Of a stretch of 64,000 nt of DNA, positions 1-64,000 are shown piece after piece; position 1 is the stretch's first letter; each line of letters opens with the position of its first letter. Made by a program: the position numbers and the translations under genes. The notes below the pieces were generated by a model, which saw only the letters and a program-made list of their open reading frames with translations, did not search any database and was not told where the DNA came from. Origin of the DNA: an uncultured bacterium (GTDB lineage: Bacteria; SAR324; NAC60-12); contig CAXGMD010000001.1 in NCBI GenBank assembly GCA_964010765.1, positions 32,001-96,000 on the forward strand, given 5' to 3'.

Positions 1-2748
1 CTCCATCTAATTTTATTTATCTGTTTGTGTGAAAATACCCTCTCAATTCCTCATGCTGAGACAGTAAAATCCAATCAGAATGAAATCCTCTCAAAAATTC
101 ATATTGATTGGCAAAATTGGTTAGTCGCACTACGACAAAATTCTAATGCTGTAAAGGAGTTGGTCAGCAAAAGTGAGGACTGGAGGGATTTGAGAGGTTC
201 AGGCCCCTTTGCCGGAATGACAGTGGTTATGTTGACTACAAAGATGGGTAGTATTGAGCAACTTGAAATAATTTTGGCAAGAAAACCTGATCTCTCAACT
301 CAAGATGAATTAGGCAAGACAGCTCTTCATCATTTACTTGAACGCAAAGGAATCTTCACTGGGCATCTCAAAAAATTGTTGGAGGCTGGTGCGCCAATTA
401 ATCAAGGTGATGTGATTTCAAATAATCCGCTTCACTTGGCTGCAGCAAAAGAGGGAGTAGAGAGTTTAGAGTTGCTCATTCAATATGGTGCGAACCTAGA
501 AGCAATGAATCTTTCTGGAAAAACACCTCTGATGGTAGCTGCTACAAATGGTAGAAAAGCGAACGTAGAGTTTTTAATTAGTTCTGGTGCAGATCCACTA
601 GTGGAATCTGCCTCTGGATATAATGCCTGGATGTTTGCTGCAAGAGGGGGACATGAAAAGATATTAGAACTTTTAATCCAAAATTCTGCTTATCAGATTG
701 AACATACAGAGAAGATGCATTTAAGAAATGCACTTCACTTGGCCACAATTGAAGGCCATTTGGAAACAATCAAATTCTTAATCTCCTCTGGATTGAACGT
801 CAATCAGGGGGATAATCTTGAATTGACACCACTTCATCTAGCTGTCAGTTCAAAAAAACCAGAATCAGTAGATCTTCTCCTCAATAATGGAGCGAGCGCT
901 TATCTCCAAGATAATACAGGTATAACTCCCCTAGAGTTGGCAGTAATGTCAGGGGATCTGCAAATACTTAAACTACTTTTAAAACAGCCTCCAGATGCTC
1001 CGTTGGCAACTTCAGCAAGAGAGAATGCATTAAGAGAAGCTGCATTTCAGGGTAATTTTAACTTAGTTCAAGAACTGGTTCAACAAAACATCGCTCCACA
1101 TACCAAGAACATAAATGGACAAACAGCATGGATTGTGGCTGTTTCTGCGGGGAACAACGAAATTGCCGACTATCTTGCTTCACAGCCTGGACCACAAGCT
1201 CTTAACGTCATTTTTGCAGCAGAATTTGGTTTCAATGAACGTCTTTCAGTTCTTCTCAAAGAAAATGTTGGTGTAAATATTTCAGATGTTCGAGGATTCT
1301 CTCCACTAATGCTTGCAGCAGGCAGAGGTGATGTAGAAATGTTGTCTAGTCTAATCAAATCTGGTGCTGACATTAATCACCAAAGCTTACAAGGCTGGAA
1401 TGTACTCTCTTTGGCAATCTCAAGTGGTTCAATAGAAACAGTAAAAAAGATATTACAAGTAGATTCAAAATTGATTTTTCAAGAAGATAAAGAAGGTTGG
1501 AACGCACTGCATTGGGCTGCATTTCATGGTGATTTAGAGATCATTAATCTCCTCTTACCTTTCACTGATGACGTGGACAAAAAAGATCATCAGCAAAGAA
1601 CTCCACTTCAATTAGCAGCAATAGAGGGTCATCAAAGCATCGTGAGAACACTGATAGAGTGGAAAGCATCAGCGTCTTTAAAAGATCAATCTGGTCGAAC
1701 TGTAATGGAACAAGCAATTCTGTATCGGCAAAAGGATGTTCTAGAAAATCTTTTTATCCTGGGCATCTCGGCCAGTGCGGGTCTCAGGTACGCGTCTTCA
1801 ATTGGTGAAGTAGAATTATTACCTTTATTTCAAAAGTATGGAGCCAATCTAGATGAAGCAGATGAAGATGGGAATACCCCGTTATTGTTGGCTGTTTTAG
1901 GTGAACATCAAGAAACTGTATCTGGGTTACTTGATTTCGGTGCTGATCCAAACCTGACGAATGCAAAAGGACTGACTCCTTTGATTTTGGCCATTAGAAG
2001 CCGTCAGCCTAGTCTTACATCGATTCTGTTGAAGTATCCATTAGATCTTGAAAGGCAAGATCCTTTTGGAAATACATCTTTATTGACTGCTGCTCTCAAT
2101 GGAAATGAAGAGATTGTAGACCAATTAATAATTGCTGGGGCCAAATTAGAGCATTCAAATTACATGGGACAGAATGTTCTCCATCTAGCTGCATTACAAG
2201 GGCAAGTAGGTATAGTCAAAAGATTACTTGATGCGAATTTAAGCCCAATGAAGACAGATCAATTCGGGTTGACTGCTTTTCATAGGGCTGCTGAAAATGG
2301 TCATGCGGGTGTGATTAGAACTTTTTTGGAAACGAAAACAGTCGATCTCAATATTAATGTTCTTGATGCACACGGTGATGGTGGTACACCATGGCTTTTA
2401 GCTGCTAAACGCGGTCACATCAATGTGCTCGAAGTTTTGTTAGAAGCCAGTGCAGATTCTGATGCTGTTGAACTGCTCAACGGAACAACTGCCCTTCAAT
2501 TTGCCTCAGCAGAAGGAAAAGAATCTACAGTTCGATGGTTGTTAGAAAAAAAACTATCAAAAATTGATGAAACAGACTTTTTGGGAAATACTGCCCTGCA
2601 CTACGCATCTCAAAAAGGTCAGGAGTTAGTTATAGACGAATTGATGAGGTGGGGAGCAAATCCGCAGAAAGAAAATTATGAAGGAAAAATACCATCAGAG
2701 ATTGCTCAAAAATTATCAAATGACACTACACTAAACACTCTTAATTAG
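1..2748 (+). CDS. Large ankyrin-repeat protein, probably 5'-truncated by the window edge and possibly exported
   Basis: More than 20 G-x-T-P/A-L-H-x-A-A ankyrin repeats. The frame is open from base 1 (LHLILFICLCENT, hydrophobic), so the TTG at 25 is probably not the true start. Confidence 0.9.
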   Translation, partial: LHLILFICLCENTLSIPHAETVKSNQNEILSKIHIDWQNWLVALRQNSNAVKELVSKSEDWRDLRGSGPFAGMTVVMLTTKMGSIEQLEIILARKPDLSTQDELGKTALHHLLERKGIFTGHLKKLLEAGAPINQGDVISNNPLHLAAAKEGVESLELLIQYGANLEAMNLSGKTPLMVAATNGRKANVEFLISSGADPLVESASGYNAWMFAARGGHEKILELLIQNSAYQIEHTEKMHLRNALHLATIEGHLETIKFLISSGLNVNQGDNLELTPLHLAVSSKKPESVDLLLNNGASAYLQDNTGITPLELAVMSGDLQILKLLLKQPPDAPLATSARENALREAAFQGNFNLVQELVQQNIAPHTKNINGQTAWIVAVSAGNNEIADYLASQPGPQALNVIFAAEFGFNERLSVLLKENVGVNISDVRGFSPLMLAAGRGDVEMLSSLIKSGADINHQSLQGWNVLSLAISSGSIETVKKILQVDSKLIFQEDKEGWNALHWAAFHGDLEIINLLLPFTDDVDKKDHQQRTPLQLAAIEGHQSIVRTLIEWKASASLKDQSGRTVMEQAILYRQKDVLENLFILGISASAGLRYASSIGEVELLPLFQKYGANLDEADEDGNTPLLLAVLGEHQETVSGLLDFGADPNLTNAKGLTPLILAIRSRQPSLTSILLKYPLDLERQDPFGNTSLLTAALNGNEEIVDQLIIAGAKLEHSNYMGQNVLHLAALQGQVGIVKRLLDANLSPMKTDQFGLTAFHRAAENGHAGVIRTFLETKTVDLNINVLDAHGDGGTPWLLAAKRGHINVLEVLLEASADSDAVELLNGTTALQFASAEGKESTVRWLLEKKLSKIDETDFLGNTALHYASQKGQELVIDELMRWGANPQKENYEGKIPSEIAQKLSNDTTLNTLN

Positions 2749-2758
2749 ATCCTTACAA

Positions 2759-3424
2759 ATGAAAGAGCATGCCTACGTATTCGATGCTTATGGAACACTA
2801 CTAGACATACATGCTGCTAGTCACAAACATTCAGTCTTGTTGGGAGAAAATGCTTCTCAAGTCTCAGATCTATGGAGAAAAAAGCAATTAGAGTATACTT
2901 GGTTACGAAGTCTGATGGGAGTCCATGTTGATTTTTGGGAGATTACGAAGGATACCTTGTCCTACGCTTTAGAGTATTTTGAAATAGATCAAGAAGGGTG
3001 TTTTGATGAACTTTGCTCAAGTTATCTAGAAATTCCTTGTTACGCTGAAGTCCCTCGGCTGTTGGAAAGTTTGAAAAATCAAGGACACAAGGTTGCGATT
3101 CTTTCAAATGGTTCTCCAAATATGATTCAGAGTGCTGTGAACGCAAACAAGCTTGAAGACTTGTTTGATGCGATTCTATCAGTCGAAGATGTGGGGGTCT
3201 TTAAACCAGCTCGAAAGGTATATAGCTTGGTTGAAGAAAAACTAGGCGTTATTCCTGGAAAAACTAATTTTTTCTCATCAAACGCTTGGGATGTTGCAGG
3301 GGCTAGTGTTTTTGGATTTTCTGTAGTCTGGGTGAATCGATTTAATCAACCTGCAGAAAGACTACCTGGAATGCCTCGGCTGACGGTAAAGAATCTAGAA
3401 GAATGGTGGGAGAAAGAAGGCTGA
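2759..3424 (+). CDS. Haloacid dehalogenase, type II (HAD superfamily)
   Basis: Motifs FDAYGTL, WRKKQLEYTW, LSNG, FKP and SSNAWDVAGA. Confidence 0.9.
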   Translation: MKEHAYVFDAYGTLLDIHAASHKHSVLLGENASQVSDLWRKKQLEYTWLRSLMGVHVDFWEITKDTLSYALEYFEIDQEGCFDELCSSYLEIPCYAEVPRLLESLKNQGHKVAILSNGSPNMIQSAVNANKLEDLFDAILSVEDVGVFKPARKVYSLVEEKLGVIPGKTNFFSSNAWDVAGASVFGFSVVWVNRFNQPAERLPGMPRLTVKNLEEWWEKEG

Positions 3425-3439
3425 CCTAAAGGTTAAAGC

Positions 3440-4726
3440 TCAGTTCGTCAGTTCAGATAGTTGCTCGAAGTAATCAGGAAAAGTTTTGCCCACACATGAT
3501 GGATCAAGAATGGTGATGGGCACTTCACTGCATGCCGCAAGTGAGAAAGCCATAGCCATTCTGTGATCATCATAGGTTGCGATCTCTGCCGGTAAAAGTT
3601 TCTCAGGTGGTTCAATGATGATGTAATCTTCACCTTCCTCAACTATGGCACCGAGTTTTTTAAGTTCAGAGGACACGGCTTTCAAGCGTTCGGTTTCTTT
3701 GAGACGCCAATTATAAATATTACGAATTGCAGTAGTGCCTTTGGCAAATAATGCTGCAACAGCGAGCGTCATTGCAGCGTCAGGCATCTCGTTCATATCC
3801 ACGTCAATTCCTTTAAGGTTTCCAGAACCTCGGACTGTAATTTGGTTGGCTTCCCACTGAACTTCTGCACCCATCATCTCCATAATCTTAGCAAATTGGG
3901 CGTCACCTTGAAGGCTATCAGTTCCGCATCCGATGACAGTTACGGTTCCACCTGTAATCGCAGCTCCGGCTAGAAAATAGGATGCGGATGAGGCATCTCC
4001 TTCAACAAAATAGGTCTTAGGGCTTTTGTAGCTTTGTGGTGCGTTTATTTGAAAACTCTTAAAGTCTTCAGAAACACCAACATTCACTCCAAATCGATTC
4101 ATCAGCCGGATTGTCATCTCTACATAGGGAATAGAAACAAGATGATCTCTGATTCTAATCTCAACGGGAGTTTGAGCGTATGGTGAGGTTAGAAGAATTG
4201 CTGAAAGGTATTGACTGCTAATCGCCCCACTAAGTTTGGTAACTCCACCTGGAAGCCCATTGGCAATTATTTCAACGGGCGGACAACCTGAGTTATTTAT
4301 AGATCGAACCTGAGCGCCAAGCTGATTCAACCCATCAAGTAAATCTTGGATAGGCCGTTCTCGCATGCGCTCGATGCCATCCAGAACGAATCGGCCATGT
4401 CCCAAAGTGAGGGCAGCTGTTAGTGGTCGGATAGCTGTCCCAGCATTGCCCAAGAATAATTCAGTCTCATCTACAGGGATTCTCCCTCCCTCCCCTTTGA
4501 CGCGAATTTTCTTACTAGGTCTGTCCTCTTCATACAATATTTTGAGTTTTGCCAAGGCATCTATCATTCTCCGCACGTCATCGCTGTCGAGCAAATTCTC
4601 AATGAAGGTTTCACCCTCCGAAAGCATTGCGAGCAGAAGGACTCGGTTGGACAAACTCTTCGAACCGGGGAGTGTGATGCTTCCAGAAATCCTGCGAATT
4701 GGATCAAGTCGAAGTTGCTCAGTCAT
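3440..4726 (-). CDS. aroA: 3-phosphoshikimate 1-carboxyvinyltransferase (EPSP synthase)
   Basis: Motifs [32 protein letters not shown] and DDHRMAM. Confidence 0.97.
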
Positions 4727-5646
4727 GCACTCTGTCGAATCTTTTTCTCGATAAAAAACTCTGCTGCTTTGTAGGAACTACGCACCAAAGGACCGGAAGC
4801 AACATACAAAAAGCCTAATTCCTCTCCAATCTTTTTGAAATCCTCAAACTCTTCAGGAGTGACAAATCTTTCAACAGCAAGATGCTTCAGCGTCGGTTGT
4901 AAGTATTGACCTAAAGTCAAGAAGCTCACACCAACCGCTCTCATATCACGCATTGCTTCCACAACCTCTTCCTTGGACTCGCCCAAGCCGAGCATTAAAG
5001 AAGATTTTGTGTACCTATTTTCAGAACTGTTCTCATGAAGATATTTGAGCACTGCAAGTGATTGATCATAGGTAGCTCTAGGATCACGTACCCTTGGTGT
5101 CAATCGACGAACCGTTTCAAGATTATGAGCCAATACCGCAGCTTGAGAATCAATAACTTGCTGAACCAAGTTGAGTTCACCACGGAAATCAGGCATCAGG
5201 ATTTCTATCAATAAATTGGGATTTGCTCTTTGCGTTGATCGGATACAGCGGGCAATGTGGCCAGCGCCCTGATCTTCCAAATCATCTCGATCTACAGTTG
5301 TTAAAACAACATATCCTAGCTTCATCTGACGGATGGTATCAGCCAATTTCAAGGGTTCTTCAATGTCCAGTGGGCCAGGTTTTTTTTCAGTTTTTACCGA
5401 GCAAAACCGGCAGCCTCTAGTACAGGTATCACCCATGACCATGAAGGTCGCAGTTCCACTATTCCAGCATTCCCCGATGTTTGGGCAACGAGCTTCTTCG
5501 CATACTGTACTGAGGGCTAGTTTTCTTGCCTGACTTTCAATCCAATGAAACCTCTCACCAGATGGGAACCTAACTTTCAGCCAGGAAGGTTTGGGAAGCC
5601 GATCGTGCCGTTTCCGAAAATTCTGTTTCTCTAATATAGCTGTCAT
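4723..5646 (-). CDS. lipA: Lipoyl synthase
   Basis: Motifs [20 protein letters not shown] and VRSSY. Confidence 0.97.
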
Positions 5647-5678
5647 GTTCTTAGACGGAAGTTGATGTGAATAGGAAA

Positions 5679-7385
5679 TTAATCTTCAACTTTCAGGGCT
5701 GCTTCTTCAGCACGAGCTTCCCCCAGGAATTCCTGCTGCATTGTCCCAAATTCGTCAAGATGATCTGCATGTGGTGAATAGTAAATATTCAAGTTGCCCC
5801 GGTCAGTATCTTCCCAGAAAGTAGGTCCAGAGAATCGCAACCTAGCGAAGATGATTTTCATATTTCTCAAAAAGACTTCCTCACCAAGTAGATTTCTATC
5901 CTGAAGGGTGTCTTTGGCAATGACTCGCGCTCGAGTCCTATCCCCTTTGGCCATGTAGTGCAAAGCAAGACCAATGTGTAGAAGCCGTATTCCGTGCGAA
6001 TTGGTGAAGAATGAAACCAATTGATCTCTCTCGGAACCAGTTGGGTTGTCTAGCAGGAGAAAGGATTTTAATAATGTGTCATGTACCTCTGAATCCCAAT
6101 TGAGTTCATCAATGCGGATCATAATTTTCTGCATTTCTGTCGCAATCACATCCAAGATGAATCCAACTGCTGGGGATTGGCGAACTGCCTTAAAACATTC
6201 TGCATTGTAAAAAGTTAGATAGAAAAAACAGGTCTTCACCCGATCAACCATGCCAGCTTCTACCAGGGCATTAGTAAACAACCCATAGTGAAAAATTAAG
6301 TTATACAGGTTCCTTGGTTCGTTGTTGTACATCCCATGTTTTAGGGCAAAACGTAGATGTGTGTTCAATCGAACCATGATCATCGTGATCAGATCATCAT
6401 CTTTCAACTCAATGCCTTTGCGACCCAACATACCTACTTGTTCAACACATAATGTTGACAGGTCAAAATCTCCTTTTTCAAGAAAAGTAATGTAGACATT
6501 TCCAATCAAGCGAAGACTTTTTTGCTCGAAAAACAATTTTGTTTCCTCAATTGTTTTCATCTCGTCTTGCATCGTTTTAAAGGAGATATCCTCCCTGATT
6601 GATGGCTGAACCTTGAAGAAGGAATTTGGTAGCTGGTGTTTAAATTCGACATAAAATCTAAGTAATTCGCCCAATCCTTCAATAATCAATGCCTTCGGCT
6701 CTTTGTATGGAGTGAAGGTCAGTAAATCGATAAGCTGGTTCTGTGCTTCAAATAATTGTAATTGCTCTTTGGGGTAGGCTTCTTTCGTTTTTTTACGTGT
6801 TTCCTGTTGTGCTAAATTTCGAAAAATAGATTTGCTTCCCCCAAGTACCTGTTTGATTACATTATGGGTCTTGGTAGATAGCAAAACCGCGAGGACAAAA
6901 GGAAAATTTGTGAATAAAAAAACAGGGAAGAGGACGTGATAGTTGAAAACTAGACTTGGTGAAACATCATAGCCTATTTCTGGGAGGAGTTTTAAAGTGT
7001 AGCAATGGGCTGCACAGGCCATAGTCCACCAGACATATGACATGGTCGGCACATTTTCCATGTAAAGATCAATTAACTTAGGGGCACTTTGTGCGGCTAA
7101 GCTGACCACTACAGTGATACTGGCTAGGATAGATCCAAGATAAACTGTCCAAACGATTGGTGAATATCCCGCATCAATGTTAAGCCAACTTAATTGATCA
7201 GGGGAAGGTAAAACGTTCTCGTAAACTGGAAAAATGAATGTAACGAATAGACGATCAAGCACGATCACTAGCAGCATGCAAATGATCGCAATCCGCAAAG
7301 ATAAGTTACTCGTTAGAAGCTTTATGATCGGCTGGAAGAAATCGCTTCCTACCGCGGCATCTGCGCGGATAGCTTGTGACTGCAT
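5679..7385 (-). CDS. Membrane protein: N-terminal TM bundle (DUF2254-like) plus a large helical cytoplasmic region
   Basis: 568-aa ORF with about four hydrophobic segments in the first 170 aa, lying within a co-directional operon. The family assignment is tentative. Confidence 0.6.
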   Translation of the reverse strand: MQSQAIRADAAVGSDFFQPIIKLLTSNLSLRIAIICMLLVIVLDRLFVTFIFPVYENVLPSPDQLSWLNIDAGYSPIVWTVYLGSILASITVVVSLAAQSAPKLIDLYMENVPTMSYVWWTMACAAHCYTLKLLPEIGYDVSPSLVFNYHVLFPVFLFTNFPFVLAVLLSTKTHNVIKQVLGGSKSIFRNLAQQETRKKTKEAYPKEQLQLFEAQNQLIDLLTFTPYKEPKALIIEGLGELLRFYVEFKHQLPNSFFKVQPSIREDISFKTMQDEMKTIEETKLFFEQKSLRLIGNVYITFLEKGDFDLSTLCVEQVGMLGRKGIELKDDDLITMIMVRLNTHLRFALKHGMYNNEPRNLYNLIFHYGLFTNALVEAGMVDRVKTCFFYLTFYNAECFKAVRQSPAVGFILDVIATEMQKIMIRIDELNWDSEVHDTLLKSFLLLDNPTGSERDQLVSFFTNSHGIRLLHIGLALHYMAKGDRTRARVIAKDTLQDRNLLGEEVFLRNMKIIFARLRFSGPTFWEDTDRGNLNIYYSPHADHLDEFGTMQQEFLGEARAEEAALKVED

Positions 7386-7422
7386 GATTTTCGAGGCTTA
7401 ACCTGTTTTCCTTGTAATCATC

Positions 7423-7644
7423 TTAGTCTTCATCTTCGGAAATTGGTCTTTGATAACGGATCCTGCCCTCATTCGTCTCTAAAATAGCTTGGAATGTAGG
7501 TTTGTGCTCTAGTTCCAACTTTTCTTCCTCATCCATTTCGTAAATGGTCTTCGCTCGCTTAGCGGTGACAAGGACTTTCTCAAAAAGATTGACTCCATCT
7601 TGTTTATTATGTTCTTCCATAAATTTAAGATAGTCCGAATTCAT
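7423..7644 (-). CDS. rpoZ: RNA polymerase omega subunit
   Basis: 73 aa. NLFEKVLVTAKRAK and KPTFQAILETNEGRI match the omega patterns N.(F/Y)...L..A.RAR and KP...A..E...G.I. GGAG RBS upstream. Confidence 0.75.
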   Translation of the reverse strand: MNSDYLKFMEEHNKQDGVNLFEKVLVTAKRAKTIYEMDEEEKLELEHKPTFQAILETNEGRIRYQRPISEDED

Positions 7645-7675
7645 TTAAATCTCCGAAAAAATGTTTGGTAATGAA

Positions 7676-8359
7676 CTAACGAATTTGTCTAAGAAGATCC
7701 TCAGCTTCTTGCTGAAAAGGAGAGTCTTTCATCTCAGAAAGTTTGCTCAGATAACCGGTGGCTTCTTCCTTTTTGTTCTGGTTCAAACTGATGCGGGCAA
7801 GATTGCGTAAGCGCAAATCATCCCAACGGGCATTATCGAGCTGTAGTAGATATTTGCGCGCCTCGTCAATTTTACCCTGAGCCTCCATTACAGCTGACAA
7901 GTTAAGTCGGGCCATGTTTCTTGAAAAATCTGGAACCTCATTTCCAAGAATAATCTCCTTCAGTTTTTTTTCAGCTTCCCCCCAGTTTTTCAGTCGGCTC
8001 TGTGCTTCAGCAACTTGTAATTGACTAACAATCCTCATGGACGCGGTGTTTGCTTGTTCTAGATAATGAGTGAGAGCTTTGACCTCTTGTTCAGGTCTCT
8101 TTTGCAAAGCAGCTTTTACCGCGGCTTGCTGAGAAGCGTAGAACAGATTGGCTTCGGTCTCCATTTGCAGGCGTTGTTGCTCCTGCCAATACCAAACCCC
8201 AATACCAATTGCCGCAACGGTCAGTCCCCCTGCGATGTATCTTTGGCGTTGTCTATAGATCCGATCAGCCATAAGAAACATGAATTGCTGAAAACGATCT
8301 GGCTTGTTGAGGTTCAAATCATCTGCTGAATGATTAAGAGAATTGTTTTGCTTGGACAT
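7676..8359 (-). CDS. YfgM-like single-TM tetratricopeptide-repeat protein
   Basis: TM segment (IAGGLTVAAIGIGVWYW) followed by TPR-like helices. Confidence 0.65.
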   Translation of the reverse strand: MSKQNNSLNHSADDLNLNKPDRFQQFMFLMADRIYRQRQRYIAGGLTVAAIGIGVWYWQEQQRLQMETEANLFYASQQAAVKAALQKRPEQEVKALTHYLEQANTASMRIVSQLQVAEAQSRLKNWGEAEKKLKEIILGNEVPDFSRNMARLNLSAVMEAQGKIDEARKYLLQLDNARWDDLRLRNLARISLNQNKKEEATGYLSKLSEMKDSPFQQEAEDLLRQIR

Positions 8360-8563
8360 TGGTGAAGATATTTTTGAAATGGATGCTCATGCTTTTTGCA
8401 TGAATATGTGCTGAAAAATCCATGCCTGAGCTGATTAAAAGTCAAGCCTCTTATACTGAGACCATCTGTCGATTAGTGCAAGCTCAAAGGATGGCTTGTT
8501 TGCTGCAAAGCTTTGAACCCAATCTATCAACTCACAACCAGTTTGCCACAAGGAATCCCCACC

Positions 8564-9010
8564 ATGAATGGCATTTGGAATCGCTGCCCAACAATATTTA
8601 ATCGACTATTCTTAGCATTCACAATCGCTTTATTCTTGGGCGGTATGGGTGGAGGAGATGAAAATCTCACTGGTGGGTTGCCTCTCCCTGAAAAAAACTT
8701 TGTTGTCGGTATCACTGATCGAACGGGGATGCAGACCGAATCCTCACGCTTAACTTGGGAGGGTAAAGTCCATTTTAGAGGGAAATACGGTGAGGCCACA
8801 GTAAACGTTCCTTTCGCAAAAATAAGCCAAGTCGACTTTAGACCAGCAAACACAGGAACTTCTTCCTATACAGTTGCGACAGTGACGCTGAACTCAGGAC
8901 AACAATTGGACCTGTCTCTAGAGAACCAGTCAAACGTGTATGCAGAAACCCCTTTTGGTGAACTGGAAATCAGTGTAGCCGATCTCCGTCAGTTGGATTT
9001 CTCCGAATGA
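8564..9010 (+). CDS. Hypothetical exported protein
   Basis: ATG at 8564 with AAGGA upstream. Hydrophobic N-terminus followed by a beta-rich domain. Overlaps the next gene by ATGA. Confidence 0.6.
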   Translation: MNGIWNRCPTIFNRLFLAFTIALFLGGMGGGDENLTGGLPLPEKNFVVGITDRTGMQTESSRLTWEGKVHFRGKYGEATVNVPFAKISQVDFRPANTGTSSYTVATVTLNSGQQLDLSLENQSNVYAETPFGELEISVADLRQLDFSE

Positions 9011-10260
9011 ATCTTGTCCGCATCATCGTTGTTATCAGTTTAATTCTCGGCTCTGTGAGCCATGCCCTTTCACAATCAAACTTTTTCCAAGAAGACCTGT
9101 TCAATCTGGAATCTGATGTGATGAGTGGTTTCAGTGACGACGGTCGAATGAAAGTTTTGATGCTGACTCTAGCACCTTATGGGATGACCGAAACGGCAGC
9201 AGGTGAAATTAGTAAGGCTCTACAATTAAGTATCTTCAACACAAATCATTTCACAGTAGTTGGCCCATCTGAATGGAACGCTCAAATTCGTGAGAGAGAT
9301 CCAAGTCTTGCAGATTGTAATGATATTGCCTGTGGAGTTTTGGTTGGAAAGCTGTTCCGTGCTGATAAGGTTCTTGTTGGATCTATCCGAAATACTTCTA
9401 TTTTAGAGGTAGATGGAGAGACCCAGGGTTTTCAGATGGATGTTCGATTAGTTGATGTGCTGACTAATGTGACAGATTACACCGATCAGATATTATTTAC
9501 TGACGCCCAGATGCATGAAGAATTTTTCATGCTTGCCCAGCGACTCTCAAAAAATACAGAGTTGCAGGGATATGTGACGAGCCTTACGAACAGCAGTATT
9601 GTGGTAGATTTAGGAGTGGAGCATGGTTTGGAGATGGGAGCTCAATTGGTGATTTTTCGCCGAGAAGCAGACCTATTGAGTTCTGGAGATTCAGAGGTGC
9701 CAAAAGAAACCAATATTGCGATTGCACGTGTTCATCGGATTAGTCAGGGCCGGGCGAATGCGATAATTGTCCAACAAATCGAGCTAGTTCGGGAGGGAGA
9801 TTTCGTAAAGACTTATCTAGATGTCAGTAAGCAGATTAAGTTGATTTCAGACACCAGGCGTGAGTTAGATACACAGAAAAGATTAGAGCCTCCTCAAGAG
9901 GAATTTCCGCTTCAGCCTGAATTAGTAATCACGGATAGAGATCTATGGCTTCAACGTTTGCAAATTGCTGCGGCGGAGGAAGAGCGATGGATGATAGCTA
10001 CAGTTGGGACTGGAGCAGGAACACTACTACTTCTCAGTGGGCGTTTGGAATTGGCACAACAATCAGAAGGGGTTGGTCAATTGCTTCCTTGGATCGTGGG
10101 TGCTGCCTTTGGGTATAGTGGATATCAGTACATTCAAGCAAGGAATCTAGTGAGTGAAATTAAAGCTGAGGGAGAAATCAAAGGTTTTGTCAGCAATTGG
10201 CAGTTTCAGTGGAATTTAGATAAAAATCAGCCAAATCTTGTTTTCAACTACAATTTCTGA
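9007..10260 (+). CDS. Exported protein with a CsgG/TolB-N-like alpha-beta domain and a FlgT-C-like beta domain
   Basis: Signal peptide; CNDIACGVLVGKLFRADKVLVGSI (CsgG/DUF2380-like); VVDLGVEHGLEMG (FlgT C-terminal-like); ends in YNF. Confidence 0.6.
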   Translation: MNLVRIIVVISLILGSVSHALSQSNFFQEDLFNLESDVMSGFSDDGRMKVLMLTLAPYGMTETAAGEISKALQLSIFNTNHFTVVGPSEWNAQIRERDPSLADCNDIACGVLVGKLFRADKVLVGSIRNTSILEVDGETQGFQMDVRLVDVLTNVTDYTDQILFTDAQMHEEFFMLAQRLSKNTELQGYVTSLTNSSIVVDLGVEHGLEMGAQLVIFRREADLLSSGDSEVPKETNIAIARVHRISQGRANAIIVQQIELVREGDFVKTYLDVSKQIKLISDTRRELDTQKRLEPPQEEFPLQPELVITDRDLWLQRLQIAAAEEERWMIATVGTGAGTLLLLSGRLELAQQSEGVGQLLPWIVGAAFGYSGYQYIQARNLVSEIKAEGEIKGFVSNWQFQWNLDKNQPNLVFNYNF

Positions 10261-10361
10261 AAATCTCGATTACTGAAGGAATTTAAAATTATTGTCATAG
10301 TCTTCGCAGATTTTATTTTCATTGGCAGTTACACTTAGATCAAATTACATCAAAATCTTCC

Positions 10362-10748
10362 ATGCCAGATTTATCTGCTACAGAATATCCCACATTTTTT
10401 CAGAATCTCTCTCAAAGAGTTCAGGCTGAGGAAGTTTCATCGCTGCATGTCCTTGGCGAAGATTTCTTTAGCCTAGTCGATATTTTCAGTCAGCAACTCT
10501 TTGAGGAATTCCAGGGAGATCTGCTACTGTTGGAGATGGAACCAGAATCGTTCCTTTGGGAGCTTCAAGTACTGACCAATCAATTTCTTCGCAAATCGAT
10601 TGATTCCCCCCTTCAATTACGTCCCTTCTGCCGACAACTGCGACAACAAATGCAGAATCCTACCTTCGCTGATGAAATCTGCTCGATGCTGAAGAAAAAC
10701 TATCAGGATCATTTCTATCAGGTACCTCAGTCGCAACTCCTCGTTTGA
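10362..10748 (+). CDS. Hypothetical protein
   Basis: 128-aa ORF that fills the gap and ends 4 nt before the next gene. Confidence 0.6.
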   Translation: MPDLSATEYPTFFQNLSQRVQAEEVSSLHVLGEDFFSLVDIFSQQLFEEFQGDLLLLEMEPESFLWELQVLTNQFLRKSIDSPLQLRPFCRQLRQQMQNPTFADEICSMLKKNYQDHFYQVPQSQLLV

Positions 10749-10752
10749 CCTA

Positions 10753-11736
10753 ATGCCAGAACCCAAAACTGAATCTGAAGCGGAGTTGACCTGGGCACAG
10801 GCATGGAACAATGCGCCTGGTCCAAAATCAATGAGAGAGGCTCTCACTCTCTTTGGGAAGGGACTCGCGATGGGAACTGCAGACATCATCCCTGGAGTCT
10901 CAGGTGGCACGATCGCTTTCATTACTGGCATTTACCATCATCTCCTCTCAGCTATTTCCTCCATTAATTTGAGTTCAATCTGGCTTGGTTTACAGGGTAA
11001 ATTCAAAGAGGCCCTCGTCGAAATTCATCTGAGATTTCTAATTGTCCTCTTCGGTGGAATTTTTGTCGCTATTTTGTCAACTGCTCGCTTGATGCACTTT
11101 CTGCTGGCTAATTATCCTGTAGAAATTTGGTCATTATTCTTTGGGTTAGTGTTAGCCTCAATTTGGTACGTTGGCCGAGCAATTCCTAGCTGGAATGTAG
11201 CAGCTTTACTGACTACCACGGCGGGTGGACTTTTCGCTTACCAAGTTGTTGGGCTCATACCAATTCAAACCCCAAACTCGCCTCAGTTCTTATTTTTTTG
11301 TGGGTTAATTGCAATTTGTGCGATGATTCTTCCCGGGTTGAGTGGCTCATTCCTATTGTTGATTCTTGGCAAATATCAGTTTATCACGGGTGCCCTACGT
11401 TCCCCGTTTGATGATGGGCATTTAGAAGCATTGTTGGTTTTTACAGCAGGATGTCTTATTGGAATTCTGGGTTTCAGCAGGATATTGAAATTCTGCTTAC
11501 AGCGCTTTGAGCAGATAACGATGTGCTTATTGACTGGTCTAATGATCGGAGCAATGAGAAAGGTTTGGCCCTGGAAAGTAGTTATCGAGAGCGAACTGAT
11601 TAACGGAAAAGAATACGTTGTCCGTGAAGAAAATATCTTACCTGTATTGGATGCTAGTCTCTTTATGCCCTTGGTAATGTTTTTCCTTGGAATGAGCGCT
11701 GTGATTATTTTGGAACAGACAGCTCGTCAGCGATAA
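10753..11736 (+). CDS. DUF368 membrane protein (undecaprenyl-phosphate translocase family)
   Basis: Repeated motifs ADIIPGVSGGTIA and AMILPGLSGS; WPWK near the C-terminus. Confidence 0.9.
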   Translation: MPEPKTESEAELTWAQAWNNAPGPKSMREALTLFGKGLAMGTADIIPGVSGGTIAFITGIYHHLLSAISSINLSSIWLGLQGKFKEALVEIHLRFLIVLFGGIFVAILSTARLMHFLLANYPVEIWSLFFGLVLASIWYVGRAIPSWNVAALLTTTAGGLFAYQVVGLIPIQTPNSPQFLFFCGLIAICAMILPGLSGSFLLLILGKYQFITGALRSPFDDGHLEALLVFTAGCLIGILGFSRILKFCLQRFEQITMCLLTGLMIGAMRKVWPWKVVIESELINGKEYVVREENILPVLDASLFMPLVMFFLGMSAVIILEQTARQR

Positions 11737-12241
11737 CAATTCTTCCAACAGATCCCCGCAGACATCGTTCGCCATTCACCCAAGTGGCTTCCTGAAAATT
11801 CACTCCTGCTAATTCAAGAGGACGCTGAGAAAACTGATCAATATCAGACCCCTCAAGGTTGCTTCCCCAGAAGTTGGCTTGAAGCAGCTGCGCTCCCTCC
11901 CAAGTGGTTCTTCTGAAATCAGCGAATTTTGCCCAAGCCTTTTTTAAACAGGAGTGTCTGAGGGAAGCACCAACAAGGTAAGCCCCCCAGAGGTTGGCTC
12001 GGTGCAAGTTTGAAAAGTCCAGATTCGCATTTTGAAAATTAGCACCTTGGAGGTTTGCTTTCTCAAGATTGGCTTGCTGTAGATTTACCTCGGTAAAATC
12101 TGCACCACGTAAATCCTGCTGCCTTAAATCATTTCCACTTAGGTCCATTCCTTTAAAATTTGCTTGCATGCCTAAGTTGCCTTTGGAATTCAACCATTCT
12201 TGGTGGGTTTGTAATACGACCTGAATTTCCTCAAGAGACAT
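11705..12241 (-). CDS. Pentapeptide-repeat protein
   Basis: A(D/N)(L/F)xx repeats, e.g. ANLEK ANLQG ANFQN. Confidence 0.9.
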   Translation of the reverse strand: MSLEEIQVVLQTHQEWLNSKGNLGMQANFKGMDLSGNDLRQQDLRGADFTEVNLQQANLEKANLQGANFQNANLDFSNLHRANLWGAYLVGASLRHSCLKKAWAKFADFRRTTWEGAQLLQANFWGSNLEGSDIDQFSQRPLELAGVNFQEATWVNGERCLRGSVGRIVIADELSVPK

Positions 12242-12695
12242 CGACAGCCTCTTTACGTTTTTGTAGTGACTTTTTTTGTTGTTCCTTTGCCTGCTGACTT
12301 AAACATGCTTCTGGATGATGAATATTTTTTTCAAAGCAATTCCTGCGAATACTGTTCAGCCAGAGTGATTGTTCTCGTTTAGGTACCATTGCCAGAGTCA
12401 CAAGAGCTTCAAGGCGAGGGCCTTCTCCCATAGCGAGTTCTTCTGCAATCAATGGGTGCTCCTGCTGAATAAATTTATCCAGTGCTGCTCCCATAAACTC
12501 TTCTTTGGTCATCGTGGAGGAGCTTGTGCTGCTGCTGCTATACCAGGAACTCAACCCCATTCCTTTTTTCATGCCGGGAGGAGCCTCCATGTGAACTCCT
12601 ACACCAAATCCAAAACGAGTATTCCGATTGCCACAACCGATTAGCAGGAAGCAGCTCAGAAAAATCAAAGGCAGATAAAATCTTCGAAGATTCAT
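12231..12695 (-). CDS. Putative lipoprotein, DUF3015-like
   Basis: Lipobox LIGC, a Ser-rich linker, and EELAMGEGPRLEAL resembling DUF3015. Confidence 0.55.
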   Translation of the reverse strand: MNLRRFYLPLIFLSCFLLIGCGNRNTRFGFGVGVHMEAPPGMKKGMGLSSWYSSSSTSSSTMTKEEFMGAALDKFIQQEHPLIAEELAMGEGPRLEALVTLAMVPKREQSLWLNSIRRNCFEKNIHHPEACLSQQAKEQQKKSLQKRKEAVDVS

Positions 12696-12748
12696 CTTTG
12701 GGATTTTGCTTTAGATGTTGATAAGCATTTTCCTTGGTTGAGGAGAAA

Positions 12749-12925
12749 TTAATTAGTAGCTTTTGTGCAAAAGCAAACCGATCTCAAGTCAACCAATTTG
12801 AAATCGCCAGAGAAGGTGGCTTGAACATAGACCAAGCCCCCAAAAATCAGAAGATAGAGCAAAAGCCTCACAAAGAAACGTAAACGGGCACCAGTGTTCG
12901 TTGTTTCAACCTCAACCGACTTCAT
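12749..12925 (-). CDS. Small single-TM protein (58 aa) absent from the ORF track
   Basis: Manual translation: MKSVEVETTNTGARLRFFVRLLLYLLIFGGLVYVQATFSGDFKLVDLRSVCFCTKATN*. The ATG lies 5 nt after the lpdA stop. Confidence 0.6.
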   Translation of the reverse strand: MKSVEVETTNTGARLRFFVRLLLYLLIFGGLVYVQATFSGDFKLVDLRSVCFCTKATN

Positions 12926-12930
12926 AGCAA

Positions 12931-14703
12931 TTAAGCGGCTTTTGATGGAGTTTTTGATTTCTTCTTGGGCATGTACAGATCAGTGATGGTTCCTTCAAAA
13001 GCTTCTGCAGCCATGGCAAATGTTTCTGAGAGCGTTGGATGTGGATGAATGGTTGATCCGATATCAGAAGCGTCACAGCCCATCTCGATTGCCAAAGCAC
13101 CTTCCGCAATTAAATCTCCAGCATTGGGCCCCACGATAGCGACTCCTAGAATTTGATCGGTATGCTCATCAAAAATGACTTTCGTCATCCCTTCATCCCG
13201 CCCAAGGGCGAGAGATCGACCACTAGCAGCCCAGGGAAAAATTCCTTTGCCATAAGCAATCCCGTCAGACTTAGCTTGTTCTTCGGTTAATCCAACCCAA
13301 GCTACTTCAGGATCTGTGTAAGCCACTGAAGGAATCACACGCGCATCAAAATGAGATTTCATACCTGCGCAAACTTCGGCAGCCACTTTACCTTCGTGGG
13401 TCGCTTTGTGTGCGAGCATTGGTTGGCCAACAATATCGCCAATCGCAAAGATGTGAGGCACGTTAGTTTTCATTTGAGAATCTGTAGAAATGAATCCACG
13501 CTCATCAACAGCTACTCCCGCTTTGTCAGCACTGATTTTAAGGCCGTTCGGGACCCGACCAACAGAACTGAGAATTAAATCATAGAGCTGTGGCTCGGCA
13601 GGTGCCAATTTGCCTTCAAAAGTTACTAATAATCCTGCCTCAGATGCATCAACTTTGGTGACTCGGGTTTCCAACCAAATATTCTCATAGCGTTTACTGA
13701 TCCACTTTTCGTAGGGTCGCACAACGTCTCGGTCTGCTCCCATCATGAGTCCCTTCATCATCTCAACAACCGTTATTTCTGCACCCAACGCATGATAGAC
13801 TGTGGCCATCTCTAAACCAATGATACCTCCTCCGATTACGAGCATCTTTTTTGGTCGACTTCGTAATTCAAGGGCACCGGTTGAATCAACAATTCTTGGA
13901 TCATCGGGCAAGAATGGTAAGGAGACCGGCACCGATCCAGTTGCTATGATGGCTTTTTCAAATTTGATCGTCTTGGAACCGCCATCTTCACTTGCAACGC
14001 GAATATGAAATGGATCTAAAAACTCTCCATATCCTTCAACGACTCTGACCTTCCGCTGCTTGGACATTCCAGTCAAACCACCAACAAGTTTCCCAACAAT
14101 GCTATCCTTCCAGGAGCGTAGGGAGTCTATATCAATCTCAGGTGTTCCAAACTTGATCCCATGACTTGACATGGATTGGGCTTCCTCAATCACCTTTGCA
14201 GCATGAAGCAGTGCCTTTGAGGGAATGCAGCCTACGTTTAGACAAACTCCTCCAATTTTTCCTTTTTCAATCAAAATGGTGTCTAGTCCTAAGTCTGCTG
14301 CTCGGAAAGCTGCAGTGTACCCTCCAGGACCAGACCCCAAAACAACAACTTGTGCTTCAAGATCTGCTTTTCCTGAGTGAGTTGCTGCTTGAGGTGGTTC
14401 TTGCACAACGGAAGTAGTTTCCGGTGGTTTCTCAATAGTGTTCTTGCCCTCCGTTATAGATGCTGCTTCCATTTTGAGGATTGAGCTGCCCTCAGAAACC
14501 CGATCACCTACTTTCACCAGTAACTCTGAAACCACTCCTGCTTGAGGTGCGGGTACATCCATCGTGGCCTTGTCTGATTCAAGCATGATCATACTAGTCT
14601 CGGCCTCAACAGAATCCCCAGGTTTCACGAGGATCTCAATAATTTCCACATCCTGAAAATCGCCGATATCTGGGACACGGACTTCAATCACACTCATGGT
14701 CAA
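12931..14703 (-). CDS. lpdA: Dihydrolipoamide dehydrogenase with an N-terminal lipoyl domain
   Basis: Lipoyl motif [37 protein letters not shown]. Confidence 0.96.
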
Positions 14704-14832
14704 GCTCCGAATGGGTGGAACAAACTAGCAAGTTCTGGTTTCCAAAAATTCTGCTATCGGGTATGACATAGCCTTCACGGAGAAGCAAGTGACACATCTC
14801 CAGCAACTTAGAACCCTAGAAAGTAAATCGCC

Positions 14833-16053
14833 ATGCTTAGAATCATAAGATCTTTCCCGCCTTTGGGTTGGGTTCTGATAATTATCGTATTATTGATTGG
14901 TTGTACTTCGAGCACCACAACGGAGAACCCTAGACCCGTTTCAATAGCGGAGATTAATGCATTGAAGCTCGAATCGAGTCCTGATCTTGAGGCTTTACAG
15001 CGAGCACTGGGGCATTCTATTGAATATTATGAGCGGTTACCGACAGATCAACGATTTCAATATGGAAGTTTTGGGTATTCACCTGAGGAGATGATTGCTT
15101 CTCATCAGCACTTTTTGAGGATTCTTGATTTGCCTGAGGTGGAAAGACTTGAAAAACTTCAGCAAGATTTTTTGTGGTTCGAAAGTCTGAATGAGAAGAA
15201 TCAGGCTTTCTTTACTGGTTACTATGAACCTCTCTTGAAAGGTAGCTTGAATGAGTCAGAAAAATTTCCGGTCCCTTTATATGGAGTGCCTAGCGATCTG
15301 GTGACCGTCAATTTGAGAAACTTTAATGAGAAGTACGGTAATGGGATTTTACGTGGGAAAATCGTAGATCAAAAATTTGTCAAATATGATGATCGTGATG
15401 AGATTTCCTATCAGAATTCCCTTCAAGGTCGTGCCACTCCATTAGCTTGGGTAAACAATGACATTGAGCTGTTTTTCTTACAAATTCAGGGTTCTGGTGT
15501 GATTGAGTTGCCGAACGAAGTTCTTTATCGAGTTAACTACGCTGATCAAAATGGTCATCCTTACCGGGCTATTGGTAAAATATTACTTGGGGAAATCCCT
15601 AGGGAAAAAATGTCTTTGAAAGCACTGAAAGAATACCTTTATGATCACCCAGAGCGAGTGCAGGAAATCCTAAACTACAATCCCAGCTATACTTTTTTTC
15701 GACATATTCCCGGAGACGGTCCCTTGGGAAATATTGAAGTACCACTAACACCTGAACGCTCCATCGCAATGGATCATCGACTTGTGCCAAAGGGAGGATT
15801 GGTCTTCTACGAAACAAATCTGCCCTCAGAGATCTCACCTTCAGAGGAAATACTACAAAGATTCGCAGTTGTTCAGGATACAGGGGGGGCAATCAGAGGC
15901 CATGGAAGGGCAGATATTTTCTGGGGGAGAGGAACCCCCGCTGAAAAGATAGCAGGACCAATGAAAGAAAATGGCAGGATTTTCCTGCTGGTAGCACGTA
16001 AGGAAGTGTTGAATGCAGAGAGCGGGATATCAACTACAGTGGCAAAGAAGTGA
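14833..16053 (+). CDS. mltA: Membrane-bound lytic murein transglycosylase A
   Basis: Lipobox LIGC; motifs FTGYYEP, LQIQGSG, NPSYTFF and DTGGAIRGHGRADIFWG. Confidence 0.93.
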   Translation: MLRIIRSFPPLGWVLIIIVLLIGCTSSTTTENPRPVSIAEINALKLESSPDLEALQRALGHSIEYYERLPTDQRFQYGSFGYSPEEMIASHQHFLRILDLPEVERLEKLQQDFLWFESLNEKNQAFFTGYYEPLLKGSLNESEKFPVPLYGVPSDLVTVNLRNFNEKYGNGILRGKIVDQKFVKYDDRDEISYQNSLQGRATPLAWVNNDIELFFLQIQGSGVIELPNEVLYRVNYADQNGHPYRAIGKILLGEIPREKMSLKALKEYLYDHPERVQEILNYNPSYTFFRHIPGDGPLGNIEVPLTPERSIAMDHRLVPKGGLVFYETNLPSEISPSEEILQRFAVVQDTGGAIRGHGRADIFWGRGTPAEKIAGPMKENGRIFLLVARKEVLNAESGISTTVAKK

Positions 16054-16072
16054 TCGAATGAAAGGGGGAGTT

Positions 16073-16485
16073 ATGGTAACTCAATTTGAAATTGATGAGG
16101 GCATGTTAAATCATGCAGTTGAAAGCTTGCTTGGAAAAATCAGAACCAATCTAGATATCTCAATGCAAGTCTTGGAAGCAGTCCGCAATGAGCAGAGTGT
16201 TCAATTGAGGAATACCATGCAGGAAAATCAGAATAAGTCTATGTCATCACTGTCCGCAACTGGTCAACCAAAGATGATTTGGACGGAACTGATTCAACAA
16301 TCTGGAGAAAAAATTTCAGAGCGTTTCTGGAATTTCAGCTTCACACTTATCTCATGATGGAGTTGTCCTGGAGGCTACCAATGTTTTGCATGCTATCTCC
16401 AGAGGATTTTATTCGAGAAGTCCGCAAAATTCTTCCTTATGAGCAGGAGTTGGAAAAACGATTGGAAGGCGCCCCAAGGAGCTAA
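16073..16485 (+). pseudogene. Hypothetical gene split by a single-base frameshift (pseudogene or sequencing error)
   Basis: GGGGAG RBS and ATG at 16073. Two overlapping ORFs; the second frame is open from 16237, and adding one base gives a single ORF of about 137 aa. Confidence 0.45.
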
Positions 16486-16493
16486 CGAACAAC

Positions 16494-18005
16494 TCATTGA
16501 TCATCGGTGAGTTGCCAGAGAGTCAGATTGCGGTCAGAGTGCCGCATTCGATGTTGGAGCAGAGTTGTGAGGTATTTGTTGCAGACAGAAAGGTAAGCAG
16601 GATTTTCAGCAAGATTGGTAGTTTCATGCGGATCATTTTTCAAATCGAACAGTAGCGGAGGATGCTTGGCAAAATGAACATATTTGAAATCATCATCTCT
16701 CCATAGACAAAGTTGTTGATTTTCGAACCGCCTATCCTCGTCTCGCTCTACATGCCTCTGGGGCAGTGAACGCCAATCAAATTCACAAAACACCCCTGTT
16801 TTCCAGTCCTCAAGTCTTTCAGCCTGCAAATTAGGTAGTAAACTTCTACCATCCATCGCCAATGGAATCTCCTGGTCTAACCAAGCCAAAATCGTTGGTG
16901 TGATGTCAACATGTTCACTGAAGGCCGAAATGGTGATGCCATGACTGGCTGGGATTTTGGGATTCCGTAGGATCAGTGGAATATGCCATGATGAGTCGAA
17001 ACAGCCTCCCTTTCCCCACAAATGATGGTCGCCTAACTGCTCTCCGTGATCACTTGTGAAAATGATCAAAGTATCGTCCCACTGTCCTGTTTCTTTCAAT
17101 AAATCAAAAATCTTCCCAAGATTTTTATCAACCTCTGTGATCAACCCTAAGTAAACCGCTTTGGTACGGAGGATATCTTCATCACAAAGCCGAAGCATAT
17201 TTGCCTGGCTCCCAAAGTAATCCACTGAATCAATTTTTTGCTGCCAAAGTTCTAACAAAGGATGCATTGCCGCATCGCCCAAAACTGAGTTGCCTCTCTG
17301 TGGAAGAGGTAACTCTCTCCAATCATAAAGACGATTATAGGGCGCAGGTGCAATCAAGGGAGGATGTGGTCTCAATAGGGACAGATGAATGAACCAATCC
17401 TCGTTCCGATGATTGCGGATCGTATGGCAGGCATGATGGGTAAGGTAAGCAGTATCAGAATGCTCTGCAGCATAAAATGCAGGTTCGTCACAGAATCGGC
17501 CTTCCGTAATTTTCTCTGGAGAATGATGAAAGACTGATTCTGATGGATCTGGTCTTTCGTAGCCCTGATCCTCAAGCCAATCTAGCCAGCCCTCCAAATA
17601 CCCAAGGTTGAAATCAACAACCGATTTGAATCCGGGTAAAATACTTTCAAATGTGTCTAAACTAGGATCCTTGGCAGGGGCGCGTCTGGGATCCACCGAG
17701 GTGTCACTGTACCCGTAAAGTAAAGGCTCAATCCCAGCCTTGCGCACTTCCAAAGCGAGGTTGGTATGCCTGCGGTCAAGGGGAGTCCCATTGGTCACCG
17801 ATCGGTGATTACAAGCATAGAGCCCAGTGTGTAGCGATGCTCTTGAAGGGCCACAAGGAATTGCGTTCGTGAAGTGTTTGAGAAAGAGAGAACTCTCTGC
17901 TGCGAGGCCATCCAGATTTGGAGTTGGTTTGAGGGGATGCCCTGTACATCCAAGATGGTCGAACCGGAACTGATCAGCTGTGATCAGCAGAACCTTACGA
18001 GGCAT
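16494..18005 (-). CDS. Phosphonate monoester hydrolase-like enzyme (sulfatase/alkaline phosphatase superfamily)
   Basis: Motifs [18 protein letters not shown] (formylglycine motif), [27 protein letters not shown] and [15 protein letters not shown], recalled as closely matching PMH/PehA. Confidence 0.8.
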
Positions 18006-19674
18006 TGATTCCTCCCAAGTTATCGAGAGTTGGAATGGCAGAAATCAGGTTCCGTGTGTAGTCTTCTTTTGGTTCGAGAAAAATTTGCTCCACAGGGCCT
18101 TGCTCCACAATTTTGCCATGTTGCATGACGATCACTTGTTCGCAAAGGTTCGCGATTACACTGAGATCATGAGAGATGAAAAGAATTGTCAGGCCCAGTT
18201 CTTTCTGTAGTTCCTTCATGAGGTCAAGAATTTCAGCCTGGATTGATACGTCTAGTGCGGCAACAGCTTCATCTGCGACAATGAAGGAGGGACGACAAAT
18301 CAGCGCTCTGGCAATAGAGATCCGTTGTCTTTGCCCGCCTGAGAAAGCGTGGGGGAAACGTCTGAGATGCTCCAGGTCCAGTCGGCAACGTGTTGCAATT
18401 TCACGAACTCGCAAATCAGTTTCATTACGATTTTGTGTCAACTGCATGGCCTCCAAAGGTTCTGCGATAATATCTCTGACGGTCAAGCGTGGATTCAAAG
18501 AACCATACGGGTCTTGAAAAACCATTTGAGCATGTTGACGAAAAGCTTTTAGCGATGAGCCACTCAGGCCATTCAGATCAAATTTGTCATCCTTGAACTG
18601 ATAAATGATACTTCCTGTTTGGAAAGGAATGGCCTTTAGCAGAGCTCTTCCCAAACTGGTTTTTCCAGATCCACTTTCTCCTACAAGACCAATAATCTTT
18701 CCAGTTGGAATCTCAAAATTAGCTGCTGAAACAGCTGTAAAACTGCTCCGTTTTAGCAATCCAGCACTGCTTTCGTAAACAATATCCAGATCTTTTACCT
18801 TCACGAGAGAACTCGGAGGTTTCTGCACACTCGATTTCGTTGCTCCCTCACGTTTTAACTGTAGTTTTTTGAGACTAGGGACTGCTGCCAGCAAGCGCTT
18901 TGTGTATTTGTGAGATGGGGTCAGGAGTGTTTTTTGAACGGATCCTTCCTCTATAATCTGACCAGATTGCATGACACAAAGATCATCGGCCACTTTTCCA
19001 ATGACACCCAGATCATGTGTGATGAAAAGCATTGCCATTCCGAACCGCTGCCTAAGTTCAAGCAATAGGTCGAGTACTTGAGCTTGGATAGTTACATCAA
19101 GTGCCGTAGTGGGTTCATCAGCAATTAAAAGTCTGGGCTTGGTAGAGAGCGCTGTAGCAATCATAACCCGCTGGCGCATTCCTCCTGACAATTCATGAAC
19201 ATACTGGCGCAATCGCCGCTCTGGTTCGGTTAATCCAACTTGCCCAAGCCAATGAATAGCTTCTTGCTCCGCCTCGTGTTTGCCGAATCCAAGATGAAGT
19301 TGAATCGTTTCCACCATCTGCTTGCCAAGCGAAATTGCTGGAGCAAAACTGGCCATTGGCTCTTGGAAGATCATGGAGATGAGCCCACCCCTGAGCTGTC
19401 TCAAGGCTTTGGGGGATCGCAACTGCAAAACCGGAACGCTCTGTCCGCTATTGTAGAGATTGATTTGTGAGGGTGAGCGATAGATTGCGTTGTTACTATT
19501 CAGCTGCATGAGGCTTTTGGCAGTAACGGATTTGCCAGAACCACTCTCTCCCACCAAGCCAAGTACCTGACCGGCTTCAATATGAAAGCTGACGTTCTTG
19601 ACTGCTGTGAACCAGCCCTCTTCGGTCTTGAAGTCAACCTGCAAATGTTTCACATCAACAAGACGTTCGCTCAT
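17995..19674 (-). CDS. ABC transporter ATP-binding protein with two fused ATPase domains (DppD/F-type)
   Basis: Two GESGSGK Walker A motifs; LSGGMRQR and FSGGQRQR signatures. Confidence 0.95.
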
Positions 19675-20801
19675 CGACCTTCCTCAGAGTAAGGATCAGC
19701 CGCATCACGAAGCCCATCTCCGACCAAGACAAAGGCAAGAATCATCAGCACAAAAAACACGACAGGTATGTAGTACCAGAGGAGGCTCTGTTGTACTTCG
19801 ACGTCTTGTGCCTGGGAGAGCAATACACCAATGGAATTGACGGGTTCAGACAACCCCAAACCTAGAAAGCTCAGTGAAGTCTCTGCGAGAATGATATAAG
19901 GGACGTTGATGATAGTGTCGACGATGATATAGCTAAGGAAGCTAGGGATCAGATGCTTCCGAATGATTCGACTGGAACTAGAGCCTGAGAGTTTTGCTGC
20001 AAGAATATATTCCTGGTTGCGTTCTGCTAGCAGGTGAGTTCGTAGTCTTCGCGCTAAGGTGGGGAAATCGAATGCTCCAATAATAAAGGCAATCGCAAAA
20101 TAACGAGTTTCAGAGCTCCACTCATCAGGCATCGCCACGGCCAAGGCCAAATAAATAGGGATGGAAGGAATGACTCGAACAGCTTCGGTAAAGGTTTGGA
20201 GTATGGCATCAATGCGGCCCCCAAAATACCCTGAGATCCCCCCAACCAGTAACGAGGTTGTGAGCTTGATAGTCAGTGCAAGGAAGCCAATGGAAAGCGA
20301 AACCCAGATTGCATGAAGAGTTCTGCCAAAAATGTCTTTACCAGCCTTCTCAGTCCCAAAGAGATGGATTTGACCAGTCTCAATGCCAAAGAGGTGAAGG
20401 TTTGAGGTTAGGGTAAACTCTGTGAATCCCAAATTCAGGCTAATCAGCTGGTATTCCCAACTCCTAGTGAACCAAGTCAGGTATCGCTTTTTCTCACAAT
20501 TTTCTACCTGAACTCTTCGCAGGGTCTTTCGATCAAGTTGCTGTTCAAATGTGCACAGATAGGGTTTGGACCAACTACCATCCTGGTCCCGAAACTTTGG
20601 CATTTGCGGGGGTCCATTGATGTACTGTCGATTAGCACCTGCTGAATTTGGTTCATGAGGAGAAAGAAAAGAGGCAAAAAAGCCCGTTAGGATTAGTATA
20701 ATCAGGAGAATTCCTGCTGCGCAGGAGACGGGCTTCCTGAAAAATCGAGCCCGAATCAGAGCAAATTGACCAGCAGTATAGTAACTCTCTGCTCGCATCA
20801 C
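19671..20801 (-). CDS. ABC transporter permease (DppC/OppC-type)
   Basis: Motifs [23 protein letters not shown] and [10 protein letters not shown]. Confidence 0.93.
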
Positions 20802-21979
20802 TCTTCCTTCAAAACACTACGTTGAATTCTTGGATCGAAGAGAGCTAGCAGAACATCACTCAAGAAATTGACCACGACAATTGTGAGTGTAATCAGAAAG
20901 AGAATAGATGAGGCTAATTCCTGGTCATTCGTGAAAGCCAGGGCCGTCAGCAACAGTTGTCCGGCATCTGTCAAAAGTATGATGGAAGCGACAATGGGTA
21001 GATCGTTGAAGATTCTGTTGAAGTCAAATCCAATGGAGTTGACCAAAGGGCCAATGGAGTGTCGAACTGGATAACGCATCCAAAGGCCTGCTCCAGCTTG
21101 GCCTCGCGCTCGTGCAGCTGTAACATAGAGCTTATTTGCCTCATCAATGGTTAAGGCACGAACGGTCTGTAATTGTAGAGCTGTTGCGGACCATCCCAAG
21201 GTGAACACTGGCAACCAAAAATGCCACAAAAAGTCTCCAAATTTGGCAGTATTGAAGCCATCGTCAAGCCACCAAGCTTGGTCTCTGAATTCTTCGGAGA
21301 AAAGACCGATTGGCGCATCAAGATCCAGTTGGATGTAGAAGACGATGATTCCTAGAGCTATCAAAAAATTGGGTAATGCCAAGCCAAGGTATGAAACAAT
21401 GCGGAGCAGAGCCTCAAAAATCTTGGACATGACCAGTCCTAGACTTCTTCCGAATTTTTCACCTGCAGAACGGAGAGGATCATGATCGAAGAGAGGTTGA
21501 GTCATGATAACCGCAGATATCACTCCAAGAGGTATTGCTAGGGAATAAGCGAAAAGCAACCCGAGTGCACATACAGCCAAAGAAATTAGAAATCGATTCC
21601 CTAAAACCTGATGGACCGGAGCTCTTTTTTCACAGGAAAAACCAAGGTCTCCTTCCGTGACCAACCCATAAATCCATTTCCCCCAGCGTTCAGGTAACGA
21701 TCCATCTAATCCTCTCAGCACTCTTTCGGCTTGGATGTCTGCATCAGTGATTACCACTCCTTGTGTATTTTTATAACCAATCATTCTTGTTGCGCAGTCC
21801 CCTGGGACAGCTTCCATGACAGCAAAAATGACAATTGAAACCAAAAGAAGGGTAAAAAGTGCGAGCAGAAATCTCTCAAACAGAAACTGACCGATCAAGG
21901 AAAGCCGTGCCTGCCGAAAGAGAAATAGTCCAACCAAGAAGAGTGACCAGAAAAGCCAGGTCTCTGCTAGAAAACTCAT
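20798..21979 (-). CDS. ABC transporter permease (DppB/OppB-type)
   Basis: Motifs PGD, GDLGFS, ALPNFL and YVTAARARG. The ATG at 21979 is preferred over the GTG at 22027. Confidence 0.92.
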   Translation of the reverse strand: MSFLAETWLFWSLFLVGLFLFRQARLSLIGQFLFERFLLALFTLLLVSIVIFAVMEAVPGDCATRMIGYKNTQGVVITDADIQAERVLRGLDGSLPERWGKWIYGLVTEGDLGFSCEKRAPVHQVLGNRFLISLAVCALGLLFAYSLAIPLGVISAVIMTQPLFDHDPLRSAGEKFGRSLGLVMSKIFEALLRIVSYLGLALPNFLIALGIIVFYIQLDLDAPIGLFSEEFRDQAWWLDDGFNTAKFGDFLWHFWLPVFTLGWSATALQLQTVRALTIDEANKLYVTAARARGQAGAGLWMRYPVRHSIGPLVNSIGFDFNRIFNDLPIVASIILLTDAGQLLLTALAFTNDQELASSILFLITLTIVVVNFLSDVLLALFDPRIQRSVLKEE

Positions 21980-22063
21980 GCTGACTTTATGGCCAAAGAG
22001 AAGAGATGTTTGGAGGCTGGTCTGCACTCATGAGAATGCAGACCTCGTAAGCTCAGGTGAAAA

Positions 22064-24103
22064 TCAGTTTAAACTCCATTGAGGAGCTAGGTAGGGGAAA
22101 GTTCTGTAATAAGAATAGGAAGAAGTAATCGGTACTTTGAAGTTCGAAAGGTTGTTAGAAAAGTAGATTGGAGCTACGGCTTTGACAGTACCAATGAAGA
22201 ATAGATCGTCCACAGTACGCTGCGCAATCTTGCGTCCCAACTCATTTGAACGAGACGAACCAGCCGGAACAGTTGTAAATTCTCTGGCGAGTTTCTGCAT
22301 TTCATAGACGGTTTGGGGAGGCTGTACGCCCTCGCTTCCACCGGTATTTAAATATTGATCCCAAAGCATTGCGTTTCGTAATCCAAAGTATCCGGAGTAA
22401 GGTGGAACTATTTCTTGAGTATCACCCAAAAACACAGCGAGGGGTTCACCTTTGTTCCATACATGAACATCCAGTTCGTTGGCAGATTGAGATGCCCGGT
22501 ACTCATCAGAAGTGACTTCTTTAATGGATGTAGTTACCCCCACATCAGACCAATTTTGTGCAATGATCTCAGTAACCTGAGCAGCAACTCCCTGTGTAGC
22601 AAACTGAATGTTCAATCGGAGTTCCTGACCGTTCGGTAAGTCGCGATCCCCGTCACCATCTTGATCCTTTACGTTTGCTGCATCCAACAGTTTTTTTGCT
22701 CCGTCCTGATCAAACGTAATATTGGCATTGCGTTGATCGCTCGTGACGAAGGCAGCTGTGTCAGCATCAAAAGCAGTGTATTGGAGAGGTGTCCCCAAAC
22801 CAAAATAGGCAATCTCATTGATCTGGTCACGATTGATGGCATGACTCATCGCCTTGCGGAAATTCAAGTCATTGAAGACCGCGCGCTTTGACTCATCTTG
22901 CGTAGTAAGATTGAACGCGAAGACTGACATCCCAATGGTTGGTCGCAACTCAACCGAGTAATTCCCTTTCTCCGCATTTTGAAGCAGCACTGGACCGGAA
23001 GGCAGATTGACTGACTGAGCCTTGTAGCTCACTTCTCCAGCAACCATTTTTGCTGTCTGAACGTCTTCGTCTCCAATGTAGACTTCATTGATTTCGTTGA
23101 TGTACGGAAGCTGGTTCCCTTGGGAATCAACCATGAAGAAGTATGGGTTGGCAACAAGCCGACGCCCGTCAAGTGTATCCTCTACAACAATGAATGATTC
23201 AAGAGTCGGAGCCACAGCTGTGAAGCCAGCTTCAACCAATTTGTTGGCTTTGGCCGCATCCTTCAGTATAGGCTGAGGGACGTCTTTCCAATCGGATTGG
23301 CCGTAGTAAAAATTGATTACTTCATAGCCATCTTTGAAACCCAATGACTGAGCCAACTGGTTTGCATCTTTGTTCATGGACGGATGGAACTTACCCAGCA
23401 GGTGAGCTGGTTGGAATGGCTGAGCAAAGTCCGTTGCGAATTGGGCGATCAAACCTGGCTTTGGTGCGTTGAGAGTAAAGCGAACTTTGGAAGCGCTGAT
23501 TGCATCCACTTTCATCGGCTTGCCATCAGAAAGGAAGCGGTCTGCAGGAGATTCAATGATGTTTTTATCCATCACCATTCCATTGTACCAGAATGCTACA
23601 TCTTCGGCAGTAAATGGTTGACCATCTGACCATTTGTGGCCCTCACGAAGAGTGAAAGTTACTTCTGTAAAATCAGCATTCCAGTCCCAACTTTTCGCAA
23701 CATTTGGAACGATTGTAGCGAGGTCATCGGAAAAGCGAACCAAATTCACATGTCGCACAGATAGTAGGTCAGAAGTTCCTGCTTCTGTGGCTTTTGAAAT
23801 TCCACTAAAAACGCCACCATGTTTACCAATTTTTTGATAGGGCGTGATCACAAGCGGTTCGCTGGGAAGCCTCTGATCAACGCTAGGCAATCCTGGATTA
23901 CCCGCAATTCGCTTATTCAGGGAAGCTGCATCAGGATTTCCTGAAAAATTCAGCTTACAGTTGTGCGCAGTTTCAAATTCCTGCAAATCATATTGATTTG
24001 GATACTTACCTTTAGCTGCATCAGCTAAAACAGTCGGACAATTGGCAGAAGCGGTGGTTGCACAGGCCGCAACAGCCAGCCCAAGCAGGATGAATTTCTT
24101 CAT
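22064..24103 (-). CDS. ABC transporter substrate-binding protein, family 5
   Basis: Signal peptide; LPSVDQRLP, LREGHKWSDGQPFTAEDV, NPYFFMVDSQGNQLPYI and FRKAMSHAINR. GAGG RBS. Confidence 0.93.
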   Translation of the reverse strand: MKKFILLGLAVAACATTASANCPTVLADAAKGKYPNQYDLQEFETAHNCKLNFSGNPDAASLNKRIAGNPGLPSVDQRLPSEPLVITPYQKIGKHGGVFSGISKATEAGTSDLLSVRHVNLVRFSDDLATIVPNVAKSWDWNADFTEVTFTLREGHKWSDGQPFTAEDVAFWYNGMVMDKNIIESPADRFLSDGKPMKVDAISASKVRFTLNAPKPGLIAQFATDFAQPFQPAHLLGKFHPSMNKDANQLAQSLGFKDGYEVINFYYGQSDWKDVPQPILKDAAKANKLVEAGFTAVAPTLESFIVVEDTLDGRRLVANPYFFMVDSQGNQLPYINEINEVYIGDEDVQTAKMVAGEVSYKAQSVNLPSGPVLLQNAEKGNYSVELRPTIGMSVFAFNLTTQDESKRAVFNDLNFRKAMSHAINRDQINEIAYFGLGTPLQYTAFDADTAAFVTSDQRNANITFDQDGAKKLLDAANVKDQDGDGDRDLPNGQELRLNIQFATQGVAAQVTEIIAQNWSDVGVTTSIKEVTSDEYRASQSANELDVHVWNKGEPLAVFLGDTQEIVPPYSGYFGLRNAMLWDQYLNTGGSEGVQPPQTVYEMQKLAREFTTVPAGSSRSNELGRKIAQRTVDDLFFIGTVKAVAPIYFSNNLSNFKVPITSSYSYYRTFPYLAPQWSLN

Positions 24104-24341
24104 TGGGTGACCTCTCGGAAGGTTAGTGTTGTTGGGGTGTAAGCCTGGCCTCGGAAATAAAGGGACATTCCAAGTGGCGAATTAGTTACAGAGTATAATT
24201 CAGGAACAGTCAAGTATTGAGTGCAATTAAGTGTTCGACCTAATTCTACCTTAATATTTTCAAGAAAAAAATCAGCCGAAAACGACTTCTTAAAGTTTTT
24301 TTACAGTGATAAATGAAGTAAAATTTTGAGAAAAAAATTTT

Positions 24342-24358
24342 AACTGATTAGGTCAGTT
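24342..24358. promoter_or_regulatory. Inverted repeat AACTGA-N5-TCAGTT in the divergent promoter region (candidate operator)
   Basis: Perfect 6-bp arms, 25 nt upstream of the ATG at 24384, flanked by A/T tracts. Confidence 0.3.
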
Positions 24359-24383
24359 TTTTTACTCTCTTGGCCAAAGGCCG

Positions 24384-25511
24384 ATGAAGCAATTGAATAA
24401 AACAGACGTTGCGGTTGTTGGTGGGGGTATCATGGGTTTAGCCTTTGCCCTAGAAGCTATACGACGACAAAAAAAAGTTACTGTATTTGAAAGAAATCCA
24501 AGTGCTAGAGGAGCCTCTGTTCGAAATTTTGGGATGATCTATCCCCTAGGCATGAGACCAGGAAAAATCTTTGAAAGAGCACTGCGAACTCGCAATCTTT
24601 GGTTGGAGTTGGGCCAAAGCGCGAAGTTTTGGTTCAATCCCTGTGGTTCTTTATTGGTGGCTCGTTCCAAAGAGGAAATTGTAGTTTTGGAGGAATTCGT
24701 TTCTTCAAGACAAGACATCAAGGGGCTGCGTCTGCTGACTCTTAAAGAGGCTCTGAAGAAAAGTCCTGGTTTGGTTCAGGATGGGTTACTTGGTGCTCTT
24801 TGGAGTGAATCAGAAATCTGTGTTGATCCCCAGGATGCAATCCAAAAGATTTCTCTTTGGCTCGAGAATTGTGGTGTCAATTTCAAAAATTCAACGACAG
24901 TGACAGTTGTTGAATCTGGTCAACTGATTGCGAATGGAGAACAGTGGTACGCTGAACAGATCATTATCTGTTCAGGGTCAGATCTACAAACACTCTTTCC
25001 TAATGAATTTCGTAATAGCGGGTTGGTAAATTGCCAACTACAAATGTTTCGTACGAATGCACAGCCTTGTAGTTGGCTCTTAGGCCCTATGTTGGCCTCA
25101 GGATTGTCCCTACTGCATTATCCAGCTTTTACTGCTTTAAAGTCTTACCAAACGTTGAAGGATCGTTTAACCAAGGAACATCCAAAATTGCTGGAACTTG
25201 GAATCCATGTTTTGGTTTCTCAACACAGTCATGGAAGAATCACAGTTGGTGACTCCCATGAATATGGAGACACCCCAGCCATCTTTTATCAAAAAGAAAT
25301 TGAGGGCCTAATTAGGAACTATCTTAGCAGTTTTCTAACTTTGCCCGATGCACAGGTTTCAGAACGCTGGTTGGGCAATTATGTTAGCCACCCCTCTGGA
25401 GAACCCTGGATTTATAAGCCAACTGATGGAGTAATGCTTGTCAATGGGATTGGGGGAGTCGGTATGACAACCGGTTTTGGTCTCGCACAAGAAATTTTGC
25501 CAGAATGTTAA
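24384..25511 (+). CDS. FAD-dependent oxidoreductase, TIGR03364 (HpnW-proposed, aminophosphonate-associated) family
   Basis: Motifs VVGGGIMG, GASVRNFG, GxSLLHYxAF, VGDSHEYG and GIGGVGMT. Confidence 0.8.
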   Translation: MKQLNKTDVAVVGGGIMGLAFALEAIRRQKKVTVFERNPSARGASVRNFGMIYPLGMRPGKIFERALRTRNLWLELGQSAKFWFNPCGSLLVARSKEEIVVLEEFVSSRQDIKGLRLLTLKEALKKSPGLVQDGLLGALWSESEICVDPQDAIQKISLWLENCGVNFKNSTTVTVVESGQLIANGEQWYAEQIIICSGSDLQTLFPNEFRNSGLVNCQLQMFRTNAQPCSWLLGPMLASGLSLLHYPAFTALKSYQTLKDRLTKEHPKLLELGIHVLVSQHSHGRITVGDSHEYGDTPAIFYQKEIEGLIRNYLSSFLTLPDAQVSERWLGNYVSHPSGEPWIYKPTDGVMLVNGIGGVGMTTGFGLAQEILPEC

Positions 25512-25607
25512 TTCAAATTTGCTTCACCTTGAACTTGTTGGGATCTCCAGAGAAAATTTTCTGAACACAATCAACCTCCTTTTGTAAATCATCTTGGTTT
25601 GACTGAA

Positions 25608-26891
25608 ATGAAAGTAGCCATCTACAACAACCTCACAGACTTTCAACAAGCGACACCTCCAGAATTTTCTGACGAAATCAGTAATAGCGTTCGTGAAATT
25701 ATTGGCCAGGTGAGGGCTCAGGGTGACAAAGCTCTGAAAGATTTGACTAGCCGGTTCGATGGTGTCTCGCTGGATCAAATTCCTGTACCAACTGAATATC
25801 TAAAAGGCTGTCTAGAAAAAATGGATAAGCATCTTCGTTCGGTCTTAGAAGAGGCTGCAGATAATATTCGTCGTTTTCACCAAAGACAAAAGCAGCAGAG
25901 TCAGATGGAATTTGAGCCAGACGGGACTCTGCTAGGTTGGAAGGTCACTCCTGTTGATGCCGCAGGTGTTTATGTGCCGGGTGGGAGAGCGGTCTATCCT
26001 TCAACACTGCTAATGAACGTTATCCCGGCTCAGGTTGCTGGAGTGCCCAGACTGGTCATGGTGTCTCCTCCAAATCGAGAAACGGGCTTTCCCCATCATT
26101 TGGTTTGTGGGGCAGCCGCCTTGGTGGGCGTAGAGGAAATCTATGCAGTTGGCGGAGCACAATCTGTTGCTGCGCTTGCCTACGGTACAGAGTCCATCTC
26201 AAAAGTTGTCAAAATAACTGGACCTGGAAACGCATACGTTGCCGAGGCAAAAAGACAGGTATACGGTCTTGTAGGGATCGATTCGATTGCCGGCCCTAGC
26301 GAAATCATGGTGGTCTGTGACCGAGAGGACATTCCAGTAGAATTCTTGGTGAGAGATCTACTCTCCCAAGCTGAACACGATCCAGATGCAGGTGCGGTAC
26401 TGGTCACAACATCTCGAAGCCAAGCAGAGGCAGTTGCAAAAAGATTGGAAGAATTGATCCCATCCTTACCCAGAAAGGAAATTCTCGAAGAATCATTCCG
26501 ACAAAGATCCGGGATCATTGTGGCTAAAAATCTAGAGGAGATCTTTGACGCTATCAACGAGATTGCTCCCGAACATTTAGAAGTGCTGACTCAAAACCCT
26601 ATGGAGGATTTACATCGTATTCGTAACGCAGGGGCAATTTTCTTGGGTCCTCACACTCCTGAACCTGTGGGTGATTATTTTGCTGGACCGAACCATACGC
26701 TTCCTACTTCCGGTGCTGCCCGCTTTGCGTCGCCTCTTGGTGTCTCAGATTTTGTAAAAACGAGTTCAATCCTCTCTTATTCCAAGACAAAGCTCCAACA
26801 ACAAGGTCCCTCTGTAATGCGATTTGCTCAAGAAGAAGAGTTATTTGCACATGCAGAAGCTATCCGGGTTCGTTTGGAAAGTAGTTTTTGA
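25608..26891 (+). CDS. hisD: Histidinol dehydrogenase
   Basis: Motifs YVPGG, GPGNAYV, DSIAGPSE, QAEHD, APEHLE and GPNHTLPT. Start taken as the ATG at 25608. Confidence 0.96.
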   Translation: MKVAIYNNLTDFQQATPPEFSDEISNSVREIIGQVRAQGDKALKDLTSRFDGVSLDQIPVPTEYLKGCLEKMDKHLRSVLEEAADNIRRFHQRQKQQSQMEFEPDGTLLGWKVTPVDAAGVYVPGGRAVYPSTLLMNVIPAQVAGVPRLVMVSPPNRETGFPHHLVCGAAALVGVEEIYAVGGAQSVAALAYGTESISKVVKITGPGNAYVAEAKRQVYGLVGIDSIAGPSEIMVVCDREDIPVEFLVRDLLSQAEHDPDAGAVLVTTSRSQAEAVAKRLEELIPSLPRKEILEESFRQRSGIIVAKNLEEIFDAINEIAPEHLEVLTQNPMEDLHRIRNAGAIFLGPHTPEPVGDYFAGPNHTLPTSGAARFASPLGVSDFVKTSSILSYSKTKLQQQGPSVMRFAQEEELFAHAEAIRVRLESSF

Positions 26892-27137
26892 TGTGAATCC
26901 TTCCAGAATTTTTTCATCTCAATCCAATCTGCTCTCTTTTCTCTTCTTCTCAGCCTCCTCTCTGCGTAGGTTATTCTGGATCATTTGATTTTCTTACTTA
27001 GAACGTATTATTTTAGTAAAATTATTCTGTAATAATTGTAAAATACAGAAATTTATGTAAGGTCTATTATAACTTAAGAAAGTAGATAGTTTTTATTTAA
27101 GTCAAATATTATATAAGAATCTTACAAAAAAATTTAC

Positions 27138-27884
27138 GTGGAAAGAAAAAAATTATTACTGCTTGAAGAGAGTTCAGAGACAGCAAAAAAATTGATGCCT
27201 TCTCTGAATACCAAATTTGAAGTGACTTGGGTTAGTGGTGGACTTGATGCGATGTTGCTATTCGGGTATCAAAACTACCAAGTCTTGATTCTCGAGACAA
27301 ATCTGCCTGATACTGATGGTTTGCAGGTGATTCGTACCATCCGAAAGTATGGATTTACGTTACCAATAATTATATTGAGCGAACGAGAAACTGCTCAGGA
27401 CAGGATAGTTGGTCTGCAAGCTGGTGCTGATGACTACCTTACTAAACCGGTTTCTTTGCAAGAGTTGATGTTGCGGCTGGAAATTCTTATAAGGAGAATA
27501 GGACTCTCAGAAGAATCTGCAAAGGGTTGCGTGCTTAGAGAAATAAACTTTCCTTCATCAGAGTTGCGTGTTGGTGATGTGATAATTCATCGTACAAATC
27601 GAACAGTGAAGCGAGCCGGATCCTCCATTGAATTAAGGAAAAAAGAATTCGAACTTCTAGAATTGTTAATGGAGCATCCTAATGAGGTGATGAGTAAGCA
27701 ACGAATTATGGACACACTTTGGGGACATGGACTGGATGCAAATGAATCGAGAGTCATTGACAATCACTTGTGCCGATTACGAGCGAAACTTGATAAAGGA
27801 TATGAGAAGAAGTATATCAGCACCAAGCGAGGAGCGGGCTATACGTTTGTAAATCAAGAAGATGAGAAAAGAGTTATTATGTAA
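27138..27884 (+). CDS. OmpR/PhoB-family response regulator with an atypical receiver domain
   Basis: GADDYLTKP, KEFELL and RGAGY (winged helix). The phosphoacceptor position reads ILETNLP (Glu53). Confidence 0.9.
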   Translation: MERKKLLLLEESSETAKKLMPSLNTKFEVTWVSGGLDAMLLFGYQNYQVLILETNLPDTDGLQVIRTIRKYGFTLPIIILSERETAQDRIVGLQAGADDYLTKPVSLQELMLRLEILIRRIGLSEESAKGCVLREINFPSSELRVGDVIIHRTNRTVKRAGSSIELRKKEFELLELLMEHPNEVMSKQRIMDTLWGHGLDANESRVIDNHLCRLRAKLDKGYEKKYISTKRGAGYTFVNQEDEKRVIM

Positions 27885-27958
27885 AAAATTGATTAAATAA
27901 AAAATAAATTTTTAAAAATTTTTCTGAAATTTTGATTTCAAAAGTCCACTAAGATTAC

Positions 27959-29197
27959 TCAGAGTGTTCTTTGATATGTAACATTTCCACCATCCCAAAA
28001 ATCATTGGCAAAGTTATCTAGATTCCAAGTACTCGTAAACATCAAAGCACCTCCACCCACATAATCATTTCGGACTTCCCAACTAATTCGTAATTTGCCT
28101 TCGGGTCCTCTATCCTCTTCTTTCGAAAAATCATTTAAGTTGATGATCGATTTATCTACCTGACCCAAGTAAATTCCAGTTTCCCAAGCGGTTTCATTGC
28201 CCAGGAGTTGACGCATAGAACCAAACCATTGATAGGAATAAATAGTATTCTCTTCGCTTTCGTTTACTGCATTTAGCTGAAGTAAATGATGCCGAAACAT
28301 GTCGTATCGTAAACCGGCATTCAAATACCAATCTTGAGCTAGAGGACCATCAGCTTGCAGTATTTGTTGCGACCAACTTGCCTCCTGATAGCGATGATCA
28401 GATGGATCAGGAGAAATAGTCACTTCTCGATATTTTTCAGAACGAAATTTTTTCCATTGCCATCCGAGTGTCCAATCAGGATTCCACTGATGCTCAATAA
28501 GTAGTTGTTGCTGTGTCTCTTCATGTGAGAAATTCAGGGCTAGGGTTGGATCCAGTAATTTCATGGGTAGTGATTCAGTCCATTTAAATCCAAATTCCCA
28601 ATCATCCCCAAGCCAAGTGCCTTCAACTTGGTTTTCAATTGGATGGGGGTCTTGAGTTGATTGATCATAAAGATTTTTCTCGTTATAAAATAAGTTTTGT
28701 CGCAGTTGATGTAGTCTAAGGAAGCTCTCCTGACGGTCTCCAAGGGTGATGAAGGCCCCGTAGTCTGCATTTCGTTTGTCAAATTGAGGTTGCCCGGCAA
28801 TTCCAAGTGTGACTTTAGAACTCGCCTGCCAGCCCACCTCGATTTCAAAATTTAGTGGTTTTCTCTCATAAAACTCTTCATGGTCCATTCTGACACTAGC
28901 GCTGAATCCTCGACTCAGTTGTTCAATTAATTTCAACTGGAATTTCAAAAAGAGTAGGTCCAGTCCAAGGCTACCCCCAGTCATACGCCAACCTTGTTCA
29001 GCTCGACGCCATTTTCGATCTTGTGCTGCACTAAATAAATATGACTGGATGTCGAGAAAATTTTCTCGATTTAAGTGAAAGGCATCTACATTTGTAGCTC
29101 CATCGAAAGCATGTAGATCTTTGGAAATGCCACTCAAGAAAATTAGGAGAAAAAAAGAGAGGAGAAGCTGGCTTGGATTGGTTCGTCGAATTTCCAT
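27959..29197 (-). CDS. Hypothetical exported protein, possibly an outer-membrane beta-barrel
   Basis: Signal peptide ending LHA; aromatic-rich alternating beta-strand segments. Confidence 0.6.
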   Translation of the reverse strand: MEIRRTNPSQLLLSFFLLIFLSGISKDLHAFDGATNVDAFHLNRENFLDIQSYLFSAAQDRKWRRAEQGWRMTGGSLGLDLLFLKFQLKLIEQLSRGFSASVRMDHEEFYERKPLNFEIEVGWQASSKVTLGIAGQPQFDKRNADYGAFITLGDRQESFLRLHQLRQNLFYNEKNLYDQSTQDPHPIENQVEGTWLGDDWEFGFKWTESLPMKLLDPTLALNFSHEETQQQLLIEHQWNPDWTLGWQWKKFRSEKYREVTISPDPSDHRYQEASWSQQILQADGPLAQDWYLNAGLRYDMFRHHLLQLNAVNESEENTIYSYQWFGSMRQLLGNETAWETGIYLGQVDKSIINLNDFSKEEDRGPEGKLRISWEVRNDYVGGGALMFTSTWNLDNFANDFWDGGNVTYQRTL

Positions 29198-29203
29198 GGG
29201 TAC

Positions 29204-29596
29204 CTAAACCAGATAGAGTGATAGGGCTGCAAAAAATCCGATGGACCAGAACAGTGAACGTAGCAAGTCTTTGTTTGTTACATAGGCCCATCCGTAGAAA
29301 AAGCGAGCCACAACATGCAAGGCTGCCAATGAGTTTATCCATAAAAAATGACTTGGCTCGCCCCACAAATGGGCGACGATGACACCACATGCAAAAAACG
29401 GATAGGACTCAAAGGAATTGTCTTGAGCGGCATAGGCTCTCCTGCGGTATCCAGTCAGTGAAGCGCGAAATGTTCTGGGCTCACGATTCTCATGGCGACT
29501 GTAAACTCCATATTTTGCAACACCGGTGAGGACAAAAGGCAAAATGCCCGCAATGATCAGAAAATAATAAGAATAATCCGTTGACGAGAAATCCAT
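29204..29596 (-). CDS. MAPEG family membrane protein
   Basis: RRAYAAQDNSFE and VARFFY; four TM segments. Confidence 0.85.
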   Translation of the reverse strand: MDFSSTDYSYYFLIIAGILPFVLTGVAKYGVYSRHENREPRTFRASLTGYRRRAYAAQDNSFESYPFFACGVIVAHLWGEPSHFLWINSLAALHVVARFFYGWAYVTNKDLLRSLFWSIGFFAALSLYLV

Positions 29597-29611
29597 TAGA
29601 ATTACAAACAA

Positions 29612-30619
29612 TTGAATTGGTTAAAAAATGAAGAAAGTGGAGCAATACATGGAGCAGCTGTGGCCGATGCAGCAAGCCGCCCTCTTCACTGGATTTATGA
29701 TCGTGAGAAGATGGAATCACTCTTAAAAAAAGTATTTCAGCCAGAGTTTTGGCCAACCAGTGAATCCCCATTCTACACACTTCCAACTGGTGCGCACAGC
29801 TCTTACTTTGATACCACAGTCGTGATGCTCAGAGCCCTTGGAGAGAACGGTGGTAATTTTAATCCTTCCATTTTCTTGAAAAAAGCCGAGGAACATTTTG
29901 GATTGAATTCCGCTTACGAAGACTCATTTCAAGACTGAAAGAAGCGGTATGCTGACGCGAAAAGGGATGAAAAAACACCTGGACCAATTAATGGGCCTTG
30001 GCGGAATGGTTTGATGACCAAAATGTTGGAGAATCACCGATTAACGGGTCAGATCCCTTTGGGACCTGAAGACGCCTCTGAGTTGGATGCCTTCTGCGCA
30101 GCATTCCCTGTTTTGTTGATTGAATCCAGCGAAGAATCTTTGGAAAAATCAAACTCAGCTTTGAAGCTGCTAGCTAATAGCGAAACCTGTAGCGACCATG
30201 CTTTGGTGACAGGAACACTGCTGAAATGGGCGATTGATGCTGAATCTGAGCCTGTCAACAAACTTTTGACTGATTATCCAAAGCTGTTTTCGCAAAAGGT
30301 GAAAGAGGAAATCGAATTGATCGTTGAGAATCTTGATGAAGACAATACAGATTTTGTTGAGCGAATTGGCAAAGCGTGTCCTTTTCCTGGGACCTTCCAA
30401 GGAGCAATGCACGCTGTTTTGAAAGGTGAATCTTTCATTGAATCCGTCAGGATGACTATCCGAGCGGGAGGATGTAATTGTTCAAGAGCTATTCAGGTTG
30501 GGGCAATCTGTGGTGCTTTGTCAGGGGAAGAGGCCATACCGCAAGATCGGATACAGCAGACCCATTCCTCCAGTGAGTTAAAACATCTTCTGAATGATTT
30601 GTTGGCCAGTAAAGATTGA
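29612..30619 (+). pseudogene. ADP-ribosylglycohydrolase family gene (J1-crystallin/SelJ-like) interrupted by an in-frame TGA at 29936-29938
   Basis: GAAVADAASRPLHWIYD, PFY, GPWR, ACPFPG and AGGCNCSRA all lie in one frame. The ORFs 29612-29938 and 30011-30619 share that frame with a single stop between them. Confidence 0.75.
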
Positions 30620-30621
30620 GG

Positions 30622-30699
30622 ATGATGCAAAAATTTGGTTCCTTACCCTTCTTGCTTTTAACGATACTGGTTTTGGTATCCTACATTTTGTTTCGATAG
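30622..30699 (+). CDS. Possible 25-aa single-TM small protein
   Basis: Translates as MMQKFGSLPFLLLTILVLVSYILFR*, starting 2 nt after the upstream stop. Confidence 0.3.
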   Translation: MMQKFGSLPFLLLTILVLVSYILFR

Positions 30700-31095
30700 G
30701 CAGATCATCCGCTTACTGGGTGTTGTTACAGCTTTTCAACACTTGGAGTCTCTATTTGATTCAGGTCGACAAGCTATTAATTGCTTCAAAAATTCAAAGT
30801 GATTCCAAAAAATTGGGGTGAATTTAGTTGATTAATCAAAAATCATCTCTGTTATCCTTTGCTTGCAAAATCTAAGGAAGCAATTATTGTTTCAAAGGTT
30901 CCTGTCCGTCAGAGTTACGATAGTTCCGATAAGCACATCTCCCAGCTTGGAAAATCACCAAGTTTCTACTAAATTGCTCAGCATTCAGGAAGGTTACAAA
31001 ATTTTTTATTGGACTGATTTTAGCATTCCAACGTAAACAAATTTTTTTGAACCATATCAATTAAAAAGTTCCTGAAAAACTGAATAAGGACTGTA

Positions 31096-31965
31096 ATGGC
31101 AGAAAACGATGATGATCTCAGCTTAGACGGTTTCGATACGGATGATGATAGTTTGAGCTTTGACGATATGGACTTAGACTCGGGAATGTCTGAGGTTTCA
31201 GAAATTGGTTTCGATGACGAGTCTACAGAAGCCAGCAGTGATTCAGATGAGTTTGAAAGTCTTGGTACGGATGATTCTGGCGATTCAGATGATGAGTTAT
31301 TGGAAGCTCTGAGTGAGGATGCACCTGTTGATGAGCCTGAAACGGTCAGTGCCGATGCAGAGATGCAGTTTGATGTTGATGGTTCGGCAGATGATCTTCA
31401 AGAAATGTCGATGGATACAGAACCAGTTGGCGGAGGGGATGAGTCCGAATCAACTGCTGAGGTTGAAAATGACTCGGAAGAAGACCCATTTGCTGAACAC
31501 TTGAATGAAGATGAGCCAAGTTTCTCCCCTGAAATTGAAGAGGATGATGAGGCCGACCCTTTCCTGACCAGTTCGGATCCAGTTGAATCAGAGTCTGAGG
31601 AGACTGTTGAATCTGAGTCAGAAGAAACTATTTTAGAAGAGGTACCACCGGTTGTCGCCGCAGCCGCGGGCATTGCCGCAGTTGGTATCGTCGCTGAAAA
31701 CTCTGCGCAAGTAATTGGAGAAATGTCTGTGGGAACAGAACTTTTGATGAATGTCCACCATGAGGCCACTGTTGAAATTGCACGAACACGGTTGACTGGT
31801 GAGGAAATTACCCAACTGACTCACGGCAGCGTGATTGAACTAGATAAAGCAGCTGGAGAGCCGGTTGATATCGTACTTAATGGCAAACTGGTTGCGCACG
31901 GTGAGATTGTGGTGATTAATCGGGAGAAATTGGGAGTACGTGTAATTGGTATCCACCAAGGATAA
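31096..31965 (+). CDS. FliN/SpoA-domain protein with a long acidic disordered N-terminus
   Basis: C-terminal GSVIELDKAAGEPVDIVLNGKLVAHGEIVV...GVRV; about 180 Asp/Glu/Ser-rich N-terminal residues. AAGGA RBS. Confidence 0.85.
   Translation: MAENDDDLSLDGFDTDDDSLSFDDMDLDSGMSEVSEIGFDDESTEASSDSDEFESLGTDDSGDSDDELLEALSEDAPVDEPETVSADAEMQFDVDGSADDLQEMSMDTEPVGGGDESESTAEVENDSEEDPFAEHLNEDEPSFSPEIEEDDEADPFLTSSDPVESESEETVESESEETILEEVPPVVAAAAGIAAVGIVAENSAQVIGEMSVGTELLMNVHHEATVEIARTRLTGEEITQLTHGSVIELDKAAGEPVDIVLNGKLVAHGEIVVINREKLGVRVIGIHQG
31582..31629 (+). repeat. Imperfect 24-bp tandem duplication encoding VESESEET twice
   Basis: gttgaatcagagtctgaggagact followed by gttgaatctgagtcagaagaaact. Confidence 0.7.
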
Positions 31966-31976
31966 GGAGCTTTTTG

Positions 31977-32942
31977 ATGTTGTACTCACCAGAAGAATTG
32001 CCAGAAGAGATAGAAGACTTTTCTCTCGCCGAAGCCGAAATCCACGTTGGTCGCTTTCGCTGGCTTGATGTCGTAATGCGTCGATGGGCAAACCAGTTAG
32101 AAAGTACCTTATTCGATCACCTCCACTCAGTTTTTGAAATTGAAGCTGAAACAGTCATCTGGACCAGATTTAGTGACGTACTCAAAATGCTGGGTGATCA
32201 ACCCATGTACATTTTTGAGTCAGACCAAAAGGGTAAGGGGCTTCTAATTCTGGACAACGCGATTGCCCAAGCCTGTATCGATCGAGATCCGGATGCACTT
32301 GAAAACACAGTTCCCTTAGATGTGACTGAGTTAAACTCTGAGACGCAAAAGTCATTGTTTGATATCGTTTCTCAGATTGTTGCTGACTTGGAAGGCTGCT
32401 GGTTCAATATTGGTGAATTGCCACTGCACCTAAAGCGGATCACGACCCACCCAATGCGCGCTAAGGTGATGCTTCCTTTCGAACGTTGCCTTCTGGGAAC
32501 CCTTCGTTTCCGCTCGGAAGGATTTGAGAGTTATCTGATCATCTGTATTCCCTATTCTGTTGTTCATCCACTGCTATCTAAACTAGATGATAGAAGAGTG
32601 CTGCCTCCAGAATCCATGGATCATTTCCAGAAAGATGTTGAGGATCATTTTCAACAACTGCTAATGGATATGCGCTATGAGGTCAAAGCCGAGTTGGGTA
32701 CAGTTGAATTAGGCGATAGGAGTGGGTTGTTGTTGAAAGTAGGACAGGTTCTCCCAATCTCTGTTCCATATTCAGGGAAAGCAGTTGTCAAAATCAATGA
32801 CTTGCCAATGATGATTGGAGAAGCTGGTAATTCGAATGGTAAATTTAGTGTGCAGGTCACAGACGACTTTGATACTTTGAAACAGACTACACAGAGTACC
32901 CAGAAATCCTTCCAAAATCTGCACTGGGGCAATAAAAGCTAG
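31977..32942 (+). CDS. fliM: Divergent FliM-like flagellar switch protein
   Basis: FliM-like middle domain (GKGLLILD, ICIPYS) and a C-terminal SpoA domain (AELG, LKVGQVL, GKFSVQV). AAGGAG RBS. Confidence 0.65.
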   Translation: MLYSPEELPEEIEDFSLAEAEIHVGRFRWLDVVMRRWANQLESTLFDHLHSVFEIEAETVIWTRFSDVLKMLGDQPMYIFESDQKGKGLLILDNAIAQACIDRDPDALENTVPLDVTELNSETQKSLFDIVSQIVADLEGCWFNIGELPLHLKRITTHPMRAKVMLPFERCLLGTLRFRSEGFESYLIICIPYSVVHPLLSKLDDRRVLPPESMDHFQKDVEDHFQQLLMDMRYEVKAELGTVELGDRSGLLLKVGQVLPISVPYSGKAVVKINDLPMMIGEAGNSNGKFSVQVTDDFDTLKQTTQSTQKSFQNLHWGNKS

Positions 32943-32951
32943 GCTCAATTC

Positions 32952-34316
32952 TCAGAGCCAGTCTCCTACCTGAAAAGCAATTGTTAAATAGATCCAAACA
33001 CCAACCAAGTCGTTCATCGTCGTGATGAACGGCCCGATTGCTAGCGCAGGATCTATGTTTGCTCTCTTCAGCAGAATAGGAACTGCCGAACCTACCACAG
33101 CCGCAAAACAGAGAACAATTAGTAGTGAAACTGGAGTGGTCAGGGCCATCCCAGGATTCCAAGTCAATAAGAAGGTCATAAAACCAAGTACGATTGAACA
33201 GACAATTCCTAACAGAATTCCCACTCGAAGTTCTCTCCAAACCCTCACGATCAAGTCTCCAGTACCTATTGCTCCCGTAGCTAAGCCGCGAACAACAATA
33301 GATGACGACTGAATCCCAATATTCCCAGCCATGGCTGCAATAAGGGGCACAAAATACGTCACTTGGGGAATATCAATCAATGAATGTTCAAAACCTCTCA
33401 TTACTAAAGCAGTTAGGCTGCCCCCTAGCATCCCAAGCATTAGCCAGGGTAAACGCTCACGAACAGTTTTAATCAGCGACACTTCTAAAACTTCCTCTCT
33501 CGCTGTCCCACTGATCTGTGCAATATCTTCCTGATGCTCCTCATAGATCACATCCACTAGGTCATCAATTGTGATTCTGCCAATCAAACGGAGATATTTG
33601 TCAATCACAGGAACCACAACCAGGTCGTATTCCTTGGCAATGTGTACGACCTCTTCTTGATCCAAATCCACATCAACAGCGATCACATCAGGATTCATCA
33701 TTTCGCTGATGAGCGTTTGCCTCTTGGCAAGCAATAGCTGTGTGACGGCGACTGTTCCAATCAAATGTTGAAATTCATCAACAACATAAACCGTATAGAA
33801 TGGCTGCATCGAATTTTGCAGTTCAATATACTGACGGATGCTCCGAATGGCCTCGTCCACAGATTGCTCTTTTTGCACAGAAATCACATAGGGGTTCATT
33901 ATCCCCCCGGCAGTATCCTGCGCGTATTGGAGAAGAGACGTGATTTCTTCTCTTTGGTGATCTGGCAGTAATTGAAGCACTTCGTCGGCTTGTTGGGCAT
34001 CCATCAATCCAACAAAATCTGCCGCATCATCTTTTGGCATTTCGCCAACCCAGCCACCTAGTTGCTCCGGGGGTAACTCGGCAACGAGATCTGAAAGTGG
34101 AAGTGGGGTTGAACTCATTTCAGCTAAAACTTCTGATGCACGATCTTCGGGCAGTGTGGCGAGAATCTGAACTTGGTACTTAGTTTTTAACTGAAGCATT
34201 GCAGCGGCAATGTCAAAGGGGCTAAGATCCTTGAGCAGACTTTGCAAAAGGTCGTTTTTCTCACTTTGAATTAGGCTTTTAATTAATCGGTGATATTGCC
34301 CACGCTGTTTTGCCAA
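32952..34316 (-). CDS. mgtE: Magnesium transporter MgtE
   Basis: TAGGIM, a CBS pair, RLPWL, GNIGIQ and DPALAIGPFITTMND. Confidence 0.95.
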   Translation of the reverse strand: MAKQRGQYHRLIKSLIQSEKNDLLQSLLKDLSPFDIAAAMLQLKTKYQVQILATLPEDRASEVLAEMSSTPLPLSDLVAELPPEQLGGWVGEMPKDDAADFVGLMDAQQADEVLQLLPDHQREEITSLLQYAQDTAGGIMNPYVISVQKEQSVDEAIRSIRQYIELQNSMQPFYTVYVVDEFQHLIGTVAVTQLLLAKRQTLISEMMNPDVIAVDVDLDQEEVVHIAKEYDLVVVPVIDKYLRLIGRITIDDLVDVIYEEHQEDIAQISGTAREEVLEVSLIKTVRERLPWLMLGMLGGSLTALVMRGFEHSLIDIPQVTYFVPLIAAMAGNIGIQSSSIVVRGLATGAIGTGDLIVRVWRELRVGILLGIVCSIVLGFMTFLLTWNPGMALTTPVSLLIVLCFAAVVGSAVPILLKRANIDPALAIGPFITTMNDLVGVWIYLTIAFQVGDWL

Positions 34317-34459
34317 GTTACCTCTTCAGGAACAACAAAGATTTCAATGAATCGTTGATGACCAAAGATCACCAACCTTCTTTGGTAGAATTTATTCTGC
34401 TTAGTTATCCGCCAAAACCATTCAATCTTCCAGAAACTATATAGAAAATAGAATTTTTC

Positions 34460-35236
34460 ATGCGAGTCATAACATTAAATCTAAACGGGATTCGAGCCGC
34501 TTTTCGAAAGGGATTTGGAGAATGGTTAAAAAAGCAGGATGCTGATTTAATTCTTTTGCAGGAAACTCGGATTCAACCTGAGCAGTTGACTACTGAACAG
34601 ACTCAGATTGAAGGATTTCAGTCATATTTTTCCTTTGCAGAAGCAAAAGGCTATTCAGGAGTTGGGATCTATTCGAAAAAAAAGCCGATCTCAGTTGAAA
34701 AAAAAGTAGATTGGCAAGATTTTGATAAAGAAGGGAGATTTCTTCTTCTTGAGTTCCAAGATCTATATGTGCTTTCACTTTATCTTCCCTCTGGGACTCG
34801 TAGTGATGAACGACAAAATTTCAAGTATGAAACTCTAGATTGGTTTCGCGGATGGAGTTCCTCATTGGTTGATTCAGGTAAACAAGTTTTGGTTTGTGGT
34901 GACCTGAACATTGCTCACCAAGAGATTGATTTGAAGAATTGGAAAGGAAACCAGAAAAATTCTGGGTTTCTTCCAGAGGAGAGAGAATGGATGACAGAAC
35001 TTTTTGAGGTTGGTGGGTTTAATGATGTGTTCCGGAGTTTATATCCAGATCTTGAAATGTATACTTGGTGGTCCAATCGGGGAAGAGCTTGGGAGAAGGA
35101 TGTTGGTTGGCGAATTGACTATCAAATAGCTACGCCAAAGCTTGCAGCATCTGCAATTGAGGGATCAGTCTACAAAGAGAAAAGATTCTCAGATCATTCT
35201 CCCCTGATCATTGAATACGATTGGGAATTGAACTGA
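34460..35236 (+). CDS. xth: Exodeoxyribonuclease III
   Basis: Motifs NLNGIRA, LQE, GDLNIAH, GWRIDY and SDHSP. Confidence 0.95.
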   Translation: MRVITLNLNGIRAAFRKGFGEWLKKQDADLILLQETRIQPEQLTTEQTQIEGFQSYFSFAEAKGYSGVGIYSKKKPISVEKKVDWQDFDKEGRFLLLEFQDLYVLSLYLPSGTRSDERQNFKYETLDWFRGWSSSLVDSGKQVLVCGDLNIAHQEIDLKNWKGNQKNSGFLPEEREWMTELFEVGGFNDVFRSLYPDLEMYTWWSNRGRAWEKDVGWRIDYQIATPKLAASAIEGSVYKEKRFSDHSPLIIEYDWELN

Positions 35237-35250
35237 GTCAGGTGGGATAC

Positions 35251-35269
35251 GGGGGTAGGGCCTACCCCC
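35251..35269. terminator. GC-rich hairpin between convergent genes
   Basis: GGGGGTAG-GGC-CTACCCCC between the xth stop and the XRE gene stop; no U-tract. Confidence 0.5.
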
Positions 35270-35275
35270 TATCAT

Positions 35276-35749
35276 TCAGGCGTTTTCAAGAACAGTGTGA
35301 GGATCACTTTTTACGCGGAAGAATTCGTAAGGGACGTTTAAAGCTCTAGATATTCTTTCGAGCGCAGCATCCGAGACATCAGCAGCGTGCGATTCCCAAC
35401 TTTTCACAGTTTGAATGGCAAAACCAAATTCATATGAAAAAGCTTCAATAGACATTCCTCGGAGAAGACGTGCGTATTTGATGCGATCACCAACACGATC
35501 TAGGTCTAAATTGGCATCAAGTCCCATCTCACGTACGTTAATACCCAAGACTTTTGCAATTTCACTGTATTTGGTCAATTTTGGTGTGGAGTGACCGGTT
35601 TCCCAGTTCTTGACGGCGGTCAATGAAACATTCAGCTTTCGGGCAAAATCTTTGCGGGTCAGGCCTGCATTTTCGCGCCACTGCACCATTTTTTCGCCAA
35701 ATGAGTTATCTTCGATGTTTTCGTTGGCTGCTGTAGCTTGCTCAGTCAT
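35276..35749 (-). CDS. Transcriptional regulator with two tandem XRE/Cro HTH domains
   Basis: RENAGLTRKDFARKLNVSLTAVKNWETG and RLLRGMSIEAFSYEFGFAIQTVKSWES. AAGGAG RBS before the ATG at 35749. Confidence 0.85.
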   Translation of the reverse strand: MTEQATAANENIEDNSFGEKMVQWRENAGLTRKDFARKLNVSLTAVKNWETGHSTPKLTKYSEIAKVLGINVREMGLDANLDLDRVGDRIKYARLLRGMSIEAFSYEFGFAIQTVKSWESHAADVSDAALERISRALNVPYEFFRVKSDPHTVLENA

Positions 35750-35891
35750 AGCGACTACGACTCCTTGTCTTGGGGTAGGGAAAGACATGAATTCCTGATC
35801 ATGTTCTTTTCCTGCGGGTGGTCCCGCTAAACGAAATCACAGCGTGCTTTCAATTTTTTTAGCGCATCCGTAATTCACTTAAAAACCATAA

Positions 35892-35920
35892 ATTATTATT
35901 ATTATTGTTTCATTTGTCAA
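35892..35920 (-). promoter_or_regulatory. Sigma70-type promoter of the XRE gene
   Basis: Minus strand TTGACA (35920-35915), 17-nt spacer, AATAAT (35897-35892). Confidence 0.6.
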
Positions 35921-35970
35921 GGATTTTCCTCTTGCAATTGTTGAATCTACTCATAGGCAGCACCTCTGCT

Positions 35971-37110
35971 TCAGCACTTTTGTAACAAAACTGATCCGGC
36001 TGAATAACCAGCTCCAAAAGCGCAAAACACGCCCCAAGATCCTTTATCTAGATTCTGTGATTCAGAGAAAGCTAAGACCACTCCAGCTGCTCCAGTATTG
36101 CCACACTTTTTTAAAACCAATGGAAGTTCAGCTGGCGAAGGCTCTCGTTCTAGAACTTTTTTAGCAAGCAATAGATTCATTTTGCTATTTGCCTGATGTA
36201 ACCATACGCGCTTGATGGAGCTGCTCTTGATTCTCTCTTCATCCAACTGATTCAGGATCATCTCTGAGACGAGTGGAACAATTTCCTTAAATACTGCCCG
36301 ACCTTGCTGAGAAAAAAGATTTCTGGGATGCCATGGATCCGTTCTGTTCACTGCTTGACGGAGAAAACCTCCATCATTTCTGATATTGTTTGAGAAATGA
36401 GTCTGGAGATGAATATTCTTGACGGAGAAAGCATTGCTCGATTTTGAAGTCTCGCTTCGTTCCAGATAGAGTGCACCTGCGGCATCCCCAAAAATAAAAT
36501 GACTGTCTCGATCCCTGAAATTGAGATGCCCTGTGTAAAATTCAGGGCTGACAATCAGAACTCCTGGAAGTTCAGGCTGTGTAATTAGTGAGTTGTAGGC
36601 CAAGCGAATGGCAAAAGGTACCGAGGAACACGCAACGTTCATATCAAAAGCGAATCCATTAATGCCGAGAGCTTTTTGAATTTCGATGGCTAAACTAGGA
36701 TAGGGACGCTCATAGTTGGAACAGGCTGATATCAGCATGCCAACGTCACTGGCTGATTTATTTGCTTGATCCAAAGCATTTTTGGCGGCTGCTAAACCCA
36801 TTTCCGCTTGATAGCTCAATTCATCTGGATTTCGATCTTCTAGATCAGGACGCAGCCTTTTTGGATCAATAATCCCACTAGCCTCCATTACGTGTCGCGA
36901 TTCAATGCCTGAAGCATTCTTGATGAAATCAGCGCTGGAGGTTTTTAAGGCGGTCCTATCACCAGCGGCGATTTCTGCTGAGTACTCCTGATTGTATTCC
37001 TCAACATGAGCGTTATAGGCCTTAACCAACGTCTCATTATCAATAACTTCTGGTGGAATAAAGGTTCCGCATCCTGTGATAAGGATTTGATCAGTCAACG
37101 TTCTTCTCAA
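35971..37110 (-). CDS. fabH: Beta-ketoacyl-ACP synthase III (long FabH-like type)
   Basis: Catalytic Cys-His-Asn in DMNVACSS, WLHQAN and GNT; FGAGYS. Confidence 0.85.
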   Translation of the reverse strand: MRRTLTDQILITGCGTFIPPEVIDNETLVKAYNAHVEEYNQEYSAEIAAGDRTALKTSSADFIKNASGIESRHVMEASGIIDPKRLRPDLEDRNPDELSYQAEMGLAAAKNALDQANKSASDVGMLISACSNYERPYPSLAIEIQKALGINGFAFDMNVACSSVPFAIRLAYNSLITQPELPGVLIVSPEFYTGHLNFRDRDSHFIFGDAAGALYLERSETSKSSNAFSVKNIHLQTHFSNNIRNDGGFLRQAVNRTDPWHPRNLFSQQGRAVFKEIVPLVSEMILNQLDEERIKSSSIKRVWLHQANSKMNLLLAKKVLEREPSPAELPLVLKKCGNTGAAGVVLAFSESQNLDKGSWGVFCAFGAGYSAGSVLLQKC

Positions 37111-37112
37111 AA

Positions 37113-37730
37113 TTAAATTTGGTCCAACCAGTCAATTTGGCCTTTGCCAATCCTGATGACATCTGGCGCTTCAGTCGTGAAATCAATAATTGTCGAATGC
37201 TCAGCAAAAATTTCTCCTCCATCAATCACTAAGTCCACTTGCTTACCAAATTCCTCATGGATTTCCCATGCGTTGTCAAAAAGGTGATCTTCACCGCTAT
37301 ATAGCGAGCTACTAAGAATTGGATTCCCCAGTTCTGAAACGACTTGTGTAGCGATGATTTGATCAGGCCAGCGAACACCAATTGTACTTCGTTTTGTTAG
37401 TAAAAGCTTGGGAACGATTTTGGAGGCTCGGAACAGGAAAGTATATGGACCTGGGAGGTGGCGTTTTAAAATTTTAAAAACTGCTGTATCAATGCCCTGC
37501 GAATATTCTTGGATCTGTTGGAGGCTGGAGCAAATGAAAGTCAAATGTCGTTTAGCATCGACATCCTTGATCAAACTTATTTTTTTTAGTGCTTTCTTGC
37601 TGTAGATGTTGCAGCCAAGTCCATAAACGGTATCTGTAGGATAAATAATGACTCCATCATTCTGGAGGACATCAATGACTTGGTTGATGTAACGGGGCTG
37701 GGGATTGTACGGGTGAATTTCGAGGAGCAT
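37113..37730 (-). CDS. Sua5/YciO/YrdC family protein (threonylcarbamoyl-AMP synthase-like)
   Basis: Motifs YPTDTVYGLGC, LPGPYTF, TIGVR and STIID. Confidence 0.9.
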   Translation of the reverse strand: MLLEIHPYNPQPRYINQVIDVLQNDGVIIYPTDTVYGLGCNIYSKKALKKISLIKDVDAKRHLTFICSSLQQIQEYSQGIDTAVFKILKRHLPGPYTFLFRASKIVPKLLLTKRSTIGVRWPDQIIATQVVSELGNPILSSSLYSGEDHLFDNAWEIHEEFGKQVDLVIDGGEIFAEHSTIIDFTTEAPDVIRIGKGQIDWLDQI

Positions 37731-37734
37731 TAAA

Positions 37735-38343
37735 CTAGCGTGGAATACGAGGCTGGATCTGATTGATAGTTTCTTTCTGGAATTTTGCCTCTTGTTCCTT
37801 CTCCCATTGGGATCGAGGGTCTCCGTCTTTCTTGGATTCCAGACACTGTTGCAGGAAGTTTTGAAAGATGTTTGCGACCGAGTCTAATTGAGTAATCAAA
37901 CGATGATCAGCGGGCAGCAAGTGAAGCGGAACTTGGTAATTACGTGCAAATTTGATCACATTTTCGACGGGAACCACCTCATCATCCCAACCATGAACCA
38001 ATAAGGTCTTCTCAGCAAATGGCCTAGGCGAATTGGGTTCCAGATTTTCAAGGCCAACAGCAGAAGCCAACAAAAAAAGTCCCTGTGGCTTCAGCTTCTC
38101 TGATGCACAGAGGGATACCCAACTCCCCATACTAGAACCAACAAGAATTAGTTGTTCTGCAGCAAAGGTTTGAAGCGAAAGTAACTTCTCAACTCGTCCA
38201 TAGCCGCTTTTAATGACTGAGTAATCAGGGCTGACCACTCTGAAATTCAAATTTTCAGCTACTTGGGCCAATCTTTTGATCTTTGTTCCCCAGGGACCAC
38301 TTTCATGCCCATGTGCGAAGTAAACTATTCGCTCGTTTGCCAT
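37735..38343 (-). CDS. Alpha/beta hydrolase (YqiA-like esterase)
   Basis: Motifs HGHES, GSSMG and HGWDDEVVP, plus a downstream DH. Confidence 0.85.
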   Translation of the reverse strand: MANERIVYFAHGHESGPWGTKIKRLAQVAENLNFRVVSPDYSVIKSGYGRVEKLLSLQTFAAEQLILVGSSMGSWVSLCASEKLKPQGLFLLASAVGLENLEPNSPRPFAEKTLLVHGWDDEVVPVENVIKFARNYQVPLHLLPADHRLITQLDSVANIFQNFLQQCLESKKDGDPRSQWEKEQEAKFQKETINQIQPRIPR

Positions 38344-38345
38344 GA

Positions 38346-39935
38346 TCAGTTAATTTCCATTGTCTGAAGAAACTGGATTTCTGGCCAATCTTCTGTTGTT
38401 CGCTCAAGTCTCCATGCATTGGCTGGAAGATAAACAAGATTCCCCTGAGAATCCCTAGCCAAGGAATCAAGAAACTGTTTTTCAAATCTTTTTAAAGCCT
38501 CAGCGTCTTGAGTCACTACCCATCGTGCCGTTAAAAAATTTGCAGGTTCCAAGTGAGATTCGACCCCATATTCATTTTTCAGACGAGCAAGAATGACATC
38601 AAACTGCAAAATACCCACGGCTCCCAAAAGATAATCATTTCGATTAAGCGGCCGGAACAACTGAACAGCTCCTTCTTCAGTGAGTTGTTGTAGGCCTTTT
38701 TCTAATTGCTTGGCTTTCAAGGCATTGTCGATACGGACTTTCCGAAAGTGCTCTGGGGCAAAATGTGGAATGCCGACAAATCGGAGATCTTCTTTTTCAG
38801 CAAAGCTGTCCCCGATACGTATGGTACCGTGATTGTGTATGCCAATAATGTCGCCGGGAAACGCTTCTTCTACATTTTCTCGATCCTGAGCAAGAAACAT
38901 AATAGCATTGTGTAATTGCACTTCTCTTCCCAATCGCTGATGTTTGACACGCATCCCACGCTGGAAACGCCCGGAACAGATCCTCAAGAAGGCAATTCGG
39001 TCTCGATGAGCCGGATCCATGTTCGCTTGAATCTTAAAAACGACTCCACTGAAGGCCTCTTCGTAGGGAGAGACCTCACGAGTTTGCGTGGATCTCTGCC
39101 TTGGTGCAGGGGCTACTTCCACAAAGGCATCAAGCATCTCAGAGACACCGAAGCTATTGATTGCACTTCCAAAGAAAACAGGAGTTTGTAGACCCTTCAG
39201 ATAGCGTTCGCTATTGAATGGAGTTGAAGCACCTTCCAGCAACTCGATATCTTCTCTAAGTTCATCTGCTTGTTTGCCCAATAGTTCATCCAATTTGGGA
39301 TCTGCAAGGTCAGTGATGCGGACGATATCGTCAACTTTCTTTGTTCTGGAGGCAGCAAATAATGAAAGCTCTTTGCGATATAGGTTGTATGTGCCTCTGA
39401 AGGATTTTCCCATCCCAATGGGCCAGCTCATTGGAGCACATTCTACCCGCAGGGTCTCTTCAACATCCTGCAGCACGTCTAGAGGCGGTAGCCCTTCTCG
39501 ATCCAGTTTATTTACGAAAGTTATGATCGGAGTATTTCGCAGTCTGCAAACGTCCATCAATTTTCTGGTTTGTTCCTCAACCCCTTTTGCGCTGTCAATG
39601 ACCACGAGGGCACTGTCCACGGCAGTAAGAACTCGATAGGTGTCTTCAGAAAAATCTTGGTGTCCAGGAGTGTCTAAAAGATTCACTTCACAGTTTTGGT
39701 AAGTGAATTTCATCACGGAAGAAGTAACAGATATACCACGCTGTTTCTCAATTTCCATCCAGTCACTGGTTGCATGACGACTGGCTTTACGAGCCTTGAC
39801 AGAGCCTGCGAGCTGTATTGCTCCGCCATAGAGCAGGATTTTCTCAGTAAGAGTGGTTTTACCGGCATCAGGGTGACTAATGATCCCGAATGTTCGACGC
39901 CTATCAACTTCCTGTTGGAATTGAGAAGTACTCAT
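38346..39935 (-). CDS. prfC: Peptide chain release factor 3
   Basis: Motifs [24 protein letters not shown] and [14 protein letters not shown]. Confidence 0.97.
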
Positions 39936-39938
39936 AAA

Positions 39939-41210
39939 TCAGATCGCTCGCTGGGATGCCAGTTGTCGATATTCAGCAAGCCTCCGTTCTACACGCCCAA
40001 CTGAAGCTGCAAAGTCCCTGTTCCCATTTTCTTTTTTTAACGCCTCAAGATAGGCTCTTCTAGCTTGTTGGTAGTCATCCCTACTGACTGCACCAGCCTC
40101 ATAACTCAATCCAAGATTATACCAGTCCTCGGCAGTCCGATCATCTTTTGATAGTGACTCAAGACGCTGACGAGCTTCGTCCCAAAGGCCATCTCTCAGC
40201 AGCTCCTCTGCACGTTCTTCTTCCCCTCCTTCTGCAACCAAAGCCTTAATGCGTTGAGTAGTTGGTGAGATGCTTTGAAGAAAAGCTTCCACCGCTTTTG
40301 ATCCTAATTTTTGAAGAATCTGCTCTCGCTCTTCATCTGGCAGGTCGTTGAGATTTGGATTTGGAAGCCTCTTGTCCACGTAAAAAATTTCTTTGGGGTT
40401 TGTTTGCTCGACTACCGCTAACTCCCTAATTGGAATCGGAATCAGAGGAATTTTAGACCGATTCACCAAATTGGCTATGCCTGGTATTGGTCTAGCCTCA
40501 TAGCGATGTTGATAACTTTCAGTGTCAATCATCTGCTTGCCAAAATCTCCTCCAGAAACTCGCACAGCTACGGTCCTCTGTTCTTGATCTCCACCAATGA
40601 TGGTCAAGCTGAAGCTCGTTTCAGTGTAAAGAGAAATGTTTCTGTAGCGGTAGGTTCTGATGACTTGATTGACCGGTGGTAGATCTGCATCGACACCCAT
40701 CCCAGTCAATAACGTTGCTGCGCCGAGATCTATCAGAGACGAGCCCAGTCCTCCGGGGCGGCAAATATAAGCTCTGCTATCCAATGTAAGGGCATCTTCG
40801 CCAATTGCGATGCTCGCGCCAGCAGATAATCTACCTCCGATTCCACCCTTGCAAGTTGCCAGTTCGGTGAATTGTCCTATTTCTCTTTCTCCACCGCTAA
40901 CAATTGCGCCCTGGATTATCCCAATCCGTTGGCCGGGTACTAATTTTTCTGCAGGTAATGTGTCTACAATCTGAGCGTTGAATCGCCCTTGATGGTTCAA
41001 TTCGTTGACAAGTTCCTGCAGCAAAATCTCCTTCAGATTTAGTTGATCGCCTTCAGTCTTAACCAAATCCTCACGAATGTAGATTTCCGTAACTTTTCTA
41101 GGAACATCCAGTTGGGCTGGACGTTGGACATTCAACTCGACTGCTGAGTTGGAACTACAACTGATTTGGAAAAACAGACTTGGAATTGCCAATAGAAATG
41201 AGAATCTCAT
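39939..41210 (-). CDS. Lipoprotein with a C-terminal TPR
   Basis: Lipobox QISC after the ATG at 41210; TPR WYNLGLSYE. Confidence 0.7.
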   Translation of the reverse strand: MRFSFLLAIPSLFFQISCSSNSAVELNVQRPAQLDVPRKVTEIYIREDLVKTEGDQLNLKEILLQELVNELNHQGRFNAQIVDTLPAEKLVPGQRIGIIQGAIVSGGEREIGQFTELATCKGGIGGRLSAGASIAIGEDALTLDSRAYICRPGGLGSSLIDLGAATLLTGMGVDADLPPVNQVIRTYRYRNISLYTETSFSLTIIGGDQEQRTVAVRVSGGDFGKQMIDTESYQHRYEARPIPGIANLVNRSKIPLIPIPIRELAVVEQTNPKEIFYVDKRLPNPNLNDLPDEEREQILQKLGSKAVEAFLQSISPTTQRIKALVAEGGEEERAEELLRDGLWDEARQRLESLSKDDRTAEDWYNLGLSYEAGAVSRDDYQQARRAYLEALKKENGNRDFAASVGRVERRLAEYRQLASQRAI

Positions 41211-41408
41211 TTTGCTCAAGGGTGTAGTTAGGAAGGAAAATTAATTTCTAATGAGGATAGGAGACTCTTTTCCAAAAGACAATTGGCGGTTGCCTGAGAA
41301 CGCAAGTTCCTGTCAAATTTTAATTTTTGATGAAAAAATTTGATCAAGATTAATTCGGACGTTGGTAACAATCCGGTTAATGTTTGGTCTGGGAGAGTAA
41401 TGACTAAC

Positions 41409-41438
41409 TGGTAGCTTTCAGCCTAGAGAAAGCTACCA
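41409..41438. terminator. Hairpin just downstream of the 41459-42142 gene
   Basis: TGGTAGCTTTC-N8-GAAAGCTACCA, an 11-bp perfect stem. Confidence 0.6.
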
Positions 41439-41458
41439 ATAAGGTGGGCGGGAACTGC

Positions 41459-42142
41459 TTACTTAGATGATTCAATTACGTTGATAGCTTTCAGGGCCTT
41501 ATCCTTGATCTCTTCATTACCCAGTAGATCAGCAGCCTTGTGTAATGAACGTGCATCAGTAATTTTCACCCCAGGTGCGTAGATATCCAGCATCTTCAAA
41601 ACTCTGTTTTGCACTATCTCAAATTTCTCGGACTTCAAATCCCCTTTATTCTGAAGTCGCCAAATTTTGAATAGACCTTCGCTGTAAATATCGATAGGAG
41701 CTTTGTTTAAAATGGCTCTTTCAAACATTTCCTCAGCTTTGTCCAAGTATCCATCTTTCCTTGCAAGTTCAATCTCCTGAAAGTGAGCTTGCCAGTCAGG
41801 CTGTTCTTCAACAGCTTGAAAAGTGTCATTATCTTTGTGTTCAACCTTAGCCGTTGATTTGGTTTCAATATCTACTGAGGTTGCTCCTTCGGTGGGAACA
41901 GAAGAATTTTCTTTTACTTCGGACTTTTCCTCAGATGAGGTCTCCGAGATAGAAGCTGTTTGAGTATTTTCGATGCTGGAAGAAGGGATTTCACGAACAC
42001 CAGATCCCTGATCATCTCTCTCAAGCTTTATCGTTTTTGACTCAGCACTGGACTGTGAGGCTGTGCTCGTAGTAGTTGTTGATGTCGATGTAGCATTCTC
42101 TTGGGGACCTCCGAAGAGAAGCTTCCAGAAATATGACCACAT
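41459..42142 (-). CDS. Hypothetical protein (Ser/Thr/Glu-rich N-terminus, helical C-terminal domain)
   Basis: 227-aa ORF with an AAGGA-like RBS. Confidence 0.65.
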   Translation of the reverse strand: MWSYFWKLLFGGPQENATSTSTTTTSTASQSSAESKTIKLERDDQGSGVREIPSSSIENTQTASISETSSEEKSEVKENSSVPTEGATSVDIETKSTAKVEHKDNDTFQAVEEQPDWQAHFQEIELARKDGYLDKAEEMFERAILNKAPIDIYSEGLFKIWRLQNKGDLKSEKFEIVQNRVLKMLDIYAPGVKITDARSLHKAADLLGNEEIKDKALKAINVIESSK

Positions 42143-42871
42143 ATTACCATCCTTGGCTATGGTTTAATCCAACTTAGTGTTGCCACTAGTGGGCAACTTT
42201 TTTATGGGATTTAAACTTTGCAATCATCAAACCTATCTAAAATTAGGCTTCTAAACGAATGTTAGAATTCAATTGGAATTACTGGCTTATAAGTAAGCGA
42301 ATTACCCTATCTTATGGAACCGAATTCAAAGATGCAGCAGCTTCGACAAACGCAACACAGTTTTAAACTGTTGTTGACCAGTATTTCATATTCGATCTTA
42401 AGATTCAGACCTTGGAGATCAAGAAGTAAGCTTTCATATCTATGAAGATTTTTAAGAAGCGGTTTGGCCTAGCATAAATTAAGGCGAATTTTTCATAGAC
42501 TCTTGTGTTGATCTTTCTACGTAACTAAGAATTGTTTCAATTAGTTTTAAGAATTCTGAGTACCAGCAACCTTGAGTAAGTAAGTTTATTTGAAAAAAAT
42601 CCTCTATTCAACCAAGAATATTTGGAGTTAGATTGAAGTAAGAAAAGTAGGCGTTTCAGTTTTGGTGAGATTTAGTTTTTTGATTAGTGAGTTAAAGGGT
42701 GGGATTTTTTGAGGTTTGGGTGTGCGCTGCTCTAAGAATTTTTTCGATCATCAAATTCTGGATTTATCTTGAACATACAACCCTTTCTCTTTGAAAATAA
42801 TTGTTTTATTTTTTGCATCCCACTTGATCGTGGGCTGCATTCGAGCGGGTAGTATCACGAAAACAAAATAA

Positions 42872-43816
<945 letters not shown>

Positions 43817-43862
43817 AGTTGATCAAAATTGAACGAAACAGTTATTTGGAAGAGAAAAATCC

Positions 43863-44369
43863 ATGCAAAGTAAAATTCTTTTGAGCGTCATTGGAATTTT
43901 GACGCTCTGTATCCTTGGGCTCCTTGGATATCTATGGTTTCAAGAAATTTTTGATCCCTCGAAACACCCAGTATTATTACTAGGGATGTCAGCGGTTGCG
44001 GGTATGGGAATCATCGTTGGTATTCACGCCTATCGAGCTTCGGCTGATCATGAAGCTGAAGCCTATCGTGAATCGCTAAAAAGAAATCCTCTACCGGAAG
44101 GTCGGAGGCAGGGCATAGTTAAATGGTTCGATCCAAAAAAAGGGTTTGGTTTTATTGCCCAGGACAGTGGCGATGACCTGTTTGTACACCAATCAGAAAT
44201 TCAACAGGACGGTTTCAGATTTCTTAATGAGAACGAAAGGGTAGAGTTTGAGGTGGGTTCTGGCAAGAAAGGTCCAGTTGCCCTCAAAGTGCTGCGCTTG
44301 GATCCACAGCCCCCAAAGGAATATTACGAAGCAGAATTGGTTCAGGAAGTTGTTTCAAAAGCGTCCTAG
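43863..44369 (+). CDS. Cold-shock domain protein with two N-terminal TM helices
   Basis: [15 protein letters not shown] (RNP1) and DLFVHQS (RNP2) follow two hydrophobic segments. Confidence 0.9.
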
Positions 44370-44429
44370 TTCTACCAATTAAATAGGGGTCTGCAAGGAC
44401 CCTGCTCCACTAAACGTTCAGAAAAAAAT

Positions 44430-45644
44430 ATGAAAAGAGAAAAACTGGTACTCGCCTATTCAGGTGGATTGGATACTTCTGTTTTGGTTCATTGGCTCAC
44501 ATCAGAGGGATACGATGTTATCGCACTATGTCTAGATCTGGGACAGCAAGTTGAAAATTTGGAAGCGATTCGTGCCAAAGGTCACAAAGCTGGTGCAGTA
44601 GAAGTACTGCTTGAGAACGTTCAAGATGAATTCGTAAGGGACTTTGTGGTTCCTGCGATTCAGTGGAATGCGATCTACGAAGGTACCTACTTGTTAGGGA
44701 CCTCACTAGCGAGACCACTGATTGCAAAGAAACAAATTGAAGTCGCCCAACAATATGGAGCTTCTGCAGTTGGCCATGGAGCAACTGGAAAAGGGAATGA
44801 TCAGGTACGTTTCGAACTATCCTACTATTCCTTGCAACCAGATATTCAAGTGGTTGCACCATGGAAAATTCCTGAATTTTTCAAGAAATATCCTGGGCGT
44901 ACGGAACTGTTGGCCTATGCACAACAAAATGGCATCCCCGTAAAAGCAACAGTGCAACAGCCTTGGAGTTCTGATGAAAACCTGATGCACATCAGTTTTG
45001 AATCCGGAATGCTAGAAGATCCCTGGCAGGCTCCGTTAGCAGAAATGTTTGAGTTGTCTAAATCTCCTCAGGATGCCCCTGATCAAAGCAGAGAAATCCT
45101 AATTGAATTTGAGCAAGGGATCCCAGTATCAGTGGATGGAGAGCGATTATCTCCGGCCGCCTTACTCGCTCGCTTGAATCAAATTGGTGGTGAAAATGGC
45201 ATCGGTCGGGTTGACATGGTCGAATCTCGATTTGTTGGGATGAAATCCCGTGGCGTTTATGAAGCCCCAGGGGGCACCATTCTTCATGTTGCCCATCGTG
45301 CTGTTGAGTCTCTTACCCTCGACAGAAATGTCATCAATTTAAAAGACTCCCTGATGCCTCGTTTTGCACAGCTGGCCTACAATGGGTTTTGGTTCTGTCC
45401 AGAGATGGAGCTTTTGCTCTCGCTTGGAAAACAGAGTCAGGAGAGAGTCTCAGGGACAGCACGGTTGAAACTGTACAAGGGGAACTGCATGGTTACTGGT
45501 CGTAAGTCACCTTTCAGTCTTTATGATGAAGATATTGCGACAATGGAGAAGGATCAGGGTGCTTACAACCCGCAAGATGCTGATGGCTTCATACGATTAC
45601 ACGCCCTTCCTCTTCGAATCCAACGTAGGCTGCAGAACAAGTAA
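44430..45644 (+). CDS. argG: Argininosuccinate synthase
   Basis: Motifs AYSGGLDTS, HGATGKGNDQVRFE and GMKSRGVYE. Confidence 0.97.
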   Translation: MKREKLVLAYSGGLDTSVLVHWLTSEGYDVIALCLDLGQQVENLEAIRAKGHKAGAVEVLLENVQDEFVRDFVVPAIQWNAIYEGTYLLGTSLARPLIAKKQIEVAQQYGASAVGHGATGKGNDQVRFELSYYSLQPDIQVVAPWKIPEFFKKYPGRTELLAYAQQNGIPVKATVQQPWSSDENLMHISFESGMLEDPWQAPLAEMFELSKSPQDAPDQSREILIEFEQGIPVSVDGERLSPAALLARLNQIGGENGIGRVDMVESRFVGMKSRGVYEAPGGTILHVAHRAVESLTLDRNVINLKDSLMPRFAQLAYNGFWFCPEMELLLSLGKQSQERVSGTARLKLYKGNCMVTGRKSPFSLYDEDIATMEKDQGAYNPQDADGFIRLHALPLRIQRRLQNK

Positions 45645-45721
45645 TAAGTTGATATCTAGTTTCTAGATTTTTCCCAAGAAAAGGACTGGTGAGGTTGATA
45701 AGGCAGGAGTTGCAGAAAGTC

Positions 45722-45750
45722 AGGCGTCCTGTTTATTTAGGACGCCTTTT
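45722..45750. terminator. Intrinsic terminator between convergent argG and amt
   Basis: AGGCGTCCT-N8-AGGACGCCT followed by T's. Confidence 0.75.
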
Positions 45751-45760
45751 GTATGTGATT

Positions 45761-47050
45761 CTACGATTGAGTGGCGAGTTTACCAGATGGAACAGCTCTT
45801 GTTCCCTTTTCACCGCCGCCACTGCCATAATCGTATCCCGTCGACTGAACGAATTCCGGGTAGGCAGCAAGACCAAATTCTGGGATGTCCATTCCAGAAA
45901 ATTCTTCTTCTTCAGATACTCTTAAGCCCATAATCAATTTCAGAGCAAACCAGACGACAAAGCTCGTTCCAAAAACAAAAGCTCCTACGCAAAGAATCCC
46001 CATAATCTGAGCTCCCAACGATGCATCTGGCTTGAAGATCCCGACAGCCAGAGTTCCCCAAATTCCATTCACCAAGTGAACTGACAGTGCTCCAACTGGG
46101 TCATCAATTTTGAGCTTGTCAAACATTGGTACAGCGTACACGACCAATGCTCCACCGATACCTCCAATCAACATTGCAAGGCCCATTGATGGATAATCAG
46201 GCCCAGCAGTAATCGCGACCAAACCTGAGAGTGCCCCATTCAAGACCATCGTCAGGTCTACTTTTTTATAAAGCAATTGTGTCAGAATCATAGCCACCAC
46301 CGCTCCAGCACATGCGGCAATGTTCGTGTTAGCAAAAACAGCTGATATGGCGTCAGCGTCACCCTTAGAGCCCAGCGCTAATTGAGACCCGCCATTGAAT
46401 CCAAACCAACCCAACCAAAGGATGAAGGTGCCTAGCGTAGCCAGCGGAAGATTTGCTCCTGGAATAGCGTTCACCTTGCCATCAGGACCATATTTGCCTT
46501 TTCGGGCACCAAGTAGAATTGCTCCTGCCAAAGCTGCCCAACCCCCAACGGAATGGACGATGGTTGATCCCGCAAAGTCGCTGAAACCGTCCATCAAGCC
46601 ACCTAAGGCTGTTCCACCCCAACTCCAGTGCCCCTGAATTGGGTAGATGAATGCCGTCAGAACTAGTGTGAAAGCTAGAAACGGCCAAAAGCGGATTCGC
46701 TCAGCTAGTGTTCCTGAAACAATTGAAGCCGCTGTTGCTACAAAAACCACTTGGAAGAAGAAATCGGAGAGTAGACTGTGACTCTCTGATGAAGTTCCCG
46801 ACAGAGCGAAGCCTGAACCCATCACTGCGTTACCTTCGCCATACATCAAGTTGTATCCAACCAGGTAGAATGCGATACAAGCGACCGAGTATAACGTAAT
46901 ATTCTTTGTCAATATAGCTGTCGTATTTTTGCTGCGTACTAGGCCTGCCTCCAGCATTGCGAATCCAGCTGCCATCCACATCACAAAAGCTCCACTGATT
47001 AGCAGCCAAATCGTATCCAGGACATATTTCATCTCTGCTTGAAACTCCAT
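45761..47050 (-). CDS. amtB: Ammonium transporter (Amt family)
   Basis: Motifs GFAMLEAG, DFAGSTIVH, WFGFNGGS and DDPVGALSVH. Confidence 0.95.
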   Translation of the reverse strand: MEFQAEMKYVLDTIWLLISGAFVMWMAAGFAMLEAGLVRSKNTTAILTKNITLYSVACIAFYLVGYNLMYGEGNAVMGSGFALSGTSSESHSLLSDFFFQVVFVATAASIVSGTLAERIRFWPFLAFTLVLTAFIYPIQGHWSWGGTALGGLMDGFSDFAGSTIVHSVGGWAALAGAILLGARKGKYGPDGKVNAIPGANLPLATLGTFILWLGWFGFNGGSQLALGSKGDADAISAVFANTNIAACAGAVVAMILTQLLYKKVDLTMVLNGALSGLVAITAGPDYPSMGLAMLIGGIGGALVVYAVPMFDKLKIDDPVGALSVHLVNGIWGTLAVGIFKPDASLGAQIMGILCVGAFVFGTSFVVWFALKLIMGLRVSEEEEFSGMDIPEFGLAAYPEFVQSTGYDYGSGGGEKGTRAVPSGKLATQS

Positions 47051-47130
47051 AACCGCTCCCCTTTCAAGAAATAAGCGTCTTCAAAGAAACGTACTAATAG
47101 AGCTCATTCATTTGAGCACAAAATATTAGC

Positions 47131-47147
47131 AGCAGAGGAAATGCCAA
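47131..47147 (-). promoter_or_regulatory. Sigma54 (-24/-12) promoter of amt
   Basis: Minus strand TTGGCATTTCCTCTGCT, i.e. GG-N10-GC, about 80 nt upstream of the ATG. Confidence 0.65.
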
Positions 47148-47222
47148 GAAATAATTATTGGTTACATTTATGATATTATTAATTAAATTGATTATCTTAA
47201 CATGAAGGGCTTGAGGAGGGAG

Positions 47223-47258
47223 AGCACAAGCAAAAAGCTTATGCTGAAAAATTAGGCA
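47223..47258. promoter_or_regulatory. Two tandem NtrC-like enhancer-binding sites
   Basis: AGC-N11-GCT (47223-47239) and TGC-N11-GCA (47242-47258), about 75-110 bp upstream of the sigma54 site across an AT-rich spacer. Confidence 0.45.
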
Positions 47259-47294
47259 GAATAGAAGTGGCGGTAAAGAGTTAGATTCTAATTT

Positions 47295-48248
47295 TCAGGC
47301 AGTTCGTTCAAGCCAACTGACAAGGCCTTGGGCATTCAGTTCCCAATCAAGAGCGAGAAGTTGATGTGCTTGGTGCTCGTCCAGTGGACAACTGCGTTTT
47401 TGGGCTTCTTTCCAGATCAGTTCCCAAAGGTCTATTTTTATTTGCTCAAGTTTTACTGTTTTTTCAAGTTTTGCTGCTCTCTGGCCGATCTCAACATGGG
47501 CATCAACCATGCTCAATAGGTCTTCAGCAAGGCTTTCACTATAATCCAGCCTGCTAAAGTGAGTCAAATAAACTGCTTCTGGCTGGAAATTAGCGATACG
47601 CTGGATCGTTGCTTTCATTTCATCAGGATCGAACTGTACCGGAGAAGTCGTTGGTAAAATGAAAACCTGATTGTTGTGGTCAAATTCTCGATAGCTTAAC
47701 CCAAAACTATCCCCTGTAAAGATCGAGCGAGTCAAATGATCAATAATGCAGAAATGGTGGCGGGCATGACCTGGTGTGTCCCAAAATTCCAAAATTCGCC
47801 CATCAAAATCTAGCTGAAATCCATCTTCTGCAACGATCACTCGATCTTTGGAAACTGGGAGGATTTCCCCATAAGTTTTGGACATTTCTTCTGGTCCATA
47901 AACTGCCGTAGCTCCAGCAATCAGTTTGGATGGATCAATCATGTGTCTTGATCCTCGCGGATGAACAACCAACTTTGCGTTGGGAAGTTGGTTCATCAAT
48001 ACACCCACACCTCCCGCATGGTCTAAGTGAACATGTGTGACTATGACGTACTCTACATCTTCTTTGCTTAGGCTATGCTCAGAGAGTCCTTTTAGTAAGT
48101 TAGGAATCAAAGGGGAAGCACCTACATCAACGAAAGCAGCTTTACCATTTTGTAGGATCAAATGACTGGAAACCATGAGCGGACGCATCATTTGTGTGTC
48201 CAGGGCAATAATTCCCTCGTTTTGAAAATTTCGGTAGGTAATCTTCAT
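47295..48248 (-). CDS. MBL-fold metallo-hydrolase
   Basis: Motifs THVHLDHAGG, TPGHARHH and FTGDSFG. Confidence 0.92.
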   Translation of the reverse strand: MKITYRNFQNEGIIALDTQMMRPLMVSSHLILQNGKAAFVDVGASPLIPNLLKGLSEHSLSKEDVEYVIVTHVHLDHAGGVGVLMNQLPNAKLVVHPRGSRHMIDPSKLIAGATAVYGPEEMSKTYGEILPVSKDRVIVAEDGFQLDFDGRILEFWDTPGHARHHFCIIDHLTRSIFTGDSFGLSYREFDHNNQVFILPTTSPVQFDPDEMKATIQRIANFQPEAVYLTHFSRLDYSESLAEDLLSMVDAHVEIGQRAAKLEKTVKLEQIKIDLWELIWKEAQKRSCPLDEHQAHQLLALDWELNAQGLVSWLERTA

Positions 48249-48271
48249 TTGTGTTGCTGGTGAGCTATAAT

Positions 48272-49591
<1,320 letters not shown>

Positions 49592-49603
49592 CTAAGTTGA
49601 TAG

Positions 49604-50407
49604 TCACGGTTTTGATAGTTCAACAGCTCGCAAAAAAGCCTGATGAATTCCCTGTTGAATTCCTGAGCCGATCTTCAAGTCATTGAACTTTTCAATTGCA
49701 GCTGCTGTGGTTCCACCAAGCGATGTTACTCGTTGCCGGAGCGTTCCAGGAGATTCGCCACTGTTTAGCCATAGTTGCGCAGAGCCAAAGATCGTTTGTT
49801 GGACGAGTTGAGTGGCTTCTGATTCGGAAAATCCCAATTTCATAGCTTCTATGACCATTTGCTCTCCGAGATAAAACAGGTAGGCGGGACCACTACCTGA
49901 AATGGCGGTGGCAGCATCAATCATGATCTCGCTCCGTACTTCGAAACACTTGCCACAAGAATCTAGTAGCTGCTTGACAAGCTCTTTCTCAGTCCAATTG
50001 ACTTCTTTAGCAGCATGAAAGACTGACATACCCTGTGCTAGCTGTGCAGGAGTGTTGGGCATGATTCTGACCACCTTAGTGTGATCACTTAGCCGTTGAA
50101 TCGACTCTATGGAGGTCCCAGCGAGAATTGAAAGAAGGAGTTGATGTGAGTGAAGATGATCACGAAGATTGGTGAGAACCTCCCTTGAGATCTGAGGCTT
50201 GATAGCCAACAGGATTAAATCAAAGTTTTCAGATAGATCATCAAACTGATTGGATGTAGCGCAGGAGAGTTGATTTCCAAGATATTCACGCTTTTCTTGA
50301 TCGGGTTCGATCAATAGTAGATTTTTAGGGAGCACTAGTTCTGCCTGAATGACCGCAGTCGCGATCGCACCCCCCATGTTGCCAGTTCCAATAACCGCTA
50401 ATTTCAT
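49604..50407 (-). CDS. proC: Pyrroline-5-carboxylate reductase
   Basis: IGTGNMG, RIMPNTP, SGSGPAY and VTSLGGTT. Start taken as the ATG at 50407. Confidence 0.95.
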   Translation of the reverse strand: MKLAVIGTGNMGGAIATAVIQAELVLPKNLLLIEPDQEKREYLGNQLSCATSNQFDDLSENFDLILLAIKPQISREVLTNLRDHLHSHQLLLSILAGTSIESIQRLSDHTKVVRIMPNTPAQLAQGMSVFHAAKEVNWTEKELVKQLLDSCGKCFEVRSEIMIDAATAISGSGPAYLFYLGEQMVIEAMKLGFSESEATQLVQQTIFGSAQLWLNSGESPGTLRQRVTSLGGTTAAAIEKFNDLKIGSGIQQGIHQAFLRAVELSKP

Positions 50408-50576
50408 ACTTGTCTCGCACTGCAAATGTACTCAGCAAACCTGCAAAATTATGTGTGGACCCACATAATAGTCCAGTGAAAAGCCTAGTATTTTTTGTCT
50501 GATGTAGTCGAACGGAAAAACTGATTAGTAGCTTGAATTCGGAAGATATGAGTTGGGAATGAACTGATAAACTAGA

Positions 50577-52448
50577 TTAAGCAAACTCAATCCAGTTGAC
50601 GGCAAGCAGTTGATCATTTTCAAGATGACTAGCTGATTCACAATTTTTTCTGTGAATCTTGATCATTCGGTTTCTCGAAATATACCCAATAATTTCATCG
50701 CCTGGAACTGGTTTGCAGCAACCTGCTAAAAAAGTAGCTGCTTCCTCTAATCCCTCGACACCAACATGAAATTTCCCAGGAATAAAATGTTTCTGGATGC
50801 TTGAAAGCGTTTTCTCGTTCTTGGGTTGAATTATTGGTAAAGCGGCAGGCTCATTAGGTGCGTCCACAAACCACTGCAGTATTTCCTGTGAGCGCAGAGA
50901 GCCTTGCCCGATGCAATTTAGAACGTGCTCAAAGGATTGAGATTTGCGCTGCTGACATTCATTTTCTAATCGGTTTTCCCGCACCATCCGATTCAAATTT
51001 AACCCTGCCTGCCGAAAATCTTTTTCTAAAACACTCCACGCTTCACGACGGAATTCTTCACGTTTCTGAAGGTTGATAAATTGCCGAATTTTGTTGCGAG
51101 CTTTGTGGGTTTTTACGAAATTCAGCCATTCCTTGGTCGGATTTTGGCGAGAAGAGGTCAGAATCTCAACACAGTCCCCATTTTCAAGTTGGGTATCAAT
51201 TTTACTGATGTTGTTGTTGATTTTTACTCCCGAGATCTGGTTCCCAATATCCGTGTGGATGTGGTAAGCAAAATCAACAGGTGAAGCACCTTTGGGTAGT
51301 TCAAGAATATCTCCTTGAGGAGTCATCGGATAAACGCATTGAAGAGTCTGGTCAAGCTTCTTGAATGACCTATTTAGATCAGCTTTAACCGCAGAACAAC
51401 GATGGGTTTCTTTATACAGCCAGTGGGCAGCAATCCCAAATTCTGCAACAGCATGCATTTCATGCGTGCGGATTTGGATCTCCACGTCATCTCCACCTAG
51501 TGTCGTTACTGTGGTGTGCAGGGATTGATAGCCATTGGGCTTCGGTTGTGTGATGTAGTCTTTGAAGCGATCTTCGTTATGAGGCCATTGCTCGTGAATA
51601 TAGCTCAGTGCGGCATAGCAATCAGCAACGTCGTCAAGCAAGATGCGAAGTGCTATCAAATCTTGGATTCGCTCAAATTGTTGATCAACTTTTTGAAGTT
51701 TCTCATGGATCGAATAGAAGCGCTTATAGCGCCCATAAACTTGATGACTTAGGCCTGCTTTGCGTAAAGTCTGGCGAATTTGGCGAGACATGGACTCTAC
51801 CAGTGCCGATCTTTCATTTCTTTTTTTCGCAACCAGCTTCTTCAATTGATAGTACTGATCAGGCTCCAGTATCTGAAAAGCGTGGTCCTCTAATTCTGCT
51901 TTAATCCAGAAAGTTCCCAGTCTGTTGGCGAGGGGCGCATAAACGTGGAGAGATTGTTTTGCAACTAAATCAAGATGAGATTCTGGCAAGTCCTCAAATT
52001 GCTGGATTCGGTGCAGGCGAATTAGTAACAAAGCCATCATCAACGAGAAATTGCCGCACATCGCGTAAATGAGATCTCTGGCTCGAATCAGATGTTTTTC
52101 TGTCTCCATCTTGAAAGATAGACCATCTATCTGGCGGAGTCTTAAAAATATTTCGTAAGCATTCGGATGACAGAGTTGCTGAGTCATTCGGTCAGGCAAA
52201 TCTGTGTAGGAGGGATAGAGGTATAGAAGCAACCCAGCCTGAAGTTCATCACTTGTTTGACAAACTTGTGAGAGGCGATTCATCAGATTGTTCAAATGAT
52301 TTAACCGATCTGATCCCAATTGTTCCGAAGTCAAGAGAAACCCCAGTTCTGACAAGGCAACAGGCTCAGCAAACGGCCTGGTCTCCCAGAAATTACTTGG
52401 GTTGAGAACCTCAGAATATTTGGTTTGGATTAAGTTCGGTTCAATCAT
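50577..52448 (-). CDS. relA: RelA/SpoT family (p)ppGpp synthetase with a degenerate HD domain, TGS and ZFD but no ACT domain
   Basis: YAPLANRLG, RFKDY, NGYQSLHT, EIQIRT, AAHWLYK, DFAYHIHTDIG and CCKPVPGD; ends ...AVNWIEFA. Confidence 0.85.
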   Translation of the reverse strand: MIEPNLIQTKYSEVLNPSNFWETRPFAEPVALSELGFLLTSEQLGSDRLNHLNNLMNRLSQVCQTSDELQAGLLLYLYPSYTDLPDRMTQQLCHPNAYEIFLRLRQIDGLSFKMETEKHLIRARDLIYAMCGNFSLMMALLLIRLHRIQQFEDLPESHLDLVAKQSLHVYAPLANRLGTFWIKAELEDHAFQILEPDQYYQLKKLVAKKRNERSALVESMSRQIRQTLRKAGLSHQVYGRYKRFYSIHEKLQKVDQQFERIQDLIALRILLDDVADCYAALSYIHEQWPHNEDRFKDYITQPKPNGYQSLHTTVTTLGGDDVEIQIRTHEMHAVAEFGIAAHWLYKETHRCSAVKADLNRSFKKLDQTLQCVYPMTPQGDILELPKGASPVDFAYHIHTDIGNQISGVKINNNISKIDTQLENGDCVEILTSSRQNPTKEWLNFVKTHKARNKIRQFINLQKREEFRREAWSVLEKDFRQAGLNLNRMVRENRLENECQQRKSQSFEHVLNCIGQGSLRSQEILQWFVDAPNEPAALPIIQPKNEKTLSSIQKHFIPGKFHVGVEGLEEAATFLAGCCKPVPGDEIIGYISRNRMIKIHRKNCESASHLENDQLLAVNWIEFA

Positions 52449-53050
52449 TCTTCCGAAGATGGAAACAAATCTTTGAAAAAAGCAAAAAGTTTTACGTCCA
52501 CATGTGAGGTCCTCATCTCCTCCTTTTTCATTAGATTGGAAATTTCAGAAGGATCCACGACATAGACATCTAAAAATTCGCCCGGCTCTGAGTGTGGTTG
52601 GGGAGATTTGTTAGTGGATAAGTTTTCATCAACATCGACGAACACGAAACGACAAGCCTCGCCAAGCATACCAGGAGATGAATACATAGGCTCTGTTACC
52701 CTTCTGACAACACCCTGATAGCCGGTCTCTTCACTCAATTCCCGAAGGGCGGCTCCTGCAGGAGTCTCGCCAGAATCGACTAAACCTGCCGGAAACTCTA
52801 AAACATACCCTCCGGTTGGGGGGCGAAATTGACGAACTAGGATGTATTTTCCACTTGGCCGAAGCTGCGCAACGATGATCGCAGCTTCGTTCCGAGATCT
52901 TCGATAAACTGCCTCCCAACTGCGACGATGACCGGCTTCATCCTCGTAGTCGATCTCTGTAAATTCCAACCAATTAGTAAGGTGCTTCGACTCTTCGTGG
53001 AGAATTTTACTGCGGTGGAGTGGCGACATTACCTTCCTGGCTGGTGACAT
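52445..53050 (-). CDS. Nudix hydrolase (ADP-ribose pyrophosphatase-like)
   Basis: QFRPP; Nudix box GLVDSGETPAGAALRELSEETGY; SPG. Confidence 0.92.
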   Translation of the reverse strand: MSPARKVMSPLHRSKILHEESKHLTNWLEFTEIDYEDEAGHRRSWEAVYRRSRNEAAIIVAQLRPSGKYILVRQFRPPTGGYVLEFPAGLVDSGETPAGAALRELSEETGYQGVVRRVTEPMYSSPGMLGEACRFVFVDVDENLSTNKSPQPHSEPGEFLDVYVVDPSEISNLMKKEEMRTSHVDVKLFAFFKDLFPSSEE

Positions 53051-53357
53051 CCATTGTAAGAATTTTGGAAAACAATAATATTTTTATCATCTAAGTCAAT
53101 GCGACTCCAGATTTTTCGATAAGATTTGGAAACTTTTTAAACAAATACAATTCAACAAAATTTACCAGGAGTGCTTAATTCTTGATCATTCCTATCAATT
53201 TCTAGTCTCCATAAAGCAATCATCCAATCAACATCTGAAAAAAATCCTGCTCAATAAAGAAGACTCCGGTGTCTCCTTTGCAGTGGAGGGTTTGAAACAG
53301 TTTTCAACAGGAGTTTAAATTCTTCAGGGATGAAGCATGGGATATGACGAATTTGAA

Positions 53358-54650
53358 ATGAAATCTAACGAGAAATTTATTGTGCAGGGAGGGAACTCCC
53401 TTCGCGGTGAAATCACACCTTCGGGAAATAAAAACGAAGCCCTTCCAGTACTGGCAGCAGTTTTACTGACAGAGGAGCCTGTCATTCTGCACAACGTACC
53501 AGACATTGCCGACATTCGATCAATGATGGATCTGCTTGAGAGCTTGGGGGTCATCATTGAAGAAATTGGTCCTCATTCGTTGCGTTTTGAGTCTCGTCAA
53601 CTAACTCATTGTGATCCTGATACTGCTGCAGCCCGTGAAATCCGAGGATCATTCCTTTTAGCTGGACCGATGCTCGCCCGTTACGGTTGTATCCGCCTCC
53701 CTGCACCTGGTGGTGACCGGATTGGAATGCGCCCAGTGCAAACCCATCTTCTTGCTCTACGACAATTAGGAGCGCAGATTGAGCTGGATTCAGAGGGTCA
53801 GTATGTGATGCAAACAGATCGACTCTGTGGAACCTCAATTTACCTAGATGAAGCCAGTGTAATGGCTACAGAGAACGCGATCATGGCTGCTGTGATGGCC
53901 TGGGGTAGAACAACGATCTACAATGCGGCATGCGAACCCCACGTTCAGGGTTTGTGCAGATGCCTGTTGAAGATGGGCGCACACATTACAGGCATTGGTA
54001 GTAATTTATTGACCATAGATGGGTGTGTTCGCTTGCATGGTGCTGAATATACTATCCAGCCTGACCACACTGAAGTTGGCTCATTCATCGGTCTGGCTGC
54101 TGTCACAGGCAGTGAACTAAAGATCAGAAATGCGGGCGTTGATCAGTTGAAAATGATCAGGATGATGTTTGAAAGACTGGGGGTGGCTACAGATAGTGAA
54201 GGTGATGACTTAATGATTCCAGCAGAACAGTCTTTGAGAATCAATCAGGAATCCCCCGGGATTCCCAAGATTGATGATGCCCCGTGGCCAGGATTTCCCG
54301 CAGACCTGACAAGCATCATGACGGTGGTGGCTACGCAATGTAAAGGAACGGTTCTAATTTTCGAAAAGATGTTTGAAAGCAGACTCTTCTGGGTAGACAA
54401 GTTGATCTCAATGGGAGCTCAAATCCTCCTCTGTGATCCTCATCGCGCTGTTGTTTCAGGACCGTCCAAACTGCAAGGAATGCCTGTCTCATCTCCAGAT
54501 ATTCGAGCTGGAATGGCGCTCTTGATTGCCGCACTTTGTGCTAAAGGTGAGAGCATCATCCAAAATGTTCATCAAATTGATCGGGGCTACGAGAGAATTG
54601 ACGAACGCTTACATAGACTTGGAGCAGATATTCAGAGAGTGGATTATTAA
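53358..54650 (+). CDS. murA: UDP-N-acetylglucosamine 1-carboxyvinyltransferase
   Basis: [38 protein letters not shown] and IDRGYE. Start could be 53337 or 53358. Confidence 0.95.
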
Positions 54651-54663
54651 AGGAGTGAATAAC

Positions 54664-55701
54664 TCATCTGTTGGAAAAAAGAGGAAGTTGATCTTCTGAT
54701 CGAATGTTTATACCAAGATGCTCATAGGCTTGTCGGGTTACCATCCTGCCACGGGGTGTTCTTTGAAGAAATCCCTGCATCAGTAGGAAAGGTTCATACA
54801 CTTCCTCAAGGGTGTCTTGTTCTTCAGAAACTGCAGCAGAGAGCGTGTTCAAACCAACTGGGCCACCATCATATTTTTCGATGATAGTGCGCAGAATGTG
54901 ACAGTCCATTTGGTCCAACCCAAGCTCATCAATTCCCATCCTTGCCAAGCTCTTCTGGACCAGCGGCAGGGTGATCACTCCTCCTGTTTCTAAGTCCGCA
55001 AAATCCCGACATCGTCGTAACATCCGGTTTGCTATCCTTGGAGTACCTCGAGATCTGGTGGCCAGTTCCATCGCAGCTTCTTCTACGATTTCAATCTCAA
55101 GCAAAGCCGCAGCTCTGATGACGATCAGCTTCAGTTCTTCAGGAGTGTAGTATTCAAGCCGACATTGAATGCCAAATCGATCTCTCAGGGGTGCACTTAA
55201 TAATCCAGCACGTGTAGTTGCTCCAACGAGGGTGAATCTTGGTAGGTCTAATTTTACTGTTCTAGCTGCAGGACCCTCTCCAATGAGGATGTCCAAAGTA
55301 AAATCTTCCATTGCTGAATAAAGTACTTCCTCGACAACTCGATTCATTCGATGGATTTCATCAAGAAATAGAACAGATCCTGGTTCCAAGTTGGTCAAAA
55401 TCGCTGCTAGATCCCCCTGTCTTTCTACTACTGGACCTGAGGAAGACCTTAACGGAACTGCCAACTCATTCGCAAAAATATTGGCCAGCGTAGTTTTGCC
55501 TAGTCCTGGAGGGCCGCTCAAAAGCACATGATCTAGTGCCTGACCTCGCTTGCGAGCAGCACGAATGAAAACCCGCAGATTTTCTTTTACTGTGGATTGA
55601 CCAATATATTCACTGAGGCGGGTTGGCCGTAGGGATAAGTCCTGTGACTCACCATCCTGAATTTCTGGGGCAACAAGGCGGTCTGGATTTTCGCTATTCA
55701 A
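54664..55701 (-). CDS. ruvB: Holliday junction helicase RuvB
   Basis: Motifs LRP...[25 protein letters not shown] and RTPRGR. Confidence 0.97.
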
Positions 55702-55713
55702 AACTGAAAACCG

Positions 55714-57204
55714 TTAGTTGTGGACGGTATTACGCGATTCCTGTTTGCTAACCTCTTGAGAATTTTTTCCGATAAGAATCGGAGAGATAGCATAACCAAG
55801 CATGTAGATGAAGGCAACGTAACCGAAGAAATCTGTGAATGCAAACACAACTAAAATTAGTGTAGTTGCTCTCCCCATCCAAGGATTTTGATTGAAATAG
55901 CGACCAGCGTGGATGTATCGGATCTTGTAGATATTCATCAGTAGTGCACAAAATATCATCATTCCTGAGCAGAGATATACCCAAATCAATAAACTGGATG
56001 ATTCACTCAATCGAGCTTGTTCAACCATAATGAACGGAGCCGTTACAAGCAGAGCTGCTCCAGGAGTTGGTATGCCTTTAAAAAAGCCGGGAGTCGGGTT
56101 GGTGTCCAGAGTAAAGGCGATCAATCTGGTAATTCCAGCAACAGCATAAATTATTGCGATCAGTCCATAGGGGAGCATCTGCATTCCAGGATGATCAATC
56201 CGATCCATTAGAATATAGAAAATGATTGCAGGGGCTAAGCAAAAGCTCACTCCATCAGAGATGTCATCCAGAATCCCACCAGTTGTGATGTTTCTTCTCT
56301 TTTGCGGATCTGGAGGTTGAATCAGTCCGAGTTTTCGGGCTAGAGCTCCGTCCAACTTATCAAAGAAAGCGGCTCCCACCAGAATGATATAAGCTTGATG
56401 CATTTCCTGTTGCTGCGCAAACCAGATAGCCAGCAGTCCCATCAGAGCATTCATTATGGTCAGAGAGTTCGGTAGCGTAGCAAGAATTTTCCGACGTAGC
56501 TTCACATCCCCTAGACAAAGGTCATCTAAGCAAAATGTGCCATACTTACGGCAGTAGCTTGCAATCGATCCAAAGTTGATAATCAGAAAGAACACTTCCA
56601 AAACCATCATTGTCTGCAGTGAAAGTCCTCCAATTTGATTCAACCAATTTGGTAAAACTTCGGCAGCTTCGGGAATGTAGAAAGCGTACCCATACAGAAA
56701 AGCTCCCACTGGTGTTGCCGCCATAGTACGTAGTCGACTTAGTTCACGCATTCCAGGTGCTTCCCCATGTGTCTGTGCGAATCCCAACATAAAATGGGCA
56801 AAATGGTCTCGCATAAGGACAATGATGGCGAGCAACAGCACAAACATAGCGTGGAAAAGTTCCAAGTGTTGATTTGGACTAGATTCGGGCAGATGGTGAA
56901 AGCGCCACATCATGCCAAAAGCAACGAGGGGAAAAATAAGCGAATAGACTAGCTTGTCCATTAATCGCTCTGCTAACTCGGCAAGCTTGTGATGTGGCTG
57001 AAATCGAGCTGCAAACCAGCCATCGATAAGATCAAAGACCATAGCTATAACTAGACAAGCCATCCCCAAAAAATAAAGAGATGGATTGCGCAAGATCATG
57101 GTCAGAATCGCACAGATCAAGCCTGCAAGTGCTAAGGGGGCTCGCCCATAGACCAGCAAAGTCGTAATGCGACTTGGGATTGGGCTGGAAGTTGAGGAAT
57201 TCAT
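55714..57204 (-). CDS. Tandem CDP-alcohol phosphatidyltransferase fusion (PgsA-like plus PssA-like)
   Basis: Two motifs, DLIDGWFAAR and DKLDGALAR...GGILDDISD. LPNSLTIMN and FKGIPTP are PssA-like. Confidence 0.8.
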   Translation of the reverse strand: MNSSTSSPIPSRITTLLVYGRAPLALAGLICAILTMILRNPSLYFLGMACLVIAMVFDLIDGWFAARFQPHHKLAELAERLMDKLVYSLIFPLVAFGMMWRFHHLPESSPNQHLELFHAMFVLLLAIIVLMRDHFAHFMLGFAQTHGEAPGMRELSRLRTMAATPVGAFLYGYAFYIPEAAEVLPNWLNQIGGLSLQTMMVLEVFFLIINFGSIASYCRKYGTFCLDDLCLGDVKLRRKILATLPNSLTIMNALMGLLAIWFAQQQEMHQAYIILVGAAFFDKLDGALARKLGLIQPPDPQKRRNITTGGILDDISDGVSFCLAPAIIFYILMDRIDHPGMQMLPYGLIAIIYAVAGITRLIAFTLDTNPTPGFFKGIPTPGAALLVTAPFIMVEQARLSESSSLLIWVYLCSGMMIFCALLMNIYKIRYIHAGRYFNQNPWMGRATTLILVVFAFTDFFGYVAFIYMLGYAISPILIGKNSQEVSKQESRNTVHN

Positions 57205-57221
57205 TTGTCTACTGGATAAAG

Positions 57222-57935
57222 TTATGGTTTTTGGTGTGATTTAAGAAAATTTTCAATCCAGAGAGATATGGGTCCCAATTCAGTATTTTTTGTGAGTGAA
57301 TCTAAACCTGCTTGGCGCACTGTCTCGGGCATCTTCCCTTTGCGCATTTCCATGAGTGCATGCGAATATTCAGGTATAAACTCAGGATGACCCTGACACC
57401 CAATGATATGTTCACCAAGCTGAAACATCGCGTTGGGACAAAATTCGCTTTGGAGGATCCTTTGGGCTTGTGGAGGTAATTTGGTGACCTGATCCTGATG
57501 ACTGACCAAGACCTTCACCTCCTCAACTTTCGGAATCATCCAATCTTTGTTTGAAACTACACGATGGTGTGCTATCCCAACACCCCAACCTTTTTGACTT
57601 TCCAGAGTTTCACCGCCCAGTGCTTGCGCTAGCAGCTGATGGCCAAAACAAATACCCACGGTTGGAATCTTTTGTTGATGCAAACTACGCACGAAGGATT
57701 CAAGATCCCTGATCCATTGCAGATCCTCATAGACGCTTGATGCGCTTCCAGTCAATATATAGGCTTCGCAAAGATTAGTCTGATCAGGTAATTCAGCGTC
57801 GCATGCCGCAAAGTTCAGGAGTTCGTGCTGAGGATTTTGAGCATGAATCATGGTTGCAAACATTTCTGGATAATTACCGAACTTGGGCTGCAGTTCGGAT
57901 TTTACGTGATCGCACTGAAGAATTCCAATTCTCAT
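57222..57935 (-). CDS. Class I glutamine amidotransferase-like protein
   Basis: Motifs TGS, GICFGHQ, HQDQV and QGHPEF. Confidence 0.9.
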   Translation of the reverse strand: MRIGILQCDHVKSELQPKFGNYPEMFATMIHAQNPQHELLNFAACDAELPDQTNLCEAYILTGSASSVYEDLQWIRDLESFVRSLHQQKIPTVGICFGHQLLAQALGGETLESQKGWGVGIAHHRVVSNKDWMIPKVEEVKVLVSHQDQVTKLPPQAQRILQSEFCPNAMFQLGEHIIGCQGHPEFIPEYSHALMEMRKGKMPETVRQAGLDSLTKNTELGPISLWIENFLKSHQKP

Positions 57936-57959
57936 AGATTGTTTACCAGTTCATTACAG

Positions 57960-58742
57960 ATGACAGATCAGCCACTTCGAAAGCTCGAGTTCCTACATGC
58001 CAATGGATTTCCAGCAAGTTCTTATCAGCAATTATTTAAAAATTTTGAGGATTTTGACGTCCATTTTGTTGAATCATTAGGGCAGCTTGATAAAGGTTTG
58101 CCCCAAGATTGGGAATCAATTGCGGACCAAGTCCTTTCGCAAATGAACTCTCATCAACCGAGCGTGGGTGTGGGACATTCATTGGGAGCCGTAGTTTTAC
58201 TTTATGCTGCGGAACAAAGGCCGGAAGCTTTTACAAACATAATTTTACTGGATCCACCCCTCTTTTCATTTGGCAAGCGGGCATCTTTGTGGTTATTGAA
58301 AAAATTCGGAAAAATGGATCGGGTTACTCCAGCTCGTACAGCTCTTAGACGCCGCGAAGCCTTTTCTTCTCATCAAGAAGCTTTTGATCAATTGCGAAAA
58401 CGCAGTTTTTTTCGCAAGTTTTCCGATCAGGTATTGACTGACTATGTTTCAAATGGCTTCATTGAGCAAGCAGACTGCGTAAAGCTGCATATTCCCAAAG
58501 AGTTGGAATATCATCTTTTCCAAACTATTCCATTGCACTTTTCTAAGTCCTGGAAAGGGCTAGAAGGCCATTTGGTATTCGCAAGTGATAAAGGAGTGCT
58601 TCAGCATTCCGACCGCAATGAACTTCGTAAGACTCTACCGGGTTTTCAGCAAACGGCTTTCAATGGAGGACACATGTTTCCTCTGGAGCAGCCAGAAAAG
58701 ACCGCTAAGATTATTAGAACTTTGATCAATTTAAGAGATTGA
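57960..58742 (+). CDS. Alpha/beta hydrolase
   Basis: HANGF, GHSLG and GGHMFPLE. The ATG at 57960 avoids overlap with the divergent gene. Confidence 0.88.
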   Translation: MTDQPLRKLEFLHANGFPASSYQQLFKNFEDFDVHFVESLGQLDKGLPQDWESIADQVLSQMNSHQPSVGVGHSLGAVVLLYAAEQRPEAFTNIILLDPPLFSFGKRASLWLLKKFGKMDRVTPARTALRRREAFSSHQEAFDQLRKRSFFRKFSDQVLTDYVSNGFIEQADCVKLHIPKELEYHLFQTIPLHFSKSWKGLEGHLVFASDKGVLQHSDRNELRKTLPGFQQTAFNGGHMFPLEQPEKTAKIIRTLINLRD

Positions 58743-58868
58743 CGCTAGAAATCCTTATTCGAATTCTAATCACAATCAAAATAGAGGGGTGTTCGAAATT
58801 CCTATTCGAGGAGCTGAATTTCCAAATCAAACTTAGGCAAGTTCCAGTAATGCTGGATACGATCTAAA

Positions 58869-59219
58869 TTAATTAATCCAACGGAGAGCCAAGACACCTC
58901 CGAGAAAAACAATACCAATCAAAGGCTGTACGAAAAGAAGCATCATTCCCACCAGCAATAGGCAAAGCGTTGCAACATTGAGAGCAAGTGGATTTCGGTC
59001 GGGAAGAGGTGGTTGCTTTGATGTTGATTTATTTTCTGCTTCAACCTCAGATTCAACTTCCTTTAGGATATCTGATAACTCTTGATCTGTCAGACCATAT
59101 ACTTCCTTAACAGCCTCTAATTCACTTTGAAATTCAACTGCCTGCTGTTGCTGTTCCCTGTAACTTTCAGCTTTTTTTTGAACCCTTCGTAATAGGTCTC
59201 GGTATTGTTCTTCCACCAT
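58869..59219 (-). CDS. Hypothetical protein with a C-terminal TM hairpin
   Basis: Charged helical N-terminus and hydrophobic C-terminus; starts 4 nt after the PilZ gene stop. Confidence 0.65.
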   Translation of the reverse strand: MVEEQYRDLLRRVQKKAESYREQQQQAVEFQSELEAVKEVYGLTDQELSDILKEVESEVEAENKSTSKQPPLPDRNPLALNVATLCLLLVGMMLLFVQPLIGIVFLGGVLALRWIN

Positions 59220-59223
59220 CCTT

Positions 59224-60429
59224 CTAGGCAGCCACCTGTTGTTTCTTGTAACGATGCAGAAATTGCAAAAGCTTGATCCGTGTCAGGGCGTTGCTGTCAC
59301 GAAATTGCAGGTGAACATTTAATTGTTTACCGCTTGGAATTGTGGCCAAAACAGTTGCTGCCATATTTTCCAGTAAGCTTGCGCCTGAGAGGTGGAACAG
59401 AAAAATTTCGCCATTTTTCAATGGATCTTCAAGTTTCTGTGTAATCGCTAGTTTCATACCTCCTGCGCTCATGTCAATAATCTTGCCTTTGATCTTATAA
59501 TCATCAGCAGATCCACGTACAGAGCGCATCTCTTGTTCGTATTCGCTTGCCTCCACTCTTCTGAAAAGAGCGTCTTGATTGAGTTCGAGTCGCTCAGATT
59601 CACGTATCGCCATTTTTCGAATGTCGTTACTATGACCCAACCAGACAATTCCCGGAGTTTCTGTTTTTTGTTCTTCAACTCTCAATGCGAACTCATAATC
59701 AGCGTCCCCCTGGCGCCGGACACGACATTTGATGACCTTAAACTGCAAAAGATTTGCGGGCCGCCGCTTGATCATGGGAGGGTCAATGCGCACACCTCGC
59801 TCACTAACTTCCTTGATTAAGGAAATGAAAGCTAATTGTCTACCCTTAGCTGTTACTGAGCACTCCACCCGCATGTTTGGGAGTAGCATCTTCGTATTGA
59901 TGACTTCACAATCTTTGTTGGTGAGATTAAACTGCAGCTTAGTCCGCATAGCATGAATTGCAGCCATTAATTCTGCATCTAAGCTTCCCTCCTCGATCAG
60001 TTCATCCACAGCTTCCTCAAAAAGTTTGTTGCTGCGCATCATCGAGAGGATCTCCTCTGCCTCACGTTTATTCCCAAGCCGATGTACTAACTCTACTTCA
60101 TCCTCTGACATCTTCAGACTTTCGTAAAGAGTATGCAGAGTCATGTCAGTCTGTTCTCGCTTGATCCGAATTTGTTCTAATTCCTCCATTTTGGCACGAT
60201 AGAAGCGCAGACCAAAGAAGCCACCAACTGCAGCAGAGATCGCAAAGCCAACTCCAACATAAAAGCTAGTGGGGATGACTGCAGGTGTGTCATAGTTTGC
60301 TTGCAAGTCTGTTAGTTGGAAATTTCCGGATGCTGACTTTTGACCACACAGCCAGAACCATAACAATGGTGAAATCAGCAAGAGTATTCTTTTTCGGCTG
60401 AGGAACCAGATGTGGGAGATTTGTTTCAT
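59224..60429 (-). CDS. Membrane-anchored YcgR-like PilZ-domain (c-di-GMP receptor) protein
   Basis: RESER (RxxxR) and DMSAGG (DxSxxG) motifs, preceded by a YcgR-N-like beta domain and N-terminal hydrophobic segments. Confidence 0.8.
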   Translation of the reverse strand: MKQISHIWFLSRKRILLLISPLLWFWLCGQKSASGNFQLTDLQANYDTPAVIPTSFYVGVGFAISAAVGGFFGLRFYRAKMEELEQIRIKREQTDMTLHTLYESLKMSEDEVELVHRLGNKREAEEILSMMRSNKLFEEAVDELIEEGSLDAELMAAIHAMRTKLQFNLTNKDCEVINTKMLLPNMRVECSVTAKGRQLAFISLIKEVSERGVRIDPPMIKRRPANLLQFKVIKCRVRRQGDADYEFALRVEEQKTETPGIVWLGHSNDIRKMAIRESERLELNQDALFRRVEASEYEQEMRSVRGSADDYKIKGKIIDMSAGGMKLAITQKLEDPLKNGEIFLFHLSGASLLENMAATVLATIPSGKQLNVHLQFRDSNALTRIKLLQFLHRYKKQQVAA

Positions 60430-60528
60430 GTTCTTATTCAGTAAAGTTTAGTAGATTCATTATGCAAATCAGTTAGAAACGGTTGGAATGAATGCACTTC
60501 GAGTGCAAATTTAAGCTCAACAGTCTTG

Positions 60529-61356
60529 TTACTCCATGTACCATTCTTCTTCCAGGGTATCCTTGTCAATGTTTGCCTTGCTGATAAGCTTGATGTCAGA
60601 GGAGTGGTGCATTACCAACACATTTTGTTTGCCTTGCTTTTGGGCTAGGAACGGAAGCCTAAACTCATAAATTCCGTCTTTGTGACGTTCAATTTGGCAA
60701 CTTATTTCAGCCACGTCCTTGATCTCGACAGGCCGCTCTCCCACCTGAGGAGTTTTGATCAGTAGCTTGGATTCGCTTTGGGCAAGCACAATGGAGTCGA
60801 ATTTGAGCTTCCGTTCACCGAGTTGAACCTGACATTGGAGAGCCTGACCGATCGGAAGCAATTTTGAACTTGTGAACGGGATGTTAGAGTTGTTCAGGCT
60901 CAGATTCAATAACTTCCGTGTTTGGGTAAGTGCTTTTTGGGCCTCAGCAGAGTTTTGCTCCAATTCAAGATACTCTTCAGAGCGCTTATCAAAGGCAGCT
61001 AAGGATCTACTAAAATTCATAATTTCGATCGGATCTTTAGTTCCGAGCACAGCCTCTATAAGCTTACGAAGTTCAAAGGCATTAGGACCGGATCCTATCA
61101 TCGAATTCAGCAGTCGCTCAGCATGATCAAAGTTGTACTTTTGGCGCATTTTGACTTCGGATTTGCGCTTCAGCTGAATTTGAACGATCAGAATGATGAT
61201 CAGTAGGACAGCTAATACTCCTGCACCAATAATCCACTCAAGTGGTACCTCAACCTGCTGCGTTTTTGGAGCAAGATCTGATACCTCAAAGTTTTGTTGA
61301 CCAGAAAAAAAGAACCAAAGACTGAACCAACTACCCAGTTTGAGTGCCTGCTTCAT
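60529..61356 (-). CDS. Membrane-anchored paralogue of the adjacent PilZ protein, lacking the PilZ domain
   Basis: Blocks WFFFSGQQNFEVSDL, SKLLP, YEF and HSSDI are shared with the 59224-60429 protein. Confidence 0.65.
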   Translation of the reverse strand: MKQALKLGSWFSLWFFFSGQQNFEVSDLAPKTQQVEVPLEWIIGAGVLAVLLIIILIVQIQLKRKSEVKMRQKYNFDHAERLLNSMIGSGPNAFELRKLIEAVLGTKDPIEIMNFSRSLAAFDKRSEEYLELEQNSAEAQKALTQTRKLLNLSLNNSNIPFTSSKLLPIGQALQCQVQLGERKLKFDSIVLAQSESKLLIKTPQVGERPVEIKDVAEISCQIERHKDGIYEFRLPFLAQKQGKQNVLVMHHSSDIKLISKANIDKDTLEEEWYME

Positions 61357-62056
61357 GGGAATCTCCGACAATAATTCAGATTGTTACATAAAACTACCGC
61401 TACGAAGTATTCTCGTTTTTGGTGGGAGTTTCAATCCAGTACATCATGGACACATCGAGCTGATCAAAAATTTGCTAAAACTTGGGGGTGAACCAGAGAT
61501 TTTAGTAATTCCTGCCGCTCAATCTCCGTTCAAATCAAGAGAAGATCTGATTCCAGCAGAAACTAGATGGCAACTTTTGGAGATTGCCTTGCCAAAAAAT
61601 CCCCGATTACACTTATTGAATATTGAAGTTAATCGCTCAGGGTTAAGTTATTCATATGAAACTTGGCAGCAACTTTATGAGCAATACAGGTCAGAAAACT
61701 GGTTTTGGGTTATTGGCAGTGATACTTTTGCTGAGTTTGACCGATGGTATCGAGTTGATGAATTTGTAAAAAAAATTCAGCTAATAATCGTCAAGCGTAA
61801 GGAGGAAAGGGTCCGAGATGTCTCGGCTTTTTGGAGCCCGCTGACTCGTTTATTTCCAGAAGGGCAAAATTCAATGGATGAAAAGGAGTTTCGGCACGAT
61901 GGGCAACGAATCGCAACCAGTCTGGACTTCGATCTCCCCGCCGTAAGTTCCTCAGAGATTCGAAAAGGTAAATCTAAAACTCAATGGATTGTGCCCAGCA
62001 CCAGACTCATTCTACAATCTGCTTTGGATGACTTGAGAGTTGATCGAGAAAGATGA
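61355..62056 (+). CDS. nadD: Nicotinate-nucleotide adenylyltransferase
   Basis: FGGSFNPVHHGH, SPFK, IGSD and VSSSEIR. The start is uncertain. Confidence 0.92.
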   Translation: MGISDNNSDCYIKLPLRSILVFGGSFNPVHHGHIELIKNLLKLGGEPEILVIPAAQSPFKSREDLIPAETRWQLLEIALPKNPRLHLLNIEVNRSGLSYSYETWQQLYEQYRSENWFWVIGSDTFAEFDRWYRVDEFVKKIQLIIVKRKEERVRDVSAFWSPLTRLFPEGQNSMDEKEFRHDGQRIATSLDFDLPAVSSSEIRKGKSKTQWIVPSTRLILQSALDDLRVDRER

Positions 62057-62612
62057 GCTAAGAAAACGGATGCGCCAACGCCGCAAAGCGATGGATCCAA
62101 ACACCATTGATGCTGCATCAAAAGAAATTTTTAGGCATTTGCTTAATTCAAGGTTGTGGCAAGAAGCCAAAGTGATTCACACCTTTTTGCCTCAGAATAC
62201 CGAACCAAATACTTTTTTCTTGGTTCAAGAAGCTCTGCGAACAAAACGGCGGGTGCAAGTGCCGAAAGTGGCTGGACCTTCCCATCTCACACATCATTGG
62301 TTGGAGGATATCAAATTACTGAAAAAGAGTTCTTGGGGTATTCCAGAGATTCAGGATAGTGCTGCCTCTGTAGCTGAGCTCTCCAAAATTGATCTAGTAC
62401 TAGTGCCTGCATTAGCCTTAAGTCGAGAGGGGGCTAGGCTAGGCCAGGGTAGAGGATATTATGACCGCTTCCTGAATCAATTAAATGGGGCGAGAACTCT
62501 CGGAGTGGGATTCGATTGGCAAATTTTGGAGCATATCCCTGAAGAATCGCACGACAGACGACTTAATGGAGTAATAACAGAAAGCCAACTATTTTGGCCT
62601 CTTGGTGAATAA
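62040..62612 (+). CDS. 5-formyltetrahydrofolate cyclo-ligase
   Basis: KDELRK, DLVLVP, RLGQGRGYYDR and HD. Confidence 0.93.
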   Translation: MIEKDELRKRMRQRRKAMDPNTIDAASKEIFRHLLNSRLWQEAKVIHTFLPQNTEPNTFFLVQEALRTKRRVQVPKVAGPSHLTHHWLEDIKLLKKSSWGIPEIQDSAASVAELSKIDLVLVPALALSREGARLGQGRGYYDRFLNQLNGARTLGVGFDWQILEHIPEESHDRRLNGVITESQLFWPLGE

Positions 62613-62627
62613 TTTTGTGATGTTTTC

Positions 62628-63704
62628 ATGGATAAAGAAAATTCCACGAAGGTGGAAAAGCCCAATCATTGCCCTAATTTTGGGCATCAGTTGGGGAATC
62701 GTGATTTGGTTACTGCAGACGATCTAGATGAAGAAGATTTCGGAAACTCTCTGGAGAAGGAAGTTCCTGCAGAATTTCAAGGAACTCGACTAGATCGCTG
62801 GCTCGCAGAGTGGCCAGAACTTACCTCAAGGGCTGAAGCTCAGAGGCTACTGACTCAAAATCGAGTTCATCTGGATAATCAGCCAATATCTTCAGGATCA
62901 CGAAAACTACGTGAAGGCCAAAGAGTGCAAGTTTGGCTTCCCCTCCCTGTGGCATCCGAGCTTGAGCCAGAAAACGGTCCCTTGGAGATTCTCTTTGAAG
63001 ATGAGCACCTGATCGTTTTAAACAAACCGGCTGGCCTGGTTGTCCATCCAGCTCCTGGCAATTATATTGGTACGCTCGTTCAAAGGCTGTTACATCACTG
63101 TAAAGACCTATCCGGGATAGGGGGAGTCCAGCGGCCTGGAATTGTTCACAGGTTGGATAAGGATACCTCAGGTATTCTGGTAGTTGCCAAACATGATCAA
63201 GCCCACCAGAGGCTAGCTCGTCAATTCAGAAAACATTCAATCCACCGTCTTTACAGCGCACTGGTTTGGGGCAATCTTGTTACTCTTCAAGGGACAATTG
63301 AAGCCCCAATCGGGAGGCATCCCAGAGATCGAAAAATGATGGCGATCGTAGAAAATGGGCGTGCTGCTACAACTTATTGGACGCAGTTAGCTAGATGGGA
63401 TGGCCTGACTCACATCTCTTGTGAATTGGAGACTGGTCGAACCCATCAAATACGGGTGCATCTCAGTTCGCAAGGACATCCTCTAGTTGGTGATCCAGTT
63501 TATGGGCAATTAGGAAAGACAAAGCATATGCCTGATGATGTTATTTTGGCCTTGCAGTCCTTTCCTCGGCAAGCCCTTCATGCTGCAGAGTTGGGATTTG
63601 AGCACCCAATCTCTCAAGAAATAATGGAATTTTCAGTAGAAGAACCAAAAGATTTTCAAAATCTTTTGAGTTTGCTCCATGAAAAACTGGCACCCTTGAC
63701 CTAA
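62628..63704 (+). CDS. rluD: RluA-family pseudouridine synthase (RluD-type)
   Basis: S4-like RLD segment; NKPAGLVVHP, HRLDKDTSG, TGRTHQIRVH and QALHA. Confidence 0.92.
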   Translation: MDKENSTKVEKPNHCPNFGHQLGNRDLVTADDLDEEDFGNSLEKEVPAEFQGTRLDRWLAEWPELTSRAEAQRLLTQNRVHLDNQPISSGSRKLREGQRVQVWLPLPVASELEPENGPLEILFEDEHLIVLNKPAGLVVHPAPGNYIGTLVQRLLHHCKDLSGIGGVQRPGIVHRLDKDTSGILVVAKHDQAHQRLARQFRKHSIHRLYSALVWGNLVTLQGTIEAPIGRHPRDRKMMAIVENGRAATTYWTQLARWDGLTHISCELETGRTHQIRVHLSSQGHPLVGDPVYGQLGKTKHMPDDVILALQSFPRQALHAAELGFEHPISQEIMEFSVEEPKDFQNLLSLLHEKLAPLT

Positions 63705-63722
63705 TACCTCCTCTCCAAAAAT

Positions 63723-64000
63723 ATGACGGAAGAAAATTACTACCAAGCGAGCGCTTGTTCTGAGATTTCAACCACTAAACTGGAAGGTGAACACAGGTAT
63801 GATGTCTGTGTTGTCGGAGGAGGAGTGACTGGGCTTTCTTCCGCAATTCATCTTGCTGAGAGGGGCTTTCAAGTATGCGTTGTAGAAGCACAGAAGATTG
63901 GTCACGGAGCATCCGGTAGAAATGGGGGTCAATTCATCTTTGGCTTCGGTGCAGAGATGCCCACAGTGCGGAAATTGGTTGGAGAGTCTGAAGCAAAAAA
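63723..64000 (+). CDS. FAD-dependent oxidoreductase (PuuB/DadA-like), 3'-truncated by the window
   Basis: Manual translation: MTEENYYQAS...DVCVVGGGVTGLSSAIHLAERG...GASGRNGGQ. Confidence 0.85.
   Translation, partial: MTEENYYQASACSEISTTKLEGEHRYDVCVVGGGVTGLSSAIHLAERGFQVCVVEAQKIGHGASGRNGGQFIFGFGAEMPTVRKLVGESEAK

Follow-up and report, generated by a model that had tools for sequence, protein, structure and literature searches.

In Escherichia coli, UgpBAEC imports an intact phosphorus ester, which the cytoplasmic glycerophosphodiesterase UgpQ then cleaves. Phosphonate monoester hydrolases (PMHs) of known structure have been characterised on synthetic esters, and in vitro PMHs hydrolyse phosphodiesters as well as they do phosphonate monoesters, with weak sulfatase activity (PMC5488252 and PMC5649143, in their accessible portions). 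Hydrolytic degradation of aminoethylphosphonate (AEP) is encoded by pbfD-phnX, phnW-phnX, and phnW-phnY-phnA clusters (Zangelmi et al. 2023, PMC10590968). In the available text of PMC10590968, PbfD oxidises AEP and N-methyl-AEP to phosphonoacetaldehyde, as reported for the Acinetobacter and Mariniblastus enzymes only, and PbfD homologues also occur outside phnX or phnW-phnY-phnA clusters. The genes for the ABC importers AepXVW, AepSTU, PhnSTUV, and PhnCDE adjoin those for AEP catabolism (Murphy et al. 2021, PMC8316502), and AepX, AepS, and PhnS contain pfam13343 (PMC8316502). The occurrence of pmh beside phnWX was pointed out in a 2026 paper. No mention of an ester hydrolase or a family-5 importer was found in the available parts of PMC10590968, PMC10574752, PMC12366243, and PMC13576164.

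The locus considered here lies in a 64,000-nucleotide stretch of DNA from an uncultured SAR324 bacterium, called the window below, and has the following features.

16494..18005, minus strand: putative Asp-type PMH/phosphodiesterase (D-PMH), 503 aa, predicted to be cytoplasmic, translationally coupled to the ATPase gene
17995..19674, minus strand: fused double ATPase, 559 aa, with two ABC_tran domains and oligo_HPY
19671..20801, minus strand: ABC permease, DppC/OppC-like, 376 aa, with BPD_transp_1 and OppC_N; 4-nt overlap at either end
20798..22027, minus strand: ABC permease, DppB/OppB-like, 409 aa, with BPD_transp_1 and BPD_transp_1_N
22064..24103, minus strand: periplasmic substrate-binding protein, 679 aa, family 5 (PF00496, SBP_bac_5), with a Sec signal peptide
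24104..24383, no strand: divergent spacer, 280 bp, AT-rich, with the importer operon on one side and the oxidase gene on the other; presumed site of both promoters
24384..25511, plus strand: PbfD-family (TIGR03364) FAD amine oxidase, 375 aa, assigned with NCBIfam and Pfam

In the ORF list the five minus-strand genes form a tight operon encoding the family-5 binding protein, two permeases, the fused ATPase, and a sulfatase-fold hydrolase lacking a signal peptide. The ORF coordinates bear out the stop/start overlaps of the original prediction (11 nt between ATPase and hydrolase, 4 nt between permease C and ATPase, and 4 nt between the permeases) as well as the divergent TIGR03364-type oxidase gene across the 280-bp spacer; the binding-protein gene is separated from the first permease gene by a 36-nt gap. 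Here pbfD is divergent from the operon and not one of its members. The spacer showed no conspicuous consensus promoter or terminator. Every gene of the locus is covered by contigs from four metatranscriptome runs, which is weak evidence, given possible carry-over of DNA.

The hydrolase resembles RlPMH (2vqr) and BcPMH/PehA (2w8s), of SulfAtlas subfamily S1_0, in fold, length, catalytic positions, and lack of a signal peptide. It is about 41% identical to RlPMH, which is likewise encoded beside a family-5 ABC importer, and both have the formylglycine motif C-x-P-x-R. The Sulfatase family (PF00884) matches at 164.4 bits and the top named family is PehA at 537.7 bits, against a cut-off of 900 for the PehA equivalog (NCBIfam NF045661); the enzyme is assigned to a subclade related to PehA and outside that equivalog. 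Matches to solved PMHs reach 420 bits for 2w8s, 406 for 2vqr, 401 for 4uph, and 372 for 4upk, with about 200 for 4upi and 4upl. Alignment to these structures shows the motifs listed in the original prediction and retains all the aligned catalytic positions: C51-G-P-S-R55 corresponds to C57-x-P59-x-R61 of RlPMH, D11, Q12, N72, Y99, and D101 to D12, Q13, N78, Y105, and T107, and H214, D319, H320, and K332 to H218, D324, H325, and K337. A signal peptide is absent, as originally predicted, since the alignment enters the PMH fold already at residue 3 and GGAGG lies 6 nt upstream of the ATG.

PMHs have Asp or Thr at the position flanking the nucleophile and Tyr at the LysA position, where arylsulfatases have His and Lys, respectively (PMC5488252, accessible part). 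The hydrolase has this diagnostic pair, Y99 and D101 (Y105 and T107 in RlPMH), and by sequence is an Asp-type phosphonate monoester hydrolase and not a sulfatase. It differs from RlPMH in having D101 in place of Thr107, and the tree separates the two, with all of the phn-linked PMHs in the half that includes the window enzyme. The nearest PMH from outside SAR324 (53% identity) is encoded within a one-strand pbfD-phnX-PMH operon and forms one clade with the SAR324 enzymes (support 100/99). A true sulfatase was rejected as a candidate identity on the bit scores (420 and 406 to PMHs, as against 120 to the best choline sulfatase), on Y99 and D101, and on the grouping with phn-linked PMHs.

Membership of the oxidase in TIGR03364 was confirmed at 394.2 bits (NCBIfam, cut-off 285.1). 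The DAO fold (PF01266) scores 146.6 bits and the N-terminal dinucleotide-binding motif is VAVVGGGIMG. The window oxidase is a PbfD member on its family score, and the activity of the described enzymes is predicted for it. As in the clusters of PMC10590968 (available part), the oxidase belongs to TIGR03364/PbfD, and relatives of the window locus combine pbfD or phnW with phnX in a single operon. The window differs from those clusters in that pbfD is without phnX or phnW, and the locus additionally encodes an ester hydrolase and a family-5 importer. Neither phnX nor a phnW-phnY-phnA cluster was found around the oxidase within the window, and the original prediction that phosphonatase, C-P lyase, and FGE genes are missing from the window agrees with the absence of phnX, phnJ, and any FGE-domain gene from contig C1, on which it lies.

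The importer has the family-5 architecture of Dpp, Opp, Nik, Gsi, and Yej in Pfam searches: PF00496, two BPD_transp_1 permeases, and an ATPase with an oligo_HPY tail. PF00496 is the sole Pfam family in the binding protein, whose Sec-type leader is MKKFILLGLAVAACATTASA. Like AepXVW, AepSTU, PhnSTUV, and PhnCDE, the system is an ABC importer encoded beside an AEP catabolic gene; however, it belongs to a different transporter family from the AepX, AepS, and PhnS systems, with a PF00496 protein of 679 aa, two long permeases, and a fused ATPase, and no pfam13343 was found in the binding protein by Pfam. The binding protein is part of a conserved marine family of about 680 aa, with same-length relatives (47-67% identity) in marine gamma- and alphaproteobacteria. 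In the PDB search the nearest solved structures were 5ipw, annotated as a putative oligopeptide-binding protein (217 bits), and SPH1118 of Sphingomonas (7veq), which aligns over its full length at 206 bits and binds pectin oligosaccharides; further relatives were an alpha-galactoside-binding protein (6epy) and chitin-oligosaccharide-binding proteins (including 1zty). Among solved relatives whose ligand class is named, SPH1118, 6epy, and 1zty score best, but sequence similarity is low and none is tied to phosphonate genes.

Database names of relatives ("peptide/nickel transport system substrate-binding protein") and matches of the parts to Opp, Dpp, and Nik models would fit a generic peptide or nickel importer that stands by chance beside unrelated enzymes. 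This is very improbable. No part of the importer matches a system of known substrate at the equivalog level, and the Opp, Dpp, Nik, Gsi, and Yej matches are all far under their curated cut-offs: for example, 108.9 against 650 for Opp4A, 39.7 against 1005 for DppA, and 531.8 against 834 for YejF, the top NCBIfam match of the fused ATPase, while the DppB/OppB-like permease is under all equivalog cut-offs. In the PDB search DppA and OppA, the classical dipeptide and oligopeptide binders, match remotely, at no more than about 38 bits, and neither the stop/start overlap with a PMH gene nor recurrent esterase and phn neighbours are expected for housekeeping peptide uptake.

These neighbours were counted in the 56 of 80 binding-protein-family loci that have enough flank, with phn genes scored within 10 kb and esterases typed by Pfam. 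An alkaline-phosphatase-superfamily esterase adjoins the importer in 45/56, of which 13 are PMHs, found in alphaproteobacteria and SAR324, and 32 are small PF01663 enzymes (277 aa), found with a HAD phosphatase in gammaproteobacteria. Recurrence of an esterase from two unrelated types suggests selection for ester cleavage. The importer also recurs with AEP-catabolic genes: phnX is present in 20/56 loci along with phnW or pbfD (20/56), in three gene orders and three lineages, mostly gapless and on the same strand. One-strand operons with the importer family have pbfD-phnX-PMH in 4/56 loci and phnW-phnX-PMH in 8/56, and in alphaproteobacteria PMH is the final gene of an operon shared with phnX and phnW or pbfD. 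Eight of the 56 have no relevant neighbour and three have a LysR gene only. The predicted co-conservation of the three parts therefore stands at the level of function, as the importer occurs with pbfD/phnW-phnX-PMH or phnWAY; it does not stand for PbfD itself, which is often replaced by PhnW, so that what is conserved is the conversion of AEP to phosphonoacetaldehyde and not the oxidase as such.

The same counts bear on the proposal that importer and esterase act on an ordinary phosphodiester or sulfate ester, such as a diester of phosphoethanolamine with a sugar or polyol, or a sulfated oligosaccharide, the adjacency to phn genes and pbfD reflecting shared phosphorus-scavenging islands. The in vitro phosphodiesterase and weak sulfatase activities of PMHs agree with it, and 20/56 loci, all gammaproteobacterial, have the PF01663 esterase, HAD phosphatase, and LysR with no phn gene within 10 kb; a phosphatase next to an esterase makes sense following diester cleavage. 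The archetypal RlPMH, moreover, has its importer without phn genes nearby. This proposal is nevertheless unlikely given the recurrent phnX association described above, and the LysR regulators associated with the loci have TIGR03339, the AEP-catabolism LysR family, as their top match, although below its cut-off. Furthermore, none of 37 loci with RlPMH/Reyranella-type PMHs or the PMHs of L040-L042 (L007-L042 and the RlPMH locus L153) has phnX, phnW, or pbfD nearby, so that gene context distinguishes the two PMH clades. The sole phn-like signal among these 37 is a weak PhnY-like match (33%) about 6 kb downstream in L012.

Relatives within SAR324 separate the parts. In another genus (genomes G046 and G048), an importer homologue (53-54% identity) is followed directly by phnW-phnA-phnY in one operon without an esterase, and the PMH homologue is located elsewhere, after gcvT-gcvH; the importer might therefore carry free aminophosphonate. 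Three genomes of the window's own genus have lost importer and pbfD by one deletion that leaves PMH intact.

19105..25098, no strand: segment lost in the deletion allele, absent from related SAR324 genomes

The lost stretch takes in the 5' portion of the ATPase gene and extends through the two permease genes, the binding-protein gene, and the spacer to nt 715 of pbfD. The junction is at the identical base in L003 and L005, joining window position 25099 to 19104, and the pbfD remnants in two of the deletion-allele genomes contain stop codons. PMH is thus not strictly dependent on importer and pbfD.

Both arrangements would fit a family-5 system that is a new importer of free aminophosphonate (AEP, N-methyl-AEP, or a hydroxylated relative), with PMH an accessory for another ester or a passenger. 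AEP clusters also normally have an importer of AEP itself (PMC8316502; PMC12366243, available part). There is only a small chance that this is correct for the window, where the PMH and ATPase genes overlap. Free AEP would need no esterase, but one adjoins the importer in most loci of the family, and the alphaproteobacterial PMH ends the phnW/pbfD-phnX operon. Additionally, those solved relatives of the binding protein that have a named ligand take di- and trisaccharide-sized molecules, the best match, 5ipw, being a putative oligopeptide binder.

An esterified substrate is the preferred reading, and the locus is probably, though far from certainly, an uptake-and-release module for AEP-type esters, with import, cytoplasmic cleavage, and oxidation to phosphonoacetaldehyde. 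The original interpretation, import of an esterified aminophosphonate followed by cleavage and amine oxidation, is supported, having survived the comparison with sulfatase clades and that of co-conservation. The binding protein would take a small soluble ester whose AEP or N-methyl-AEP is joined to an alcohol through P-O-C; a head-group piece of a phosphonoglycan or phosphonolipid, such as a sugar or polyol, is the most likely alcohol. The permease pair and the fused ATPase would bring this ester in, the cytoplasmic Asp-type PMH encoded by the last operon gene would free the aminophosphonate, and the divergently encoded PbfD oxidase would convert the aminophosphonate to phosphonoacetaldehyde. 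The import-then-cleave logic would be that of E. coli Ugp, with unrelated binding-protein and esterase families and a phosphonate ester in place of a phosphate diester.

Phosphonoacetaldehyde may then be converted to acetate and phosphate by PhnY and PhnA, whose genes are on another contig. A search for phn genes elsewhere in the genome found phnW-phnA-phnY on contig C16, with scores above cut-offs, and phnJ (C-P lyase), likewise outside C1, but phnX was not found genome-wide. The missing phnX and a PhnY/PhnA link that spans contigs count against the pathway. Eight FGE-domain matches elsewhere in the genome are candidate makers of the formylglycine of the hydrolase. The coupling of an unusual importer, a PMH, and an AEP oxidase in deep-ocean SAR324 points to a candidate route for eating esterified natural phosphonates.

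The ORF map agrees base for base with the original prediction. It shows an operon of five minus-strand genes between 24103 and 16494, with a 36-nt gap 3' of the binding-protein gene, then two 4-nt overlaps and one of 11 nt, and a 280-bp spacer across which the oxidase gene diverges from the importer operon.

Genes of the locus, placed by the ORF map, with the source of each assignment in brackets
22064-24103, minus strand: binding-protein gene, SBP_bac_5, 679 aa, Sec leader (Pfam/NCBIfam)
20798-22027, minus strand: permease gene 1, long (Pfam/NCBIfam)
19671-20801, minus strand: permease gene 2, long (Pfam/NCBIfam)
17995-19674, minus strand: fused double ATPase gene with oligo_HPY tail (Pfam/NCBIfam)
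16494-18005, minus strand: hydrolase gene, a phosphonate monoester hydrolase (PMH) (PF00884)
24384-25511, plus strand, divergent: oxidase gene, pbfD (TIGR03364)

A GGAGG lies 6 nt 5' of the hydrolase ATG, within the ATPase gene, and the anatomy of the operon suggests that the hydrolase acts on the importer's cargo. A promoter/terminator scan of 16000-27200 gave 9 sites against a shuffle mean of 13.5 and 7 against 11.3, with no usable one in the spacer.

The hydrolase belongs to PF00884, and its top named family in Pfam/NCBIfam is PehA, at 537.7 bits under a cut-off of 900. Among solved structures it is nearer to PMHs than to sulfatases, as had been proposed: the PMHs 2w8s and RlPMH (2vqr) score 420 and 406 bits, the related arylsulfatases 4upi and 4upl about 200 bits, and the best choline sulfatase 120 bits. 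Aligned with RlPMH (reference sequence from plasmid pRL9), the hydrolase keeps D11, Q12, C51-x-P-x-R55, N72, Y99, H214, D319, H320 and K332, and has D101 at the position of T107. According to one study, PMHs can be told by a Tyr that comes two residues before an Asp or Thr at this position, the arylsulfatase counterparts being Lys and His, and the Asp type is the majority of PMHs (PMC5488252). Family membership points to a phosphonate monoester or phosphodiester as the substrate. The cytoplasmic location claimed earlier also holds, since the protein opens directly with the catalytic domain. The PMH clade of the locus is present in single copy in the window's genome, as is PbfD.

The oxidase scores 394.2 bits to TIGR03364 against a cut-off of 285.1, in line with its original assignment. 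One paper identifies TIGR03364 with PbfD and describes two members that oxidised N-methyl-AEP and aminoethylphosphonate (AEP) to phosphonoacetaldehyde, using O2 (PMC10590968). A PDB sequence search with the oxidase returned distant oxidases only (at most 39 bits) and does not inform specificity. The original prediction pointed to the rest of the genome (searched as 3.86 Mb in 266 contigs, 92% complete) for further phn genes, and phnW, phnA and phnY are found there, clustered on contig C16 and each scoring above cut-off; phnJ is on contig C71, no phnX or phnX-like gene reached the cut-off genome-wide, and the eight FGE-domain matches are all on contigs other than the window's. From the presence of phnA and phnY we infer a plausible sink for the phosphonoacetaldehyde that PbfD would make. 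The phnW-phnA-phnY cluster lies between a hormone-sensitive-lipase-family esterase and an SDR, opposite an ABC importer of Ugp-like (CUT1) type that is transcribed divergently (L071, G000:C16:21000-40999, 5792-15390); cluster and importer together may be a second ester-type phosphonate uptake route.

No importer part reaches an equivalog cut-off for Opp, Dpp, Nik, Gsi or Yej in NCBIfam. In a PDB sequence search with the binding protein, the solved relatives that have a named ligand are oligosaccharide handlers, and the top match, 5ipw, is labelled a putative oligopeptide binder. Marine Gamma- and Alphaproteobacteria have numerous equally long relatives of the binding protein (47-67% identity), which bear only generic database names, as ABC or peptide/nickel binding proteins. 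Peptides as the importer's substrate, which these names would suggest and which the missed Opp and Dpp cut-offs do not favor, are highly improbable. Because the named solved relatives, 5ipw excepted, handle oligosaccharides, there are hints that the alcohol of a transported ester would be a sugar or polyol.

An alignment of 11 binding-protein relatives retrieved 80 loci, in which neighbors were scored by tblastn (E <= 1e-12, at least 50% query cover; PhnW at least 40% identity). The 56 well-flanked loci (at least 6 kb left and at least 9.5 kb right of the binding-protein gene) are relatives rather than independent samples. Their neighbors are a PF01663 esterase, HAD and LysR in 20, PMH, PhnX, PhnW and LysR in eight, PF01663 esterase, HAD, PhnX, PhnW and LysR in six, PMH, PhnX, PbfD and LysR in four, LysR only in three, and PF01663 esterase only in two; eight have nothing relevant, and five other combinations occur at one locus each. 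Importer, esterase and aminophosphonate catabolism are co-conserved by function: an alkaline-phosphatase-superfamily esterase is present in 45 of the 56 loci (13 PMH, 32 PF01663), PhnX in 20 of 56 and PhnW or PbfD in 20 of 56, with PbfD itself often replaced by PhnW. Alphaproteobacterial loci (Roseibium, Ruegeria, Shimia, Thalassobius, Cohaesibacter, Amorphus) start with the binding protein, followed on one strand by two permeases and the ATPase(s), then PhnW or PbfD, PhnX and last the PMH; gammaproteobacterial loci run (PhnW-PhnX)-PF01663-HAD-importer-LysR. The top match of the LysR genes is the AEP-catabolism LysR family, at 202 and 178 bits under a cut-off of 341. The independent facts are three gene orders, two unrelated esterases, and three routes (phnWX, pbfD-phnX, phnWAY). 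The recurrence of phnW or pbfD with phnX or phnYA, together with the regulator type, suggests that the phosphorus moiety is AEP-like. An importer for free aminophosphonates would suit these catabolic neighbors as well; set against the recurrent esterase, this reading is unlikely. In Gammaproteobacteria (L080 8394-9970, L086 8406-10008, L092 8450-10008) the PMH's place is taken by an uncharacterised PF01663 enzyme of 277 aa together with a HAD-IB phosphatase, both ahead of the importer, an arrangement that looks like non-orthologous replacement of the esterase step. With these two proteins as queries, the PDB returned a distant NPP (33 bits) and an uncharacterised protein, and nothing else.

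Retrieval through the hydrolase gave 50 loci, five from SAR324: one has the complete gene order of the window locus (L004), one ends inside the first permease gene (L001), one is a 2.7-kb contig with the hydrolase only (L002), and two carry a deletion allele (L003, L005). The nearest hydrolase relative outside SAR324 (53% identity) is on an alphaproteobacterial contig, L006, in a one-strand row of pbfD (383.6 bits), phnX (314.5 bits, cut-off 220) and PMH. No phnX, phnW or pbfD was found near the PMH in the 36 loci L007-L042 (Reyranella/Verminephrobacter type plus L040-L042) or at the RlPMH locus, L153, and their sole PhnY-like match is weak (33%, about 6 kb downstream in L012). Other family-5 ABC genes adjoin several of L007-L042, and RlPMH too. 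On Rhizobium johnstonii 3841 plasmid pRL9 (L153 8992-16204), a complete family-5 importer set comes after RlPMH (binding protein, two ATPases, two permeases); the regulator there is of the LacI type and phn genes are absent, indicating that the pairing of PMH and family-5 importer is wider than the phosphonate context. A maximum-likelihood PMH tree of 43 of 61 rows (17 Reyranella-type near-duplicates and a duplicate contig dropped) was midpoint-rooted without an outgroup. SAR324 and L006 form a clade (support 100/99), with long branches meeting at the L006 join (tool warning); one half of the tree holds all phn-linked PMHs (94/93, under the star threshold), and the RlPMH clade (99/100) is separate from that half. 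An unrelated diester or sulfate ester as the substrate would agree with the RlPMH locus; with the recurrent phnX neighbors and the phn-linked half of the tree also in view, it has a small probability.

PMH-like genes occur in 37 of the 88 genomes of the SAR324 phylum set. Among eight other genomes of the window's genus, intact pbfD and binding protein are found in G054 and G056 only; G055 has copies of both with in-frame TGA codons, G050 and G052 have pbfD remnants with stop codons, and G051 and G057 have no match to either gene. The G055 fragment (G055:C278:2-2469) has one in-frame TGA in the binding-protein gene and two in pbfD fragments, which may reflect gene decay, recoding or a sequencing error. 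In the deletion allele, window base 25099 is fused to 19104 at an identical junction (L003 2112; L005 212), removing 5,994 bp (window 19105-25098), with one end within pbfD and the other within the ATPase gene, and leaving the PMH intact. With the decayed pbfD pieces and the retained PMH, this deletion indicates that the module is polymorphic within one genus. In another SAR324 genus (G046, G048), an importer homologue (53-54% identity) is followed directly by phnW-phnA-phnY, and a PMH homologue (46% identity) is elsewhere, straight after gcvT-gcvH (L157 7206-10759; L159 7653-10919). An Aliiroseovarius plasmid (L155) has a lone PMH 8 kb from gcvT-gcvH-gcvP.

Three histidinol-dehydrogenase-family genes are in the window's genome (window 25599-26891; L071 17929-19287; G000:C20:30981-32186). 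The first, hisD, lies 87 nt 3' of pbfD and is read in the same direction, and a second (403.5 bits) is about 7 kb from the phnWAY cluster. As a pathway member hisD was rejected, since its score is that of a full histidinol dehydrogenase (509 bits to TIGR00069) and its position is unchanged in the deletion allele.

Six metatranscriptome runs contain 40-54% of sampled words, and contigs from four cover every gene of the locus, which denotes presence in RNA libraries only, with DNA carry-over possible. The hydrolase/ATPase junction is spanned by contig pieces from runs X15 and X18, and one contig crosses the divergent spacer, as either transcription or DNA carry-over would explain. These contigs give no strand and no gene ranking, and holes in X16 cover are not evidence. 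Contigs of three runs omit 239 nt of the intergenic region that separates the mltA-side ORF from the hydrolase gene end (window 16179-16419), which is probably an indel between strains.

Natural AEP is mostly esterified, in lipids and glycans, and to our knowledge all characterised AEP catabolic routes and importers start from free AEP. The locus and its relatives supply candidates for both bridging steps, a family-5 importer and a predicted cytoplasmic Asp-type PMH. The reading we favor, with reasonable though far from full confidence, has three steps: the importer would take up an AEP-type ester, the hydrolase would cleave it in the cytoplasm, and PbfD would oxidise the freed aminophosphonate to phosphonoacetaldehyde.

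PMHs were discovered on glyphosate ester and synthetic esters, and no native substrate is known to have been assigned since. One paper places pmh beside phnW-phnX, and also in a phnWYA cluster, in algal-associated isolates without follow-up (PMC13608971), and another holds earlier speculation on a PMH-like enzyme freeing phosphonates from marine polysaccharides (PMC5649143). Term searches in a review (PMC10574752) and in the PbfA/PbfD/PbfF/PbfG papers returned neither monoester hydrolases nor sulfatases. As far as their accessible text goes, the AEP binding proteins of Murphy et al. are pfam13343 only (PMC8316502), and the SAR324 pangenome paper lists only PhnCDE, PhnA, PhnX and PhnJ. No description linking this importer family with phosphonates was found in the open-access articles searched.

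It is possible, at somewhat under even chances, that the ~680-aa family-5 system is the first dedicated importer of esterified aminophosphonates (sugar, polyol or lipid head-group fragments of AEP or N-methyl-AEP) in marine Alpha- and Gammaproteobacteria and SAR324, with Asp-type PMHs and the gammaproteobacterial PF01663 enzyme as the missing AEP-freeing enzymes. Roseibium and Ruegeria are among the carriers that can be cultured, which opens the question to direct test. If true, the PMH family gains a physiological role and the marine phosphonate cycle an entry step; the module would also give SAR324, a lineage abundant in the deep ocean, another route to organic phosphorus and nitrogen.
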